A DNA stretch of 64,000 nucleotides, from NCBI GenBank assembly GCA_016212885.1, contig JACRDO010000162.1:4985-68984 (forward strand), in the 5' to 3' direction. Below, piece after piece: positions 1 to 64,000 of this stretch. Made by a program: the position numbers and the translations under genes. Under the pieces are notes generated by a model. The model did not search any database, was not told the DNA's origin, and saw only the letters and a program-made list of their open reading frames with translations. This DNA comes from Elusimicrobiota bacterium. GTDB taxonomy: Bacteria > Elusimicrobiota > Elusimicrobia > UBA1565. Within the stretch, counting starts at the first letter, position 1. Each line of letters opens with the position of its first letter.

Positions 1-293
1 CGGTCGAAGCCCTTCAGGTCGACCTGGGTGAAATAGACCTTAAGCGGCGGCAGGAACGGCAGGCGGATGCCCCACCAGCGCTTGGCGGGCTGCCCAGGCC
101 CCAGGAGCCTGAAGCCTCGAGCGCCGAACGCCATGAAGAAGCCCGGGAGGCCGAAGATGAGGCCGAGGAGGAGGATGGCCTGCAGGGCGTCCGGGCCGGG
201 GAATACGATCGGCGTGGCGGTGACCGCTGACAGGCACGCCCCGAACACGCGGACGGGTTTGGGCGCGTATTGAGGCAGATCGAGGGGCTCCAT
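1..293 (-). CDS. partial membrane protein (3' end outside window); function unknown
   Basis: Not in the ORF track because it runs off the window edge. Minus-strand translation from an ATG (complement of 291-293) gives MEPLDLPQYAPKPVRVFGACLSAVTATPIVFPGPDALQAILLLGLIFGLPGFFMAFGARGF... with hydrophobic stretches and GC3-rich codons typical of this genome. Its ATG overlaps the TGA of a 36-codon upstream ORF (TGATG). Confidence 0.35.
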   Translation of the reverse strand, partial: MEPLDLPQYAPKPVRVFGACLSAVTATPIVFPGPDALQAILLLGLIFGLPGFFMAFGARGFRLLGPGQPAKRWWGIRLPFLPPLKVYFTQVDLKGFD

Positions 294-840
294 CACGCGA
301 GGCTTTTCCTGTCCACGGCGAAATCCAGGCCGGCGCTGCGGTAGACGGCGAGGATCACGGGGAGGTCGATTTCGGCGGCTTCGCGGATTTGGGGTTTGCG
401 CATTAGTTTTCCTCAACGGCTGAATCCGATGTTCGGCGATCCCGCTCAGTCACTTCCCACCTCACCGAAGTGTGATTCCTCCAGTAATAACGCAGAGGAA
501 GATCATGATTGCCAGACTAGCAAAAGACGCACACGATAGGATCGCCGCGAATAGACTTCGCGATTGCACCGCTTTGATGAGCGATGAGAGGCCGAATCCG
601 ATCTCCGCCATTCTTGCTGTTCCTTCTTGGCCGTCATGTCCGTTTTGCCGTGCCCAGTCGTGATAGCTTCAGCTGTTGTTTTCTCTTCGCTGCTTCTTAA
701 GCTGTCCTGTTCCCCTCTTTACCTCCTGGCCTCAGTCGATGGCCACGATTCCGCGCGAGTATATCAACGTGACGCTCTGCTGCCGGCGCAAGCGTGCGAG
801 CGCCGGTCAGCAGAAGCGCGGGGTTAGGTGGTGCTACTCA

Positions 841-1146
841 TCATTTTTCTGGCGTCTTGAGTCGGGATTTCCATGAGTCTGGATGTTTGTGGAGATGCAT
901 GACCGCCACGATGAGAATCGTTTCTTTCCTGACTTGGTAAATAATCCCATAGGGAAACCTGTTGGTGCGACATCGACGAGTACGTTCCGATAGTAGAGAC
1001 CAAGCATCCGGATACTGAATAATCCGTCCGAGCGTTCTTTTGACCTCAGCGGCAAATTCATAGCCCAACCCTTCGCTTTGCAGGTTGTAGTAGGTTATGG
1101 CATCGACAAACTCAGCCTCAGCCGGTTGAAGGAAGTCGACATTCAT
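841..1146 (-). CDS. type II toxin, RelE/ParE family
   Basis: 101 aa product with the ...YGIIYQVRKETILIVAVMHLHKHPDSW pattern typical of ParE/RelE toxins. Its start overlaps the upstream antitoxin stop by 4 nt. It lies in a lower-GC stretch. Confidence 0.7.
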   Translation of the reverse strand: MNVDFLQPAEAEFVDAITYYNLQSEGLGYEFAAEVKRTLGRIIQYPDAWSLLSERTRRCRTNRFPYGIIYQVRKETILIVAVMHLHKHPDSWKSRLKTPEK

Positions 1147-1376
1147 GGAGTTCTTCGTTTATCGATTTTGTCGAACACCTTACTGGCAGGCGTCGCCTTG
1201 ATTGTCTTTTGATCATAGGCGTTGATACGGGCCTCTGCCTCTTTCTCCCACAAAGCGTCAATGTCCCCCCGTGAAGGGAACTCGAAGCTTGAGAGAATCT
1301 GTTCCACTAGCTCCGCCCGCTCTATAGGGGGCAAGGTCAACGCTCCTTTGAGAACCTTTTTGGCTTCTACCGTCAT
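1143..1376 (-). CDS. antitoxin, putative addiction-module component partner of the ParE/RelE toxin
   Basis: Small acidic protein (MTVEAKKVLKGALTLPPIERAELVEQILSSF...) upstream of and overlapping the toxin. The start was moved to the internal ATG at 1376, which is preceded by GGAGGT; the track ORF extends to 1412. Confidence 0.6.
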   Translation of the reverse strand: MTVEAKKVLKGALTLPPIERAELVEQILSSFEFPSRGDIDALWEKEAEARINAYDQKTIKATPASKVFDKIDKRRTP

Positions 1377-1542
1377 CTGTATACCTCCATGTTGCCTTAA
1401 GTAGTATAGCAATCCTTTCCCAAGGCCACCTAACGAAGCTGTAGAAAAATGCCGCGGCTTTTCAAATACTCCAGCAGCTCCGGGCAGACGCGGGGATAGA
1501 CGCGCAGGAGGACAGCGACAGCTGGTACGACGATTACTTGAA

Positions 1543-3210
1543 CTACCTGGCCTGCAAGTCCAACCCCGCGGCCTGCATGCCGTCGAAGTGAGCTAGGAGC
1601 CTCTCGAACCTCCGGTCAGAGGCGTTGAGCTTGGCTGCTTTCCGAAGGCATTCGACGGCTTCGTCTTTCCTGCCCTGGATCAGCAGGAACTCCCCCAGCT
1701 CGCCCCACAGCCGGCCGTTGAGCCGGTCCAGAGCGGCCGCGGCTCGCTGAAGCGAGACGGCCTCTTCAATGTCCTTCGGGTCGAGAGAAGAACGGTGGCG
1801 GATGAAATAAGCTTTGGCTAAGCCCCGCCGGGCTTCGACGCAGCGGCGGTCCATGCCCGCGGCGGAACGGAACTCCGCCATCGCGCCTTCCAAGGAGCCT
1901 GAAGCCAGCAGTTCCTCGCCGTGGACGCACTTGCGGCTCGCCAGAAGCGGCGAAACCAGCCAGGGCACAGCCGCCAAGGCCAAAACCGCCAGGAAGACCG
2001 CGGCAGCTTTGGGCGGCTTGAGGCCTGTCTTGATCGTCGGCGCCGCCGCAATGCCCATGAAGGCCGCCGCGGTCAGAAGGTTGACGAGGTATTCCATGCT
2101 CAGGCTGATGAGCCCGTAGGCCAGGAACAGCAGGAGCCCCAGCAGGAAAGGCCACCGGCTTTCGGCCCAGTCCCATCGCGAGCGGATGCGCGCCAACAGC
2201 CAGGCGACGAGCGCCAGCGCGCTCAAGAACCCCAGCAGTCCGGTCTCGGCGAGCAATCCCACGATGGAGCTGTGGGCGTAAAGGGTGTGCTGGACCGCTC
2301 CGGTCTTGTAGGCCAGGTAGGCGCTCGGGAAGTTCCCTGTCCCGACCCCGAGCCACGGATGGTCCGCGAACATCCTCAGCCCGCTCAGCCACCAGGACAG
2401 GCGCGAAAGCGACTCTCCCAGAGGGACCGGCGCGCCGTCCATGTCCATGGCGTGGAGGAGCTTCCAGGCGACCAGGGCGCAGCCTCCGGCGAGAAGAAGA
2501 ACGGCGGCCCCTGCCGCCTGTTTCGGGCGGCTGCGGACACGCTCTGCAAAGCTTCGTGGGCCGGCCAGCAGGGGCAGGCTCAGCACGAGGCAGAGCACAG
2601 CCCAGATGCTGTTGAGCAATAGCAGGCTCAGCAGGACGCAGAGCAGGCCGGAGGCCCAGAACCAGCGGGAGCGTGCGCGCCCTCTGTCCATGACGCGGCT
2701 CAGAAGCGGGGGGAACCAAAAGATCAGGAAGGCCGCAAGCAAGGTCGAGTTGACGAGGGTCCCGGGCGCCTGCGCCGCAAGGAAGTGCACGTGTTCGCAT
2801 CTCTGGCGGAGGATCAGGGGCAGCTCCAGCCAAAAGACCGGCACGACGGCCGAAAGGAATACGTCGGCCGCTTCCTCGGCGCGGAACGCGCTCAGCGCCG
2901 CGAGGAAGACCGCCGAAGCCGCGAGCCAGTCCATCCAGCCCAGCCGCGACTCGGCCGGGTGCACGGAGCCGAAAAACGAGAGGGAGAAAGCTGCCGCGAC
3001 GCCTCCAATGGGGGCCAGGAAATCGGCCGGGAAGTCCCGGCCCGAGGAATATGCGGAGCGCAAGATGAGCCCCGCGAGAATGGCCAGAGCCGCCAGGTAG
3101 ACGAGCGTCGCTGCCCAAAGGTCGTGGGCCCCGCGGGCCAGGGCGGAGAAAGCGACCAACAGTCCGAGGGTCCCGGCGAGGAGGCGGCCGCGGGGATAAG
3201 CTGCGGTCAT
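1543..3210 (-). CDS. O-antigen ligase-like (Wzy_C domain) polytopic membrane protein with C-terminal TPR repeats
   Basis: Many TM helices plus a Wzy_C-like periplasmic loop region, then a C-terminal TPR-like soluble tail (KAYFIRHRSSLDPKDIEEAVSLQRAAAALDRLNGRLW...). The start was set at MTAAYPRG (ATG at 3210), because the longer track ORF 1543..3546 would overlap the acyltransferase gene. Confidence 0.65.
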   Translation of the reverse strand: MTAAYPRGRLLAGTLGLLVAFSALARGAHDLWAATLVYLAALAILAGLILRSAYSSGRDFPADFLAPIGGVAAAFSLSFFGSVHPAESRLGWMDWLAASAVFLAALSAFRAEEAADVFLSAVVPVFWLELPLILRQRCEHVHFLAAQAPGTLVNSTLLAAFLIFWFPPLLSRVMDRGRARSRWFWASGLLCVLLSLLLLNSIWAVLCLVLSLPLLAGPRSFAERVRSRPKQAAGAAVLLLAGGCALVAWKLLHAMDMDGAPVPLGESLSRLSWWLSGLRMFADHPWLGVGTGNFPSAYLAYKTGAVQHTLYAHSSIVGLLAETGLLGFLSALALVAWLLARIRSRWDWAESRWPFLLGLLLFLAYGLISLSMEYLVNLLTAAAFMGIAAAPTIKTGLKPPKAAAVFLAVLALAAVPWLVSPLLASRKCVHGEELLASGSLEGAMAEFRSAAGMDRRCVEARRGLAKAYFIRHRSSLDPKDIEEAVSLQRAAAALDRLNGRLWGELGEFLLIQGRKDEAVECLRKAAKLNASDRRFERLLAHFDGMQAAGLDLQAR

Positions 3211-3341
3211 CGCCGGCGCGCGAGGATGGGCCGGCCGCCTTCCCCGCCGCACATGAGGCGCCGGAAGATCGGGCCGGACTCCTGCGGGAATAAAGAGACA
3301 ATTATGGCAGGGATCCTGCTCCTTCGCGCGTTTTTCACACC

Positions 3342-4187
3342 CTAATCGCCACCCCCCAGATTCAGTTTCTTCTCGTAGTATCGGCGGACGGCGGCGCTCA
3401 GCTTTCTCGCCGCGATCGTCGGGCTGTCCGTAGGTTCGAAGAATTCGTGAACCTGCATAGGCTTGTCGAACGAAAAGACCCATTGAGGCCGCCGAGGCGA
3501 GACCTCGCAGAGGCCCTCGCCCTTCATCAGACTCGGGGGATCGCACCGGATCGTGACCGGCAGCATGGGGCAGCCCGCCCGCGCCGCGATCTGGGCGAAG
3601 CCGCGGCTGAACGGGCCCAATCCGCCCCTCGGCGACCGGGTCCCCTCGGGGAAGAGGAGGATCGAGCGCCCGCGTTTGATGCGGAGGACCCCTTCCTCGA
3701 CGATGCCCGCCCCCCCGTCATTCGGCATGTAGCCCGCGGACCGCACGATGCCGCGCATGAAAAAGTTGTTCCAGAGATCCTTCTTGACGACGCAGTCGAC
3801 GCGCGGCATGCAGGAGATGAGGGCGACGACGTCGATGAGGGTGGGGTGGTTCGCTATGACGAGGGCGGGCGCGCAGCCGTTGAGATGCCCCAGGTTCTCG
3901 AAGCGCGGCTTCTCGGTCACGCGCACGAAATGCATGAACCATATGAAGAACCGGAAGGAATGATGAATCGCCCTCTGGATGCGGTCGGCCTTCTGGTCCC
4001 TCGTCCCGGGGAACATCCGGCAGGCCGGGAACACGCCGAAGCTCAGCATCAGGCTGCCTATGCCGAACATCGCGAAGGACAGGACTTTTGCGAAAACTCG
4101 CCAGCCCATCTCGAGTCTATCAATCACCTGGGATAGCCAGTCGCCTGATGTCCGGATATCCGCCTCGCTGAAAGCGGATTTTAACAT
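3342..4187 (-). CDS. 1-acyl-sn-glycerol-3-phosphate acyltransferase family (PlsC/LPLAT) protein
   Basis: HxxxxD-type motif (NHPTLIDV) and a FPEGTRS acceptor-binding motif. N-terminal TM anchor. Confidence 0.75.
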   Translation of the reverse strand: MLKSAFSEADIRTSGDWLSQVIDRLEMGWRVFAKVLSFAMFGIGSLMLSFGVFPACRMFPGTRDQKADRIQRAIHHSFRFFIWFMHFVRVTEKPRFENLGHLNGCAPALVIANHPTLIDVVALISCMPRVDCVVKKDLWNNFFMRGIVRSAGYMPNDGGAGIVEEGVLRIKRGRSILLFPEGTRSPRGGLGPFSRGFAQIAARAGCPMLPVTIRCDPPSLMKGEGLCEVSPRRPQWVFSFDKPMQVHEFFEPTDSPTIAARKLSAAVRRYYEKKLNLGGGD

Positions 4188-4249
4188 AATTCAAACGCGA
4201 CCGTTCGTCCGCCCGTGGGAGCTTGGGGAGCCGCTAAAAGGGTACAATT

Positions 4250-5752
4250 ATGCCGTCCTCTCGGACCCAAATGCTGGACAAGAACAAGATCCTCCTGGTC
4301 CATCCCCTCGGCTACCGCGCGGATGCCGCGGGCACGGACATATCGCGCCTCGCCAACATCATGCCCCCGCTGGGGCTGGCCAGCATGGCGGCCTATCTCG
4401 GCCAACGGGGGATCCGCGCCGATATAATCGACTGCTACGCGCGGCCGGATTCGGACAGCCGGATCCGCGGCCATCTCCTGGCCGAACAGCCGGCCTTCAT
4501 CGGACTGAGCTGCACCACGTCCAGCTTCCACGACGGCGTGCGCATCGCCGAGTTGGCCCAGCAGGCGCTGCCGGGCATCAAGAACGTTTTCGGCGGGGTG
4601 CATGTCTCCGCCATGAAAGAGCAGGCCCTCCGGGATTTCCCAGCCGTCGATTTCGCCGTGATCGGCGAGGGTGAGGCGACCCTGACGGAGCTGGTCCAAC
4701 GGGGGGCCGACGATCCCGCCGGGATCAAAGGGCTCGTCTACCGGGACGGGGATGCCCGAAACATCCGGTTCACGGGCCACCGGGACGGCGGGATCGCCCT
4801 GGACACCCTCCCCTTCCCGGCTTACGAGAAGCTCCCCGGGTTTCCCGACGCCTATCGGCTCCCCATCTTCAACTACCCGCGGGTCCCCAACACCAGCTGC
4901 ATCTCGAGCCGAGGCTGCCCCTACGCCTGCTCCTATTGCGACCGCTCCGTCTTCCGCCGCGGTTTCCGCTGCAACTCCGCCGAATACCTCTACGCACACC
5001 TGCGCTACCTGAAGGAGCGCTTCGGAATCCGCCATATCAATTTCTACGACGACCAGTTCACCTTCAACCGCGCCCGGGTGGAGGAGTTCGCGGGGCTGAT
5101 GATCGAGCGCCCCTTGGATATGACCTTCAACTGCGCCGCGCGGGCCGAACACATCGACCTGGACATGCTTCGGCTGATGAAGGCGGCCGGCTGCTGGATG
5201 ATGAGCCTGGGCATCGAAAGCGGCGATGAGCGGCTCCTGGCGCAGCACCGCCAGAACGTCCATCTGGACCTCCTGGCCGAGAAGATACGGCTCATCAAGC
5301 AGGCGGGGATCCGGACAAAGGGCCTGCTGATGATCGGACTGCCGGGGGAGACGGAAGGGAGCATCCGCCGGAGCATGGACTACGTGTTCTCGCTGCCCAT
5401 CGACGATTTCAATCTGGCGAAGTTCACCCCTTTCCCCGGCTCGCCGATCTACGAGCATATCCATGAACTGGGGGAGTTCGACGAAGATTGGGAGAAGATG
5501 GACTGCATGCACTTCCTCTTCGTCCCCAAAGGGATGAGCCGCGACCGTCTGGAGGAGCGGTTCAAGGCTTTCTACCGCGCCCACTTCGCGCGGCCGAAGG
5601 TGCTCTGGGGCTATGTCGCCATGCTGTGGCGCTCGCCGGACAGTTGGCTGCGCTTCCTCCGCGGCCTGTCCGGCTTCCTCCGGTACACCCGGACGACCCA
5701 GCGCTACACGGAGTCGCAACCGCGCGTCCGCAGCCTACGGACCAGGCAGTAG
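4250..5752 (+). CDS. B12-binding domain radical SAM protein (class B rSAM)
   Basis: N-terminal cobalamin-binding Rossmann-like region (KILLVHPLGY...DIIDC...), then a radical-SAM core with CxxxCxxC (SSRGCPYACSYCD). About 500 aa. Confidence 0.8.
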   Translation: MPSSRTQMLDKNKILLVHPLGYRADAAGTDISRLANIMPPLGLASMAAYLGQRGIRADIIDCYARPDSDSRIRGHLLAEQPAFIGLSCTTSSFHDGVRIAELAQQALPGIKNVFGGVHVSAMKEQALRDFPAVDFAVIGEGEATLTELVQRGADDPAGIKGLVYRDGDARNIRFTGHRDGGIALDTLPFPAYEKLPGFPDAYRLPIFNYPRVPNTSCISSRGCPYACSYCDRSVFRRGFRCNSAEYLYAHLRYLKERFGIRHINFYDDQFTFNRARVEEFAGLMIERPLDMTFNCAARAEHIDLDMLRLMKAAGCWMMSLGIESGDERLLAQHRQNVHLDLLAEKIRLIKQAGIRTKGLLMIGLPGETEGSIRRSMDYVFSLPIDDFNLAKFTPFPGSPIYEHIHELGEFDEDWEKMDCMHFLFVPKGMSRDRLEERFKAFYRAHFARPKVLWGYVAMLWRSPDSWLRFLRGLSGFLRYTRTTQRYTESQPRVRSLRTRQ

Positions 5753-8415
5753 GTGAGGAACGCCGCGAAGGTTCCGACAACCGGCCCGACGACCAGGGCG
5801 CCGAGGAACCACTCCCATAGCCGATGATGGACTTCCCCCAGCAGGGTCTGGCGGTTGAAGTCGGTCCAGAACCTGCCGAAGAGGAAGAGATGGCCCGCCT
5901 CGATGCAAAGGAGCGGCATGAACGGGGCGACGCATACGTTGCTGGCGCCGATCCCTGCGAGCTTGTTTAGGTGGAGCTTGTGGTTCGCGTAGAGGATCGT
6001 CGCCAGGCCGAACGGGATGATGGGAAGCGCGCCGATGCAGATGCCGACCCAGACCGCCGCGGCGAGCTCGCCCGCGCCGGCGTGCTCCTGGCTGATGCGC
6101 CGGAAGAACTGGAGTGGGCTCGTGAACTTGGGCACGATGCTCGTTTTCTCCGCCGCCCCGTACATGCAGCGATGCGGCCAGGGGAGCAGGGGACGGGCCA
6201 CCAGCCATGCATGGAGGCAGCTCAGGCGCAGATTGTCCTTTAGCGGATGGAAGTGGGACGCCCGTCCGTCCCCAGCCGGATAGCAGACTGAGACCGGAGT
6301 CGAGACGACCGGGAGTCCGGCCCACACCGCGCGGACTAAGACCTCCACCTCGAACGGATAGCGCTCGGAGATGAATTCTCCCGAGGTCAGGTATCCGACG
6401 GGATAGAGACGATAGCCGCTCTGTGTGTCCGGGATGGTCTGCCCGCACTCGATCCTGACCCAGAAATTGGAGAAATCCCTTCCGAAAACGCTGGACCGGG
6501 GCGCGTTGCCCGATTCCATGCGCCTGGCGCCGATGATGACGGCGGGCCAGTTGGACGCGGCAATCTCCAGAAGGCGCCGCCCATCGGCGGGGTCGTGCTG
6601 GCCGTCCGCATCGATGGTCAGGATGGCGTCATAACCGAGCTGCTTTGCGGCGGCCGCGCCCGCAAGGATGGCGGCCCCCTTTCCCCGGTTGACCGAGAGC
6701 CGGCGGCGCTCGATGGGAAGGCCGGCCACGGCATCGAGGCTTCCGTCCGTGCTCGCATCATCCACGACCATGACCGGGTACCCCTCGGCCAGAGCCCGTT
6801 CGACGACGCCCCGGACCATCCGGGCATGGTTGTAGACCGGTATCACCAGCAGGGTCTTCGGCGGGAGAGCTCCCGCCTGGGCCGCGCCCGCCGTCCCCGC
6901 CGTCGCCGGGACGGACTCGGGCGCGTGATCGTCCCGGCGGGCCGCCACCTCCAGCAGGATCCCGCCGGAGAACCAGGACTTGAAGAGATGCGTGGTGATC
7001 TCCCGCGGTTCGAACCCGGCGGCCCGCAGCATTGATTCGATCTCCCCGCCGGTGTAGGCCTTCAGCCAGATCCCCTGCCGCATGGCGTTGCCGATCCGCG
7101 CAAACAGCCGGATCAGGGAACGCCGGGCGGTGATGAAATAGAGGGTGCCGCCCGGCTCCACATGCCCGGCCAGGCGCCGGAGCAGGGCGGGGAGGTCAAA
7201 GACGTATTCGAAGCATGAGAAGGCGCAGACTACGGGGAATGTCCCCTCCAGTTCGATGTCTTCCAAGTCCCCGGCGACGGTCTTGATGTTGGAGAGTCCC
7301 GCCGCCGCTGACTTCTGCTGCAGGATGCGGAGCATGTTGCGGGAGATGTCCACGGCCACGATCTCGCGGCAGCGTCGCGCGATCGGAAGCGTGAAGATAC
7401 CCGTGCCGGCGCCCAGCTCCAGGACCCGGTCGGCCCCGGTGAAGAGCTCGGGGACGCGGGCGGTGAACAGCTCCAGCTCCTTGCGCCGCGCGATGGACAC
7501 GCCTGAGTCGAACTGCTCGCGGTCGTAGGCGCCGGCCAAGCCGTCGTAGAATAGTTCCGCCGCGTCCGGGCCCGGCGCCGGCTCGCCCGTCCGCATCACC
7601 TCTTTGCCGATGAGCCGGTCGAGGGGGAGTATCTCCAACCCCTTCGCCCGGAGTCCGGCGAGCAGCGCCGCGAACTCCCCCAGGAGCGCCGCGACGTTGC
7701 CCGTCCGCGGCGGGACGTCGTGAAGCAGAATGATGTCCCCAGGGGCCGCCTTGGCCAGCAGATGGGCTGAGAGTCCGACGACCCGCCGGTTGCCCATGTC
7801 GAAGGCGCGGCAGCTGAAATTGACGCAATAGAGACCCTCCTGGAGCAGGACCCGCCAGAGATGCGGGCTCGTGATTCCTACGGGAGGCCTGAAGGCGCGC
7901 GGCGTGACGCCGAACCGCTTCAATACGCGCTGAGCGGAACTCACCTCCGCCTCCAGGACGGACCTGCCCTTGATCATCAGGAACGGGGAGTGGCTGTAGG
8001 AGTGGTTGCCGATTGAGTGGCCGCGGGCGAGTATGTCCCGCACGATGTCGGGGTAGCGTTCGGCATTGACGCCGGTCATGAAGAAGGTCGCGCGCACGCC
8101 GTGCCTTTCCAGAAGGTCGAGCAGGAGCGGGGTCACCTGCGGATCCGGGCCGTCGTCGAAGGTGAGGGCCACGCCCCGCCGCCCATGACCCCGGGTGATG
8201 ATGGGCAGATAGAAGCTGAATCTCGGAAGGAACGAGGCCAGAAAGGACAGAAGGATGGCCGCCAGCAGCGGCACAAACGCCAGCTTGACGTTGAAGGGGA
8301 GCAGCAGCGCGAAGAGCTGCAGAGCGCCCAGCGCGACGAGATGAGCGGGCGCCAGCGGGCAGATCATCGAGCGCCTGCGTTCCTCGCGCCCTCTTGGCCC
8401 GGACCCGACGCTCAC
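5704..8415 (-). CDS. multidomain membrane enzyme: TM anchor, polysaccharide deacetylase (CE4/NodB), class I SAM methyltransferase, GT2 glycosyltransferase, DUF2062-like C-terminal TM region
   Basis: In N->C order: TM helices; NodB motifs (ALTFDDGPDP, HSYSH); SAM-binding VLELGAGTGIF; GT2 motifs (LLVIPVYNHARMV, VVDDASTDGS, DADGQHD); then a hydrophobic DUF2062-like tail. It is one continuous 903-codon frame. Its 3' end overlaps the convergent rSAM gene by about 49 nt. Confidence 0.7.
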   Translation of the reverse strand: MSVGSGPRGREERRRSMICPLAPAHLVALGALQLFALLLPFNVKLAFVPLLAAILLSFLASFLPRFSFYLPIITRGHGRRGVALTFDDGPDPQVTPLLLDLLERHGVRATFFMTGVNAERYPDIVRDILARGHSIGNHSYSHSPFLMIKGRSVLEAEVSSAQRVLKRFGVTPRAFRPPVGITSPHLWRVLLQEGLYCVNFSCRAFDMGNRRVVGLSAHLLAKAAPGDIILLHDVPPRTGNVAALLGEFAALLAGLRAKGLEILPLDRLIGKEVMRTGEPAPGPDAAELFYDGLAGAYDREQFDSGVSIARRKELELFTARVPELFTGADRVLELGAGTGIFTLPIARRCREIVAVDISRNMLRILQQKSAAAGLSNIKTVAGDLEDIELEGTFPVVCAFSCFEYVFDLPALLRRLAGHVEPGGTLYFITARRSLIRLFARIGNAMRQGIWLKAYTGGEIESMLRAAGFEPREITTHLFKSWFSGGILLEVAARRDDHAPESVPATAGTAGAAQAGALPPKTLLVIPVYNHARMVRGVVERALAEGYPVMVVDDASTDGSLDAVAGLPIERRRLSVNRGKGAAILAGAAAAKQLGYDAILTIDADGQHDPADGRRLLEIAASNWPAVIIGARRMESGNAPRSSVFGRDFSNFWVRIECGQTIPDTQSGYRLYPVGYLTSGEFISERYPFEVEVLVRAVWAGLPVVSTPVSVCYPAGDGRASHFHPLKDNLRLSCLHAWLVARPLLPWPHRCMYGAAEKTSIVPKFTSPLQFFRRISQEHAGAGELAAAVWVGICIGALPIIPFGLATILYANHKLHLNKLAGIGASNVCVAPFMPLLCIEAGHLFLFGRFWTDFNRQTLLGEVHHRLWEWFLGALVVGPVVGTFAAFLTYCLVRRLRTRGCDSV

Positions 8416-8502
8416 TTGGCAAGGATAGCAAAATTCCCGGCCGGGCTTCGTGCTGCTGCCTGCGCCTCTCAGGGCGCCAGGGTCACGGTGACGGAGTTGG
8501 AT

Positions 8503-10269
8503 TCAAAACCGGGGGCATCCCCTGCAGGCCTCGGGCGGGTCCGCTCCGAGCATGCGGCTGCGATGCTCGGTCATGGTCTGAGCGTTCCAGATCTCCGCGA
8601 AGGGTCGCCTCAGGAGGTTCCCGATCGGGACATTCGGCTGGCAATCGCAGAGAGTCACATCGCCGCGCACGCCGATCGGGACCGTCTGCCAAGGGGAGAA
8701 GCACCAGGCGTGCCGGCTCGAGCGGCTGTAGAGCTGGCTCGGCGGCAGGAGCAGGAATTCATCGTAGCGCTTCCAGAGGCCGAACTCCTCGATCCCGCGC
8801 ACGGACAGCACGGGCATGCCCGCCCGGAACGCTCTCGAGATTCCGCGGCGGATCGCGGCGGAAACGCGCCTGTTATGGTTGCGCCACAACGTTTTCGGCT
8901 CATTGGCCGCGAAATTGAGGTCCGTCAGCATCAGCCCCTGCACGCCGAGCCCGGCGATCAAATCGAGCAACTCTTCGAAATACGGCACGGTCGCCGCGGA
9001 CACCGCGGAGAACACCGCGGTGGATATCGGGCGCGAGCCTCGCGACGCTGAGACGAAGGCTTTGATGTTCTTGATCACCCGCTCCAGGTCGGTGCCCGGC
9101 CGAACCTCCGACGCGCTGCGCGGGTCCGGCGCGTCGATGCTGAAGGTAATGGACTCCAGGCCGGCCTGCAGGAGTCCGCGCGCCAGGGACGGCTCCAAGA
9201 GCATGGCATTGGTCACGAGCGATGTCCTGCGTCCCTGCGCCGCAGCCGCGGCCACCAGATCCACGACCTGCGGATGCAGGAGCGGTTCGCCCAGGCCCAC
9301 CAGCGTTATACGGTACGCATGCGGCAACAGGCCTAGGACCCTGCCGAACGTCTCACGGTCCATGTCCACGCCCTCCGGCCCGGCCGCGAGAGTGCGCGCG
9401 CAGTAGGCGCAGCGGAGATTGCAGCGGGTCGTGATCTCGACATTGGCGAAGACCGGTTCGTTATCCGCGACGGGCGTCAATCCCGGCCGCATGCCGGCGG
9501 CCCTCTGCGCGCTCGGACAGCGCGCCATGTGCCGGCAAGACGACGGAGAAAGCGTCAGGAACCGCGCCGCGTCGGGCTCGACCGCGGCGAGAGCCCCCAG
9601 GGCGCGTTCTTCATCGGGCGTCTGCGCGTGCACTGCGTCCGCAACGGCGCGAATGACCAGGTCCACGGCCAACGCATGGTTCTCCCCCCGGAACAGATCG
9701 TGTCCGGCGGACGGGACGATCGCAGCGCGTCCAGGCCGCTCGAACCCGTCCCGAGCCCAGGCGAAAGCCTCTTCGCTCGGGACCAGGTCGTCGTCAGCGC
9801 CGTGCAGGACGACGACGGGGAACTTCCCCGCGGCGCGTCGGGAGCCTACGGCGTTGATCAGCGAGACCATCTGCGCGACGGAGAGGAAGGAGATGCCGCT
9901 TCTCTTGGGCCGGTGCCTGGCCCAGCGTTCGAGGTGCGAGGGACCGATCGTCTTCGGCACGGACGCGAGGATCAACAGGGCGGGCTTGAAGGCCGAGTCC
10001 GCGAGCGCCTCGAGCGCCAGGATGCCGCCCGTGGAATGCCCCAGGAGGACGAGGGCGCGTCCTTCCCGCCGGTATCCCTCGACGGCATCGGCGATCGCCT
10101 TGATGAAGCCGGCCTGATCGAAGGACGGGGTCTGGCCGCCGCCGTGGCCTGGCAGACGGAGCCGGGTGACCGAATCATCCCCGTGGACCGCCGCCAACTT
10201 CCGCGACAGCGGCAAGAGGTCGTCGGGCGAGCCCGAGAAGCCGTGCACCAGGACGATGCCGGCGGACAT
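8503..10269 (-). CDS. fusion protein: N-terminal alpha/beta-hydrolase fold, C-terminal radical SAM with SPASM-type auxiliary cluster domain
   Basis: N-terminal VLVHGFSGS and GHSTGG (GxSxG nucleophile elbow). Then an rSAM CxxxCxxC (TTRCNLRCAYC) and a C-terminal Cys-rich SPASM-like tail (TLCDCQPN...ACRGCPRF). Confidence 0.75.
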   Translation of the reverse strand: MSAGIVLVHGFSGSPDDLLPLSRKLAAVHGDDSVTRLRLPGHGGGQTPSFDQAGFIKAIADAVEGYRREGRALVLLGHSTGGILALEALADSAFKPALLILASVPKTIGPSHLERWARHRPKRSGISFLSVAQMVSLINAVGSRRAAGKFPVVVLHGADDDLVPSEEAFAWARDGFERPGRAAIVPSAGHDLFRGENHALAVDLVIRAVADAVHAQTPDEERALGALAAVEPDAARFLTLSPSSCRHMARCPSAQRAAGMRPGLTPVADNEPVFANVEITTRCNLRCAYCARTLAAGPEGVDMDRETFGRVLGLLPHAYRITLVGLGEPLLHPQVVDLVAAAAAQGRRTSLVTNAMLLEPSLARGLLQAGLESITFSIDAPDPRSASEVRPGTDLERVIKNIKAFVSASRGSRPISTAVFSAVSAATVPYFEELLDLIAGLGVQGLMLTDLNFAANEPKTLWRNHNRRVSAAIRRGISRAFRAGMPVLSVRGIEEFGLWKRYDEFLLLPPSQLYSRSSRHAWCFSPWQTVPIGVRGDVTLCDCQPNVPIGNLLRRPFAEIWNAQTMTEHRSRMLGADPPEACRGCPRF

Positions 10270-10270
10270 G

Positions 10271-11506
10271 TCAGCGCGCCTCCAATAGGCCGGCGATCGT
10301 CTCCGCCCCCCGGTATCGCCGGATGGTCCTGCCGATCTCCGCCAGGCGGGTCTTGATCGAGGGATCCCGCACGATGCGGGATATCTTCGACCCTATCTCC
10401 TCGTCGCTCATGCGGTCGAGGGCTTTGGCGTAGACGCCCGGATGGCCTTGGAAGAGCTGAGACGCGATCAGGCGCGCTCCGCAGCCCAGACGTTCCAGAC
10501 AGACGCCGTTGTGCGCCTGTTCCGGCTGGAAAGGCATCACGACCACGGGGACCTCGTACTGCAGGGCTTCGAACACGGTCATCTGCCCGCCGTGCGTGAC
10601 CAGCACGGATGCGCTTGGCCATATCGCCGGGAGCGGCGCGAACGAATAGGCGATGACCCGCGGATCGTCCGGCATGACGGCGAGGAATTCCTTCTGTCCG
10701 CCCGCGGCCAGCGCCACACGGTACCCCCGGTCGACCAGGACCTTGATGATCCTCCTTATGGAAGGCAGGCATTTCGTACAAGTGCCGAACGCCGCGACCG
10801 CGAGCGGGCGGCCGCCATCGAGCCGGGCTTGTGGGTCGAACGCGTCATAGGGCCAGCGGTTCCAGGCGATCGGTCCCACATGGAAGAGGTCCGGTCTTCG
10901 CGGCAGGGGCGCGAACTCCGGGAAATCCCACAGGAACGTCCGCTCTCCCTTGAGCATGTGCCGGATATCGCCGCGGCTGCTCGGCAGGCCGCAGGCCGCG
11001 GCCGCATCCCCGACCTTGGCCCCCGCGTAGCGGTAAAAGCCTTCGAGATCGGCCCGCTGCGCCTCCCGGCCGGGATCGCCGGCGTCGTATCCCAGGACCT
11101 CCTCGGAATCGGGCGTCATGCACCCGCAGATGAGGGAATCATAGGGGATCCCGGCGATCCGAGCCGAAGCCTTGAGCGTGAAGCGGAACACCCCGAGAAC
11201 GCGGTCCGGCCGGTGCGCCCTCAGCAGATCGACTTCCGCCCGGATGCAGTCAATTATCGTCCGGGGCCGCCGGAACCACTCCACGGACGGGAACACGGAT
11301 TCGTCGGACTCCTGGATGTCGGGCAGGATCAGATGTTCGATGGCGAGCTGGCGGAGGAAGAGCGAATGATTGCTGCCGACGGCGACCTGCGCCTCCTGGC
11401 CTCGCTTTGCGAGCGCTTCGCCGACCGCCAGGCATTTGACGACGTGCGAGAGCGAGTTGTTGCCGGGGATCAACAGATATCTCTTGCGGACGGCCGATCC
11501 CATCAT
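10271..11506 (-). CDS. GT1-family (GT-B, MGT/UDP-glycosyltransferase-like) glycosyltransferase
   Basis: C-terminal donor-binding signature VTHGGQMTVFEALQYEVPVVVMPFQPEQAHNG. 411 aa. Confidence 0.75.
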   Translation of the reverse strand: MMGSAVRKRYLLIPGNNSLSHVVKCLAVGEALAKRGQEAQVAVGSNHSLFLRQLAIEHLILPDIQESDESVFPSVEWFRRPRTIIDCIRAEVDLLRAHRPDRVLGVFRFTLKASARIAGIPYDSLICGCMTPDSEEVLGYDAGDPGREAQRADLEGFYRYAGAKVGDAAAACGLPSSRGDIRHMLKGERTFLWDFPEFAPLPRRPDLFHVGPIAWNRWPYDAFDPQARLDGGRPLAVAAFGTCTKCLPSIRRIIKVLVDRGYRVALAAGGQKEFLAVMPDDPRVIAYSFAPLPAIWPSASVLVTHGGQMTVFEALQYEVPVVVMPFQPEQAHNGVCLERLGCGARLIASQLFQGHPGVYAKALDRMSDEEIGSKISRIVRDPSIKTRLAEIGRTIRRYRGAETIAGLLEAR

Positions 11507-12076
11507 CTATTCCCCCTCCTCGCTTTCCTGCAGAGTGTGGATCTTCATGCGGTACCCCAAGCCGAGGTGCTCGAACTCCAGGTCGCTATGGAGCCGGTCC
11601 GCGCCGCCGTAGCGGATGCGCACCACCGCCTCTCCGTCCTTGAGCAGGGTCCGTTCGGAGCCCGTGTCCTGAAGATTCCAGGCCGGACCTGGGAGCGCGG
11701 CTTGGACCGCGGCGGCCGGCCAGGAGGCGAGCTGGACGTCGCGCAGGATGAGCTTCAGCGCAAGCCCCTTGGGGATGGAGCGGTCCCGCTCTTCGATGAG
11801 CTTCTCGCCGTCCCATCTCAGGGAGAGCATGCGGGTGCCGAAGGGACTCAATCCGACCAGCACCACCTCGGTCGTGGAAACCTCCACGAGGGCGGTGCTG
11901 TCGAAACGCGTCGTTCCTCTCTCGAAGGACACCTCCTGGGTCATGCTCGCCTCGAAGCCGGCTTCGGACGGCGCAAGGAGGAAGAGCCCGGGGTCGAGCC
12001 GGCGCCTGGCGGTCGCGTCGCAGCCGGGCAGAAGCAGCGCCAAGCCGAGCAGAACGAAGGCGTTGTTCCCTTTCAT
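11507..12076 (-). CDS. lipoprotein (ApeN/DUF3261-like position in the export module)
   Basis: Signal peptide with lipobox (LLLPGCD). The start was set at MKGNNAF (ATG at 12076); the track ORF 11507..13267 is an out-of-frame read-through. Assignment is by position after the MMPL exporter. Confidence 0.5.
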   Translation of the reverse strand: MKGNNAFVLLGLALLLPGCDATARRRLDPGLFLLAPSEAGFEASMTQEVSFERGTTRFDSTALVEVSTTEVVLVGLSPFGTRMLSLRWDGEKLIEERDRSIPKGLALKLILRDVQLASWPAAAVQAALPGPAWNLQDTGSERTLLKDGEAVVRIRYGGADRLHSDLEFEHLGLGYRMKIHTLQESEEGE

Positions 12077-14418
12077 GAAGTCTCGTTCCCCCGGAAGCAC
12101 GGCCCCAGCAGCCACGACAAACCGATGCCCAGGAGCATGCTGAGGCCGAATGTGTGCAGAGCCGGGGTCCGGCTGAGCGCCAGCAGCCCGAAGGACAGCA
12201 GCGTGGTCATGGCGGCCAGCGAGGAACTCAGCAGGGCGACCCGGTGGTCGCCGGCGCGGCGGTCCTGGAGGAATATCCCATAATCGATCCCCGTGCTCAG
12301 AACGAGGGCCAGCCCCAGGATGCAGAACAGGTTCGAGTTCTGCCCGGTCAGGCCGAAAATGCCGAGCGTATAGAGCGACGCGAGCATCGTGGGGGCGACC
12401 ACCCTCCATGTCCGGCGCCGGTACGTCGCGAAGAGGCAGGCGGCCACCAGCAGATGGCCCAGGACCAGAAGCCGGCCGATGCCGATGCGCAAGCCCCGCA
12501 TCATCTTCGAAAGGTCGAAGAGGTGGTCCACGAAGACCGTCCCCGGCTGGCGCCCCGCCAGTTCCTTGAGCGCCTCTACGGACCGCGGCCCGCCGACACC
12601 GCTGAGAGTGACCGCCGCAGACCAGCCCTCCGCGGTCCGCCCCATCCACAGCGAACGGAAAGGCTCCGACAGCGGCGAATCCAGCCATGTCCGGGGCGTC
12701 AGGGGCGCTGGCGGCGGAACCTCGGCCTGGCGGCGGGCCAGCAGGGCCGCCTCGGGCGAACCCAGGCCGCCGAACAGCTTGGACGCCAAGGCGCCGTCCC
12801 GGTATATCCGCCGCCACATCAGCGCGCGATCGGCTTCCTGCCGTCGCAGCGAAGGCACGAACTGCGAGACGGACTGGAAGTCCGCGATATGCCCTTGCCG
12901 CCGGGCCGCCTCGAGGCCCTCGGCCAAGGTCTCCGAGCGCTCGAGCAGGGTCTGCTCGTCGGGCGCGCTCAGCAGGAAGAATTGGCCGGCCCCCGGCAGG
13001 CGCATGAGCCTTTCCACGCGTTCCTGTTCGCGCATCAGCTCCGAGGAAGGGATGAAGAGCCGGCGCACATCGTCGTCCGGGCGCAGCCGGGTCATGCCCC
13101 AGAAGGACAGGCCCAGCAGCCCCGCGATCGCCGCCATCATGCCCCAGCCGCGGTCCAGGCTCGGCCAACGGGCATGCGCCCGCTCGAGAAAACCGGGCAG
13201 GGGTCCTAGATGGACATCGGGCATGCGGCGGCTGAGCCCGGGCAGCCAAGCCGCGACGCTCAGCCACGCGCCGCCCAGGCCCAGGATGCTGAAGACAGCC
13301 ATCTCCCTGAGGATGGGGAACGGCAGGGCCGCCAGTACCGCATAGCCGACCAGGCTCGTCGTCAGTGCCATCCCCAGCGTCGGCAGGATGCCCTTAATCC
13401 GCGCCCCGGCGTCCCAGACCCGGGTTGGATCGGCGCAGCCCGATACGTAAAGGATGCCGTAGTCCACGGCCACGCCGATGACGCTCGTTCCGAAGACGAA
13501 AGTCAGAAGATGCAGACGTTCGAAGAACATCCGGCTCAGGCCCATGGCGAGGAGACAGCCGACGCCGATGGGAAGCATGACGAGGGCCAGGGGCTTGAAG
13601 GAGCCGAACGTCAGGAGCATCAGGAGGACGATCCCGAGCAGCGAGCCCACGGCGATTGTGGACATCTCACGCTGGGCCTGCCGGGAGGCTCGGGCGCTGT
13701 GCAGGACGAATCCGGCGCGCAGGACATCCTCGGCGCCCGCCTGCTTCGCCGCGCGCACGGCGGCGTCGAGCGCGTTCGAGAGAGCCTGCTGCTCGGCGAT
13801 GGAGGCTGGATGGCCGGACAGCTCCACGAACACGACCACCCATGCGCCGCCCCCCTCCGGGATCGTGAGCCGGTCTCCGGTTGCGCTCAGGGAGCTCCGG
13901 GACGCCGCTTCCAGCAGGTTCTCGGTGAACAAGCCGAAGGGATCGGATTCCAGCGGGGCCAGGCGCGGCGGCCCGATCGGGCTGTAGAGGCTCTGCGTGG
14001 CGCGTGAGAGCAGGGCCGAATCGGGCTCCTGGCGCAGACGCTCGCGCTGGGCCGGGGTGAGCAGGCGGTAGCGCCAAGGGAGATAGAAATCCCGGGCCGC
14101 GCCGAAGACGTCAGCCTCCAGCCGGGACATGACGTGCGCGATGCCGGCCCGGCCCTTGAGCGCGTCGGAACAGGCATCCGCGGCCCGGCCGGCCGCCTCT
14201 ATGTCCCGGTGCCGCAGCAGCACCACAACACGGCGGGACCCGGCCTCGGCCATGCGCCCGACCGCCTGACTCACCAGCGGGCGCCGGCTGTCGGTGGGCA
14301 GCAGGGCCATGAGGTCCGTCTCATAGCCCGTGCCGCGGGCGCGACTCCAAAGCAGGAGCCCCCCGGCCAGGGCGGTCAAGGCCGCGAGGATGAAGGGGAG
14401 TATCCGCGGCCTATTCAA
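12073..14418 (-). CDS. MMPL/RND-superfamily predicted exporter (ApeM/HpnN-like)
   Basis: 781 aa with two blocks of TM helices separated by large periplasmic loops, the typical RND/MMPL topology. Sits next to a LolA-like gene, as in APE clusters. Confidence 0.75.
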   Translation of the reverse strand: MNRPRILPFILAALTALAGGLLLWSRARGTGYETDLMALLPTDSRRPLVSQAVGRMAEAGSRRVVVLLRHRDIEAAGRAADACSDALKGRAGIAHVMSRLEADVFGAARDFYLPWRYRLLTPAQRERLRQEPDSALLSRATQSLYSPIGPPRLAPLESDPFGLFTENLLEAASRSSLSATGDRLTIPEGGGAWVVVFVELSGHPASIAEQQALSNALDAAVRAAKQAGAEDVLRAGFVLHSARASRQAQREMSTIAVGSLLGIVLLMLLTFGSFKPLALVMLPIGVGCLLAMGLSRMFFERLHLLTFVFGTSVIGVAVDYGILYVSGCADPTRVWDAGARIKGILPTLGMALTTSLVGYAVLAALPFPILREMAVFSILGLGGAWLSVAAWLPGLSRRMPDVHLGPLPGFLERAHARWPSLDRGWGMMAAIAGLLGLSFWGMTRLRPDDDVRRLFIPSSELMREQERVERLMRLPGAGQFFLLSAPDEQTLLERSETLAEGLEAARRQGHIADFQSVSQFVPSLRRQEADRALMWRRIYRDGALASKLFGGLGSPEAALLARRQAEVPPPAPLTPRTWLDSPLSEPFRSLWMGRTAEGWSAAVTLSGVGGPRSVEALKELAGRQPGTVFVDHLFDLSKMMRGLRIGIGRLLVLGHLLVAACLFATYRRRTWRVVAPTMLASLYTLGIFGLTGQNSNLFCILGLALVLSTGIDYGIFLQDRRAGDHRVALLSSSLAAMTTLLSFGLLALSRTPALHTFGLSMLLGIGLSWLLGPCFRGNETS

Positions 14419-15010
14419 AAGACGCGCTCTCGGCTCCGCTCAACTCCGCGCCCAGCTTCACGTCGCTGAAATCGATCACGGTGCGGTCGCCGTTGGCTTC
14501 CGATATCTCGATCTTTTCCAGGGTCTTGCCGCCCTGCAGGCGGATCTGGGCGACGACCTTGGCCACCAGGGCCTCCTTGGGCTTCAGCTCGGCCTTCCAG
14601 CGGCCCTCGACCAGCGGCGGCCCCGTGATGTCGAAATGCCGCTTGAGCTCGCCCACGTCCGCGGAGAAGACCGCGAAGAGGACCTTGCTGATCAACCGGA
14701 GAGCCGGCTGGTCCTCGGCCCGCATCCGGAAGCCCACTTTGCCGTCCTTGATCTGCGCGACCTCGACGGCAGTGATCTTTATGGCGCTGAGCGCCGGCTT
14801 GAGCGTGCGCCAGAGCGCGCCCTTGTCCTTCGCCAGCACGAAATCGCCCGAGGAACGCAGGGGCCTCTTGATGATTTTGATGGTTTTGACCTGTTGGAAG
14901 CGTCCCCGCAGGACGGTGAAGGGGGTCAACTGCTTCTGGATGTCCTCGACGATGCCTGGATGCGCCGTCGCGGGAAGAATGACCAGCAGGATTGCGAGCA
15001 GGGCCTTCAT
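14411..15010 (-). CDS. LolA-like outer-membrane lipoprotein carrier family protein (ApeL-like)
   Basis: Signal peptide (MKALLAILLVILPATAHP). About 200 aa beta-rich periplasmic protein. Overlaps the exporter start by 8 nt. Confidence 0.6.
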   Translation of the reverse strand: MKALLAILLVILPATAHPGIVEDIQKQLTPFTVLRGRFQQVKTIKIIKRPLRSSGDFVLAKDKGALWRTLKPALSAIKITAVEVAQIKDGKVGFRMRAEDQPALRLISKVLFAVFSADVGELKRHFDITGPPLVEGRWKAELKPKEALVAKVVAQIRLQGGKTLEKIEISEANGDRTVIDFSDVKLGAELSGAESASFE

Positions 15011-15145
15011 GGTTCATGATGTTACACAACCGTTCTTCTGCCGTCAAACCCTGCCTTGCCCCCGGCAGGCTATCTCTTAATGACCCATTTTGTTAAACTA
15101 AAAACTCGTCCGTCAACGACGAGCCAAACATCCGCGCGATCCGGC

Positions 15146-17767
15146 ATGAAGATCAAGCTCATCTATCCGAAGTGGCCGAAACTGGCGCGGCAGACGGAGT
15201 TTCATCTGCCGCCGCACGGCCCGGTCTGCTTCGCAGCCACCGTGCCCGCCGAAGACGAACTCGTCTTCACCGATGAGAACCTGGAGGCCATCGACTTCGA
15301 CGACCAGGCCGACCTCATAGCCATCTCCTGCCTGCTGACCTGCCAGATGCCGCGGGGTTGGGAGATCGCGGACCGCTTCCGCGCGCAGGGCGTCCCCGTC
15401 ATCTTCGGCGGCATCGGGACCATGCTGCATGCCGCGCAGACCCTGCAGCATGCGGATTCGGTCTTCCTGGGAGAGACCGAAGGCCGCTTCGGAGAGGTCA
15501 TCGCAGACATGAAGCGCAAGAGCCTCAAGAAGGCGTATGACTTCCAGCACGATTTTCCCGACATAAGGATGGTGGGGCCGGCGCGGCGGGACATACTCAA
15601 CCGGAAGCTGTACAACTACCGCGGCGTGCAGATGGTCGACCTCCTCCACGCCTCGCGCGGCTGCCGGTTCGACTGCTACCCCTGCTGCGCGAGATTCCTG
15701 GGCGGCCGCTCATTCAGGCCGCGGCCGATCGACCAGGTGCTCCGGGAAGTCGAATCCATCGACAACAACCGTCTATTCTTCGTGGACAACTCGATGGCCC
15801 AGAACGACCAGTGGGAGAAGAACCTGTTCCAGGCCCTGGCCCCGCTCAAGAAGCATTGGATCTGCCATCCCATCAAGGACGACGACGAGATCCTGGACCT
15901 TGCGGCCCGAGCGGGCTGCTGGTATGTCTACCAGGCGATATTCGACGTCTCCGAGCGCATCCGCAGCCGCGTCAAGCGCCTGAAGGAGCGCGGCATCGGC
16001 GTCGAAGGGACGATCCTGCTCGGCCTTGACGAGCAGGACGAGGACGACATCAAACGGCTCGTCGACTTCCTGCTCGATATCGAGCTGGACCTGGCCGAGT
16101 TCACCGTCCTGACGCCGTTCCCGCACACCCCGGCCCGCGAAGCCCTGGCAAAGGCGGGCCGCATCCTGAGCGACGACTGGCGGCGCTACACCGGCGGGGA
16201 GGTTGTGTTCCAGCCGGCGCGGATGTCCCCGGCGAAGCTCCAGGAGCTCTACCACTACGCCTGGGACGCCTTTTACCCGAACAACAGCCAGAACCTGGCG
16301 ATGGCCAAGCTCTTCATGAAGGTCGTCGGGAAGGAACGGGGCGAGGGGACGTATCGCCGGCCGCAGCTGCTCTCAGCGGGATGGGAGGCGAAGCGCCGCC
16401 GTCGCGCAATGAAGATCCTGCTGATCTCGCCGAACCTGACGCTGTCCCCCTATCCGGTCTACCCCCTCGGCATGGGCATGATCGCCGCGGCCCTGCAGGA
16501 CGCCGGCCACGAGGTCCGGCAGCTCGATCTCCTGCAGCTGGGCCCCGGTCTCGACGCCGTGGCGCGCGAGGTCCGGCGGTTCAAGCCAGGCCTCGTCGGG
16601 CTCTCGGTGCGCAACATCGACAACGTCAACCTCCTGAACGAACAGCACTACATCCGGAACATCCGGGCCGTCGTTGCCAAGGTCCGGGAGGCCACGGACG
16701 CGCGGGTGCTGCTCGGCGGCGCCGGGTTCTCGCTGATGCCGGAGCTCATCCTGCGGGAGGTCGGGGCGGATTACGGCATCGTCGGAGAGGGGGAGGCCCT
16801 GGCGGTCGAGTTCGCGCGCAACGCCCAGGCGGGGACGTTCCCCGCGGAGCCCATCATCCGCTCGGACGGCTGGATCCCCGGCGGCCGGATCGGCCCGGCG
16901 CTCTACGACGAGAGCCTGCTCCCGTTCTACCTGAGCAGGGGCCGCATCGCCTCGGTCCAGACCAAGAGGGGCTGCGCCTCCCGGTGCGTGTACTGCACCT
17001 ATCCCCTGCTCGAAGGCGCGCGCCTGCGCGCGAGGGAGCCCCGGTCCGTCGTGGACGACATCGTGCGCCTGCGCGACCGGCACCAGGCGAAGCACATCTT
17101 CTTCGTGGACTCGGTCTTCAACGACGACGAAAAGACCTATCTCGCAGTCGTCGCGGAGATGGAGCGCCGAGGCGTCTGCATGCCCTGGACCGGCTTCTTT
17201 AAGCCTGGCGGCCTCGACGATGAGACCGTCGCGCGCATGAAGCGCACGGGCTTCGCGGCGGCCGAGATCGGCGCGGACGCCGCGTGCGACACGACGCTCC
17301 TCAGGCTCGGGAAGGATTTCACATTCCGCGAGGTCAGGGAATGCAACGACCTCCTCGCGCGCCACGGGGTCGCTGCGGCCCACTACTTCATGTTCGGAGG
17401 CCCCGGCGAGACGCCGGAAACCGTGCGGGAGGGCATACGGAACGTCCTGGGGCTCAAAGACTGCGTGGCCGTCATCTTCATGGGAATCCGCATCCTGCCC
17501 GATACGCCGCTGGCTCGGCTCGCGGTCAAGGAGGGCGTCATCGCTCCCGGCCAGGGGCTCCTGGACCCGGCCTACTATGTATCCCCGGGCGTAGACCGGG
17601 AATGGCTCGAGCGCGCTTTGACCGAGGCCTTCGCAGGGGTGCGCCGCTGCGTATTCCCCCCCGACTCCCTGGACGGCCATGTCATGGCCTTCCACAAGAT
17701 GGGCTACACGGGCCCCCTGTGGGAGATGCTCCTCCCCCGCAGAAGTCTTAGAAGAAGAAGACCTTGA
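15146..17767 (+). CDS. tandem B12-binding radical SAM protein (two complete class-B rSAM modules in one polypeptide)
   Basis: Module 1: MKIKLIYP... B12-like domain plus CxxxCxxC (SRGCRFDCYPC). Module 2 begins at MKILLISPN..., with a second B12-like domain plus CxxxCxxC (KRGCASRCVYCTYP). There is no stop between the modules. Alternative starts are at 15056 and 15083. Confidence 0.75.
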   Translation: MKIKLIYPKWPKLARQTEFHLPPHGPVCFAATVPAEDELVFTDENLEAIDFDDQADLIAISCLLTCQMPRGWEIADRFRAQGVPVIFGGIGTMLHAAQTLQHADSVFLGETEGRFGEVIADMKRKSLKKAYDFQHDFPDIRMVGPARRDILNRKLYNYRGVQMVDLLHASRGCRFDCYPCCARFLGGRSFRPRPIDQVLREVESIDNNRLFFVDNSMAQNDQWEKNLFQALAPLKKHWICHPIKDDDEILDLAARAGCWYVYQAIFDVSERIRSRVKRLKERGIGVEGTILLGLDEQDEDDIKRLVDFLLDIELDLAEFTVLTPFPHTPAREALAKAGRILSDDWRRYTGGEVVFQPARMSPAKLQELYHYAWDAFYPNNSQNLAMAKLFMKVVGKERGEGTYRRPQLLSAGWEAKRRRRAMKILLISPNLTLSPYPVYPLGMGMIAAALQDAGHEVRQLDLLQLGPGLDAVAREVRRFKPGLVGLSVRNIDNVNLLNEQHYIRNIRAVVAKVREATDARVLLGGAGFSLMPELILREVGADYGIVGEGEALAVEFARNAQAGTFPAEPIIRSDGWIPGGRIGPALYDESLLPFYLSRGRIASVQTKRGCASRCVYCTYPLLEGARLRAREPRSVVDDIVRLRDRHQAKHIFFVDSVFNDDEKTYLAVVAEMERRGVCMPWTGFFKPGGLDDETVARMKRTGFAAAEIGADAACDTTLLRLGKDFTFREVRECNDLLARHGVAAAHYFMFGGPGETPETVREGIRNVLGLKDCVAVIFMGIRILPDTPLARLAVKEGVIAPGQGLLDPAYYVSPGVDREWLERALTEAFAGVRRCVFPPDSLDGHVMAFHKMGYTGPLWEMLLPRRSLRRRRP

Positions 17768-18302
17768 CCTGCGCGAGCAGCGTAACGACGTTGGCGCTAT
17801 AGTCGATGTAGGCGCTCGACATCGCGGTGTGGTCCCACCGCAGTTCCGGGCCGATCGCGATGCGCTCCTTGACGAAGAAGTCCGCCCCGCCGTTGAACCC
17901 GAAGCCGACGATGCCGATGGAATCCGTGCCCGTCATCGTGATGCCTCCGACGGTAAATCCCGTCCCCACGTACGGGACGACCTTCGGGTTCGGGAAGAAG
18001 TGCCATTTCACGAACGGCGCCACTGAGGTGTAGGTCAGGGTAGTGCCGCCGGATTTCATCCCCGTCACGAAGAACGCGGTGCCGACCTCGAGGGGCTGCG
18101 TGATGAAGTACCCGACCCCGCCTCCCAGAAGCGACTGGCTCGATGACCCCCCCTGACTGGGAGATGTCTTCGAGTAGGAGCCCAGGAGGCTGAGTTCCAG
18201 GTTCCCTTTCGATATGAAATCGTCCAAGGCCGACGCCGGGACGAACGGCGCCGTCATCGTGGCCACGAGCAGCAAGAGCCCGACGGTCTTCTTCGTCGTC
18301 AT
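17748..18302 (-). CDS. outer-membrane beta-barrel protein (OmpW/OmpA-like small porin family)
   Basis: Signal peptide, alternating amphipathic beta-strand pattern and a C-terminal ...VKVFFF (terminal Phe). Preceded by AGGAGGG. Confidence 0.65.
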   Translation of the reverse strand: MTTKKTVGLLLLVATMTAPFVPASALDDFISKGNLELSLLGSYSKTSPSQGGSSSQSLLGGGVGYFITQPLEVGTAFFVTGMKSGGTTLTYTSVAPFVKWHFFPNPKVVPYVGTGFTVGGITMTGTDSIGIVGFGFNGGADFFVKERIAIGPELRWDHTAMSSAYIDYSANVVTLLAQVKVFFF

Positions 18303-18370
18303 TGCACCCTCCTATAATACATTACAATCCTGCGGCGGATATTAGCATATCTGTGCGCAGCTTGGGTCTC

Positions 18371-20233
18371 CTACCGGAGGGTGACGGTGAGATCGGAGTC
18401 GAAGGTGGGGGTCTGCTCCCGGTTCTGGCGGCGGGCTTCGTCCTGTACGCGGGGCTGCAGGTACTCGAAGAGGCTCTTGGTGGTGATCCGGCCCGACGCA
18501 TCCTTGGCCTCGCCATTCAATCCCTTGAGGAGGAAGTAGGTGAATATCCCGTGGGACGCCTCCTTGTAGGTCGTCGTGATCTCGTCGGCCGAGGCCGCCG
18601 TCAGGAGGGACAGCTTGCCGCCGTGCCTCTTCTCGATGTCCACCCGGGTGACGAGCGGCCGCGCGCCTTGGGCCAGCACGGACCGGCCGCCCGCGCCCGA
18701 GAAGCAGGCGTCGAGCAAGATCACGACCTCACCCGCCTGGAGCGCGGCCAGAGCGTTGTAGAGCCGCTTGACCGGGTAGGCTGTGTCCGAGAGGAAGCCC
18801 GGGTCCCCGTCCCAGGGGACCAGGAAGGCCTCCCCCGTCTTCGGGTCCGGCGCGCCGTGCCCGGAGTAATAGAAGAACACGCGGCTCGAGGGCTTCACGT
18901 TGCGCGGCAGCCAGGACTCGAGGTACTTCTTGAACGACGCGAAGCCCGCCTGCGCGCCGGCGAGGTGGATGATGTTGCGCCGCGGGACGCCCAGCGCCTC
19001 GATATGGGAGAGGACGGCCCCCGCGTCCCGCTCCGCGAAATCAGCCTTGGGGATGGTCGAGTAGCCCTCTATCCCGATCACCAACGCGAAGTCGTCTTCG
19101 CGCGGGGCGGCCTTGTATGCCGCAAGGACGGGTGAGGGCGCCGGCGGCGCCGGACGCTCCTCCGCGCGCGGCGCGTCGGCGCGCTGCCTCGCGGCCGATG
19201 CGACGGCGGCGGGCGGGGGCAGGCCGCGAATCCGCCAGGCGGAGATCTTTCCGTCATTGCCCGCCGCCGCAAGCCACTGCCCGTCGCGGCTGAGCGCGAC
19301 CGAGACGACCGCCGAGTCCTGCGGGAGGGCCGTGATCTCCGCCTTCCGGCCGACGTCCCAGAGGTGAACGGTTTTGTCCGGGCCGCCCGACGCGGCCAAA
19401 CGTCCGCCGTCGTCCAAGGCGACGGAGACGACCTCCTGCATGTGGCCGGAGAAGACGGCGAGCTCCTCGCCGGTCGAGGCGCTGCGCAGCTTCACGAGGT
19501 GGCTCCAGACGGGCGCTCCGGCGCGCGCGCGCCGGCTGCCTTCCCGGCTCTTGACTTCGGTGAGTCCCATCGCGAAGATGTCGGACCCCGCCGAGAAGGC
19601 GACGGAAACGACCTCCCCGTACCGGCTCGCGGACTCGCTCAGGGTCCTGCGCTCCTTCCTCCCGGCCACATCCCACAGGCGGACCGTCTTGTCGCCGCTC
19701 GCCGAGATGAGGCCCTGGCCGTCCGGAGTGAAGGTCAGCGCGAGGATCTTCCCCTCATGGCCCGTCAGCCGGCCCTGGCTCTTGCCGAACTTGACGTTCC
19801 AGAGCTCGATGGTCCCGCCGTCGTCCCCTGAGGCGACGGTCGCGCCGTCCGGGCTGAAGGCCACGGCCCCGACCGATTTGGAGAGCCCCGTGATCGACTG
19901 GACGGCCCGTCCGCTCGCGACCTCCCAGAGCATGACGGTCCGGTCGTCGGCTCCCGTGGCCAGCGTCCGCCCGTCGGGAGCGATCGCCGCGGCGCGGACA
20001 CGGCTTCGGTGCCCCTGGAGGGCGGCAAGCCGGGTCCCCTTATCGAGGTCCCAGACGGATATCGTTTTGTCGTCCCCGATGGACACGAGCCCGCCGGCGG
20101 GGCCGAACGCGAGCCCCCGGATGCCCCTGCCGGCCATCAGGACGTGCTGAAGGTCGCAGGAGATCGCGGACTCCTGCGAACCCAACGGGGCGGGGAGGCT
20201 TAGGGCGGCGAGGACCAGCCATACGGCGATCAT
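18371..20233 (-). CDS. secreted WD40-repeat / caspase-like (peptidase C14) fusion protein
   Basis: Signal peptide. About 7 WD40 repeats (GH...WD/WN/WE motifs). The C-terminal caspase fold has a His-Cys dyad (FFYYSGHGAPD ... VVILLDACFSG). Confidence 0.75.
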   Translation of the reverse strand: MIAVWLVLAALSLPAPLGSQESAISCDLQHVLMAGRGIRGLAFGPAGGLVSIGDDKTISVWDLDKGTRLAALQGHRSRVRAAAIAPDGRTLATGADDRTVMLWEVASGRAVQSITGLSKSVGAVAFSPDGATVASGDDGGTIELWNVKFGKSQGRLTGHEGKILALTFTPDGQGLISASGDKTVRLWDVAGRKERRTLSESASRYGEVVSVAFSAGSDIFAMGLTEVKSREGSRRARAGAPVWSHLVKLRSASTGEELAVFSGHMQEVVSVALDDGGRLAASGGPDKTVHLWDVGRKAEITALPQDSAVVSVALSRDGQWLAAAGNDGKISAWRIRGLPPPAAVASAARQRADAPRAEERPAPPAPSPVLAAYKAAPREDDFALVIGIEGYSTIPKADFAERDAGAVLSHIEALGVPRRNIIHLAGAQAGFASFKKYLESWLPRNVKPSSRVFFYYSGHGAPDPKTGEAFLVPWDGDPGFLSDTAYPVKRLYNALAALQAGEVVILLDACFSGAGGRSVLAQGARPLVTRVDIEKRHGGKLSLLTAASADEITTTYKEASHGIFTYFLLKGLNGEAKDASGRITTKSLFEYLQPRVQDEARRQNREQTPTFDSDLTVTLR

Positions 20234-20263
20234 AGCGCCCGGCCTCTTTCTGATGCGCGCGCC

Positions 20264-20823
20264 CTACGGAATGATCGCGCCAATATACTCGGCGATGATC
20301 CTTCCCATGTCGGAGGGCAATGTGCGGTCGCTGCTGCCCATCGTCCACGCGGCGCCCATGGCATTGTTGGCCGTCGAGAGCAGCTTTTCGCGCACCACCT
20401 CTCCGGTGGCGGCATCGGTGAGCGTCAACTGCACGCTCATGTCCGAACTGCCCACCATGGCCCCGAGCCAGAGCCGCGCGCCGCCGCTCACGATCCTCAT
20501 GTTGACGACCGAGCCTTTCAGGAGGAGGGCATTTTTGTAATTCGCGCCGGCCTTCGCCTTCGTCACCGTATCGAAGAGCCTTTTTGATATCAAGGCCGAC
20601 ATGGCGGAGCTCTCGCATTCAGACACCGCCTTGGGGTAGTCCGTCGCGAGCTTCGGATCTATCTCGAAATCCTGGAAGACGAGCTTCGAATACCGCTGCG
20701 TCAGGGGAACCTCTTTTTCCTGCACCCTGAGGGCCCGATTGCCCCCGCAGGCGGACAAGACCATCGCTCCCAACAGAACGGCCGCGGACAGGACCAGATT
20801 TCCGAATGAAGTCCTTGTATTCA
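20264..20823 (-). CDS. lipoprotein, function unknown
   Basis: Start at MNTRTSF (ATG 20823) preceded by GGAGGAG. Lipobox LSACGG. Confidence 0.55.
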
Positions 20824-20867
20824 TGATAAGGCTCCTCCCCATTTTGGCCAGACGTACCGCGCGCAGC

Positions 20868-21530
20868 TCAATAATAATCCCCATCCCCGCCCCTAAATAA
20901 CCTGAAGGCGACGCCCAATTGGACCATCAAGCCGCTGAAATCCAGTTCATTGCGGTTCGCGACCCAGCCGTGATGGGTCGTCACCTTCAGGGGCGGCATG
21001 GCAAGATAGTCCAAGCTCGCCTGGAAGGAACACGTCTTCCCGACATTGAAGACCACGCCAAGCATGGGGCCCGTCCCGGGCTCGATGCTCACGTCGCCGG
21101 AATCGGATGATATCCCGGTCCATTGGGGCCTGATGTTCACGACGCTCAGATGCGGGCCGAGGGTGACGACCCGGCCGAGCTTGAACTTCAACGCCGCATC
21201 GCCGAAATAGAGGGGCCCGTAAAATGCCCCGACGAATCCGCCGGCGCCGCCGGTCAAGTCCAGGTAGGCGAAAGGCATCTCGATGCCCACCCCGATCTTC
21301 GTTGTCGGGGACCAGCTCATCCCGCTATTGACCGTATCCGTATAGCTATAGGAATACCACCCCCCATAGTACGACTTGCTGACATTGAAGCCCGTGAGAT
21401 TACTGCTGTTCAGGAAGTTCCCCGGCATGATGTCGAAGACCATGTTCACGCCCGCGAACGCCCTGCACGGAACAAGACATGCGGCCAGAGCGAGCGCGGA
21501 GATCGCCCAGGCTTTGTTGATCGCTTTCAT
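20868..21530 (-). CDS. secreted beta-rich protein, possible outer-membrane protein
   Basis: Signal peptide MKAINKAWAISALALAACLVPCRAFAG. Gly/aromatic-rich amphipathic strands. Preceded by AGGGAGAG. Confidence 0.5.
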   Translation of the reverse strand: MKAINKAWAISALALAACLVPCRAFAGVNMVFDIMPGNFLNSSNLTGFNVSKSYYGGWYSYSYTDTVNSGMSWSPTTKIGVGIEMPFAYLDLTGGAGGFVGAFYGPLYFGDAALKFKLGRVVTLGPHLSVVNIRPQWTGISSDSGDVSIEPGTGPMLGVVFNVGKTCSFQASLDYLAMPPLKVTTHHGWVANRNELDFSGLMVQLGVAFRLFRGGDGDYY

Positions 21531-21603
21531 TTTGCTCTCCCTTTAATAAGCACTCTGAGCCGAGGCCTGAGGCTGCGTGTCGCGCCATGCTACACAATTT
21601 CGC

Positions 21604-22839
21604 TCATTTATGCCATCTCTTGAAGATGAGAGAAGTGTTCACGCCGCCGAACGCGAAGTTGTTGGTCATCAAGTACTCGACCTGGAGCTCGCGGGGGGCG
21701 CCGATGACGTAGTCCAGCTTCCCGCAGCGCGGATCCACGTTCTTCAGATTGAGCGTGGGAGCGACCCATCCCTCCCGCATCATATGGACGGATATCCAGG
21801 CTTCCAGCGCGCCGCACGCGCCCAGCGTGTGCCCCATGTAGCTCTTCAAGGAGCTGATCGGCAGGCGCTCGCCGAATATCCGCTGCGTGGCCTGGCTTTC
21901 CGCGATGTCGCCGAGCTCCGTAGCGGTGCCGTGCGCGTTGACATAGCCGACGGCCGAAGGATCCAGCCGGGCATCCTCCAAGGCCAGGCGCATCGCCCGC
22001 TCCATCCCCTCGCTTGAGGGGTTCGTCATGTGCACCCCGTCGCAGTTGGTGGCGTAGCCTGCCAGCTCGGCGAGGATGGCCGCACCTCGGGCTTTGGCAT
22101 GGTCAAAGTCCTCCAGAACCAGAGTGGCCGAACCTTCGCCCACCACCAGGCCGTCCCGTTCCACGTCGAAGGGCCGCGGCGCGCAATGAGGCGTCTCGTT
22201 CTTGGTGGAGGTGGCGTACATGATGTCGAACACCACGGCGTCAATCACATGGAGTTCCTCCGCGCCGCCGCCCACCATGACGGCTTGTTTGCCGTACTTC
22301 ACGGACTCGTAGGCGTACCCGATGCCCTGGCTCCCGGCCGTGCAGGCCGAGCAGGTGGGGATCACCCGGCCCTTGATGCCGAAAAACTGGCCGAGGTTCG
22401 CGGCGCAGGTGTGGCTCATCAGTTGGATGTAGGTGACCGGCGAGACGCCCTTGACGCTCTTGTTGACATAGATCAGCCGGCAGTATTCCTCCATCGCGGG
22501 CGGGGAGCCGGAGGTGGACCCGAACGAGATCCCGGTCGATCCGTCGCTCAGGATGGGAGAATCCAGCAGCTTCGCTTCCATCAGCGCGAGCTCGGTGGAG
22601 CGCGCCGCCATCAGGGCCACCCGTCCCATGGTGCGGATCTTCTTGCGCGGGTAGTGGTCCGGCGCGGCGAAATCCGCCACCCGGCCTGCCAGCCGGGTCA
22701 GCATGCCCTCGACCCCGCCCCAATCCGGCATCGCGACGATGCCGGACTTCATCCCCCGCAGGTTCTCCCGCACCGTCGGCCAATCCTGCCCGAGCGGGCA
22801 GAGCCCCGCCATCCCAGTCACGACGACCCGTTTGGTCAC
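21604..22839 (-). CDS. fabF: beta-ketoacyl-ACP synthase (KAS I/II family)
   Basis: Active-site Cys in IPTCSACTAGS; His motifs (YVNAHGTAT, KSYMGHTLGACG); C-terminal NNFAFGGVNTSLIF. GTG start at 22839 overlaps the fabG stop (ATGTTGTGA). Confidence 0.8.
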   Translation of the reverse strand: MTKRVVVTGMAGLCPLGQDWPTVRENLRGMKSGIVAMPDWGGVEGMLTRLAGRVADFAAPDHYPRKKIRTMGRVALMAARSTELALMEAKLLDSPILSDGSTGISFGSTSGSPPAMEEYCRLIYVNKSVKGVSPVTYIQLMSHTCAANLGQFFGIKGRVIPTCSACTAGSQGIGYAYESVKYGKQAVMVGGGAEELHVIDAVVFDIMYATSTKNETPHCAPRPFDVERDGLVVGEGSATLVLEDFDHAKARGAAILAELAGYATNCDGVHMTNPSSEGMERAMRLALEDARLDPSAVGYVNAHGTATELGDIAESQATQRIFGERLPISSLKSYMGHTLGACGALEAWISVHMMREGWVAPTLNLKNVDPRCGKLDYVIGAPRELQVEYLMTNNFAFGGVNTSLIFKRWHK

Positions 22840-23561
22840 AACATGCCCCCGTTCACGGAGATGCACTGGCCCGTAATATAGGCCGCTCCTTGAGAGAAGA
22901 GGAAGGCGACGGCGGCGGCCACCTCCTCCGGCTGGCCCACGCGATGCAGCGGGATGGCCTTCACGATTGAATCCAGCGGCAGCCCATCGATCATCTCGGT
23001 CTCGATGAGGCCCGGTGCGACGCAGTTGACGGTGATCTGCCGCTTCCCCAGCTCCCTGGAGAGCGCCTTGGCCGCGCCGATGATCCCCGCCTTGGCCGCG
23101 CTGTAGTTGACCTGGCCGCGGTTGCCCGCGATCCCGGACAGCGATGACATGGCGACGATGCGCCCGCCCTGCTTTGCGCGAACCATTTCCATGGCGAGCG
23201 GCGAGAGGACGTTGAAGAACCCGTCGAGGTTCGTCCGCAGGACTATGTCCCATTGCTCGCCGGTAAGCGCGGGGAACGGCGCGTCCGCGATGGCGCCGGC
23301 GTTGCACACGACGCCCCAGAAGACGCCGCGGCGCTGGATGTCTTCGGCCAGCGCACGACGCGTCCCTGGGCGGTCGCAGACGTCGAAGGGCAGGAGACTC
23401 CCGGAACCGCCGCCGGCCAGGATGCGCGCGAGAGCCTCGTTCGCCGCGGCCTGGCTGCTCTTGTAGTTGACCGCCACATCGAATCCGTCGGCCGCCAAGC
23501 GCAGGGCGGTGGCGAGCCCGATGCCGCGGCTTGCGCCCGTGACCAGAACTCTTCTCTTCAA
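22836..23561 (-). CDS. fabG: 3-oxoacyl-ACP reductase (SDR family)
   Basis: TGASRGIG cofactor motif and a YSAAK catalytic motif. 241 aa. Confidence 0.85.
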   Translation of the reverse strand: MKRRVLVTGASRGIGLATALRLAADGFDVAVNYKSSQAAANEALARILAGGGSGSLLPFDVCDRPGTRRALAEDIQRRGVFWGVVCNAGAIADAPFPALTGEQWDIVLRTNLDGFFNVLSPLAMEMVRAKQGGRIVAMSSLSGIAGNRGQVNYSAAKAGIIGAAKALSRELGKRQITVNCVAPGLIETEMIDGLPLDSIVKAIPLHRVGQPEEVAAAVAFLFSQGAAYITGQCISVNGGML

Positions 23562-24025
23562 AGCTCGCTCTCCTCAAGGAACCGCTCGATCTCCTTGGGC
23601 CGATACAGGTTCAACTGAGCGGCGACGAGCGTCCGCCGGGTTACGGCGTCCTGAACCGAACAATCGAAGACGAACAACTCCCCCTCCCCCCAGACGCGCC
23701 GCGCCGACACGTGCAGCGTCTGCCCCGGGGTGAAGCCCCGCGTCCGGATGTCGACGCGCCGCGAACCCAGCAGAAAGCCGACACTGGGCCCTACGCCGCG
23801 GGCCCGGTCGGCCATCCCGGCGTGGGCGGCCACGGCCTGCGCCATGTATTCCAGGCCGACCCAGGCCGGGACTTCCCCGTCCTCCAGGAACATCGACTCC
23901 GGGGTGAGAACCGCATCGCAGACGGTCCCCTGCGCGTCATGGCTGATGACGCGGCGCAAGAGCACCATGCGGCCGGAATGCGGCACGACGTCCCTTGCCT
24001 CTACCGGGGGTGTAAGAGTGTCCAT
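23558..24025 (-). CDS. hotdog-fold 3-hydroxyacyl-ACP dehydratase (FabZ/FabA-like, ApeI-like)
   Basis: About 150 aa with an FabZ-like core (GRMVLLRRVISHD ... AWVGLEYMAQ). Lies between the KS-like gene and fabG. Confidence 0.6.
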   Translation of the reverse strand: MDTLTPPVEARDVVPHSGRMVLLRRVISHDAQGTVCDAVLTPESMFLEDGEVPAWVGLEYMAQAVAAHAGMADRARGVGPSVGFLLGSRRVDIRTRGFTPGQTLHVSARRVWGEGELFVFDCSVQDAVTRRTLVAAQLNLYRPKEIERFLEESEL

Positions 24026-24780
24026 TGCCAGCGCCTTTGCCCGATGCGCATCTCAAGCGCGTCCTGCCCGCCGACGTGCCAGCGCAGGAAGTCCAGCGCG
24101 GGTATCCCGATCGTCCCGTCCGACCCTGCGCCGTCTCCGCCTGCCGGCCCGCCGAATCCCAGGGCGACCCGGCCTGAGCCCGGCTCCCCTTCGGCCTCCA
24201 GGAGCAGGGCCACGGAATACGGGATGCAGCGCCCTCCGACCAGTCCGTTGAACGGTTCCGGGAGGACGTCCTCCACGGCGACGAGCAGGACCGGCCGGGC
24301 CGGGTCATGCCTCAACATGCCGGCCGCGTCCAGGAAACCGTAGCAGAACGAGGCCTCGCCTCCGGCGATGGACCGGGAGGCCTGGCGGTTCTTCGCCACG
24401 AGACCCCAGTACCCGGCAGCGGTGTGATGCACCGAATTGGTGAAATCGGCAGGCAGGAGCGTGTCTTTCTCGCTGAGCGCCTTCAAGAGGCGCGCCATCA
24501 CCGCCATGTCTCCATGCCGGGATGCGACGACCAGGCGCACCGCGTCGCAGGGCGCCCCCGCGTCCCGGCAGCACGAGTAGGCGGTGTTGAGCGCCATGCG
24601 GTTGAAGCGGCTCATGCGGCGGCCCAGCATGGGGGCGATGAACCCCACGTCGGGGGCGCCGTCGAGCGGGATTTCCCCGGGGGACTTCAGGAACCCGAGC
24701 CATTTCGACTTATCGCTCAGACCAGGCGCCCAGGCGGCCCACTCACGCACTGAGACCGGGGGGACGCCCGCAGCTACCAC
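24001..24780 (-). CDS. beta-ketoacyl synthase N-terminal-domain-like protein (chain-length-factor-like partner)
   Basis: About 259 aa resembling only the N-terminal half of a KS (APMLGRRMSRFNRMALNTAYSC...). GTG start at 24780 is preceded by GGGAGG and overlaps the upstream KS stop (GTGGTAG). The track reports only the wrong-frame composite 24001..26043. Confidence 0.5.
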   Translation of the reverse strand: MVAAGVPPVSVREWAAWAPGLSDKSKWLGFLKSPGEIPLDGAPDVGFIAPMLGRRMSRFNRMALNTAYSCCRDAGAPCDAVRLVVASRHGDMAVMARLLKALSEKDTLLPADFTNSVHHTAAGYWGLVAKNRQASRSIAGGEASFCYGFLDAAGMLRHDPARPVLLVAVEDVLPEPFNGLVGGRCIPYSVALLLEAEGEPGSGRVALGFGGPAGGDGAGSDGTIGIPALDFLRWHVGGQDALEMRIGQRRWQWTLLHPR

Positions 24781-25994
24781 CGTTGCCTCCCTATGACCAC
24801 TGAGCAGTTGCTGCCGCCGAAGCCGAACGAATTGCTCATGAACGCGCGTCCCGCGCCGGTCTCGAGGAATTGGCCGGGCTTCGTCAGGGCGAGCGCGCAG
24901 AGGGCCGAGTCTTTCTCGCCGTCCCAGCAATGGGGCGGCAGGAGGATCTTCCCGTCGATGGGACTGGCCAGGGCGAGCCAGCAGAAACCGACCTCCATGG
25001 CGCCGGCTGCCCCCAGCGTATGCCCGATCAGCGGCTTGGTCGAACTCGCCGGCACTCCGGGCAGTATCCGTGAGACCGCCTTGCTCTCCATCTTGTCGTT
25101 GAGCTCCGTCCCCGTCCCATGTAGGTTGATGTAGTCGATGGCGCCGGCCTCCAAGCCCGCGTCCGCCAGCGCGGCGGCCATGGCCGCCGCCGCGCCGACC
25201 CCTTCCGGATCGGGGGCGGACATATGGTGGGCGTCGGAGGACTCTCCGACGCCCAGGAGCTGGATCCCGCCTTCGGCTCGGGTTAGAAGGAACAGCGCCG
25301 CCCCCTCCCCGACGTTGAACCCGCGGCGGTTGCGGCTCATGGAGTTGCACGGCGACTGCGAAGTCGCCTGCAGGGAGCCGAAGCCCTGGACGGTCAGCCG
25401 GCATAGGGAATCCGCGCCCCCCGTCATGACCGCGTCGCAGAGCCCCATCTCCAGCAGCGCCTGCGCGCAGGAGAAGACCTTGGCGCTGGAGGAACAGGCG
25501 GTCGAGAGGGTATAGGCCGGGCCCGAGACCCCGCAGCACTCGGCCAGGAAGAGCGCCAGTCCGCCCAACTCGTGCTGGGAGTAGGAGTAATCCGCGGGCG
25601 CCAGCCCCGTCTCCCGCCACGACGCATAGGCGGCCTCCGAGGCCGCGACTCCCGATGTGCTGGAGCCCATGACCACGCCGACGCGGGCGGGCCCGTGCTC
25701 CCGGACCGCGGCGCGCACCTCCGCCTCGATCTGCCGCAGCGCGCACAGGGCGAGCGAATTGTTGCGGCAGCGATAGCGCCTCAGGCCGTCCGGCACCTGG
25801 GGAAGCGCGGCGTCCACCCGTCCGACGCGGACCGACTGGCCGGGGAAGAGTTCCTCGTCCATGACCAGGGAGCCCTGGTCGCCTTGCGCCAGCCGGGTCC
25901 AGATCGTCCTGGTGTCCGACCCCAGCGAGTTCACCATCCCAAGGGCGGACAAGCGGCTGATGCCGCGCCCCGTCGCTTCCGTCCTGGGCCTCAC
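24774..25994 (-). CDS. beta-ketoacyl-ACP synthase (ApeO-like KS)
   Basis: Active-site Cys (TLSTACSSS); His motifs (INLHGTGTELND, KPLIGHTLGAAG); FGFGGSNCSVVI C-terminus. Start overlaps the lyase stop by 4 nt. Confidence 0.8.
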   Translation of the reverse strand: MRPRTEATGRGISRLSALGMVNSLGSDTRTIWTRLAQGDQGSLVMDEELFPGQSVRVGRVDAALPQVPDGLRRYRCRNNSLALCALRQIEAEVRAAVREHGPARVGVVMGSSTSGVAASEAAYASWRETGLAPADYSYSQHELGGLALFLAECCGVSGPAYTLSTACSSSAKVFSCAQALLEMGLCDAVMTGGADSLCRLTVQGFGSLQATSQSPCNSMSRNRRGFNVGEGAALFLLTRAEGGIQLLGVGESSDAHHMSAPDPEGVGAAAAMAAALADAGLEAGAIDYINLHGTGTELNDKMESKAVSRILPGVPASSTKPLIGHTLGAAGAMEVGFCWLALASPIDGKILLPPHCWDGEKDSALCALALTKPGQFLETGAGRAFMSNSFGFGGSNCSVVIGRQRW

Positions 25995-27556
25995 GGCCGC
26001 CCCCCCTCGTAGAGCCTCCAGGACTTGGCCCGCGCCTGCTCAAGGAGCCAGCGCAGATCCTCGTCCATGGGGCGATCCTCTTCGAGGAAGGGGACGTTCC
26101 GGCGCACCGCGGCGCTGAGTTCGCGGGCCTCTTCCGACAGCAGGCCCGGATCCAACTCGGCCCTCCGGGTCCGGATGTCCAGCCCCTGCAGGGCGCCCAG
26201 CAGCGCGGCCACCGCCACCTGCTCGCAAAGATCGAGGACGCGCAGACAGTCCCGGGCGGCGATGGTCCCCAGGCTGACCTTGTCCTGGTTATGGGACTCG
26301 GTCGAACGCGAGAAGACGCTGGCGGGCATGGCCAGCTTCAGGGCCTCGGCGGCCCAAGCGGAGGTTCCGATCTGCAGGGCTTTGAAGCCGTGATTGATGG
26401 GCGCCCGCTCGGCGGATGCCCCCGAAATGTTCGGCGGCAGGCCGTGGCTGGTCCGCGGATCGACCAGGAGCGCCATCTGGCGGTCCATAAGGTCAGCCAG
26501 GTTCGCCACAGCGGTCTTCATGCAGTCCATGACGAAGGCGATATGCCCGCCGTAGAAATTTCCCCCATGCAGGATCGTCCGGTTCGGGCCGTCGACGATA
26601 GGGTTGTCGTTGACGCTGTTGAGCTCCGTCTCGATCTGCCGGCGCATCCAGGGCATCGCGTCCGCCAGCACGCCGATGATGTGAGGCGCGCATCGGATAG
26701 AGTAGCTGTCCTGAAGCCGGCGGCCAGCGGCTTCGCCGCCCTTGTCGAGGCAGCGCTGCAGGTCCGTCCGGATCCACGCCGCGACCTGGGCCGGGCCCGG
26801 GTGGCCCTTCAGCTCGAAGAGACGCGCGTCGAACTGACCCGGGTTCCCCTTCAGGGCGATGGCGGCGAAGGCCGTGATCCGGCTCGCCAAGCGAGCGAGG
26901 TAGGAGGCCCGGTCGAAGGCGAGGCAGGCCAGGGCGGTCATCACGCTCGTCCCGTTCATGACTGCCAATCCTTCCTTGGGCGCGAGCTTCAGCGGCTGCC
27001 GCCCTATCTCCCGATGGACGTCGGCCGCGCTCCGGCGCCGGCCCTCATAGACCACATCGCGTTCGCCGATCAAAGCCGCGGCCACGTAGGACAGGGGCGT
27101 CAGGTCCCCGCTGGCGCCCACCGAGCCTTCCTCCGGGATCAGGGGCAGGATCGGCCGGTTGATGAAATCCGCCAGGCGCTCGAGGAGCACCCAGCGCACC
27201 CCGGAATAGCCCCGGGCGAGGGAGGCGAGCCTGGCCGCGAGGATGGCCCGGGTCGCGGGCTCGTCGAACATCCGCCCCAGCCCGCAGCCGTGATACCGCG
27301 TTATTTGCCGCGGCAGCTCCTCCACGAGCGCGTTGGGGATCCTGCGGTCCAGGGAAAAGCCGTACCCCGTGTTCACCCCGTAGACGCTCGCGTTCCCCCG
27401 CCACAGGTCGTCGACGAACTCCACCCCGCGGTCCACCCGCTCGCGCCACTGCGGGTCGTCGGAGAGCGACACCCGGGCGCCCCCCGTGGCCAAGGCCAGG
27501 ATGTCTTCTATCGTCCAACTCCCGCCGCCGGCGATGACGTCGCGCTCCGAACTCAC
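25991..27556 (-). CDS. aromatic amino-acid ammonia-lyase (HAL/TAL/PAL family)
   Basis: Ala-Ser-Gly MIO-forming triad in GSVGASGDLTPLS. 521 aa, typical family length. Confidence 0.85.
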   Translation of the reverse strand: MSSERDVIAGGGSWTIEDILALATGGARVSLSDDPQWRERVDRGVEFVDDLWRGNASVYGVNTGYGFSLDRRIPNALVEELPRQITRYHGCGLGRMFDEPATRAILAARLASLARGYSGVRWVLLERLADFINRPILPLIPEEGSVGASGDLTPLSYVAAALIGERDVVYEGRRRSAADVHREIGRQPLKLAPKEGLAVMNGTSVMTALACLAFDRASYLARLASRITAFAAIALKGNPGQFDARLFELKGHPGPAQVAAWIRTDLQRCLDKGGEAAGRRLQDSYSIRCAPHIIGVLADAMPWMRRQIETELNSVNDNPIVDGPNRTILHGGNFYGGHIAFVMDCMKTAVANLADLMDRQMALLVDPRTSHGLPPNISGASAERAPINHGFKALQIGTSAWAAEALKLAMPASVFSRSTESHNQDKVSLGTIAARDCLRVLDLCEQVAVAALLGALQGLDIRTRRAELDPGLLSEEARELSAAVRRNVPFLEEDRPMDEDLRWLLEQARAKSWRLYEGGRP

Positions 27557-28554
27557 GTTCGTCCACCCCAGAAATCATAGAAATTGAACCACTGATAAGG
27601 CGCTTTGCGGCAGTAGAACTCCAGCCGCAGGGCATACCGCCGCAGGAGATAGTCGAGCCGCTCATCGCGCGACCGGCGCGGCAGCACGATGCGGTCGGCA
27701 AACTCCTCCGCGTAGAGTTCATATGTCCGGTCTCCGGTCCGCAGCCCGAAGGTCAGCATGACCGGGCACTCCAGCAGACTCGCCAGGATCAACGGGCCCT
27801 GGGGGAAGGCGGCCTCCCGCCCCAGGAAGGGGATCCAGGATGTCCGCTCATGCCTCCCTCCGCTCTTGGGTCCGACCCGATCTCCGTGTATGGCGATCAA
27901 TTCGCCTCGCCGGATGCATTGCAGGAGCTCGAAGACCGTCTCAACGCTGGAGGGAGCGTATTCCACGATGCGGATGTTCCCCTGGCTGTGAAGCCGCTTG
28001 AGCTCGGTGGAGATGTTCCGGGAATTGCCGCGGAACATCAGGGCGTTGATGGTGATCCCCAGCCTCTCCGCGAGGATCCGCATGACGTCGATGCTGCCCA
28101 GATGCGCGCCGAGCAGAACCGCTCCCCGCTTCTCGCGCGCCAGACGTTCCAGCAGGTCGTGCCCATGTCGGGAGAACACGTAGTCGCGGGTCTCGCCGCT
28201 GATGATGGCCGGCCGGTCCAGGATCATCCGCGCGAACTCCAGGAAATGCCTGAAAACGTGCCGCCAGGTGGGCGCTCCGGGGCCGGGCATCGAGTCGGGG
28301 TGCTCCAATCTCAGACGCAGGAAATAATCCAGGGAAGCGCGGCGTTCCCGGGCATGCCGCAGGAAGAAATACGCCACGATGGGATAGAGCAGCGCCGCAG
28401 CGACGCGCCGGCCGCAGAGGCGGTAGGTCCACAACATGAAGGTTATTCCCCACCGGGAGCCCTTCTCTCCCAGATGGTACCATCGCGGCGCCTGGCCCGC
28501 GCGGGTCTGCGCAGCCGACTTCGACCTCGGCTCGCCGCTCAGGGTGGCGGTCAT
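27553..28554 (-). CDS. LpxL/HtrB-like lipid A biosynthesis acyltransferase family protein (ApeD-like LPLAT)
   Basis: N-terminal hydrophobic anchor. Family-typical length (333 aa) and sequence pattern. Positioned as in APE clusters. Confidence 0.65.
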   Translation of the reverse strand: MTATLSGEPRSKSAAQTRAGQAPRWYHLGEKGSRWGITFMLWTYRLCGRRVAAALLYPIVAYFFLRHARERRASLDYFLRLRLEHPDSMPGPGAPTWRHVFRHFLEFARMILDRPAIISGETRDYVFSRHGHDLLERLAREKRGAVLLGAHLGSIDVMRILAERLGITINALMFRGNSRNISTELKRLHSQGNIRIVEYAPSSVETVFELLQCIRRGELIAIHGDRVGPKSGGRHERTSWIPFLGREAAFPQGPLILASLLECPVMLTFGLRTGDRTYELYAEEFADRIVLPRRSRDERLDYLLRRYALRLEFYCRKAPYQWFNFYDFWGGRT

Positions 28555-28603
28555 GACCGCCTCCTTATGGCCCGGTCACAGCCATCCCTTCCGCCAGGCT
28601 CAG

Positions 28604-30532
28604 TCATGCGCCGCCCGCTGCGGCCTGCGGGGACGGTTCTCCGAGAATGAACCGGCCCGAGGAGAACAGGACGTCCCCGTCGGCGAACTCATAGAAGAGC
28701 TTCTCCTCGCCCCCGGTCCGCTTCACAACCACACGCAGCGAGAACTCGCGTCCGGGCAGGAGCAGTTCCCTGAACTTCACCGCCTCCATCTCTTTGAGGG
28801 CCGGGACCCGGCCCAGAAGCTCGGAGGCCGCCATCCACGCCCATTTCGTCTGGACCACGCCGGGCACGACCGGAAATTCCGGGAAATGCCCATCCAGATA
28901 TCCCAGATCGGGAGGGACGCGCAGGCGCAGCGTGATCTTATCCGATGTCCGGACGCGTTCCAGGCGCTCCGGCTGCGTCACCGCCGGGTCGTAGGGTGGA
29001 TGAAAGAGCCGCTTGAGCGCCGGCGCGGTCGTCTTGCCTTGGGCATCCATCGGGAACGCGTCCACATAGCGGAAGTGTCTCGGCAGCGTAACGGGCTCGA
29101 AATGTCGCCGCAGATGCTCCCGGAGGGTTCGGCTGATCGAACCTAAGCCGTTTGGAAAGTTCGATGCGCCGTTCGGAAGTTCGGGACGCCCCGGCTTCAG
29201 GAGCTGCCGCTGAGCGGACGCCTTCAGCACCACGACCGCTCCCACGAAATCGCGCGCGGGCCGCCCGGCGCCCTGAAGGATGACCAACCTCGCATGGGCC
29301 ACCCAGGGATGGGCCTGGAGCCGGCGTTCCATCTCATCGAGCGAAAACCTCTCCTCGGCGATCTTGGCGATCCGGTCCACGCGGCCGAAGACCCGGAACC
29401 GCCCGTCCTCCAGGACCGCGCCGCGATCCCCCATCATCTGGGCGGGGGAGTCCTTGCCGGCCTCGGCGAACGGCGAGCGCACTTGCAGCTGGTCCGGGCC
29501 GGCGCCGGCCCCCGCGATGGAGACGCTCACCCCTTCGAGAGGCCTCCAGTCGGCGCCGGCCCCCTCGCCGCATTGCCGGCGCCAGCCTACGCCGCCGGTT
29601 TCGGTGGAACCGAACACCTCGATAGGCGCGCAGCCCGTCCGCGCCAAGACGGCTTCGGACGAGGAGAGCTTCAGGAGACATCCGGAGGAGAAGATCGCGC
29701 GGCACCCCAGGCCCCCGGGCGGCACATCCGACGCCTGGTCGATACGGTCCAGATGGACCGGCGAGCTGATGATGCATCCGGCCGCTTGTCGGCGCATCGC
29801 GGCGAAGATCTCCTCCCAGAAGAAGAACGTTTGGGCATGGAAAGGCCGCCCCGCGCATAGGGGCCAGAGCAGCCGGAACAGCATGCCGTAGATGTGCTGA
29901 TGGGAAACGGTGGCGAACACCGAACACGCCCCCAGGCGCTCTCCGAAAGTCCGCTCCAAGACGGCCACTTCCTCTTCGAGCTGCGCCACGGCCTTGACGA
30001 CCCGCTTGCTCTCCCCGGTCGAACCGGACGTGAACAACTCGACGCACTTCCTGGACGGGTCCAGCCGCCGCCAGTGGAAGGAGCCCGTCCCTCCGGCCGC
30101 GGGCTTAAGCCACCGCTGTCCGGTGGCCCGGGGCGCGATGTCGCCGATCCCGCCCTCCAGAGTCCCCAGGCACTCCGCGATGCTGCCGGGCCGGAGGTTG
30201 GGAGGCAGGACAGCAACGTTGTCAGTCTGCCACAGAGCGCACAGCCCCACCGCGAAAGAATAGCTCGATCCGCAGGCCAGCAGCCATCGGCCGTTCCGTT
30301 CTCCCCCGAGGCGGATGCACATGTCCGCGACCGCGCCGCGGAAACCGCGCCAATCCACCGGCCGGTCATGGTCGAAGGCGACCAAACCGTCCGGGGGGCG
30401 CTCCTGAGTCAGAAGATCCGACAGACGCGAGAAGCGCAGTCGTTGAGTCATGCGCGCAATCCCGGCCCGGGGCGCATCGGCGGCGGCCTCCGGAAAGTCT
30501 GGAACGTCTCCGGCCTCAGGGAACCCGGGCAT
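28604..30532 (-). CDS. AMP-dependent ligase (acyl/aryl-CoA or ACP ligase) with fused C-terminal hotdog dehydratase domain
   Basis: AMP-binding P-loop TSGSTGESK. The C-terminal roughly 130 aa carry FabA/Z-like DGHFPEFPVVPGV. Confidence 0.75.
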   Translation of the reverse strand: MPGFPEAGDVPDFPEAAADAPRAGIARMTQRLRFSRLSDLLTQERPPDGLVAFDHDRPVDWRGFRGAVADMCIRLGGERNGRWLLACGSSYSFAVGLCALWQTDNVAVLPPNLRPGSIAECLGTLEGGIGDIAPRATGQRWLKPAAGGTGSFHWRRLDPSRKCVELFTSGSTGESKRVVKAVAQLEEEVAVLERTFGERLGACSVFATVSHQHIYGMLFRLLWPLCAGRPFHAQTFFFWEEIFAAMRRQAAGCIISSPVHLDRIDQASDVPPGGLGCRAIFSSGCLLKLSSSEAVLARTGCAPIEVFGSTETGGVGWRRQCGEGAGADWRPLEGVSVSIAGAGAGPDQLQVRSPFAEAGKDSPAQMMGDRGAVLEDGRFRVFGRVDRIAKIAEERFSLDEMERRLQAHPWVAHARLVILQGAGRPARDFVGAVVVLKASAQRQLLKPGRPELPNGASNFPNGLGSISRTLREHLRRHFEPVTLPRHFRYVDAFPMDAQGKTTAPALKRLFHPPYDPAVTQPERLERVRTSDKITLRLRVPPDLGYLDGHFPEFPVVPGVVQTKWAWMAASELLGRVPALKEMEAVKFRELLLPGREFSLRVVVKRTGGEEKLFYEFADGDVLFSSGRFILGEPSPQAAAGGA

Positions 30533-30543
30533 TACCCCGCCTT

Positions 30544-30786
30544 CTAAGTCCTCTTGAAGATGACTTCAACGACGTCCTGGACAGTCCGGATGGACCGCAG
30601 CTCGGATTCCACCAGCTTGATCCCGGTCTCGGTCTCCAGCTTGACCGCCAAGTCGATGGCATCGATGCTGTCGAGATCCAGATCCTCGAATAGTTTGGCG
30701 TCGGGCTTGACGGCTTCCCTGTCGATTCCAAACTCCTTTACGAACACGTCGGTGATCTTTTGAGTTATCTGTTCTTTGGTGCCCAT
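30544..30786 (-). CDS. acyl carrier protein
   Basis: 80 aa with the phosphopantetheine-site motif DLDSID. Confidence 0.8.
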   Translation of the reverse strand: MGTKEQITQKITDVFVKEFGIDREAVKPDAKLFEDLDLDSIDAIDLAVKLETETGIKLVESELRSIRTVQDVVEVIFKRT

Positions 30787-30795
30787 GCCCTTGCT

Positions 30796-31095
30796 CTACC
30801 CACCCAGCGGAGGCTTCGGCGTGTCGCGGCGGTTCTCAGCGACGAACACGGCCAGGTTCCGCACGCTTGCGAAATGGTGTATGTTCATCGAGACGTCGCC
30901 GTCCATCTGGATCCGGTATTTCTTCCCGATCACGATCGCCAGTTCCAGAGCGTCGATGGAATCGAGGCCGAGCCCCTCCACGAACAGAGGCTGCGTGCTG
31001 TCTATGTCTTTGGGCTGGATGTCCGGAAGTTCCAGCGCCTCGATCAGCAGTCCTTTGAGTTCCGACTCAAGGGCGGAAAGGTCATGATCCTGCAT
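30796..31095 (-). CDS. acyl carrier protein (second, tandem)
   Basis: 99 aa with GLDSIDALEL. Tandem ACPs are characteristic of APE-type clusters. Confidence 0.75.
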   Translation of the reverse strand: MQDHDLSALESELKGLLIEALELPDIQPKDIDSTQPLFVEGLGLDSIDALELAIVIGKKYRIQMDGDVSMNIHHFASVRNLAVFVAENRRDTPKPPLGG

Positions 31096-31186
31096 GGCTC
31101 AGCCGGCCGTGTTCCGAATCATATTGCGTTCCTCCGCGAAACCTCTTAACTTTCCACGTTTGATTTTACCTTAATTCCAGCTATTT

Positions 31187-31939
31187 TTGCATTCCATGCG
31201 GCCAACCGGATTTGACCCGCCGATGGCGTGTTGTCTAATATTGATCTCGATGCGATATTCAACCGCAGGTTTTCCATTTAGCCGCCGGCTCGGGCGCTGC
31301 TGCCTCATCGGCTTCCTGCTGTCCGGCGGCGGCTGCCTTCCGGTCATGAAGGACTATGCGGGGCACCGGGTATTCAACCCAATGTACCTCTTCTATCTGG
31401 AGTGGGGATTGCGCGATAAGTGGCAAAAGCCCGACGAGGTGATCACCGCCCTGGAGCTGCCGCCCTCGGCCGTGGTGGCAGACATCGGGGCCGGCGGCGG
31501 CTACTTCACCGAGAAGTTCTCCGCCGCGGTGGGGCCCTCCGGGCGCGTCTACGCTACGGACGTGCAGGAGGTCATGATCAAGCGGCTCGGCAAGCGGGTG
31601 GGGCGGCGCGGCCTCGGGAACGTCTCGGTGGTCCGCGGAGGGTTCCACGACACGATGCTTCCCGAGTCCTGCTGCGACCTGGCGTTCTTTTCAAGCGTCT
31701 ACAAGGAAATCGACGCCCGGATCAGCTACATGAGGAATGTCCGCAGGATCCTCAAGCCCGGCGGTCGGGTGGCGATCCTCGAATACCGCCGGGACGTCGA
31801 CGCGCCGGGCCCGGAGCCGGGATCGCGCCTGGCGCAGGAGCAGGTGATCGACGAGATGCAGTCGGCGGGCTTCGTGCTCCTCAAGAGCCTCGATTTCCTG
31901 CCGCGGGAGTACTTCCTGGTCTTCGGCGCGGCCCCTTGA
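31187..31939 (+). CDS. class I SAM-dependent methyltransferase (ApeB-like position)
   Basis: SAM-binding VADIGAGGGYFT. The start is uncertain: internal Met candidates are MRYSTAG, preceded by a hydrophobic stretch that could be a signal peptide, and MKDYAGHR. Confidence 0.65.
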   Translation: MHSMRPTGFDPPMACCLILISMRYSTAGFPFSRRLGRCCLIGFLLSGGGCLPVMKDYAGHRVFNPMYLFYLEWGLRDKWQKPDEVITALELPPSAVVADIGAGGGYFTEKFSAAVGPSGRVYATDVQEVMIKRLGKRVGRRGLGNVSVVRGGFHDTMLPESCCDLAFFSSVYKEIDARISYMRNVRRILKPGGRVAILEYRRDVDAPGPEPGSRLAQEQVIDEMQSAGFVLLKSLDFLPREYFLVFGAAP

Positions 31940-32029
31940 CGCCGACGACGAGGTCTGCGCGCGCTGCAGGGCCGTCTTGGAGAGCGTGCCTCTCCGGCAT
32001 TGCCGGCGCCGCGGGATCGAAGGCCGCCT

Positions 32030-32962
32030 TCAAGGGCCTTGCTTGGGCGGCGCTTCGCCAGAGGCCGGGGCAGGCTGTTCGCCTAAATGGGCCGCCTTGA
32101 CCCGGCCGACGATGTGGGCCGGTATCACGACTCCGGCGGAAACCGCGTAGCTTACCCAGGTCGGCACGACCATGAACAGGGAAGGCCACCTCAGCGACTC
32201 GCCGGCCGCGTAAGTGCAATAGGCGGGGTAAAGGATCTTGTAGCCGCTCTTCTCATCCTCGATTTCCCTCTTGTCTCGGTAGTACCCGAAAACATCGCCT
32301 GAGGCTTGGGCTTCCACGTAGAGGGGGAGCAGGGGCAGCCCGCCGAGAAAGGCATAGGTGCCCTTGTGCTTTCTTGGGGCGAAGTCCTTGGCATGACCGG
32401 CCTCATGCAAAGCGATGGCCGGGTGGTCGGAATAGACATGCAGGGTGTTCGTGTAAGGATTGTAATGGTCGCCGGCGCTCATGGGCAGGAGGCTGCCGAA
32501 AACTCTTCCGGGGAAGGCTGAGTACATGGCGACGCTCAGGATTCCCAGAGTGTAGCGCCAGCCGGCGCCCACGGTTCTATTGCGGAAGAGACGGCGCCAT
32601 TCCGAGCCCGGGGCGTATTGGTTCAAGCGGACCTTCACGTTGCGCAGGTCATTATCCTCCAAGTAATGTTTGAGCTTCTCCTCCGTCTCCGGGGAGATGT
32701 TATGGTTCTCGATCTTCCAGTTCCAGAGAACCAGTTTGGATGGGAGGGATGAAACGTAATGCCCGAGGCCGTCCAGAAGCCATTGCGGCCTGCCCCTTTC
32801 CACTTGAGGTTCCCCCGGCTCCAAGGCCGAGCCCGGAGATTCGAGGTTGCGCCCGTAGTGGTAGGGCGCCGTGGCGCAGCCGCACGCAAGCAAACCGCCC
32901 AGGGCCAGAGGGAAAAGCAGGCGAATGAATCCCCGCGAGGCCGGTTTCATGCGCTGATTCAC
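32030..32962 (-). CDS. lipoprotein with HExxH zinc-metallopeptidase-like motif
   Basis: Lipobox LLACGC. ALHEAGHAKD motif. Confidence 0.45.
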   Translation of the reverse strand: MNQRMKPASRGFIRLLFPLALGGLLACGCATAPYHYGRNLESPGSALEPGEPQVERGRPQWLLDGLGHYVSSLPSKLVLWNWKIENHNISPETEEKLKHYLEDNDLRNVKVRLNQYAPGSEWRRLFRNRTVGAGWRYTLGILSVAMYSAFPGRVFGSLLPMSAGDHYNPYTNTLHVYSDHPAIALHEAGHAKDFAPRKHKGTYAFLGGLPLLPLYVEAQASGDVFGYYRDKREIEDEKSGYKILYPAYCTYAAGESLRWPSLFMVVPTWVSYAVSAGVVIPAHIVGRVKAAHLGEQPAPASGEAPPKQGP

Positions 32963-33042
32963 CTCGGCTCCAGCGAAATCCAGGCCGAAAAGCGCATCAT
33001 GAGATTATATATTATTGTAAAAATTATAGAATAACCGCCGGC

Positions 33043-33663
33043 TTGACCCGCTTCCTGGCCGAAGGATTCTCCCTGGGCCTCTCGACTGGGCCGTACTGCC
33101 TGAGCGCGTGCGCGCCCCTGCTCGTCCCCTTCATGCTGGCGGACGGACGGGGCACTTGGAGAGGAAATGCCCTGCTCCTGGCAGAGTTCATCGCCGGCCG
33201 CCTGGCGGCCTACCTGCTTTTCGGGCTCGCTGCCGGAGCCATAGGCTCGGCATTCGCGGGCCGCCTGCCTCCCCGCCTCTTGTACGCGGCGATGGCCTTC
33301 TCCGGGCTCCTGATGCTGGCAATCATGGCGCTGAAGACCGCCCCCCAGCTCTCGCTCTGCGCATGGGCCCTGCGCTCGCGGGGCCTCAAGCGCCTCCCCT
33401 TCGCCTTGGGTTTTGTCGTGGGCGTCAACGTGTGTCCGCCTTTCGTGGCTGGCTTGGCGCAGGCCCTGCGGCTCGCGTCCCCCTCAGCTGGGGCCTCGTA
33501 CTTCCTGGCCTTCTTCATCGGCACGACCCTGTACATGCTGCCGCTGTTCGCGATCGTCCCGCTCGCCTTCATGAAGCGCCTGCAGGACATCGGAGCCATC
33601 GCCTGCGGGCTGACGGGCTTGTGGTTCACCGGCTTGGGTCTGCATGGGCTATTCAAGGGTTAA
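33043..33663 (+). CDS. integral membrane protein, DsbD_2/CcdA-like (paired-Cys TM helices)
   Basis: About 6 TM helices. Cys pairs in TM1 (CLSAC) and a later TM (VNVCPPF). Family assignment is tentative. Confidence 0.4.
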   Translation: MTRFLAEGFSLGLSTGPYCLSACAPLLVPFMLADGRGTWRGNALLLAEFIAGRLAAYLLFGLAAGAIGSAFAGRLPPRLLYAAMAFSGLLMLAIMALKTAPQLSLCAWALRSRGLKRLPFALGFVVGVNVCPPFVAGLAQALRLASPSAGASYFLAFFIGTTLYMLPLFAIVPLAFMKRLQDIGAIACGLTGLWFTGLGLHGLFKG

Positions 33664-33725
33664 AATAAAATCGGGCCCTCAGCCGTTATATCCAGCAGGG
33701 GCTCTCGAACGCCGGGTGGGCTAGA

Positions 33726-34289
33726 GTGGACAGCGAAGAAGAACTCTGCCGAAGACTGAAAGCCGGGGACCCCCAAGCGTTCAAAGAGCTGGTGCGGGAA
33801 TATGAAACGCCGATCTACAGCTTCCTCTGCCATCGCCTGCGGGAGAGGGCCGCGGCCGAGGACGCATTCGCGGAGGTCTTCGTGAGGGTCTGGCGCGGCA
33901 TCGGGAGCTACCGTCCGCAGGGCCGGCTCAAGGCCTGGCTCTTCACCATCGCCCATAGGCTTTCGCTCGACCTGGCGGAGAAGGCCAGCCGGCGCGAGCA
34001 GTCCCTGGACGCGGAGGACGCGCAAGGGCGGCCGCTCTCGGAAACCGTGGCCGGCCCCGAGCCCGGGCCGGAGCGCGAGGCCATTGGGCAGGAGACCCGC
34101 GTGCGCATAGAGGCCGCGCTCGCCTCCCTGCCCGAAGAGCAGCGGCAGGTCTTCCTTCTGCGCGAGTACGGCGATCTGAGCTTCGCAGAGATCGCGCTCG
34201 CCATGGACTGCCCGCTTTCGACCGCGCTCTCGCGCATGCGCTACGCGGTCCGCAGGCTGCGGGGAGAACTGGAGGGCCTCGATGCATAG
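33726..34289 (+). CDS. ECF-type RNA polymerase sigma-70 factor
   Basis: Sigma-70 region 2 (FAEVFVRVWRGIGSYR) and region 4 (LPEEQRQVFLLREYGDLSFAEIA). Confidence 0.8.
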   Translation: MDSEEELCRRLKAGDPQAFKELVREYETPIYSFLCHRLRERAAAEDAFAEVFVRVWRGIGSYRPQGRLKAWLFTIAHRLSLDLAEKASRREQSLDAEDAQGRPLSETVAGPEPGPEREAIGQETRVRIEAALASLPEEQRQVFLLREYGDLSFAEIALAMDCPLSTALSRMRYAVRRLRGELEGLDA

Positions 34290-34776
34290 CGACGAGCACG
34301 ATGACCGCTGCCTCCTCTATCATTCCGGGGAGCTGGCCCCTGAAGACCGGGCCGCGTTCGAGGCTGAGCTGGCCGCCTGCGAAGGCTGCCGGGAGTTCCT
34401 GGCTTCCCTGCGCAAGGCTTCCCGGCTGGCGGCCGAGGCCGCGGTGGAGCCGCCTCATGGCCTGGCGGAGCGGACATCGGAAAGGGTCCTGGCCGAGCGC
34501 GGGATGGAGAGCCCCCCGCTGTTCACTCGGCGCTCGCTGGGCTTCGCCCTGGCTTTCGCGGCCCTGGCGATCGCGGTCTACGTCTTCGGCCCCCGTCGTG
34601 CAGGAGAGCAGTCCCTCAATTGGACCAACGGGATCGAGCGGGACCTAGCCCGGACGGAGAGGAAGCTGCAGGCGCTTTCGCGGGACATCGCGGTCGGGAC
34701 GGACCCGGCGGAGATCGACTCGGATTTGCGCGGGCTCGAGGAATCGGCAAGGAAGCTGGAAAAGCAGCTGCTCTGA
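34282..34776 (+). CDS. anti-sigma factor, Cys/His zinc-binding N-terminal domain, single TM
   Basis: Overlaps the sigma stop (ATGCATAG). N-terminal CLLYH...CEGC Cys/His cluster. One TM helix (LGFALAFAALAIAVYVF). Confidence 0.6.
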   Translation: MHSDEHDDRCLLYHSGELAPEDRAAFEAELAACEGCREFLASLRKASRLAAEAAVEPPHGLAERTSERVLAERGMESPPLFTRRSLGFALAFAALAIAVYVFGPRRAGEQSLNWTNGIERDLARTERKLQALSRDIAVGTDPAEIDSDLRGLEESARKLEKQLL

Positions 34777-34793
34777 AAGAGCGGGAGGCGGAC

Positions 34794-35390
34794 ATGGCGT
34801 CTAGGAGAGCGTGGGCGGTGCTGTGCGGAGCAATTCTAATTCCGGCGTTGGCGGCGGCCGCGTGGGCGCAGAAAGGCCCAGGGCCCGGCCGGGAGCCGGG
34901 GGGGCCTCCTCCCGGGATGGAGGACGAGCGGGACTTCCCGCCGGGGCCGCCCGAGGGCGAGGAGAAGGCCATGGAATTCGCCCGGGAAAGCTTCCCGCCC
35001 GAGATGGTCAAGGATATCGAGCGTCTGCGGCAGGAGAATCCGGACAAGTTCCGCCGCAGACTGCACGACATGGCGCCCATCTTGCGCGACCCCGAGGCGC
35101 GGGAGATGATGAAGCGCAACATGAAGGCGGAGTTCGCGGTGCGCCGGCTGGCCCAGGGCATCAAGAAGGCCCAAGGGGCGGAAAAGGATGCCCTGAAGAA
35201 GGACCTCGAGAAGGCCCTCGCCGAGGAGTTCGACGCGAAGCTGGCAGGCCACGAGCTGAAGCTGAAGAAGATGCAGGAGGAGATATCGAACCTCAAAGCC
35301 CGCATCGAGAAGCGCAAGGGGCTCAAGGACAAGATCGTCCAGAAGCGCCTGGGCGAGATGACGGGGGAAGTCGAGACCTGGGATTGGTGA
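34794..35390 (+). CDS. periplasmic coiled-coil protein (Spy/CpxP-like envelope-stress protein)
   Basis: Start at MASRRAWAVLCGAILIPALAAAAWAQ (ATG 34794) after GGGAGG; the track ORF begins upstream at 34620. Signal peptide, Pro/Gly-rich linker and a Lys/Glu-rich helical C-terminus. Followed by a terminator hairpin. Confidence 0.5.
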   Translation: MASRRAWAVLCGAILIPALAAAAWAQKGPGPGREPGGPPPGMEDERDFPPGPPEGEEKAMEFARESFPPEMVKDIERLRQENPDKFRRRLHDMAPILRDPEAREMMKRNMKAEFAVRRLAQGIKKAQGAEKDALKKDLEKALAEEFDAKLAGHELKLKKMQEEISNLKARIEKRKGLKDKIVQKRLGEMTGEVETWDW

Positions 35391-35401
35391 GCTCAGGGTC
35401 A

Positions 35402-35446
35402 AGCGGGGAGCGGCCTGGATAGGAAGGGGCGCTCCCCGCTGCTTTT
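35402..35446 (+). terminator. Rho-independent terminator downstream of the periplasmic-protein gene
   Basis: 11-bp GC-rich stem (AGCGGGGAGCG / CGCTCCCCGCT), 17-nt loop, followed by TGCTTTTG. Confidence 0.55.
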
Positions 35447-35576
35447 GACGAGGGACCCTTGACAGAGTTGCGTTTCCTGTTGATTCTTGTAGAGTCATGT
35501 TGCTTGGTCATGCCCGGAGCCGGCGCATCCTATTGGGGCTTTTGATGTTTATAGGCCTGGGGGGGGCGTTTGCCTC

Positions 35577-37442
35577 TTGCATAGGGCTTTTGCCGGCGAT
35601 CAAGCCGGGAATTCCAAGCTTCTGGCCTTAAGTTCGTTGCTTCCGGATATCGCCGACGGCCAGGCATTGAAGGTCAAGGTCGCCGAAGCTCATCGCATCG
35701 TTCTGCAATTGGACAAAGAAACTCTGGCCGAGAAGTTGAAGCTTCCGAACGTGAATGGAGTATTCGACCCCATCAATTTGGGGCTGGCAAAGCCGGCCAA
35801 GCCAAATGAGTATGGCGGCGGCATGTCGTCTCGCCTGGAATTCATCGAGAAGAATCTGGCGAAGAGCCTTCATGACCTCGCCAAGCTGCCCTCGGCTTGC
35901 GACGCTGCGCATCAGGCCCAATGGAAGGCCGCTTCGGCAAGCCTTCAGCTTCTGCTCAAGACCATCACCCAGGCGAAGCAGGCGCGGGTGCAGGCGACTT
36001 GGACAGCCAAAGAATCGGACAAGCTGATACAAGCCGCCCTGGCGCGCTTGCGGGGAGCAAACGACAAGGCGTCCGTTCGGGAATTGGAGAGCTACAACAA
36101 GAAACTGCAAGACGGCCTTGATGCGGCTGCAAAGGCTCTGGGCAAGGGACTTGCGGGGAAGAGCTTGGACAAGAAGGTCATGCCGAAGCTGGGCGGCAAG
36201 TGCGGAAGTGTTCAGGCGATAGAGCTTCCAACCCAGAAGGAAGCCGGCATGCAGCTTGCGGGCAAGGGCAGCACGAAGGCAGCCGGGTCCGCCCGTATTG
36301 CGGCGAAAAGTGATGTTGTGTTTGCATCTGCGGATACTTCGAAAAATGCTCTATCCAAGCCGGAATCGACCAAACTGGATGTAGCGACTCAAAGTGCTCG
36401 GGGTGGTGAATCTTATATTCAAAAAGGCTCAACTGTCTCGCTCGCTGTCGAGAAAGGAAGACCGAATCCTCATCAGCGCGCATTTGCGGCCTTGGCTGCG
36501 GCTATCGGAAGCCCCATGGCCCCTGCAGCGTCATGGTGCGATTTGGATGACCTGAACTACAAGATCGCAAAAGCGAGCGAGACTATCGGAAAAATAGAAA
36601 AGAATATCATCATGTTAGGAAGGGAACCCGATTGCTGGACAGATTGTTTAGATCTTATAAAGGCACAGGAGAACTTCAAGAACGGGCAGCAAAGGTACTT
36701 GAATAGCCTGCTGGCGGAAAAAAGGAAATGCGAAGGGCCCACTTGCGCGGAGAGGGGGATTGGAATCGAAGGGCCTGCTGACTTAATACTATTTAAGCCG
36801 TCCGGGAAATCGCCAACCCAATCCTTCCGAGTAACGGCGAAAGTGGGTTCCATTACGAAAGTCCAGTGGTCAACATCCAGCAACAAGGTGACCGTGCAGG
36901 GTAGAACCGACCAGACGACAGTCAAGATTCGCCCTTCTTTGGAGAGTGGTCGCGCAGGCGATGTAGCCGTTGCCGTGGACGTGGACGGGTGCTCTGCTCA
37001 GCGGAAACTGACGGTGAGACGTCCGGCAAGTTTGGAGCATGGGACTTTGAAGTATGGTAGATTTCAGAAAAAACGGTTGATATTCTTCAACATACTGTAC
37101 GGAGGAACTGATGGTAAGTTCATATGGACTTTGAAGGATCAGTTATCGAAGCCTTTGGGCGGCACCGAAGTAATCGAAAGCGTTTGGTGCGACCAAGAGG
37201 CAAGCAACGTGAATTGCCGCACAGCTGGCTTTCTCTGGCCGTTTTCTCCCTGGCCAGAGCACCAAAAGACGGATAGTGCTGGCCTATTGGGTGATACATA
37301 TGGAATCGCGCTTAGTGATCTGCCTCCAACCCATAAAGTCACACTGCACCAAAAATTGATATCCAATGGTTACAACGGAACAACTGATGTCGTAATTACA
37401 GAGTCCAGCGTCGTTGGGACAAGTCCCGTGGAGCTAAAATAG
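35577..37442 (+). CDS. hypothetical protein (621 aa) in a low-GC island
   Basis: Long ORF with about 50% GC and atypical codon usage. Lys-rich helical N-terminal half, beta-rich Cys-containing C-terminal half. No recognisable motif. Confidence 0.45.
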   Translation: MHRAFAGDQAGNSKLLALSSLLPDIADGQALKVKVAEAHRIVLQLDKETLAEKLKLPNVNGVFDPINLGLAKPAKPNEYGGGMSSRLEFIEKNLAKSLHDLAKLPSACDAAHQAQWKAASASLQLLLKTITQAKQARVQATWTAKESDKLIQAALARLRGANDKASVRELESYNKKLQDGLDAAAKALGKGLAGKSLDKKVMPKLGGKCGSVQAIELPTQKEAGMQLAGKGSTKAAGSARIAAKSDVVFASADTSKNALSKPESTKLDVATQSARGGESYIQKGSTVSLAVEKGRPNPHQRAFAALAAAIGSPMAPAASWCDLDDLNYKIAKASETIGKIEKNIIMLGREPDCWTDCLDLIKAQENFKNGQQRYLNSLLAEKRKCEGPTCAERGIGIEGPADLILFKPSGKSPTQSFRVTAKVGSITKVQWSTSSNKVTVQGRTDQTTVKIRPSLESGRAGDVAVAVDVDGCSAQRKLTVRRPASLEHGTLKYGRFQKKRLIFFNILYGGTDGKFIWTLKDQLSKPLGGTEVIESVWCDQEASNVNCRTAGFLWPFSPWPEHQKTDSAGLLGDTYGIALSDLPPTHKVTLHQKLISNGYNGTTDVVITESSVVGTSPVELK

Positions 37443-37444
37443 TC

Positions 37445-37981
37445 ATGAGATTGAAGCACGCAATGATTTTTCTCACCATCATCTTGTCAGCGACTCTGGT
37501 GCTCGACGTTGAGTCTTTCGTGGATTTGACTCGTTTTTCCCATCTCCGGCATCTCTCTCCGGGCTATACACCTTTGATTGACGGGGATTTTTTCAACGGC
37601 CGCAGTGTCTTCTCTGCGTTCACTGACATGCTTTCCCTAATCATCCTTGTCGTAATGATTGTGATGATTCGACGGGCCTATACTGGCCGTTTGAATAGGC
37701 TGCTGCGTGTCGCTGTGCCAATTCCTTTTGCGCTCCTAATTCATTGCTTACTTGATAATCAAATAGATACCTATATTTATGAGCGGAACTTTTCCGGCGT
37801 TCTTGGAATCTTTTCCTGGACTCTGCTGTATGCAATCCCTGGATATTTGATAATAGGCCTGATCCTGTTTCTTTTGATAATGCTTACCTGCTATCCGGCG
37901 GGAATTTTGATGGACAAACTCCTGCTGTACGTGACATGCAGGATGAGCAAACGGTGCGCCGACACCGTTGAGCTGAAATAG
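37445..37981 (+). CDS. hypothetical polytopic membrane protein in a low-GC island
   Basis: Start 3 nt after the upstream stop. About 4-5 TM helices. GC about 45%. Confidence 0.4.
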   Translation: MRLKHAMIFLTIILSATLVLDVESFVDLTRFSHLRHLSPGYTPLIDGDFFNGRSVFSAFTDMLSLIILVVMIVMIRRAYTGRLNRLLRVAVPIPFALLIHCLLDNQIDTYIYERNFSGVLGIFSWTLLYAIPGYLIIGLILFLLIMLTCYPAGILMDKLLLYVTCRMSKRCADTVELK

Positions 37982-38022
37982 CTAAGCCACTCCCCGCTTA
38001 TAATGTTAAAATCTCCTTCAGG

Positions 38023-40227
38023 ATGCCCTCGCGAATCCTTGGCCGCCTCTTCCTTCCCTTCGCCCTTTGCGCCGTTCTGAGCGGCACCGCCGCTCCTGAG
38101 AACGGCACCAGCCGGCAGGTCGATGGCATGTTGGTCAAGCCCGAGACCCCTGTCCAGGAGAAACGGTCCAAGACCCCTGACCCCGCCGACGCGAAGAAGC
38201 AGATATCGGATTACATGGGGAGCCGGAACCCGGCGAAGCTGGATGCGCTGGTCCCGGCTCTGATCGAATGGGCCTCCACGCCGGAAGGGCAGAAGATGAT
38301 CTCCAGCGTCCTCAACGGGATGGCGAAGGAGTGGGCGAAATCCGGGCGGGATGGGAGCCCGAACGAGTTCTTCGCCCGGGAGATGATCAACCGGTCCCCG
38401 GAGGGCGACGCCGGCTACCGCCTCCTGGCCGAGGCCCTGGCGAACCGCGGGGACCCCGAAGGCACCATCGAGGCGGCCAGCAAGGCCATGGAGTACGGCG
38501 GGCCCGACCACAAGCTCTACGTTCTCAGAGGAGTCGCTTCCTCGAAACTCGGCGACTACCAAGCGGCTCACGGCGACGCGGCCGACGCTTTGAGGCTCAA
38601 TCCCAGCGACGCTGCGGCGATGTCCCTCTTCAAGCTGAGCGAGTCGAGGCTCCTTCAAGTCCCCGCGCAGAGCGCGGGCGGCTCCGGCGAGGAGGGCGCA
38701 GGCGGGCGCGGCGCGCCGGCCCCGCAGGGCGGCAACCCCGCGGCCCAGTCCGCGGCCCTGACCAGCGAGGCCGCGGCTGCCCTCAAACTCGGCGATGCCT
38801 GGGCCGCGATCGCCAAGGCGGGGGCCGCCATCAGCCTCAACCCGAACAACGCCCAGGCCTACAACCTGCGCGCCACGGCCGAGACCAAGCTCTCCAAGAA
38901 CATCGCGGCCGTCGAGGATGCCACCAAGGCCCTGGAGCTGGCTCCAGGCGGCCCCGCGGCTCTGACGACCCGCGCCTGGGCCCTGGGCCGCCTGGGCTCT
39001 TTCTCGAAGGCGCTCTCGGACGCGACCCTGGCCGCGCAGGGCAGCCCCGCAGACGGGGCCGCGCATTTTACGCGCGCCTTCGCCCTGAGCGGCCTCGGGC
39101 GCCGCGGCGAGATGCTCGATGAGCTCAAGGCCGCGGCGGAGCTCCAGCCCGCGTTCCAAGGCGTCTACGCCGCGGCGGTCCAGCTCCCGGCCTCCGCGGA
39201 CTCCATGCTGCTCTTCTCCGGGATGGAGCCGGCCAGGGCCGCGGCACTGCAGAGGCCGATCGAGCCCCGGCGGCGCTCCAGCCTGACGATCATCCTGGCC
39301 ACCCTCATCGGCGGCTTCCTCATCGCGCTGGGGCTTCTCCAGAACGCGGCGGGCTTGCGCAGTTGGACCCAAAGGATGCTCAAGCGCGCCTCCCCGGCCG
39401 CCGCGCCGGAGGCCGGGGGCGCCGGCGCGTTTTGGAGGCGCTTCGCACAGGTCAGGGAGATCGGAGAGGGAGGCATGGGCGTCGTCTATGAGGCCGTGGA
39501 CGTGGGCCTGAAGCGGAAGGTGGCGGTCAAGAAGATGCGCGAGGGGATACGTTCCAGCGAGCGCGAGCGGGCGAGGTTCCTCGAGGAGGCCCGCATCGTG
39601 GCCTCTCTCAAGCACCCCGGCATCGTGGAGATCCACTCCATCGAGGAGGAGGGCCTGGACGTCTATCTCGTCTTCGAGTTCGTCGAGGGGTCCACGCTGG
39701 AGCAGCTGGTCCGCGAGCGCGGGACCCTGAAGTTTGCCGAAGCGCGCCGGATCTTCCAGGGCGTCTGCGAGGCGCTCGATGCGGCGCACGAGCGGGGCGT
39801 CATCCATCGGGACCTCAAGCCGGCGAACATCCTCATCACCCCGCAGGGCCTGCCGAAGGTGATGGACTTCGGCTTGGCGCGCTCCATGGAGGCCGCTGTC
39901 CGGATGACGACGAACACGATCTGGGGCTCGCCGTCCTACATGGCGCCCGAGCAGGAGGAGGGCGAGGCCTGCGTCCAATCGGATATCTACTCGCTCGGGA
40001 TCTGCCTCTACGAGGCTCTGAGCGGGCAGCTGCCGTTCACGGGCTCTCCCGCGAAGGCGTTCCTCAACAAGAAGGAGGGGAGATTCACCGCGCCTAGCCG
40101 GGCCCTTGCGGGCCTGCCTCCGGACTTAGACCGGCTCATCGGGAAGGCTCTCGAGCCCATGCCTGAGCGGCGTTTCCCGTCCGCCCGGGCTTTCTCCGAG
40201 GCATTGGATCAGCTCGTTCCGTCATAG
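38023..40227 (+). CDS. transmembrane Ser/Thr protein kinase with periplasmic TPR-repeat domain
   Basis: Signal peptide, TPR repeats and a TM helix (LTIILATLIGGFLIALGLL). Hanks kinase motifs (GEGGMGVVYEA, VAVKKM, HRDLKPANILI, DFGLA, SPSYMAPE). Confidence 0.85.
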   Translation: MPSRILGRLFLPFALCAVLSGTAAPENGTSRQVDGMLVKPETPVQEKRSKTPDPADAKKQISDYMGSRNPAKLDALVPALIEWASTPEGQKMISSVLNGMAKEWAKSGRDGSPNEFFAREMINRSPEGDAGYRLLAEALANRGDPEGTIEAASKAMEYGGPDHKLYVLRGVASSKLGDYQAAHGDAADALRLNPSDAAAMSLFKLSESRLLQVPAQSAGGSGEEGAGGRGAPAPQGGNPAAQSAALTSEAAAALKLGDAWAAIAKAGAAISLNPNNAQAYNLRATAETKLSKNIAAVEDATKALELAPGGPAALTTRAWALGRLGSFSKALSDATLAAQGSPADGAAHFTRAFALSGLGRRGEMLDELKAAAELQPAFQGVYAAAVQLPASADSMLLFSGMEPARAAALQRPIEPRRRSSLTIILATLIGGFLIALGLLQNAAGLRSWTQRMLKRASPAAAPEAGGAGAFWRRFAQVREIGEGGMGVVYEAVDVGLKRKVAVKKMREGIRSSERERARFLEEARIVASLKHPGIVEIHSIEEEGLDVYLVFEFVEGSTLEQLVRERGTLKFAEARRIFQGVCEALDAAHERGVIHRDLKPANILITPQGLPKVMDFGLARSMEAAVRMTTNTIWGSPSYMAPEQEEGEACVQSDIYSLGICLYEALSGQLPFTGSPAKAFLNKKEGRFTAPSRALAGLPPDLDRLIGKALEPMPERRFPSARAFSEALDQLVPS

Positions 40228-40254
40228 GTAGGAATGCCTTAATATTTCTTATAC

Positions 40255-41934
40255 TTGTCATCCATACCTATGGCTTGGGACAAGATCCTTTGCTTCGTCG
40301 GCGGAGGCCTCGGGCTGTTCATGTACGGGATGGCCTTGGCCAGCGAGGCGTTTCAGAAAGTCGCGGGAAGGCGCCTGCGCATCCTTCTGGAGCTCCTCAC
40401 CGCCAACCGCTTCCTGGGGGTTGGGGCGGGGATCTTCGTGACGGTATGCACCCAGTCCAGCAGCGCGACCACGGTGCTCCTGGTGAGTCTCGCCAACTCC
40501 GGGCTCATCGTGCTCTCGCAGAGCCTCGGCGTCATCCTGGGGGCGGACATCGGCACCACGGTGACGATCCAGATCATCGCCTTCAAGGTCATGGACTACG
40601 GCCTGCTTATGGTCGCCCTGGGGGCCGCCCTCCAGCTGATGAGCCGCTACGAGAGGCCGAAGAACCTCGGCCAGGTGCTGATGGGCTTCGGGTTCCTCTT
40701 CTACGGCATCTCGCTGATGCAGGAGGGGATGGCGCCCCTGCAGCAGAGCGTCTGGTTCAAGGAGCAGCTGCTCCTGTTCGGGGCGCATCCCATGAGGGCC
40801 CTCCTCGTTTCGGCGCTGTTCACCGCCCTGGTCCACTCGAGCGCGGCCACGATCGCCGTGGCCCTGGCCTTGGCTTCCCAGGGGCTGCTCGGGTCCACTC
40901 CGGAGAGCAGCCTGACCGCCTCGGTCCCCATCATCCTGGGCGCGAACATCGGCACCTGCGCCACGGCCCTGCTCTCCAGCGTCGGCACGAACACCGAGGC
41001 CCGGCGCATCGCCCTCGCACATCTGCTGTTCAAAGTGGCGGGCGCGGCCGTCTTCTTCCCGCTGATCGGCCCGTTCTCGAGGCTCATCTTCCAGGCTTCG
41101 ACCGCCCTGACGCCGGATGTCGGGCCCGCGAGGCTTCTGGCCAACGCGCACACGGTTTTCAACCTGGCGATCACGGTCCTTTTCATCGGCTTCACCGGGG
41201 CCTTCGCCCGCATGATCGCGAGGCTCGTTCCGCATCGGGCGGACAAGGACCTCCAGCGCCTGGGCCTGCTGCCGCTCGCCATCGCCGAATCGGCCGAGCC
41301 GGCCCTGCGCTCGGCCGAGACCGCGCTGGAGCGGATGGCCTCCTTCATGCTGGAGATGTTCAAGGACTCCGCGCGCGTCCTGAAGAAGTACGACGCGCGT
41401 CTGCTCGAGGACGTGCGGCGCAAGGACGAAAAGCTGGACTTCATGCAGCGCCGCATCTCGGAGTACCTCGTCGCCCTCATGCGCCGCGAGGACCTCGGCG
41501 AGAAGGGCGAGCGCAGGTGCAGGATGCTTTTCATCGCGGCCAGCAACCTGGAGAAGATCGGCAATCTCATCAGCCGCAGCCTCATGGACGCCGCGTACGT
41601 GAAGCTGGCCAAGGACATCGAGTTCTCCATCGAGGGGCACAAGGAGTTCGAGGAGATGCTGTCCATGCAGGAAGCCCTGCTCGCGGAGCTGCTTGAGGCC
41701 CTCGGCCTCGACCCCGCCCGGGCCGAGAACGTGCGCTCGCTCCGGAAGAAGATCCTGGCCCAGAAGCTGGCCTTGGAGAGCGCGCACATCCGGAGGCTGC
41801 GCAAAGGCCTGCGCGACTCAAGCGAGAGCAGCTGGTGCTTCCTGGAAATGATCAACATCCTCGATTCGATCAGCTACCGGGCGATGTCCGTTGTCCACGC
41901 GGTGCAAGGGACGGACTTGGCGGAGAATTATTAG
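40255..41934 (+). CDS. Na+/phosphate symporter (NptA/YjbB family) with PhoU-like C-terminal domain
   Basis: Duplicated Na/Pi-cotransporter membrane repeats (QSSSATTVLLVSL..., HSSAATIAVALAL...). Helical cytoplasmic tail. Confidence 0.75.
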   Translation: MSSIPMAWDKILCFVGGGLGLFMYGMALASEAFQKVAGRRLRILLELLTANRFLGVGAGIFVTVCTQSSSATTVLLVSLANSGLIVLSQSLGVILGADIGTTVTIQIIAFKVMDYGLLMVALGAALQLMSRYERPKNLGQVLMGFGFLFYGISLMQEGMAPLQQSVWFKEQLLLFGAHPMRALLVSALFTALVHSSAATIAVALALASQGLLGSTPESSLTASVPIILGANIGTCATALLSSVGTNTEARRIALAHLLFKVAGAAVFFPLIGPFSRLIFQASTALTPDVGPARLLANAHTVFNLAITVLFIGFTGAFARMIARLVPHRADKDLQRLGLLPLAIAESAEPALRSAETALERMASFMLEMFKDSARVLKKYDARLLEDVRRKDEKLDFMQRRISEYLVALMRREDLGEKGERRCRMLFIAASNLEKIGNLISRSLMDAAYVKLAKDIEFSIEGHKEFEEMLSMQEALLAELLEALGLDPARAENVRSLRKKILAQKLALESAHIRRLRKGLRDSSESSWCFLEMINILDSISYRAMSVVHAVQGTDLAENY

Positions 41935-42000
41935 CTCTACTGTGCCGCACCGGCAAATTCCGGTGAGAAAGCGACACGGTAGAGTTAGGAGGCAAAACAC

Positions 42001-42660
42001 GTGACCAGATCCTTCGGGGGGATGTTCGGACGCTCGATGTTCACGCCGATCCTGGAGCACATGATCAAGGCGCTCGACTGCATGGAGGCCTTGCGCGAGC
42101 TCATCGGCCGCTTCGTGGAGAAGGATTACGACGCCTTGAAGAACCTCTCCCAGCGCATCGCGAAGCTCGAGCACGACGCGGACATCATCAAGGAGGAGTT
42201 CCGCGACGGCTTCTCCAAGAGCCTCCTCATGGCGGTCAACCGCTCCGACATGCTGACCCTCATCAAGGCCCAGGACGGGATCAGCGACGAGTGCGAGGAC
42301 ATCGCGAAGCTCGCGTCCATCCGCGAGACCGCCTTCACCGAGGAGCTCAAGGCCATATTCGTCGAGCTGACCTCCAAGGTTTACGAGTCGGTCAAGTCGC
42401 TCAAGGACCTGGAGGAGTTCATCGAGACCTCCTCCGGCGGGGACCCCGAGAAAATCGAGGAGATGATCAAGATCGTGCAGGTCAAGGAGTGGGAATCCGA
42501 TCAGCTCCAGCTCAAATTCATGAAGACCCTCTTCTCGCAGGAGAAGCAGATCGACACGGTCTCGCTCTTCATTTTGAGGGACCTGTGCAACATGGTCGGG
42601 AAGATCGCCAACCACGCCGAGAACGTCGGCGACTGCCTGCGCCGCATCGTAGCCCGCTGA
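42001..42660 (+). CDS. DUF47 / TIGR00153-family phosphate-transport-associated regulator-like protein
   Basis: GTG start preceded by GGAGG. PhoU-like helical-bundle sequence pattern. Confidence 0.65.
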   Translation: MTRSFGGMFGRSMFTPILEHMIKALDCMEALRELIGRFVEKDYDALKNLSQRIAKLEHDADIIKEEFRDGFSKSLLMAVNRSDMLTLIKAQDGISDECEDIAKLASIRETAFTEELKAIFVELTSKVYESVKSLKDLEEFIETSSGGDPEKIEEMIKIVQVKEWESDQLQLKFMKTLFSQEKQIDTVSLFILRDLCNMVGKIANHAENVGDCLRRIVAR

Positions 42661-42670
42661 TGCGTTTTTT
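42643..42670 (+). terminator. putative Rho-independent terminator
   Basis: 6-bp stem (CGCATC / GATGCG) spanning the stop codon, followed by TTTTTT (42665-42670). Confidence 0.4.
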
Positions 42671-42823
42671 CAGGAAGCCCGCAGGCGGGGATTCAACCTC
42701 GCCTGGAAGTTCCGGTTGTTCTGTGAGGGCGCATAGTTGACAGACAACAATTAGGAGGTCTAGTATATGGTCGCGGAGGAACGAGCGCGCTTTTTCAGGG
42801 CTTAGCATGAAAAGTAAGGGGGA

Positions 42824-44086
42824 TTGGCAGTGGAAAGAGTGGTAACCGTAATAATGGCGGGGGGAGCAGGGGATAGACTGCAGCCCTTGACTAAAGGACG
42901 TTCTAAGGCCGCCGTTCCCTTTGGCGGCAAGTTCCGGCTCATCGACTTCACGCTGAGTAATTGCGTCAATTCCGGCATTCGCAAGATTTTTGTGCTTACC
43001 CAGTACAGGTCAGGCTCGCTCAACATACATATCCAAGAAGGCTGGAGCATCTCAAGTTCCAGGTTAGGCGAATTTATATATTCCATACCCGCCCAGCAGA
43101 AACTCGGCGCCGATTGGTACCGCGGTACGGCCGATGCCGTACGGCAGAACCTTGACCTACTCGGGAGAGCGGATATCAAGGATGTTTTAATCCTGTCCGG
43201 AGACCACGTCTACAAGATGAACTACCTCCAATTGCTGGCCTATCATCGGGCGAAGAACGCTGGGTTGACGATATCGGCCGTCAGGGTGAGGATGGAGCAG
43301 GCTGCCAATAGGCTTGGGGTGCTGGAAGCGGACCAAGACTATAGGATGGTCGGCTTTGAGGAAAAACCGGCGCAGCCGAAGACGATTCCGAATGCCCCGG
43401 AGTATGCTTTCGCTTCAATTGGCGTCTATATGTTTAGATTGGATGTCTTGATGGAAGCATTGCGAGAGGAGGGACAAGACTTCGGTAAAGACATTATTCC
43501 CGGGATGATGGGAAAAGGCTCAGGCATCTTCGTTTATGACTACGAGAAAGAGAACAAGATAGAGGATTTCATGGTCGAGGTAAAAGAGGGCACAAGAAGC
43601 AAGGTTCTACTTGATAGAACCGGTGATTCCTCCTATTGGAGAGATGTCGGCACGATCGATTCATATTACGAAGCGAGCATGGACCTTGTGGGTGTAGCTC
43701 CACTGTTTAATCTCTATGGAGAGAAGTGGCTCTTAAGGACGTATCAGAGGACACTTCCGCCGAGCAAGTGCGTCCTCGGAGGGGGGATATCGGAGTCTAT
43801 TGTGTGCGACGGCTGTATCATCAGCGGCGGGAGGGTGTGGCGCTCGATATTGTCTCCAGGTGTGGTTGTCGAGAGAGGGGCTTCGGTTGATGAATCGATC
43901 GTATTTGATGATGTTATCATAGAGCCAGGCGCCAGAATAAGGCGAGCTATCATCGATAAAGAAGTCAGGATCCGCGCCGGTGTTTCTATTGGCTACGACT
44001 TGGAGGCGGATAGGAGAAGGAACTATGCGGTTTCAGATTCAGGCATAGTAATTCTCCCTAAGGGGATGGACGTCAGGCCCCTGTGA
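42824..44086 (+). CDS. glgC: glucose-1-phosphate adenylyltransferase
   Basis: N-terminal VIMAGGAGDRLQPLTKGRSKAAVPFGGKFRLIDFTLSNCVNSGI, a close match to the GlgC consensus. About 420 aa. This region has noticeably lower GC than its neighbours. Confidence 0.9.
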   Translation: MAVERVVTVIMAGGAGDRLQPLTKGRSKAAVPFGGKFRLIDFTLSNCVNSGIRKIFVLTQYRSGSLNIHIQEGWSISSSRLGEFIYSIPAQQKLGADWYRGTADAVRQNLDLLGRADIKDVLILSGDHVYKMNYLQLLAYHRAKNAGLTISAVRVRMEQAANRLGVLEADQDYRMVGFEEKPAQPKTIPNAPEYAFASIGVYMFRLDVLMEALREEGQDFGKDIIPGMMGKGSGIFVYDYEKENKIEDFMVEVKEGTRSKVLLDRTGDSSYWRDVGTIDSYYEASMDLVGVAPLFNLYGEKWLLRTYQRTLPPSKCVLGGGISESIVCDGCIISGGRVWRSILSPGVVVERGASVDESIVFDDVIIEPGARIRRAIIDKEVRIRAGVSIGYDLEADRRRNYAVSDSGIVILPKGMDVRPL

Positions 44087-44091
44087 TTCAT

Positions 44092-46563
44092 CTACCGCGT
44101 CGGTACGCCCCAGATGTCGCGGGCGTACTCGCGGATGGTGCGGTCGCTCGAGAACCGGCCGGATTTGGCCACGTTGACGATGGAGGAATTAGTCCAAGCG
44201 GTCTGATCCTTGTAGCGCTTTTCCGCCTCATCCTGGGCCCGGACGTAATCCTCGAAATCCGCAAGGATCATGAACGGGTCGCTGTGGGTCACCGCGTCGA
44301 GGATCGGGGTGAAGATCCCCGGCTCCACATGGGAAAAGAAGTCCAGCCTGATCAGCCGGAAGACCTCCTGAAGCGCCGGGGATTTGCCCAGGTACTCCTC
44401 GGGCCGGTAGCCCTTCCCTTTGAACTCCGCCACCTCGTGGGCCTTGAGGCCGAAAATGAAGATGTGTTCGGGCCCGACCTCTTCTGCGATCTCGATGTTC
44501 GCCCCGTCCCAGGTTCCGAGCGTCAGGGCTCCGTTCATCATGAACTTCATGTTCCCGGTGCCGGAAGCCTCGGTGCCGGCGGTGGAAATCTGCTCCGAGA
44601 TGTCGGCCGCGGGAATGACCCGCTGCGCCAGCGTTACCCTGTAATCCTCCAGAAACACCACCTTCAGGCGGCCGCGCAGGCTCTTGTCGCCGTTGATCAC
44701 TCCGGCGATTGAGTTGATGAACTTGATGATGAGCTTGGCCATGGCGTAGCCGGGCGCGGACTTTCCGCCGAAGAAGGCCGTGCGGGAGACGTAATCGCCG
44801 TTCGGGTCGCGCTTCAAGCGCAGGTAATGGTGGATGAGGAATAGGGCGAAGAGCGCCTGCCGCTTGTACTCGTGGATCCTCTTGACCTGCATGTCGAAGA
44901 TGGACTCGGGGTCCACGGCGATTCCAGTCGTCTTCTTGACGTGGGCGGCGAAGATCTTCTTGTTCTCATGCTTGACCGCCTGCCAATCCTTCCGGAAGGA
45001 GGCATCCTCCCTGAGCGGCAGCAGCTTCTTGAGCTCCCCGAGATTCGTGGTCCATGAGTCGCCGATCGCGCGGGTGATGAGTCCGGCGAGGAGGGGGTTT
45101 GCGTCTAAAAACCAGCGCCTCGGGGTGACGCCGTTCGTCTTGTTGTTGAAGCGCTCGGGGAACATCCCGTAGAAGTCCGCAAACAGCGTCTTCTTCAGCA
45201 GGCTCGAGTGCAGCTCCGAGACGCCGTTGACGGAGTGGCTGCCGATGATGCTCAGGTGAGCCATGCGGACCCGCTTTACATCCCCCTCCACAATGAGCGA
45301 CATCCGGCGCAGCCGGTCCACGTCGGCGATCCAGTGGTTGGCCACATCCCGCATGAAGCGGGCGTTGATCTCGTAGATGATCTCGAGGTGCCGGGGAAGG
45401 AGCTTCCCCAAGAGCGGTGCCGGCCAGGTCTCCAAGGCTTCGGGCATCAAGGTGTGGTTCGTGTAGGCGAAGGTGTTCACCGTGATGTCAAAGGCGCTGT
45501 CCCAGTCGAGGCGCTCCTCATCGAGCAGGATCCTCATCAGCTCGACGATGGCGAGGGATGGGTGGGTGTCGTTGAGCTGGATGGCGACCTTGTTCGGAAA
45601 ATCGCGGATGTCCGGGTTGTGCGCCTTAAAGCGCCGGATGATGTCCGCGAGCGAGGCCGCGCTGAAGAAATACTCCTGCTTGAGCCTCAGCTCCATTCCC
45701 GCGGAGAATTGATCGTTCGGGTAGAGCACCTTCGAGATGTTCTCCGAGGAGATCTTCTTGTCGTAGGCCTTCACGTAGTCGCCGTGGTTGAAGTAGTCGA
45801 GCTCGAACTCCTCGGTTCCTTTCGACGACCACAGGCGCAGGTAGTTGACCACGTCGTTCTTGTAGCCGGGGACCGGGATGTCGTAAGGCATCGCCAGCAC
45901 GTCCTCGGTGTCCGTCCATACCACGCGCAGGCGGCCGCCTTTTTCGAAGAATTGCCGCGTGCGGCCGTAGAAGCGCACGCGTATCGTATACTCGGGCCGC
46001 CCGATGGCCCAGGGGGTGCCCAGTTGCAGCCATTTGTCGGGCAGCTCCACCTGCCAGCCGTTTAAGATCTTCTGGCGGAAGATGCCGTACTCGTACATGA
46101 TGCCGTAGCCGTTGGCCGGCACCCCGAGGGTGGCCATCGAGTCCATGAAGCACGCGGCCAACCGCCCCAGGCCGCCGTTGCCCAAGCCCGCGTCCGGCTC
46201 CTGGTCGCAGACTTCGTCCAAGTCCAGCCCGTAGGCCCTCAGGGCCTGGCGCATCTCACCAGCGATGCCGAGGTTCAGGATGCCGTGCATCAAGAGCCGT
46301 CCGATGAGGAACTCCATGGAGAGGTAGTAGACCCTCTTGAGGTTCTGCTTGTGGTAGCGCTGCTGGGTCTTGATCCAGCGCTCGATCATCCTGTCCCGGA
46401 TGATGAAGGACGCGGTCATGAAGTCGTCGTAGCGCGTCGCCGTGTACTCGTCTTTCGCGATGGAGAACGTCCGGCGGTCCTGGAAGGACTGCTTGAGGTC
46501 ATCGACGCACATTCCGTTGCGGCTCTCCTTGGGGGGAGGAAGGACGTCGCTCTTTTCGCTCAT
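44092..46563 (-). CDS. glgP: glycogen/alpha-glucan phosphorylase
   Basis: 823 aa with the PLP-site motif EASGTGNMKFMMNGALT. Confidence 0.9.
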   Translation of the reverse strand: MSEKSDVLPPPKESRNGMCVDDLKQSFQDRRTFSIAKDEYTATRYDDFMTASFIIRDRMIERWIKTQQRYHKQNLKRVYYLSMEFLIGRLLMHGILNLGIAGEMRQALRAYGLDLDEVCDQEPDAGLGNGGLGRLAACFMDSMATLGVPANGYGIMYEYGIFRQKILNGWQVELPDKWLQLGTPWAIGRPEYTIRVRFYGRTRQFFEKGGRLRVVWTDTEDVLAMPYDIPVPGYKNDVVNYLRLWSSKGTEEFELDYFNHGDYVKAYDKKISSENISKVLYPNDQFSAGMELRLKQEYFFSAASLADIIRRFKAHNPDIRDFPNKVAIQLNDTHPSLAIVELMRILLDEERLDWDSAFDITVNTFAYTNHTLMPEALETWPAPLLGKLLPRHLEIIYEINARFMRDVANHWIADVDRLRRMSLIVEGDVKRVRMAHLSIIGSHSVNGVSELHSSLLKKTLFADFYGMFPERFNNKTNGVTPRRWFLDANPLLAGLITRAIGDSWTTNLGELKKLLPLREDASFRKDWQAVKHENKKIFAAHVKKTTGIAVDPESIFDMQVKRIHEYKRQALFALFLIHHYLRLKRDPNGDYVSRTAFFGGKSAPGYAMAKLIIKFINSIAGVINGDKSLRGRLKVVFLEDYRVTLAQRVIPAADISEQISTAGTEASGTGNMKFMMNGALTLGTWDGANIEIAEEVGPEHIFIFGLKAHEVAEFKGKGYRPEEYLGKSPALQEVFRLIRLDFFSHVEPGIFTPILDAVTHSDPFMILADFEDYVRAQDEAEKRYKDQTAWTNSSIVNVAKSGRFSSDRTIREYARDIWGVPTR

Positions 46564-48794
46564 GTTTGCTCCTGGTATTTTGCGTAGGCGCGCATCGCCC
46601 TGTCAGCTGCGCGGAAGACCGCCAGGCCCCTCTCGTGGGCCAGGCTGGCGTATTCGTCGTAAAGCGGGCCGGAGGCCGCGCAGAACAGGACGGGCTTGGC
46701 CGCGGCCTTCGCCAGCGGCCCGAGCCGCACGGGCAGAGACCGCTTGAGCCCTTCCTCCGGAAGGGTCTTCATCGCGGGCGTCAGGGGCACGGCGGAGACG
46801 ATTGCCGCGTCCACGCAGGCGGAGCTCAGCACCGCCTCGCAGACCTTGAGGATCGCCTCGTCGCTCGCCATCGGCGTAAGATCCAGCGGATTGCGGACAT
46901 CCACGATCCCGTCGAGCTTGAAATCGCGCAGGATGCGCTCGATGTTTCCCCGCAGGGCCGCGTCCGGGGCCGCCGTCTGGAGGAGCCCGGAGGGCAGGAT
47001 GTTGTCCGCCATCCCGGCGGTCTCGAAGCCCGCGTTGCTCAAGGCGAAGACCCTTGGGCCCTTGGGACGGCCCGCGCAGAAGCAGGCGAGCTGGGCGAGG
47101 TCGTTGAATTCGTCGAAGGTTTCGGCGACCAGCGCGCCCGCTCTCGACAGCACGGCCCGCGCGGCCGCGAAGTCCCCAGCGATGGAGGCCGTGTGGCTCA
47201 TGACGGCCTTTTGGCCGACTGGGGTCCTGCCCGCCTTGTAGACCACCACGGTCTTGCCGGCCTTGCGCGCCGCGCGGATGCTGCGCTCAAGCCGCAGCCC
47301 GTCGCCCGGCTTCAAGCCTTCCAGATAGGCCAGGATCACCTTGATGGAGTCCTCTTGGGCCGCAGCCTCGACGTAGTCGCAGACCGTGACGTCCATCTGG
47401 TTGCCGACCGAGACGCAGTAGGCGGGCTTGAGCCAGCCCATGCGGCTTATGACCGAGACGACGAAGGCGCCGCTCTGGCTGATGAAGGCCGTGCGCGCGA
47501 TGGCGGGGTTCTCCTTGGAAGGCATGGCGAGCTTGGCCTTGGGGATGAAGAACGTGTTGACCTTGGCCGGGGCCGAGACGATGCCGAGCGAGTTCCCTCC
47601 GCTGAGGGCGAAATCCGCGTTGAGCTCGCGGCCCTCGCGGATGACCGCGAGGACCTCGTCCTGGACTCCCTCGCTGCCGCTCTTCTCCCCCATGCCGCCG
47701 CTGATGAGGACGACTCCCCGGACTTTGCCGGAGGCCGCCGCCTCCCTCAGGACCCCCGGAACCTCCCCGGAGGGCACCGCCACCACGAACATGTCCACGG
47801 GCTCGGGGAAGGAGGCGCAGTCGCGCACGCAGCGGGCCCCCTCGATCTCGCCCTCGAGATCCTTCAGGACGAAGAGCCTCTTAGCGGGGAAGCCCGCCTC
47901 CACGACGTTGCGCAGGATGATCCTCCCCATGTTCATCTTCTTCTCGCTGACGCCCGCCACCGCGACCGTGGAGGGCTTAAGCAGGGCTAAGACCGCCTTG
48001 GCGCTCGGCGGATCGCGCCGCTCAGGGGCGGCTTGCCGGAATCTCAAGACTCCGTCCAGCGCGACGAGCCTCCCTCCGCTCACGGCGAGCGGGTTGGCCT
48101 CGACCTCGTCGATCATCCAGCGGGACTTCTCGCCGTCGAAATGTCCCAGGAGTTTCGCGAATCCTTCGAGCCATTTGAGCATGGCCTTGTCCTCGGCCAT
48201 GCGCTCGCCTCCCCGGACCCTGCCGGAGACGTACCGCCAGACCCAGGCGCGGTCCAGGAAGTCCTGCCAGGAGCCCGCTTCGCCGAGCAAGGCGATCGGC
48301 ATGATCGCGGGGGTGAGCCCGGGCTTGAGGCTTGCAGTCATCTGCTCCGTGTCGGTCCCCCCCAAGCCAAGGGCCATGAGCGGCCCGAAGCCCGCGTCGG
48401 AGCGCGCGCCCAGGAGCAGTTCCTGGCCCATCGAGAAGACCGCGTGCTCCACGAACTCGCAGACTAAAACGGCCTCCGCATCCGGGAAGGCGCGCTTGAA
48501 GGTGGCGAGCGCGACGCAGGCTTCGCGCTTGACGCAGACCCTCACCCCGCCGGACTCGGTCTTGTGCAGGACCTTGTGCGAGGAGACCTTCAGGACAACC
48601 TTGTCCCCGGGGAAGCCGGAGAGCAGTCGGTCCAGCTCAGTGTCCTTGAGCGGGATCCTATCCAGGGAGATGAGCGCCCGCTTCGGTGCGTCCAAGCCCA
48701 GCTTCTCGAAGACATCGTAGGCCTCGGCTTCCGTGAGGGATTTTCGCCCTTCCTTCCCGGCGCCCTCAAGCAGCAGCTCGATGTCTTCGAACAT
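46560..48794 (-). CDS. acetate/acyl--CoA ligase (ADP-forming) family protein (ATP-grasp then CoA-binding/ligase domains)
   Basis: N-terminal ATP-grasp-like region, then a CoA-binding flavodoxin-like plus succinyl-CoA-synthetase-like region. The start was chosen at MFEDIELL (ATG 48794) to avoid a 49-nt overlap with the next gene; the track ORF extends to 48857. Confidence 0.65.
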   Translation of the reverse strand: MFEDIELLLEGAGKEGRKSLTEAEAYDVFEKLGLDAPKRALISLDRIPLKDTELDRLLSGFPGDKVVLKVSSHKVLHKTESGGVRVCVKREACVALATFKRAFPDAEAVLVCEFVEHAVFSMGQELLLGARSDAGFGPLMALGLGGTDTEQMTASLKPGLTPAIMPIALLGEAGSWQDFLDRAWVWRYVSGRVRGGERMAEDKAMLKWLEGFAKLLGHFDGEKSRWMIDEVEANPLAVSGGRLVALDGVLRFRQAAPERRDPPSAKAVLALLKPSTVAVAGVSEKKMNMGRIILRNVVEAGFPAKRLFVLKDLEGEIEGARCVRDCASFPEPVDMFVVAVPSGEVPGVLREAAASGKVRGVVLISGGMGEKSGSEGVQDEVLAVIREGRELNADFALSGGNSLGIVSAPAKVNTFFIPKAKLAMPSKENPAIARTAFISQSGAFVVSVISRMGWLKPAYCVSVGNQMDVTVCDYVEAAAQEDSIKVILAYLEGLKPGDGLRLERSIRAARKAGKTVVVYKAGRTPVGQKAVMSHTASIAGDFAAARAVLSRAGALVAETFDEFNDLAQLACFCAGRPKGPRVFALSNAGFETAGMADNILPSGLLQTAAPDAALRGNIERILRDFKLDGIVDVRNPLDLTPMASDEAILKVCEAVLSSACVDAAIVSAVPLTPAMKTLPEEGLKRSLPVRLGPLAKAAAKPVLFCAASGPLYDEYASLAHERGLAVFRAADRAMRAYAKYQEQT

Positions 48795-48808
48795 TTGGGG
48801 AGCGTATT

Positions 48809-50200
48809 CTACCAAGAAACCCCATTGATGTACCGTGCAAAGCGCCGGACCACCCAAGGGTGGATGAGCGCCTGCGTCAGGTTGTACGCGGGCCAGGGCA
48901 TCGCGGGGCGGTAATCGTGTATGGCCACCAGGAGGCAGGAGCCTCCCAGCGCCTCACGGAACTCGAGGCGCGCGCGCCGCGTCTGCCTCCGGTCGGTCCT
49001 CGTCAGAAGGCCGCGGGTGATGTAGAAGACCTGGCGGTCCGAGGCTTCGCTGCGCTCCTGGGCGAAGAGGTGCTCCAGCAGGAGCACGCGGGGGAAGCGG
49101 AGATATATGCGGACGTTCTTGCCGGGGTCCCTCTCGGCCGCGATGAGGGCCTTAAACAGGCGCGGGAGCCAGTCGCTGTACTGCTCCGCGGCCCAGCGCG
49201 CGGTCTTGCCGGGGGGGAGCGGGATCCTTTGCACGGAGCGGACGTTGTGCTGGGGCCTAGCGTTGCGGCGCCGTGGTGGGAGGTGTTCCTCGGCTCTCTC
49301 CTCGTCCAGGGCTTTCATGACCGCGGCATCGAAGCCAAGGCCCGGGACCCCAGCCTCTTCATGAAGACGCCTCTCTTTCGCCACCATAGGGGATCTCATG
49401 CTCTCCAGCAGCGGCGCCACAAGCTCCATGGGGGCTCCGGTGACGAGCGAGATCCAATGGCGGCACCAGAAGGCGCCCTTGAAGGGCAGGTCCACGAACC
49501 TGCGCCTGAGGCCCAGGAGCCCCGCCGCGCGCTCGAGCATCTGCCGGTAGGAGAGGACCTCGGGGCAGCCGACGTCGAAATGCCGGTTCTCGCAGGAGGG
49601 ATGGTCGAGGCAGTAGGCGAGCAGGGCGAGGATGTCGGAGAGGGCGATGGGCTGGGACGGGGTCCGCGCCCAGGGAGGGCAGGGGATGAGGGCCAGGCGC
49701 CGGACGATCCGCATGAGCATCCCGAAGGACGAGCCGCCCGCTCCCACGATGAGCCCGGCGCGGAGCGCGGTGACCGGGACCTCGCGGGAGCCGAGGGTGC
49801 GCTCGACCTCCAGGCGGCTCCGGAGGTGGTCAGAAAGATCGGGGATGTCGGGGACCAGGCCGCCGAGATAGACGATCTGCTTCACTCGCGCCTGCGCCGC
49901 GGCCCGGGCGAAGTTGTCGGCCATGATGAGGTCCATGTCCTGGAAGGAGCCTTGCGTGAGGTGCGCGGAGGGGAGCATGGAGTGGACCAGATAGAAGGCA
50001 GAGTCGGCGCACTCCAAGGCCTTTTCGCACTGGAGGAGGGAGAAGAGGTCGCAGCTGCGCCATTCGATCCCGTCGTAGGGCGGGGGGGATTCCGGCCCGC
50101 GGGTCAGTCCGACGATTCTCCAGCGGTTCCGTAGGCGCTCGGCCAAGGCCCGGCCCACAAAGCCAGTCGCGCCGGCGATGACGACGGTGGGTGGGGCCAT
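48809..50200 (-). CDS. NAD(P)-binding (SDR/epimerase-like) protein with C-terminal DUF2867-like domain
   Basis: N-terminal IAGATGFVGRAL Rossmann motif. 463 aa. Confidence 0.6.
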   Translation of the reverse strand: MAPPTVVIAGATGFVGRALAERLRNRWRIVGLTRGPESPPPYDGIEWRSCDLFSLLQCEKALECADSAFYLVHSMLPSAHLTQGSFQDMDLIMADNFARAAAQARVKQIVYLGGLVPDIPDLSDHLRSRLEVERTLGSREVPVTALRAGLIVGAGGSSFGMLMRIVRRLALIPCPPWARTPSQPIALSDILALLAYCLDHPSCENRHFDVGCPEVLSYRQMLERAAGLLGLRRRFVDLPFKGAFWCRHWISLVTGAPMELVAPLLESMRSPMVAKERRLHEEAGVPGLGFDAAVMKALDEERAEEHLPPRRRNARPQHNVRSVQRIPLPPGKTARWAAEQYSDWLPRLFKALIAAERDPGKNVRIYLRFPRVLLLEHLFAQERSEASDRQVFYITRGLLTRTDRRQTRRARLEFREALGGSCLLVAIHDYRPAMPWPAYNLTQALIHPWVVRRFARYINGVSW

Positions 50201-50323
50201 GATTGCGGTAGTCTAGCCAGGAGGGCGGGGAAGGTCAAGAGAAGGAATCGCGCCTTATCAGAGGTTCCGGAGTTGCCCTTCGCAGATGGCTGGGCCTGGT
50301 AACTCTCCAAAAAGGGATATGCA

Positions 50324-50572
50324 CTACTTGAGCTTCAACTCGCTACCATCCCCAAACTTGAGGTACTGAATCTCTGAGGTCATTCGGAGCTTTTCCTGTG
50401 GGGCCGAAAAAAGCCACATCGCATCTTTGTCAATCATGCTGACGTTCTGTTGCCATGAGATGGTTGCTGTTTTCCCAGACGGTATCGGTTTCGGCGAACC
50501 TGCCGTGTTTATGACCGACAACACTTTCCCATCCCCGGATTTGATGGATAATTGACTCAGCTTCCAGTTCAT
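50324..50572 (-). pseudogene. possible frameshifted 3' continuation of the upstream hypothetical gene
   Basis: An 82-codon ORF overlaps the last 143 nt of the 50430..51665 CDS in another frame. Both frames read as plausible protein. Confidence 0.25.
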
Positions 50573-51665
50573 TAACCTGCTTCATCAGGTCGGGGAAGTT
50601 GGAGATTTCGGCAATTTGCCGGTAGTCACCCTTGTCCCGCATCTTTAGATCTAACACCAGGGTCTTGTCATAATCCTCGCGATAGAACCCCAGTCCGACG
50701 TAAGCGATCTTGCCTTCTTTTTTGACGTACTGGACACCCTTGAACCCATTTTTTCCACCGGCGATGTTGCCGTACACTTCCCTAATAGGAATTGAGGGTG
50801 GTTGGCCTTGGGAAGCCTTCTCGGCATTTTCAAATTCGCCATTTTCGATGTAACGTTCAATCTGTTCTTTCGCGTTCTCTACCATGCGGGGCTTTATCAT
50901 CCCTACGAAACCTTTGGCAAGAGCCGCTCCGATCTGCCCCCAGACGCTGGTCGCCTGATCAGCATTCCGCGTCGTTTGCTCCATGATTTGATCCATGAAT
51001 CTGCTGATCAATCCATCGACATCGGCATATTTCTCGAACGTTGTAATATCGTGCTGTTTGATGGCCTTCACCGTTACCCACAAAGAGTACTGGGGGCTTC
51101 TTGTGTAATTCCAGTACCAAATACCCGCCACCGCTATACCGATCACGATTGGAATCGCAAAAATCAGACCCGTCTTCGTCCTTGGGCCGATGCTTCGCAT
51201 TCCGCTATCATCGAGGAATGAGTTCTCTTTGAGATCGCTTCGTTTACGTGCCAGCAAAGCAATCATGGCGATAGCAATCGCGAATAGCCCTCCAAGCACC
51301 CCAGCGATAATTCCAAAGTGGTGCGCGCTTTTCGAACTGTCACTTTGTTGCGCGCGTGGTACTGACTTCCCTTTAGCCGTTACCTCTGGAAGCCGGAGAT
51401 CCACGCCAAGCGGAGCGGCAAATGGTATGAGCCTGGGCACCGTGTTTCTGACGAGATCTTCCTCGGGAGCCAGTCGAAGAGCTTCCTTGGCATCGGAAAC
51501 TGCCTCTACAATGTGGTTCTGCATCAGCCTCATGAGTGCGCGTCCGACCAGTGCCCCTGCTCGTTCAACTGGTCCTGACGCCACGTCTAGCGCGCGGGTC
51601 CATGCACTTTCCGCATCCCGGTGCAACTTGACGTCCTGAAGCACCAAGGCCAACTTCAATTGCAC
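50430..51665 (-). CDS. hypothetical membrane protein (helical/TPR-like N-terminus, 2 TM helices) in a low-GC island
   Basis: GC about 48%. TM helices HHFGIIAGVLGGLFAIAIAMIALL and GLIFAIPIVIGIAVAGIWYW. The C-terminus continues out of frame into ORF 50324..50572. Confidence 0.45.
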   Translation of the reverse strand: MQLKLALVLQDVKLHRDAESAWTRALDVASGPVERAGALVGRALMRLMQNHIVEAVSDAKEALRLAPEEDLVRNTVPRLIPFAAPLGVDLRLPEVTAKGKSVPRAQQSDSSKSAHHFGIIAGVLGGLFAIAIAMIALLARKRSDLKENSFLDDSGMRSIGPRTKTGLIFAIPIVIGIAVAGIWYWNYTRSPQYSLWVTVKAIKQHDITTFEKYADVDGLISRFMDQIMEQTTRNADQATSVWGQIGAALAKGFVGMIKPRMVENAKEQIERYIENGEFENAEKASQGQPPSIPIREVYGNIAGGKNGFKGVQYVKKEGKIAYVGLGFYREDYDKTLVLDLKMRDKGDYRQIAEISNFPDLMKQVNELEAESIIHQIRGWESVVGHKHGRFAETDTVWENSNHLMATERQHD

Positions 51666-51714
51666 CGAATAATCGCTGGGCCATCGCTTAGCCGTTTCTT
51701 GGGCTTCTCAGAAA

Positions 51715-51764
51715 TATACGCTGGGGCGTATAAAACACCCCGACTTTATACGGCTGGGCGTATA
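51715..51764. promoter_or_regulatory. two copies of an inverted-repeat operator-like motif TATACG-N6-CGTATA (51715-51732, 51747-51764)
   Basis: Seen directly in the sequence. Centre-to-centre spacing is 32 nt. Located in the promoter region of the minus-strand gene starting at 51665 and just downstream of the RelE toxin gene. Confidence 0.4.
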
Positions 51765-51855
51765 TTTTGGGAAGCGGTTCGCGGAGCGCCTATAGAGAGC
51801 CCACGTAAAATGGGGGGCGCAAGGGGTGGCGAGGGGTGGCGAGAGAGAGGTTGCC

Positions 51856-52176
51856 TCAAGTCGCCAGCAAGCCCATCCGGATGAGCTTTTTGGCCAGTTC
51901 GTAGATGTCCCGGCGGTCGCCTTCTTCGCGGACGCCCACCGCGAGGATGATCACGGTGACGATCCTCCGGTTGACGGTGTAGATGATGCGGTAGCGCTGC
52001 CCGGCGGCCCTCAGGCTGCGCAGGCCTGAGAGTTCGCCGATCAGGGGTTTCCCCTGCAGCTCGGGATTATGGGCGAGGCCGTCGATGCGCTTGGCGATCT
52101 GTTCGCGGATGCGGCGGTCCGTGATGGCTGCGAGCATGCGCGCGGCGGCGGGCGTGCTGCGGACGGAGCAGGTCAC
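51856..52176 (-). CDS. relE: type II toxin, RelE/ParE family
   Basis: YRIIYTVNRRIVTVIILAVGVRE... pattern. ATGA overlap with the upstream antitoxin. Confidence 0.7.
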   Translation of the reverse strand: MTCSVRSTPAAARMLAAITDRRIREQIAKRIDGLAHNPELQGKPLIGELSGLRSLRAAGQRYRIIYTVNRRIVTVIILAVGVREEGDRRDIYELAKKLIRMGLLAT

Positions 52177-52439
52177 AGGCCGACATTCCGCTTGGCTTGG
52201 TCCCAGGGAATCGTTTTGCCGCGCCGCAGCTCGTCGACGCTTCGGCGCAGTTGAGACATCAAGCCGGGGTCTGAGAGGATCTCCATGGTTTCCATGATGC
52301 TTTCATACAGCTCGTAGGGGAGGATGGCCAGCACCGCTTTGCCGCGGTGCGTCACTTCAGCCACGTGCGGGCCGCCCTGCGCGAGCTCCTTCGGCATGGC
52401 TAAGAGCTTGTTGCGCGCCTGGGTGATGTTGATGGTCAT
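52173..52439 (-). CDS. type II antitoxin, Phd/YefM family
   Basis: 88 aa (MTINITQARNKLLAM...GKAVLAILPYELYESIMETMEILSD) with the canonical Phd/YefM N-terminus. Confidence 0.7.
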   Translation of the reverse strand: MTINITQARNKLLAMPKELAQGGPHVAEVTHRGKAVLAILPYELYESIMETMEILSDPGLMSQLRRSVDELRRGKTIPWDQAKRNVGL

Positions 52440-52526
52440 GGCGCCTCCGCCGGCGATTACTGGATAATGTACATGATAGTGTACATGTCGATGCCCATTG
52501 CGTCAAGGGGGGAGTCGCGAGACGGA

Positions 52527-53450
52527 TCAGCCGGCCGACTTTTTGCGGCGCTTCGCCCGGTACATCCGGCTGTCGGCCCGGCGGAGGAGGTCGTTGAGGG
52601 AGTCCGAGGGCCTGAGCGCGGCGGCGCCGATGCTCAGGCCGACGAGCTTGGCGAAGGGCTTCTTGGCCGCGGCCGCGGCGATGCGCTCGGCCACGGAGCG
52701 GGCCGTCTTCTCGCCGAGGCCCGGGAGGATGACCACGAACTCGTCTCCGCCGTAGCGGAAGGCCATGTCCACGTCGCCCCGGATGCAGGAGCGGATGGCG
52801 CGGGCCGTTCCCTGGAGGATGCGGTCGCCCTCCAGGTGGCCCCAGAGGTCGTTGGCCCGCTTGAAATGATCGAGATCGATGACGAGCAGGGAGAACTTCT
52901 CCCCCTGCCGCTTCGCCCGGCGGAGCTCGGCGCCGGCGACCTCGTGGAAGTGACGCTGGTTGTAGAGCCCCGTCAGATCGTCGGTGATGGACAGCTCGCG
53001 CAGGCGCTCTTCGAGCTCGATGCGGCGGCTGATGTCCTTGGAGATGGCCAGAGTCCCGATGATGGTCCCACTGCGGTCCTTGAGCAGGGCGGCCGACATG
53101 CTGACGCGGACCTTGCTCTTGTCCGCCCTCAGCAGGACGGTCTCGTGCTCCGCGAGGCTCCCCTGCGCCAGCAGGTGCCGGTGGATGCGGCTCGCCTCCA
53201 GGCGGCCTCCGGCGAAGAAGCCGGCGGCGCTCTGGGCGAAGGCCTCGCGCAGGCTGCGGCCGAGCATCTTCTCGGCGCCTGGGCTGAAGTAGATGATGCG
53301 GCCGGAGAGGTCGGTCGTCCAGATGGCGTCCGAGGTCGAGGCGACGATAGCCTCCAGGTACTCCTTCGCGCGGATGAACTCGGTCGAAAGGTAGATGAGC
53401 GGGGCGCTGTCGTCCCGGATCGGGGTGTAAAGCTGGGAGGTTTGGCGCAT
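52527..53450 (-). CDS. PAS-domain diguanylate cyclase (GGDEF)
   Basis: N-terminal PAS. C-terminal GGDEF domain with RYGGDEF. Confidence 0.85.
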   Translation of the reverse strand: MRQTSQLYTPIRDDSAPLIYLSTEFIRAKEYLEAIVASTSDAIWTTDLSGRIIYFSPGAEKMLGRSLREAFAQSAAGFFAGGRLEASRIHRHLLAQGSLAEHETVLLRADKSKVRVSMSAALLKDRSGTIIGTLAISKDISRRIELEERLRELSITDDLTGLYNQRHFHEVAGAELRRAKRQGEKFSLLVIDLDHFKRANDLWGHLEGDRILQGTARAIRSCIRGDVDMAFRYGGDEFVVILPGLGEKTARSVAERIAAAAAKKPFAKLVGLSIGAAALRPSDSLNDLLRRADSRMYRAKRRKKSAG

Positions 53451-53529
53451 GGGCCTTCGCCCATAGGATAGAACCCTCCCCGTCGGCGGGCCAGGGGCAA
53501 AGGCCTACCGGGTCCTTGGGCCTAAAGGC

Positions 53530-54768
53530 CTACCTAATCTTCTCGAACCGGGGGACAGAAATCGTGAATCGCGACCCCTTTCCCGGGCCGTCGCTCGCGG
53601 CTTCGATGTAGCCGCTGTGGTTGTGGAGGATGCGCTGGGCCGCACAGAGCCCCAGGCCGCTGCCGCTCCTGTTCTTGGTGGTGAAGAACGGCTCGAACAG
53701 CCGCCTCTGGGCCTTCGCGCCGAAGCCGCCGCCGGTGTCGGCGACGATCAGCTCGAAGAAGTCCAGCGCCTCTCCCGGTAACGACCACCAGGCCCGCTTG
53801 CCGACGGCCCGCAGGCGCAGCTCCAGGCGGCCGCCCTTGGGCATGGCTTCCACGGCGTTCTGGAGGATCGAGAAGACGGCCTCGTGGAGGAGCGAGTGGT
53901 CGCCGATGATCTGCGCCGGCCTGCCGAGGCCCTTCAGGCGCAGGCGGATCTTGTGGCGGATCAGCTGCGGGCGCGCGCTGTCGATCGCGGAGCGCACCGG
54001 CTCGCGCAGGTCCAGCTGCTGGAAGACCGTCTCCTCGATGCGGCCGATGCGGAGCAGCTTCTTGAGGATCTCGCGGCAGCGGAGCGCCTCCGAGCAGATA
54101 TCCCCCAGCTCCGACTGCAGCGCCCGCGCGCCGTGGCGTCTCTGAAGGACCTCGGCGGTGACGAGGATGGAGGTCAAGGGGCCCTTGATGCGGTGGGCCA
54201 CCTCGGCCGCCATCTGGCCCAGCGACGCCAGCTTCTCCATCTGAAGGAGCTGGCCTTGGAACGCCCGCTCGCTCTCTCTGCGGATCTGCTGGGCGTCCTG
54301 CGAGAGGAGGGCCGCGAGGAAAGCCATGACCCAAAGGAACGGCAGGCGCAGCCAGAAGGCGGGATCGCGCGCAAGCCCCTGGGCCGGGGTCCAGGACGAG
54401 AAGACGTAGAAGACGGATGCGGCGACGGCCACGAGGAAGCACTGCGCGAGCTTCCGGCTCAGGGCGGCGCCCAGGATGATCATGAAGTACGTCAGGTAGA
54501 GATCGGACTGCGGGTTCTGCGTCCAGTAGAGCGTCAAGGAGGCGAGGACCGCGTCGCCGAGCAGCAGGCCGCTCTGGATAGGCATCTCGGCCAGGCGCTT
54601 GGCCGGAAGGCCGCGCAGAAGGGCTAGAGCTCCGAGCAGGGTTCCGGTGAGGAAGAAGAATTTCAAAGCCCAGTTTTCAACATCGGTCCTCTGAAAGAGG
54701 AAGAACAGCAGGAGGATCACCGTCAGCAGGCCCTGGAAAGCCAGGTAGGCCTGCCGCCGATCAGGCAT
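53530..54768 (-). CDS. membrane sensor histidine kinase
   Basis: TM N-terminus. H-box (AHRIKGPL). HATPase_c G-boxes (ADTGGGF, GSGLGL). Confidence 0.8.
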   Translation of the reverse strand: MPDRRQAYLAFQGLLTVILLLFFLFQRTDVENWALKFFFLTGTLLGALALLRGLPAKRLAEMPIQSGLLLGDAVLASLTLYWTQNPQSDLYLTYFMIILGAALSRKLAQCFLVAVAASVFYVFSSWTPAQGLARDPAFWLRLPFLWVMAFLAALLSQDAQQIRRESERAFQGQLLQMEKLASLGQMAAEVAHRIKGPLTSILVTAEVLQRRHGARALQSELGDICSEALRCREILKKLLRIGRIEETVFQQLDLREPVRSAIDSARPQLIRHKIRLRLKGLGRPAQIIGDHSLLHEAVFSILQNAVEAMPKGGRLELRLRAVGKRAWWSLPGEALDFFELIVADTGGGFGAKAQRRLFEPFFTTKNRSGSGLGLCAAQRILHNHSGYIEAASDGPGKGSRFTISVPRFEKIR

Positions 54769-55456
54769 CCGGAGCGGCGAAGCGGTAGCCGCGCTTGGGG
54801 ATCGTCTCGATGAGCGCGGCGCCGGAGCCCAGCTTCCTGCGGATGTTCTTGATGTGCGTATCCACGCTGCGGGTCGGGACCGCCATGCCGTAGGTCGAGG
54901 CGTTCTCGATGAGGTAGGTCCGCGTCAGCACGCGGCCGGGCTGGGAGGCCAGGAGCCTGAGGACCTCGAATTCGCGCGGCTGGAGCTTCAGAGCCTTCCC
55001 CTTGTAAGCGGCTTCTCCGCTCGCGGGATCCAGCCTGAGCCCGGCGACCGTAAAGGCGTCCGTCTTGGAAGCCGCCGGATGTCGGCTGAAGCGCCGGAGG
55101 ACGGCCTGAATGCGGGCGAGCAGCTCCATGGCTCCGAAAGGCTTGGTGACGTAGTCGTCGGCGCCAAGCGACAGCCCGAGGACCTTGTCCCCTTCGCTGG
55201 AGAGCCCGGTCAAAAGGATGACGGGGACCGAGGCCGTGGCCGGGTCTTCCTTCAGGGACTTCAGGATGAGCCGGCCGTCCGTGCCGGGCATGAGGATGTC
55301 AAGGAGGATGATGTCCGGCTTCTGCGCCTGGACCGCGGCGAGGGCCTTCTCCGGTTGGGGGAGATGGATCAGCTCGTACGCCTTGTCCAGGGTCAGGGTT
55401 TTGCGGACCGAGGAGACGATGGCCGGGTCGTCTTCGATGATCAGGATTCTCGGCAT
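54761..55456 (-). CDS. OmpR/PhoB-type response regulator
   Basis: Receiver domain (ILIIEDD, DIILLDILMPG). Winged-helix trans_reg_C C-terminus. Confidence 0.85.
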   Translation of the reverse strand: MPRILIIEDDPAIVSSVRKTLTLDKAYELIHLPQPEKALAAVQAQKPDIILLDILMPGTDGRLILKSLKEDPATASVPVILLTGLSSEGDKVLGLSLGADDYVTKPFGAMELLARIQAVLRRFSRHPAASKTDAFTVAGLRLDPASGEAAYKGKALKLQPREFEVLRLLASQPGRVLTRTYLIENASTYGMAVPTRSVDTHIKNIRRKLGSGAALIETIPKRGYRFAAPDA

Positions 55457-55530
55457 GGACCTGGGACAGCGGAGATTATAAAGAATTCACAACTTCCCCA
55501 CAATGCGAACACGCATAATCCATCGTCCTC

Positions 55531-57207
55531 TTGCATCCTATGCATGATATGAAGCTCAAGCTCCTGCGCGGGCGGAAAGGCTCGGTCCTCCTGGAGACGG
55601 TCGTTTCCATCGTCATCATGACCGTGGTGTCGCTGGCCCTCATCGGCATGGTGCAGAAGGCCATGATCGTATCCTTCAAGGCGCGGGAGCAGATGACCTG
55701 CGAGCGCATGTCGCAGGCGTCGTTCTCGCGGCTGAAGAACATCGACTTCTACTTTCTTTTCGCGGCGGACAGCTCCCAGGCGAACTACGGCCTTTGGGCC
55801 GCCTACCCCTATAAGGCCGCGCTCGACGGGATCCTGGGCGCCTTGCGCGCCTCCAAGTTCGATCGCTTGCGCGTGACGGTCAAGTTCATGCGGCGCGATG
55901 CCTCGGACGCGAACGCCGACGGGCTGACCTCGGACCTCATCGAGTTCGCGGACAACAACGGCGACAAGATCGACGACTACGACTCAAACATCAAGTATTA
56001 TGACCAGAACGCCGACAGCGACTTCTATGATGCCTATACCTCGGGCGGGCGCTTGGTGGCCGAGCAGCCCGACACCCACATGAAGAGGGTCACCGTGGAT
56101 ATATTCCGTGGAAGCCGGCTCGCCTGCTCGCACACGGAGCTCATCTCTCTGGAGCAGTTCACCGGGGCCCCGAACCCGTCGAGCGAGGCCGCTTTGAACC
56201 TGCTGGTCTCGACTCCAACGAACAACGCCTATCTCTACCAGGCGCTGAGCGCGGCGCAGATCGCGGCCCTCGCCCTGGCCATCGCGAAATCCTATCCGCC
56301 GGAAATCCGCCAATTCCGGGCCGACACGGGGGGTTCCCTGGCCATCGCCGGCGAGACGGACCCGCTCGCCACGGTCAATTTCTACGTGGGGGGCTCCGGG
56401 ATTCTGGCCAGCGCGGCTGCGGACGCGTCCGGCGTCTTCTCAAGCAACCCCCCGGCGGTGACCGCCGCTTTCGTGGAGGGAGAGAACACGCTGACCGCGC
56501 AGGCGGCCAAAGACGGCTACATCTCCCCGATCACCCGCCGCAGCCTCCTTTTGGATATCCAAGCGCCGGTCGCCTCCGGAGCGGTCCCCGCGGGCACGGT
56601 CAACACGCTGTCGCCCTACGTGGCGGTGACGCTGAGCGACCCCGGCGCGTCCACCACAACGACGAGCGGCATCTGCCCCGACGTCATCACGCTCAAGCTC
56701 AACGGCCAAACCGCCAACCATCAGTTCAACGCTTCCGCCGGGGCCGTGGTCCTCATCGACTCGGTGACCGAGACCGTGCCGGTGCTCAGCACCGGCGCCT
56801 ACACGGCCGTGGTCGAGGCCGGCGACTACGCCGGATACAAGACGAGCGCGGCCTGGACTTTCACCGTGGCCCTTCCGGGGACGGACCACTCGGCTCCCAG
56901 CGTGGCGAACAAGTCCCCCATCGGCATGGCGCCCTCCCAGCTTCCGGAGATATCGGTGCGGGTCTTCGACAACCAGACTGGCATCATCACCTCGAGTATC
57001 CTCATGAAGGTGGACGGCTCCGTGGTCGTCAGCTCCGCCAACGTCGCCTCGGCCTACGACCCCTCCGACGGCACGGTCTCCTACACGCCGCCCTCGCCGT
57101 TCAATTCCGGCAGCGACCACACGGTGGAGATCCAGGCCAGCCACTGGGCCACGGATCCTGCGGACAAGATCGCGTCCATCGACACCTGGGGCTTCAGCGT
57201 CCCATGA
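55531..57207 (+). CDS. large type-IV-pilin-like (prepilin N-terminus) protein with Ig-like repeats
   Basis: Prepilin-like N-terminus RKG|SVLLE (Glu at +5) followed by a hydrophobic helix. Beta-rich C-terminal repeats. Confidence 0.55.
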   Translation: MHPMHDMKLKLLRGRKGSVLLETVVSIVIMTVVSLALIGMVQKAMIVSFKAREQMTCERMSQASFSRLKNIDFYFLFAADSSQANYGLWAAYPYKAALDGILGALRASKFDRLRVTVKFMRRDASDANADGLTSDLIEFADNNGDKIDDYDSNIKYYDQNADSDFYDAYTSGGRLVAEQPDTHMKRVTVDIFRGSRLACSHTELISLEQFTGAPNPSSEAALNLLVSTPTNNAYLYQALSAAQIAALALAIAKSYPPEIRQFRADTGGSLAIAGETDPLATVNFYVGGSGILASAAADASGVFSSNPPAVTAAFVEGENTLTAQAAKDGYISPITRRSLLLDIQAPVASGAVPAGTVNTLSPYVAVTLSDPGASTTTTSGICPDVITLKLNGQTANHQFNASAGAVVLIDSVTETVPVLSTGAYTAVVEAGDYAGYKTSAAWTFTVALPGTDHSAPSVANKSPIGMAPSQLPEISVRVFDNQTGIITSSILMKVDGSVVVSSANVASAYDPSDGTVSYTPPSPFNSGSDHTVEIQASHWATDPADKIASIDTWGFSVP

Positions 57208-58004
57208 GATGGAGCCGCGGGTGGACTCTGACCGAACTCCTGGTCGGCATGGCGATCATGGCCGTTGCGTGCGCCGCGTTCGCCTCGCTGCTCAAGTACG
57301 TGATGCGCGCGACCACGGGGGTCCGCGCGCAGGGCGAGGCGCAGGAGGAGGCGCGCCAGGCTCTTATGAAGGTGGAGGAGGCGCTCGCGCACGCCAACGA
57401 GATCCGGGTGGCTTCGAATACGTTCGTCGAATTCGTCGTGGACTTGGATCAGTCGCCGAACTACAACCCGGACGGCGACATGGACGGCGACGGGATTCCC
57501 GACTACCGCGACGCGGACCGCGACAGCGACGCGAGCCTGCTGATGCCGGCGACCGCGCAGTGGCGCGCCGGGTTCAATCTCCAGGACGACGACGAGGACG
57601 GCGACGGGAAGATCGACGTCATGAGGAGGCTCTGGTGGGACAAGCCGGAGCGCAAGCTCTACCTGGACATGAGCCTCGACGAAGAGGCTTGGGGCGGGCG
57701 GCGGCAACTCGCGGCGCAGAACGTCTCGACCTTTACGCTGACCTATTTCGGCAGCAAAGCCAACGCGCTCGGCCGCCTCATCGACTTAAACGGGGATGGC
57801 GACGTCGCCTTCGACGAGATGGACCGCGCCGTTCCGACGACAGGCATGGGCAACAACAACGGCGCACTGGACCTGGCGAACGAACGGAGATATATTACCT
57901 ATGTCCGCATCTATCTCGGCATGGACAAGAACCGGGACGGGAAAAACGAGTATGTGGTGGAGACCGATGTCTATCCTCCGCTCTTGCCGCTCAAGAGCCG
58001 CTAA
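57204..58004 (+). CDS. pseudopilin/minor pilin with Asp-rich calcium-binding-like repeats
   Basis: Class III signal RG|WTLTELLVGMAIMAV. Motifs DGDMDGDGIPDYRDADRDSD, DDDEDGDGKIDV, DLNGDGDVAFDE. Confidence 0.65.
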   Translation: MRWSRGWTLTELLVGMAIMAVACAAFASLLKYVMRATTGVRAQGEAQEEARQALMKVEEALAHANEIRVASNTFVEFVVDLDQSPNYNPDGDMDGDGIPDYRDADRDSDASLLMPATAQWRAGFNLQDDDEDGDGKIDVMRRLWWDKPERKLYLDMSLDEEAWGGRRQLAAQNVSTFTLTYFGSKANALGRLIDLNGDGDVAFDEMDRAVPTTGMGNNNGALDLANERRYITYVRIYLGMDKNRDGKNEYVVETDVYPPLLPLKSR

Positions 58005-58020
58005 CGGGCAGGCGCTGGTC

Positions 58021-59226
58021 ATGGCGCTGATGCTCCTGCTGGTCTCCCTGCCGGTCGGGATCTACTTCTACAAGTACGCGAGCCAGCTGATCAAGTCGAC
58101 CATGGCGGAGCGCCGGCAGAAGACCGCCGCGGAGATCGCCAACAGCGCGCTGACCGACTACTTCCGCCAATTCTCCCAGGATCCCTACAACGGCCACTAC
58201 GACACGGACTCTCTCAGCCGTCCCGAGACCTTTTACTCGGCCGGCTATTCCACGGTCACCTTCATCCCGGACCAGGTCAACCGGACCCTCTATCTCAAGG
58301 CCAAGGGGGTCTACGGCACGCCGAGCCGGCCGCTCACCACGAAAATCCTGGAAGCGCTGGTCCAGTTCTCCTCGGACCTCGTGCAGTACGGCACGATGGT
58401 CAACGGGGCGTTCACCGTCAGCGCGAGCAACGTGACCTACCTCGGAGGCTTCTACACGAACGGGAACCTTTCCGTGACCGGCGCCAACGTCCGTTTCAAT
58501 GGAGGCCCGGTCGTGGTCAACGGCAACCTCTCCGGGGCCGCCACGGTCGTCATCGACGGGGACCTCTTTTACAGCGGGACCAGCGCAGGGAGCGTCACCG
58601 TTCTGGGCAACAAATACAACTACATCCCGGCCGTGGCCTGGCCGGCCCTGAACTTCCAGTATTACGACGCGCACTACACCTACAAGACCACCACGGCCCA
58701 GACCATCGTGCTGAACTCGACGGGCACCTTCACCGTGGTCGGCGGGGCGACCTACGCGATCCCGGCCAACGGCGCCATCATCTACGGAGAGAACACGAAC
58801 CTCACGGTGCGCGGGATCGTCAGCGGGCGCGTGAGCGTCGTGGCGGGCGCCTCCTCGACCGGGAACTGCTCCTCCGGCACGGGAAAGATCACCGTAAGCG
58901 ACAACCTCTATTACGTCGGCGCCAGTTCCATCGCGGCGAGCCCCACGGCGTCCTTTGCCGCGCTCGCGCGCAATTGCGTCAGGTTCTCCAAGACCGGCGC
59001 GAACCTGCTGGTTGCGGGCACCTACTTCGTGGAGCAGGGCACGACAAACATGCAGCTGAGCGGCTCCACGGGGATGAAGTTCTGGCTCTACGGGGTGCGG
59101 ACCCAGGGCATCTCGGTCTCGGGATTTACGGGCGGCATCTACCTCACCTACGACGTCAACCTGCGTTCCTACCAGCCTCCGGGCCTGCCCGAGAAGGCTC
59201 TGCTGGTCGATTGGAATCTGCACTAG
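58021..59226 (+). CDS. membrane-anchored beta-helix-like protein (PilX-like minor-pilin position)
   Basis: Start at MALMLLLVSLPVGIY (ATG 58021); the track ORF begins at 57796. N-terminal TM helix, repetitive NG/VT-rich beta segments. Confidence 0.45.
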   Translation: MALMLLLVSLPVGIYFYKYASQLIKSTMAERRQKTAAEIANSALTDYFRQFSQDPYNGHYDTDSLSRPETFYSAGYSTVTFIPDQVNRTLYLKAKGVYGTPSRPLTTKILEALVQFSSDLVQYGTMVNGAFTVSASNVTYLGGFYTNGNLSVTGANVRFNGGPVVVNGNLSGAATVVIDGDLFYSGTSAGSVTVLGNKYNYIPAVAWPALNFQYYDAHYTYKTTTAQTIVLNSTGTFTVVGGATYAIPANGAIIYGENTNLTVRGIVSGRVSVVAGASSTGNCSSGTGKITVSDNLYYVGASSIAASPTASFAALARNCVRFSKTGANLLVAGTYFVEQGTTNMQLSGSTGMKFWLYGVRTQGISVSGFTGGIYLTYDVNLRSYQPPGLPEKALLVDWNLH

Positions 59227-59304
59227 TATACACGACAGTAAGTTCGCCAATGGTTTTTGAGGCATCAAAATCATGACCCGAAACGCATTCTGCCCCCAAC
59301 AGAT

Positions 59305-59360
59305 CGACCGGACCCCGCGGGGGTCCGGTCGTTGCGCCTCGCATGCGACCGCGAGGCGCT
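59305..59360 (+). terminator. tandem GC-rich hairpins (candidate terminators) between convergent genes
   Basis: CGACCGGACCCC-GCG-GGGGTCCGGTCG (12-bp perfect stem), then GCGCCTCGC-ATGCGACC-GCGAGGCGC (9-bp stem) followed by TTTG. The U-tracts are weak. Confidence 0.35.
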
Positions 59361-59867
59361 TTGACGGCAAGATGGATTCCAGTTAGCGAACGATGCTGCC
59401 TTTGAAGTTCCTAATGGCGTATCGAACTTCCCAGACGACGTAGGTTCGATACGTCCAAACCTACGCCGTTTGGAAAGTTTGGACGACTTGTCGACAGAAA
59501 AGACCTGTTCCCATCAGCGCTTTTTCACATTTCACTTGCAGCGCTGAAGGTCCGAACAAATAAAGCCTGAAATAATCGTCACTTTTCTTCAAACAGGTCG
59601 CCATCTCCCCAGTGGCAATCCGCACAAAACCAGAAGCTGATTGAGCGCATCGAATTTCAGCCCGACTTTTTTGAGGCTGACATACACGGCAATGAATTCG
59701 CCGCGGTTTTTGAGTCATGAAAGCGAGCTTCGCGGTCGCATAGCGAACGCGAAGCCCCGGCGTCCTCCCCACGGGGGGACGCCGGTTCCGTGGGGGGATG
59801 ACTGTGGGCGCAGTTCTCCGGAATTGGTTCGATCATGAAACTGTCGGCGAACTTACCGCCGCGTATG

Positions 59868-61490
59868 CTAGAAAAGGTAGTCCGTGTTCAGGAAGCGCGA
59901 GTGCCTGCCGCGGATTATCTCCCGGACGAGCGCGACGTTCTCAGGGGTCTCCTTGGCCGCCACGATGGTCCTGATGGAAAAGACCCTCAAGGCGTCGGTG
60001 ATGGACAGCGTCCCCTCGGCGGAATCCTTCCTGCCTCCGAAAGGATAGGTGTCCGGGCCGCGGCGGCATTGGCTGTTGACGTTGACCCGGCAGACTTGGT
60101 TGACCATGGCGTCCACGAGCCGGCCCGTCGCCTTGGGGTCTTTGCCGAAGATCGAGGCTTGCTGGCCGTAGGGCGATTCGGCAAGGTAATCGAGCGCCTC
60201 GTCGGGCTCGTCATATGGAGCGATGGCCACGATCGGGCCGAACTGCTCCTCTTCCCAGAGCCTCATGCCTTTCTTGACCGGGTAGACGACGGCCGGATGA
60301 AAGTAGGTATGGTCGGATTTCCCGCCTCCGGCGTTGCGCACGCGGGCGCCTTTGGCGAGCGCATCCGCGACGTATTCGGATATCCTTTCGACTTCCCTCA
60401 TCTCGGGCAGCGGGGTCAGGAAGGTTTTGTCCATGAAGGGCATGCCGCGGGGCAAGGCGTTGACCGCCTCGCAGACGGCCGACACGAATTTCTCGGCCAT
60501 GGGCCGGTGAACGAAGATGATCTTGAGGGCGGTGCAGCGCTGGCCGTTGAATGTGAGCGCGCCTGCGACGATCTCCCTCACGGTCGGTTCCATGTCCGCG
60601 TCCGGGAGCACGACTGCCGGATTTTTGGCGCCCAAGCCCAGGATGCAGCGCAGCCTGTTGGCCTTGGGATGGGCTTTTTTGAGGATGTTGGCGACCTTGG
60701 GCGAGCCGATGAATGCGAGCAAATCCACCTTGCCTGACTGGATTATGGGCGTCACCACGGTCGCCCCGTCGCCGCCTATGATGTTGACCACCCCGGGCGG
60801 GAAAGACTGCGCGAATGCCTCCAGCAGGGGCAGGTTGCACAGCATGCCCAGCCTTGGAAGCTTTACGATGACGGTGTTCCCCATTATCAGCGCGGGAAGA
60901 AGCGTCGTGAATGTCTCATTGAACGGATAGTTGTAGGGCCCCATGCACAGCGCCACCCCGTAAGGCGAACGCCGTATCTGCGCCAAAAAGCCCGAGTTGA
61001 GAGCGAAGCGCGATGCGTCGCGGTCCAGGTTTTTGAGCGCCGCGACCGTGTCGCGGCCGTAGGCAACGGTGCGGTCGTACTCGGCCAGGGAGTCTTCCCA
61101 TGTTTTTCCGATTTCCCAGCACAAAAGCCTGCCGGCCTCTATTCTTTTTTCCTCCATCCGTTTGAGGAAAGTCTCAACGCACCTGATGCGGTCGGTTACG
61201 CCGGCGGTCGGCCATTCCCCCCGGCCGGCGTCGTAGGCTTTGGCCGCGGCCTCCACGGCCTCTTTAGCCGCGTCTGCGCTCAGGAGAGCGAATTTCCCGA
61301 GGTTCCTGGGTTCAAGTTCCGCGCCGGCGCGTTCATGCACGGGGGAGAGGACGTCGCAATTCGTCCCCTTCCATCCCCTTACTTCGCCTGCGACAAGATA
61401 GCGGAGCCCGCCGTTGTAGACTCCCGGATCGCGATCTCTCGGGGCCGGGGTCCACTCGATTGCCGCCGCGTCTTGTTCCTTTGCGATCAT
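59868..61490 (-). CDS. gapN: NADP-dependent non-phosphorylating glyceraldehyde-3-phosphate dehydrogenase-like aldehyde dehydrogenase (GapN-like)
   Basis: ALDH superfamily with catalytic Cys in FNGQRCTALK and LGLGAKNP. The start was set at MIAKEQ (ATG 61490); the track ORF extends to 61571. Confidence 0.65.
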   Translation of the reverse strand: MIAKEQDAAAIEWTPAPRDRDPGVYNGGLRYLVAGEVRGWKGTNCDVLSPVHERAGAELEPRNLGKFALLSADAAKEAVEAAAKAYDAGRGEWPTAGVTDRIRCVETFLKRMEEKRIEAGRLLCWEIGKTWEDSLAEYDRTVAYGRDTVAALKNLDRDASRFALNSGFLAQIRRSPYGVALCMGPYNYPFNETFTTLLPALIMGNTVIVKLPRLGMLCNLPLLEAFAQSFPPGVVNIIGGDGATVVTPIIQSGKVDLLAFIGSPKVANILKKAHPKANRLRCILGLGAKNPAVVLPDADMEPTVREIVAGALTFNGQRCTALKIIFVHRPMAEKFVSAVCEAVNALPRGMPFMDKTFLTPLPEMREVERISEYVADALAKGARVRNAGGGKSDHTYFHPAVVYPVKKGMRLWEEEQFGPIVAIAPYDEPDEALDYLAESPYGQQASIFGKDPKATGRLVDAMVNQVCRVNVNSQCRRGPDTYPFGGRKDSAEGTLSITDALRVFSIRTIVAAKETPENVALVREIIRGRHSRFLNTDYLF

Positions 61491-63388
61491 TGTTTGAGCC
61501 TCCGCGCGAAATGTTCCGCGATAGCGGCGCCGCAGCGTCCTGTCGCGTAAAGCGCCCAGCGTTTTTGCCAAAGGTTGGATTCCTCGAAGCTCAATGTGTG
61601 CGCCGAGTAGCGCATCTGCCCTATCAAGAGCTGCAGGCTGTCCCGGTCCGAGTGTATCAGCTCCGGATAGAAGGAGCGCAGCATGCGGATGGCCTCATAA
61701 GCCCGCTGGAATTGCCGGTTTTTGAAGCGCGCGGCCGGTTGTTTGGCCGGCGGCTTGCCGATGTCCTCGACGGCCATCAGATGATCGCTCAGACGCGCAG
61801 CCTCGCCCAATTCCGCCGCGGACCGGACAGGCGTAAAGATGTAGAGCAGGTCGTTTTCGAGCTTTATCAAATCCTTGAGTATGTGCCCCCTGTGGGTGTG
61901 AAAAAAGTCGATGAGCCAGACGTTTTCGCGCGAGTCGATGATGATGTTGGCGCCGTTCAAGTCCCCGTGGACATAGGCGAAGCGGGCCGCGCCCTGGGCG
62001 ATGGGGAGGAGCCTTTCCAGATCGCGCACGTAAAAATGATAGGGGTTCGGGCATCGTACGCCGCCCGGGAGCTTGAGCTCTTTTGCGGCCGCGTCTTCGC
62101 CGACAAGCTCCTTCGCGCACGTCTTGATCCTTGCCGCCATGTCGGGCCTGAATCCGTAGTACTCGAGGAGATTGCATTTCTCCGTCTTGCCTGCCTGGTA
62201 GAGCCTGCCCAGCTGTTCATGGAAAACCGCTTCGAGGTAGGCGCGGATTTTGGACAAGGGAACGCCGGCGCAGTAGATCTTTTGGAAAGTCGTTGATTTC
62301 CCGGGCCCCATGGCCGCGTATCTGTATTTGATGGCTCCCCTATCCGCGAAATCCGCGTAATCGGCGATCCTTGGCGCGCTGTTGCCGAGGACGGATTCGA
62401 TCCTCTCGAAAGAGGCGCGCTCCCTGCCTATTGGCGCGTGCGGGCCGATTTTGACTACGTGCGGAGCCTGGGCATGGCCGTGGATGTCGGTGCTCTCGGC
62501 GCCCAGGACGACATTTCCTGAGAACCCGCCGTCCAGGGGCCTGCAGCGAAGCTCCTTGGCGTCGCGGAAAAGGTAGCGCAGAAGCCGCGTATCGGCGCCG
62601 GAAAGGCTTGCGGCGCCTTCCATGCAAATCTTCAAGCGCGTCTCCTCGAACGTCCCCAGGGGCAGGGAGCCGGAGTCTCCTCCCAGGAACTCCACGAACT
62701 CGCCGATAGACGCCGCGATCCTGACTCCCAGGATGTTCCGCAGCTGGTCCAACGCCATGAAATGCTGCGCGCGAGACGAGCTCGCCGTCAGGGCGGAGCA
62801 GACCGCTATGTCGAAGTCGGGATATCTGGCCCGCAAATCATAGGCCAGAAAGGTGATTTTGGCCTCTGTCCAGACGCCTATCAAGCCCACCCTGGCCGGT
62901 TTGCCGCGATACGGCTCCAGAACGGATGAGATCCTCGTCCCGATGAAATCGTTGAGGGACATCGAATCCATGATCTCGACGCTTCCGGGCCTGGGCTTGG
63001 GCTCCTGGAATGCGAAATCCGCTCCCCAGGTCAAGGCCAGGCAGTGCTCGCCGAACTGCCGCATGTGCGCCTGCTGTTCGGGGTCCTGCGCATCGTGCCA
63101 GTCGCGGATGTGAATGATCTTAAGCCTGGGCACCTGGCCGTAGGCCCACTGCATCATCCTCACCACCGGCCCTTCAGGGGGATTCTCGCCCATCAGGCGG
63201 GCGGATTCCTCATGGCCTACGTGCAGAAGGTTGGGAAGAGGCTCGAACCTCGCGATGGGCTTTACGAAATCGTTCTGCAGGCATTGGGTGATGAGGATGG
63301 CGGGGATGCCCCCGCCGGCCCGCAGCCGCTTCTCCACGCCAGAGTTATACCGCTTGAGGCTTGGAGTCGTCAAGGGCTGGGTTGACAA
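61487..63388 (-). CDS. fusion: N-terminal isochorismatase-family hydrolase, C-terminal APH/choline-kinase-like phosphotransferase
   Basis: N-terminal IPAILITQCLQNDF (isochorismatase-like). C-terminal HGDLNGANIIID (Brenner-type kinase motif). The ORF starts with TTG; an alternative GTG lies at 63337. Confidence 0.6.
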   Translation of the reverse strand: MSTQPLTTPSLKRYNSGVEKRLRAGGGIPAILITQCLQNDFVKPIARFEPLPNLLHVGHEESARLMGENPPEGPVVRMMQWAYGQVPRLKIIHIRDWHDAQDPEQQAHMRQFGEHCLALTWGADFAFQEPKPRPGSVEIMDSMSLNDFIGTRISSVLEPYRGKPARVGLIGVWTEAKITFLAYDLRARYPDFDIAVCSALTASSSRAQHFMALDQLRNILGVRIAASIGEFVEFLGGDSGSLPLGTFEETRLKICMEGAASLSGADTRLLRYLFRDAKELRCRPLDGGFSGNVVLGAESTDIHGHAQAPHVVKIGPHAPIGRERASFERIESVLGNSAPRIADYADFADRGAIKYRYAAMGPGKSTTFQKIYCAGVPLSKIRAYLEAVFHEQLGRLYQAGKTEKCNLLEYYGFRPDMAARIKTCAKELVGEDAAAKELKLPGGVRCPNPYHFYVRDLERLLPIAQGAARFAYVHGDLNGANIIIDSRENVWLIDFFHTHRGHILKDLIKLENDLLYIFTPVRSAAELGEAARLSDHLMAVEDIGKPPAKQPAARFKNRQFQRAYEAIRMLRSFYPELIHSDRDSLQLLIGQMRYSAHTLSFEESNLWQKRWALYATGRCGAAIAEHFARRLKQ

Positions 63389-63426
63389 GTATATGATATC
63401 ATTGGGCTCGGCATCGGAGGATGATC

Positions 63427-64000
63427 ATGGCAGCGAAAACGATCGGCGGGAAAGGGGTCGTCTGGGCGCCGTTCGACTTGATGGAGCGCTTCATGGCGGA
63501 CGTCTTCAAGGGGGTCGGGGTGCCCGAGGAGGACGCGAAGGTCTGCGCGGAGGTGCTCATCACCTCGGACAAGCGCGGCATAGACTCGCACGGCGTGGCG
63601 CGCATGAAGGCGTTCTACTACGACCTCATCAAGGCGGGCATCCAGAAGCCGGTCACGGATTTCGAGGTCGTCCGGGAAGGCCCGACCACAGCGGTCATCG
63701 ACGGCCACAACGGCATGGGGCACTTGATCTCCAAGAAGGCCATGCAGATGTGCATCGACAAGGCCCGCAAGTACGGCATGGGCATGGCCGCTGTGCGCAA
63801 CTCGACGCACTACGGCATCGCGGGCTATTACGTCCTGATGGCCGCGGATGCCGGCATGATCGGCATGACCGGCACCAACGCCCGGCCCTGCGTGGCCCCG
63901 ACCTTCGGCGTCGAGAACATGTTCGGCACAAACCCATTGACCTTCGGCCTGCCCACGGACGAGGAATTCCCCTTCGTCATCGACTGCGCGACCTCGCTGA
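63427..64000 (+). CDS. malate/L-lactate dehydrogenase family (Ldh_2) oxidoreductase, 5' partial (runs off window)
   Basis: Not in the ORF track because there is no stop within the window. GGAGG lies 6 nt upstream of the ATG. Translation MAAKTIGGKGVVWAPFDLMERFMADVFKGVGVPEEDAKVCAEVLITSDKRGIDSHGVARM... matches the Ldh_2 N-terminal G-x-DSHG-x-x-R signature. Confidence 0.7.
   Translation, partial: MAAKTIGGKGVVWAPFDLMERFMADVFKGVGVPEEDAKVCAEVLITSDKRGIDSHGVARMKAFYYDLIKAGIQKPVTDFEVVREGPTTAVIDGHNGMGHLISKKAMQMCIDKARKYGMGMAAVRNSTHYGIAGYYVLMAADAGMIGMTGTNARPCVAPTFGVENMFGTNPLTFGLPTDEEFPFVIDCATSL

What the first reader, a model, noticed from the sequence alone, without database searches (positions are those of the whole stretch)
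18371..20233. Secreted WD40-caspase fusion flanked by outer-membrane proteins inside the lipid locus
A signal-peptide-bearing protein with about 7 WD40 blades N-terminal to a C14 caspase-like domain with an intact His/Cys dyad (SGHG, DACFSG). Bacterial caspase-like proteases with repeat sensor domains are linked to regulated proteolysis and cell-death or defence modules. This one is exported, its domain order is reversed relative to the common protease-then-repeat layout, and it sits between an OmpW-like barrel, a lipoprotein and a secreted beta-protein, all coupled to the pigment operon. It may process outer-membrane cargo linked to the lipid product. No gasdermin-like partner is evident.
Basis: partly seen in the sequence, partly recalled or inferred. 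Interest (0 to 1): 0.6.

Follow-up and report, generated by a model that had tools for sequence, protein, structure and literature searches.

The report
Exported WD40–caspase protease with barrel partner
This gene encodes a caspase-like cysteine protease, fused to a seven-bladed WD40 propeller and most likely exported to the cell envelope; it travels with a small outer-membrane barrel gene and was inserted into the pigment-lipid gene cluster only in this genome, so it is a member of a large uncharacterised family, not a part of pigment biosynthesis.

Summary
ORF 18371..20233 (-) encodes 620 aa: an N-terminal hydrophobic leader, a 7-bladed WD40 propeller (aa 25-336), a disordered Pro/Ala linker, and a C-terminal Peptidase_C14 domain (aa 381-620). 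His459 and Cys510 align with the metacaspase catalytic dyad.

- **Domain order.** A C-terminal caspase is the rule in this subfamily: 150 of the top 150 representatives, and 6,222 representatives at E<=1e-30.
- **Export.** Members are nearly all exported, mostly as lipoproteins. Their N-terminal modules are swappable: Ank in 51 of 106, PDZ in 7, WD40 in 3, Sel1/TPR in 3.
- **Link to the aryl-polyene (APE) cluster.** It is not conserved. Orthologs in three other Elusimicrobia lineages lie elsewhere. A related APE cluster has the same gene order but holds a GIY-YIG gene in this slot.
- **Conserved neighbour.** Only the 184-aa outer-membrane barrel (17748..18302) is conserved, adjacent in 4 of 4 lineages in three arrangements.

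Best reading: a periplasmic, probably Arg/Lys-specific orthocaspase-like protease. The propeller would recruit its target, and the protease would work with the barrel. It is a new variant of a known kind, of moderate interest.

The parts
18371..20233 (-). Whole ORF (620 aa plus stop): leader, WD40 propeller, linker, Peptidase_C14
   Evidence: An identical protein is on record as 'MAG: caspase family protein [Elusimicrobia bacterium]' (P0001).
20174..20233 (-). N-terminal hydrophobic leader (aa 1 to about 20, MIAVWLVLAALSLPAPLGSQ), the presumed Sec signal peptide. The cleavage site is inferred, not predicted by a tool.
   Evidence: Orthologs have canonical leaders: MKNRNTAFSAALLTLSVLSLTAPAGSQE, MRPETKFFAAGLSLSALLFSAPCRAQS, and MRRSQGSVIAVLAALAG from an upstream ATG. 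The AAGAGG Shine-Dalgarno-like motif lies 9 nt before the ATG.
20252..20254 (-). In-frame ATC codon at the position where the GWA2_69_24 ortholog has an ATG start (IRKRPGAMIAV versus MRRSQGSVIAV). It is either a shifted start or a rare ATC start that would restore a positively charged n-region.
19226..20161 (-). Seven-bladed WD40 beta-propeller (aa 25-336). Blade 5 carries a low-confidence insertion at aa 229-240.
   Evidence: Pfam WD40 E 9.9e-50. AF2 model with 28 strands. Foldseek 5yzv TMt 0.91.
19094..19225 (-). Pro/Ala-rich linker (aa 337-380), predicted disordered
   Evidence: pLDDT below 50 for aa 341-368; sequence
18374..19093 (-). Peptidase_C14 (caspase/metacaspase-like) domain, aa 381-620
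   Evidence: Pfam E 2.9e-12. AF2 domain model pLDDT 85.7, pTM 0.87. Foldseek: MALT1 paracaspase E 1.4e-12, GSU0716, Yca1, TbMCA2, caspase-7.
18857..18859 (-). Catalytic His459 codon (YYSGHG)
   Evidence: Aligns with the metacaspase HYSGHG. Conserved in 113 of 113 family members.
18704..18706 (-). Catalytic Cys510 codon (DACFSG). Asp508, two residues upstream, and Asp403 (19025..19027) align with the acidic S1-pocket Asp residues of metacaspases.
   Evidence: Asp403, Asp508 and Cys510 are each conserved in 113 of 113 members.
18623..18700 (-). Flexible loop after the catalytic Cys (aa 512-537) with the conserved basic residues R517 and R525. It is a candidate autoprocessing or activation loop; this is inference.
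   Evidence: pLDDT below 50. R517 is R/K in 111 of 113 members and R525 in 113 of 113.
17748..18302 (-). 184-aa small outer-membrane beta-barrel (leader, C-terminal ...VKVFFF). It is the only conserved neighbour of the WD40-caspase.
   Evidence: Pfam OMP_b-brl E 4.8e-10. Homologs at 61%, 45% and 57% (partial) identity lie next to the ortholog in L001, L004 and L084, in three arrangements.
20264..20884 (-). DUF4410 lipoprotein (lipobox VLSAC). It is a neighbour only in this genome. Its real start is probably an internal Met.
   Evidence: Pfam E 6.5e-10. No homolog in any of 83 related loci nor in L091. Sequence.
20868..21530 (-). 220-aa leader-bearing beta-rich protein ('beta220'). It belongs to the APE cluster, not to the caspase module.
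   Evidence: No Pfam hit. Near-orphan. A 45%-identical homolog sits at the same position after the ketosynthase in the related APE cluster L091.

Best explanation
The gene encodes a clan-CD, family-C14 cysteine endopeptidase of the bacterial orthocaspase or metacaspase-like kind. The proposed mechanism has these steps:
1. The protein is exported through the Sec pathway into the periplasm.
2. The N-terminal 7-bladed WD40 propeller, joined by a flexible Pro/Ala linker, binds the target or a partner.
3. The C-terminal domain cleaves with the His459/Cys510 dyad, most likely after Arg or Lys, because the two acidic S1-pocket Asp residues are conserved.
4. The enzyme probably starts as a zymogen and is activated by cleavage in the flexible loop after Cys510, which carries conserved basic residues.
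5. It works together with the adjacent small outer-membrane beta-barrel, as tether, gate or substrate.

The protease-barrel pair is a portable two-gene module. In this genome it landed in a variable slot of the aryl-polyene cluster and is not an intrinsic part of pigment-lipid biosynthesis or export.

Shown here: domain identities, dyad alignment, fold, family-wide leaders, synteny.
Inferred: periplasmic location, P1 specificity, autoprocessing, and the functional link with the barrel.
For: - Domains and fold.
- Dyad and S1 Asp residues: aligned to solved metacaspases and invariant in 113 family members.
- Export of orthologs and paralogs: three WD40-type orthologs have classical Sec leaders, and Ank-type paralogs have lipoboxes.
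- Export across the family: 76 of 106 members have a lipobox and 17 more a hydrophobic N-terminus. Most of the remaining 13 are over-extended ORFs.
- Modular N-termini on one conserved protease domain (60-78% identity): Ank 51, PDZ 7, WD40 3, Sel1/TPR 3 of 106.
- Barrel adjacency in 4 of 4 lineages despite rearrangement. It is co-directional downstream in the window. It is divergent upstream in L004 and L084. In L001 it is divergent with one gene between. The word-indexed search found this barrel subfamily only in such loci.
- Independence from APE: and the related cluster L091. The canonical E. coli APE cluster ApeA-R lists no protease or porin (PMC8253772).
Against: - No signal-peptide predictor could be run.
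- With the ATG start the window protein's leader has no positively charged n-region.
- In this genome the block lies on the same strand as the APE ketosynthase. The gaps are short (73, 30 and 68 bp) and no terminator-like site lies in them. Co-expression with the pigment genes, and a lineage-specific co-option, therefore cannot be excluded.
- The barrel adjacency rests on four related lineages and could partly be inherited synteny.
- No substrate is known for any member of the subfamily.
- P1 specificity and autoprocessing rest on alignment alone.
Confidence: 0.6

Rival explanations
1. One reading: the protease is a functional accessory of the aryl-polyene locus. It would process outer-membrane cargo or export factors linked to the lipid product, together with the barrel, the DUF4410 lipoprotein and beta220.
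For: - It lies between the APE biosynthesis genes (KS, KR, DH) and the export genes (LolA-like, MMPL, DUF3261), on the same strand, with short gaps and no terminator-like sites in them.
- beta220 really is conserved in a related APE cluster.
Against: - Orthologs in three other lineages sit in unrelated contexts.
- None of 79 subfamily loci has APE genes nearby.
- The related APE cluster L091 lacks DUF4410, the caspase and the barrel, and holds a GIY-YIG gene in that slot.
- The canonical APE gene set has no protease.
Confidence: 0.12
2. Cell-death or anti-phage effector of the kind formed by cytoplasmic caspase-like proteases with repeat sensors (caspase-NACHT-WD40, EACC1-type, gasdermin-activating proteases, CHAT/Craspase).
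For: - Weak hits to the PADLOC 'caspase' profile (E 1.8e-12) and to a HEAT-ARM candidate profile.
- NCBIfam caspase_w_EACC1 hit at 75.5 bits.
- Tandem arrays with diversified recognition modules in relatives resemble conflict systems.
Against: - The protein is exported, so it cannot reach cytoplasmic targets.
- No NTPase, gasdermin, EACC1 or CRISPR partner is present in the window or in related loci.
- The EACC1 score is far below the cut-off of 140.
- None of the neighbours hits PADLOC.
Confidence: 0.08
3. Surface or extracellular nutritional or adhesive protease, gingipain-like in role. It would degrade environmental proteins, and the repeat modules would bind prey or host proteins.
For: - The family is almost entirely lipoprotein or secreted, and expanded to as many as six copies per locus in anaerobic groundwater lineages.
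- It is a clan-CD protease, like gingipains and clostripain (own knowledge).
Against: - The window protein has no lipobox and no recognisable outer-membrane secretion signal (sequence).
- WD40, Ank and PDZ are specific protein-binding modules, which argues against bulk proteolysis.
- There is a conserved pairing with a single small barrel and, in relatives, with DUF4384 proteins.
Confidence: 0.12
4. Catalytically inert scaffold (pseudo-protease) that only uses the caspase fold for binding.
For: Pseudo-orthocaspases exist in bacteria (PMC6426788, listed).
Against: His459, Cys510 and both S1 Asp residues are invariant in 113 of 113 members. This contrasts with the Tyr/Ser substitutions that define pseudo-orthocaspases.
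Confidence: 0.03

Closest known systems
Bacterial orthocaspases / metacaspase-like proteases (MEROPS C14B; e.g. Microcystis MaOC1; surveys PMC3501461, PMC5756287, PMC8283722)
   Same: - Peptidase_C14 domain with a His-Cys dyad and an acidic S1 pocket.
- A single chain with accessory protein-binding repeats.
- WD40 is the commonest accessory domain: 10.9% of prokaryotic homologs and 26% of cyanobacterial ones.
- N-terminal helices that may be signal peptides were already noted.
   Different: - The described cases mostly carry WD40 C-terminal to the protease, and those studied are cyanobacterial.
- Here the protease is C-terminal, the protein carries an export leader, it comes from Elusimicrobia, and it is paired with an outer-membrane barrel.
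- No member of this subfamily has been studied.
Type I metacaspases with solved structures (TbMCA2 4af8, Yca1 4f6o, AtMC4 6w8s) and GSU0716 (3bij)
   Same: - Best sequence-profile matches, E 2e-8 to 3e-6, with the dyad and both S1 Asp residues aligned.
- Fold match at E about 1e-11.
   Different: - Only 15-20% identity.
- No N-terminal Pro-rich or zinc-finger prodomain.
- The calcium-site residues were not examined.
- The sequence alignments stop soon after the Cys.
MALT1 paracaspase
   Same: - Top structural match of the domain model: E 1.4e-12, TMq 0.68-0.70.
- It is Arg-specific and has accessory binding domains (own knowledge).
   Different: It is a eukaryotic cytoplasmic signalling protease with death and Ig domains, at 18-20% identity. 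The likeness is one of fold, not of family.
Leader-bearing double-propeller WD40-caspase proteins of about 1,060 aa (metagenomic; e.g. P0018, P0068, P0087 'caspase family protein [Blastocatellia]')
   Same: - The same order: signal peptide, WD40, C-terminal caspase.
- 29-31% identity over 93% of the query.
   Different: - About 800 residues of WD40 repeats, enough for two propellers, instead of one.
- The caspase domain is only 25-30% identical, so it is a different C14 subfamily.
Ank-, PDZ- and DUF2846-caspase lipoproteins of Elusimicrobiota, Nitrospirota and Desulfobacterota (e.g. P0110, P0085, locus L003)
   Same: - The caspase domain is 60-70% identical, with the same C-terminal position and an export leader.
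   Different: - A lipobox instead of a Sec type-I leader.
- Ankyrin or other modules instead of WD40.
- Often in tandem arrays and next to a DUF4384 protein.
- No adjacent barrel homolog.

Membership tests
Peptidase family C14 (clan CD caspase/metacaspase fold) | Significant match to the Peptidase_C14 profile | tested here: met
   PF00656 E 2.9e-12, 47.2 bits against a cut-off of 21.4, covering profile positions 3-231 of 233
Peptidase family C14 (clan CD caspase/metacaspase fold) | Catalytic His and Cys at the canonical positions | tested here: met
   His459 (YSGHG) and Cys510 (DACFSG) align with HYSGHG and DSCHSG of AtMC4, Yca1 and MC9. Invariant in 113 of 113 relatives.
Peptidase family C14 (clan CD caspase/metacaspase fold) | Caspase/hemoglobinase alpha-beta-alpha fold | tested here: met
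   AF2 domain model pLDDT 85.7, pTM 0.87. Foldseek matches MALT1, GSU0716, Yca1, TbMCA2 and caspase-7 at E 1e-12 to 1e-9.
Orthocaspase / metacaspase-like (C14B) as opposed to caspase (C14A) | Acidic S1 pocket giving Arg/Lys P1 specificity | tested here: inconclusive
   Asp403 and Asp508 align with the metacaspase S1 Asp positions and are invariant. Specificity itself needs an enzyme assay.
Orthocaspase / metacaspase-like (C14B) as opposed to caspase (C14A) | Proteolytic activity and autoprocessing after a basic residue | not testable with these tools
   Only a conserved R/K-bearing flexible loop, aa 512-537, could be shown.
WD40 beta-propeller | Repeated WD40 units closing into a 7-bladed propeller | tested here: met
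   PF00400 E 9.9e-50. 28 strands, 7 blades. TMt 0.91 to 5yzv.
Sec-exported (periplasmic) protein | Cleavable N-terminal signal peptide | tested here: inconclusive
   The h-region is present (Kyte-Doolittle 10-residue maximum 2.88). Orthologs show canonical n-, h- and c-regions. SignalP or DeepTMHMM were not available, and the window's n-region lacks charge if the ATG is the start.
EACC1-associated caspase (NCBIfam NF047832) | Score at or above the curated cut-off, with an EACC1 partner | tested here: not met
   75.5 bits against a cut-off of 140. No partner among the neighbours.
Known anti-phage defence systems with caspase-like proteases (PADLOC) | A system-level set of co-located components | tested here: not met
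   Only single-domain hits were found: the 'caspase' profile at E 1.8e-12 covering 127 of its 453 positions, and a WD40-driven HEAT-ARM hit. All three neighbours are negative.
Aryl-polyene (APE) biosynthetic gene cluster component | Conserved presence in APE clusters of relatives or of the canonical cluster | tested here: not met
   Absent from the related cluster L091. Absent from the canonical ApeA-R list. Orthologs lie outside APE clusters. None of 79 subfamily loci is near APE genes.

The most novel reading that the evidence does not exclude
The C-terminal-caspase subfamily has 6,222 representatives at E<=1e-30. It could be an envelope-located recognition-and-cleavage system. Each copy would carry a different binding module (Ank, PDZ, WD40 or TPR) to detect a specific periplasmic or outer-membrane protein, such as an invading toxin, a phage component or a misassembled porin, and would then cleave it or a partner. 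The WD40 form would be gated by, or act on, its dedicated 8-stranded barrel. In this genome the module may additionally have been co-opted to remodel an outer membrane decorated with aryl-polyene lipid.
Probability: 0.1. Interest if true: 0.7.

Novelty: new variant of a known kind. Interest (0 to 1): 0.36.

Why it matters
Bacterial caspase homologs are mostly discussed as cytoplasmic cell-death or defence proteases. This case points to a very large, unstudied branch that is nearly all exported. It has one conserved protease domain and interchangeable protein-binding modules. It is abundant in Elusimicrobiota and also found in Nitrospirota, Nitrospinota and Desulfobacterota genomes recovered from metagenomes.

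The WD40 form offers a small, tractable entry point: two genes, the protease and its barrel. It could be used to ask what a periplasmic caspase-like enzyme cleaves.

The result also corrects a tempting over-reading. Position inside a biosynthetic cluster is not evidence of function when relatives show the slot to be variable.

Tried and rejected
1. Scanning the whole protein against Pfam hid the C14 hit behind 25 or more WD40-type families. The C-terminal part had to be scanned alone.
2. A single-sequence PDB search covered only the His (E 0.024). A 13-sequence profile was needed to align both catalytic residues.
The narrower A3 worked.
4. A look-up of the identical protein P0001 in the contig index found nothing, so the source record could not be read independently.
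5. beta220 and the barrel are near-orphans in the word-indexed search, with one distant hit each. The beta220 hit P0122 lies in an unrelated context.
6. A fold search with the full-length model returned only propellers. A separate domain model was needed for the protease.
7. Rfam and tRNA scans of the window found nothing.
8. The promoter and terminator scan gave counts no higher than in shuffled sequence.
9. A gasdermin-type partner was considered and rejected. beta220 has a leader and an aromatic C-terminus, and it is conserved in the APE cluster of a relative.
10. Clustering of neighbouring ORFs was noisy, because high-GC loci give many shadow ORFs. Only the DUF4384 cluster was clearly real.
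Full report
**1. What is there**

The minus-strand ORF 18371..20233 encodes 620 aa and has the codon bias of the window's genes (GC3 0.91).
- Pfam finds WD40 repeats (E 9.9e-50).
- When the C-terminal 281 aa are scanned alone, Pfam finds Peptidase_C14 (E 2.9e-12, 47.2 bits against a cut-off of 21.4).
- An AlphaFold2 model built on eight homologs (mean pLDDT 76.8) shows 28 strands between aa 25 and 336, which is seven four-stranded blades. It also shows a disordered Pro/Ala linker (aa 341-368) and an alpha/beta domain from aa 382.
- The propeller superposes on solved 7-bladed WD40 domains (5yzv, TMt 0.91).
- A separate model of aa 372-620 (pLDDT 85.7, pTM 0.87) matches MALT1 paracaspase (E 1.4e-12), GSU0716, yeast and trypanosome metacaspases, and caspase-7.

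**2. Active site**

A 13-sequence profile of the domain hits Arabidopsis metacaspase-4 (6w8s, E 2.1e-8) and other metacaspases.
- YSGHG aligns to HYSGHG and DACFSG aligns to DSCHSG.
- Asp403 and Asp508 align to the two Asp residues that, to my knowledge of TbMCA2, line the acidic S1 pocket.
- In an alignment of 113 family members, Asp403, His459, Asp508 and Cys510 are invariant.
- Two residues in the flexible loop after the Cys are almost always basic: R517 is R/K in 111 of 113 members and R525 in 113 of 113.

This argues for an active, Arg/Lys-directed enzyme and hints at activation by cleavage in that loop. Both points are inferences.

**3. Export**

No signal-peptide predictor was available.
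- The N-terminus MIAVWLVLAALSLPAPLGSQES is a hydrophobic stretch followed by a small-residue motif.
- The orthologs read MKNRNTAFSAALLTLSVLSLTAPAGSQE, MRPETKFFAAGLSLSALLFSAPCRAQS and, from an upstream ATG, MRRSQGSVIAVLAALAG.
- In the window, the codons before the ATG read IRKRPGA in frame. An ATC sits exactly where the GWA2_69_24 ortholog has its ATG. A Shine-Dalgarno-like AAGAGG lies 9 nt before the ATG. The start has therefore either shifted or is a rare ATC.
- Across the subfamily, 76 of 106 members carry a lipobox and 17 more a hydrophobic N-terminus. Most of the remaining 13 are over-extended high-GC ORFs.
- The WD40-caspase proteins of about 1,060 aa also begin with leaders.

Export is thus strongly supported by comparison, though not proven for this protein.

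**4. The family**

The identical protein is on record as 'MAG: caspase family protein [Elusimicrobia bacterium]'.
- *Full-length orthologs.* Three other lineages carry one: P0002 at 79%, and P0003 (Elusimicrobia GWA2_69_24) and P0004 at 65%.
- *Conserved protease domain.* It is 60-78% identical to domains fused to ankyrin repeats or to DUF2846, in lipoproteins that occur as tandem paralogs.
- *Genome scan.* A scan of one genome per species found 338 relatives. The best 80 are mostly Elusimicrobiota, followed by Nitrospirota, Nitrospinota and Desulfobacterota, with up to six copies per locus.
- *N-terminal modules.* Of 106 members, 51 have Ank, 7 PDZ, 3 WD40 and 3 Sel1/TPR.
- *Family size.* A profile search of 1.84 billion cluster representatives gives 6,222 hits at E<=1e-30. 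In all 150 top hits the caspase domain is C-terminal.
- *Domain order elsewhere.* At least 60 of the 120 best full-length hits are leader-bearing WD40-then-caspase proteins.

The 'reversed' order is unusual only against the cyanobacterial literature. There WD40 is the commonest accessory domain and usually lies C-terminal to the protease, although the reverse order has been noted.

**5. The locus**

The surrounding genes form an aryl-polyene/flexirubin-type cluster. Listed in order of decreasing coordinate:

| Gene product | Coordinates |
|---|---|
| AMP-ligase/ApeI | 28604..30532 |
| Acyltransferase | 27553..28554 |
| Aromatic ammonia-lyase | 25991..27556 |
| Ketosynthase (KS) | 24774..25994 |
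| Chain-length-factor-like KS partner (CLF) | 24001..24780 |
| ApeP dehydratase | 23558..24025 |
| Ketoreductase (KR) | 22836..23561 |
| Ketosynthase (KS) | 21604..22860 |
| beta220 | 20868..21530 |
| DUF4410 lipoprotein | 20264..20884 |
| WD40-caspase | 18371..20233 |
| Outer-membrane barrel | 17748..18302 |
| Double B12-radical-SAM gene, opposite strand | 15056..17767 |
| LolA-like | 14411..15010 |
| MMPL | 12073..14418 |
| DUF3261 | 11507..12079 |

Gaps within the block are short and hold no terminator-like site, so co-transcription with the ketosynthase is plausible in this genome.

**6. Is the pigment link real?**

Four tests argue against it.
- In GWA2_69_24 the ortholog follows a response-regulator gene. 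It lies near a FecR, DUF4384, LPP20 and WD40 operon.
- In L004 it lies between ribosomal and cell-wall housekeeping genes and thioredoxin/SurA. In L084 it is flanked by the barrel and a cupin-like gene.
- None of 79 subfamily loci has a homolog of the window's KS, lyase, ApeP, LolA-like, MMPL or radical-SAM genes within 8 kb, except one weak KS hit (27.5% identity, L050). None has a homolog of DUF4410 or beta220.
- Most directly, a related APE cluster (L091) has proteins 45-83% identical to the window's. It keeps the order lyase, KS, CLF, ApeP, KR, KS, beta220, radical-SAM (opposite strand), LolA, MMPL, DUF3261. Between beta220 and the radical-SAM gene it has only a 97-aa GIY-YIG gene.

L091 comes from the same JGI sample that holds a GWA2_69_24-like caspase locus on another contig.

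The canonical E. coli cluster lists no protease or porin. The block 17748..20884 is therefore an insertion into a variable slot. beta220 is the APE-associated envelope protein.

**7. The conserved partner**

The 184-aa barrel has a leader and ends in ...VKVFFF. Homologs lie next to the WD40-caspase in all four lineages, at 61%, 45% and 57% (partial) identity.
- In the window it is co-directional and downstream.
- In L004 and L084 it is divergent and upstream.
- In GWA2_69_24 it is divergent with one intervening gene.

The word-indexed search found this barrel subfamily nowhere else. Adjacency that survives rearrangement suggests a functional pair, but four related lineages are a small sample. 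In 16 of 80 loci of the wider subfamily, an exported DUF4384 protein sits beside the caspase genes. None is present in the window.

**8. Mechanism and rivals**

- *Best reading (confidence 0.6).* This is a Sec-exported periplasmic orthocaspase-like endopeptidase. The propeller selects the target. The His459/Cys510 dyad cleaves after a basic residue. Activation involves the loop at aa 512-537. The barrel serves as tether, gate or substrate.
- *APE cargo processing (0.12).* It fails the synteny tests but cannot be excluded as a local co-option.
- *Cell-death or defence effector (0.08).* It conflicts with export and with the missing partners. The EACC1-type model scores 75.5 against a cut-off of 140, and PADLOC gives only domain-level hits.
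- *Surface nutritional protease (0.12).* It fits the family's export and expansion. It fits less well with specific binding modules and a dedicated partner.
- *Inert scaffold (0.03).* It conflicts with the invariant dyad.

**9. Novelty and score**

WD40-caspase fusions and possibly exported prokaryotic caspase homologs have been catalogued since 2012, and the protein is already annotated as a caspase family protein. Three things are new:
- the recognition of a very large subfamily of exported proteins with a C-terminal caspase and swappable binding modules;
- the protease-barrel pairing of the WD40 form;
- the demonstration that its place in the pigment cluster is incidental.

I rate it a new variant of a known kind, with interest 0.36.

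Noticed in passing
window 20868-21530 (-); L091 6014-6679: The 220-aa leader-bearing beta-rich protein has no Pfam hit and is almost an orphan in 5.8 billion proteins. Even so, it is conserved (45% identity) directly after the last ketosynthase in a related Elusimicrobia aryl-polyene cluster. It may be a lineage-specific outer-membrane component of APE export.
   Followed up: partly
window 20252-20254 (-) and L001 9980-10003: An in-frame ATC sits exactly where the ortholog has an ATG start (IRKRPGAMIAV versus MRRSQGSVIAV). Either the start codon was lost and initiation moved 7 codons downstream, leaving a leader with no charged n-region, or ATC is used as a start.
   Followed up: partly
L091 6864-7157 (+): In the related APE cluster, the slot that holds DUF4410, the caspase and the barrel in the window is occupied by a 97-aa GIY-YIG family gene. 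The junction between beta220 and the radical-SAM gene therefore appears to be a variable insertion site.
   Followed up: partly
L003 4901-10351; L063, L067, L071, L072 and others: There are tandem arrays of two to six lipoprotein caspase paralogs with different N-terminal modules (Ank, DUF2846, PDZ, unknown). In 16 of 80 loci a roughly 270-aa exported DUF4384 protein lies directly beside them.
   Followed up: partly
window 15056-17767 (+), 4250-5752 (+), 8503-10269 (-), 5704-8415 (-): The APE-type cluster carries unusual tailoring genes: a 903-aa protein with two B12-binding/radical-SAM modules, conserved in the relative L091; a second B12-radical-SAM gene; an alpha/beta-hydrolase/radical-SAM/SPASM fusion; and a fusion of deacetylase, methyltransferase, GT2 and DUF2062. 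The product is probably not a plain aryl polyene.
   Followed up: no
window 35577-37981 (+): A low-GC island (about 51% against about 66%) has a 621-aa ORF with a TTG start and a 178-aa hydrophobic ORF. Neither has a Pfam hit. It looks horizontally acquired.
   Followed up: no
L001 3121-7244 (also L087-L090): In Elusimicrobia GWA2_69_24 the barrel separates the WD40-caspase unit from an operon encoding FecR, DUF4384, two LPP20-like lipoproteins and a second leader-bearing WD40 protein of 394 aa. This may be a larger envelope system linked to the protease.
   Followed up: no
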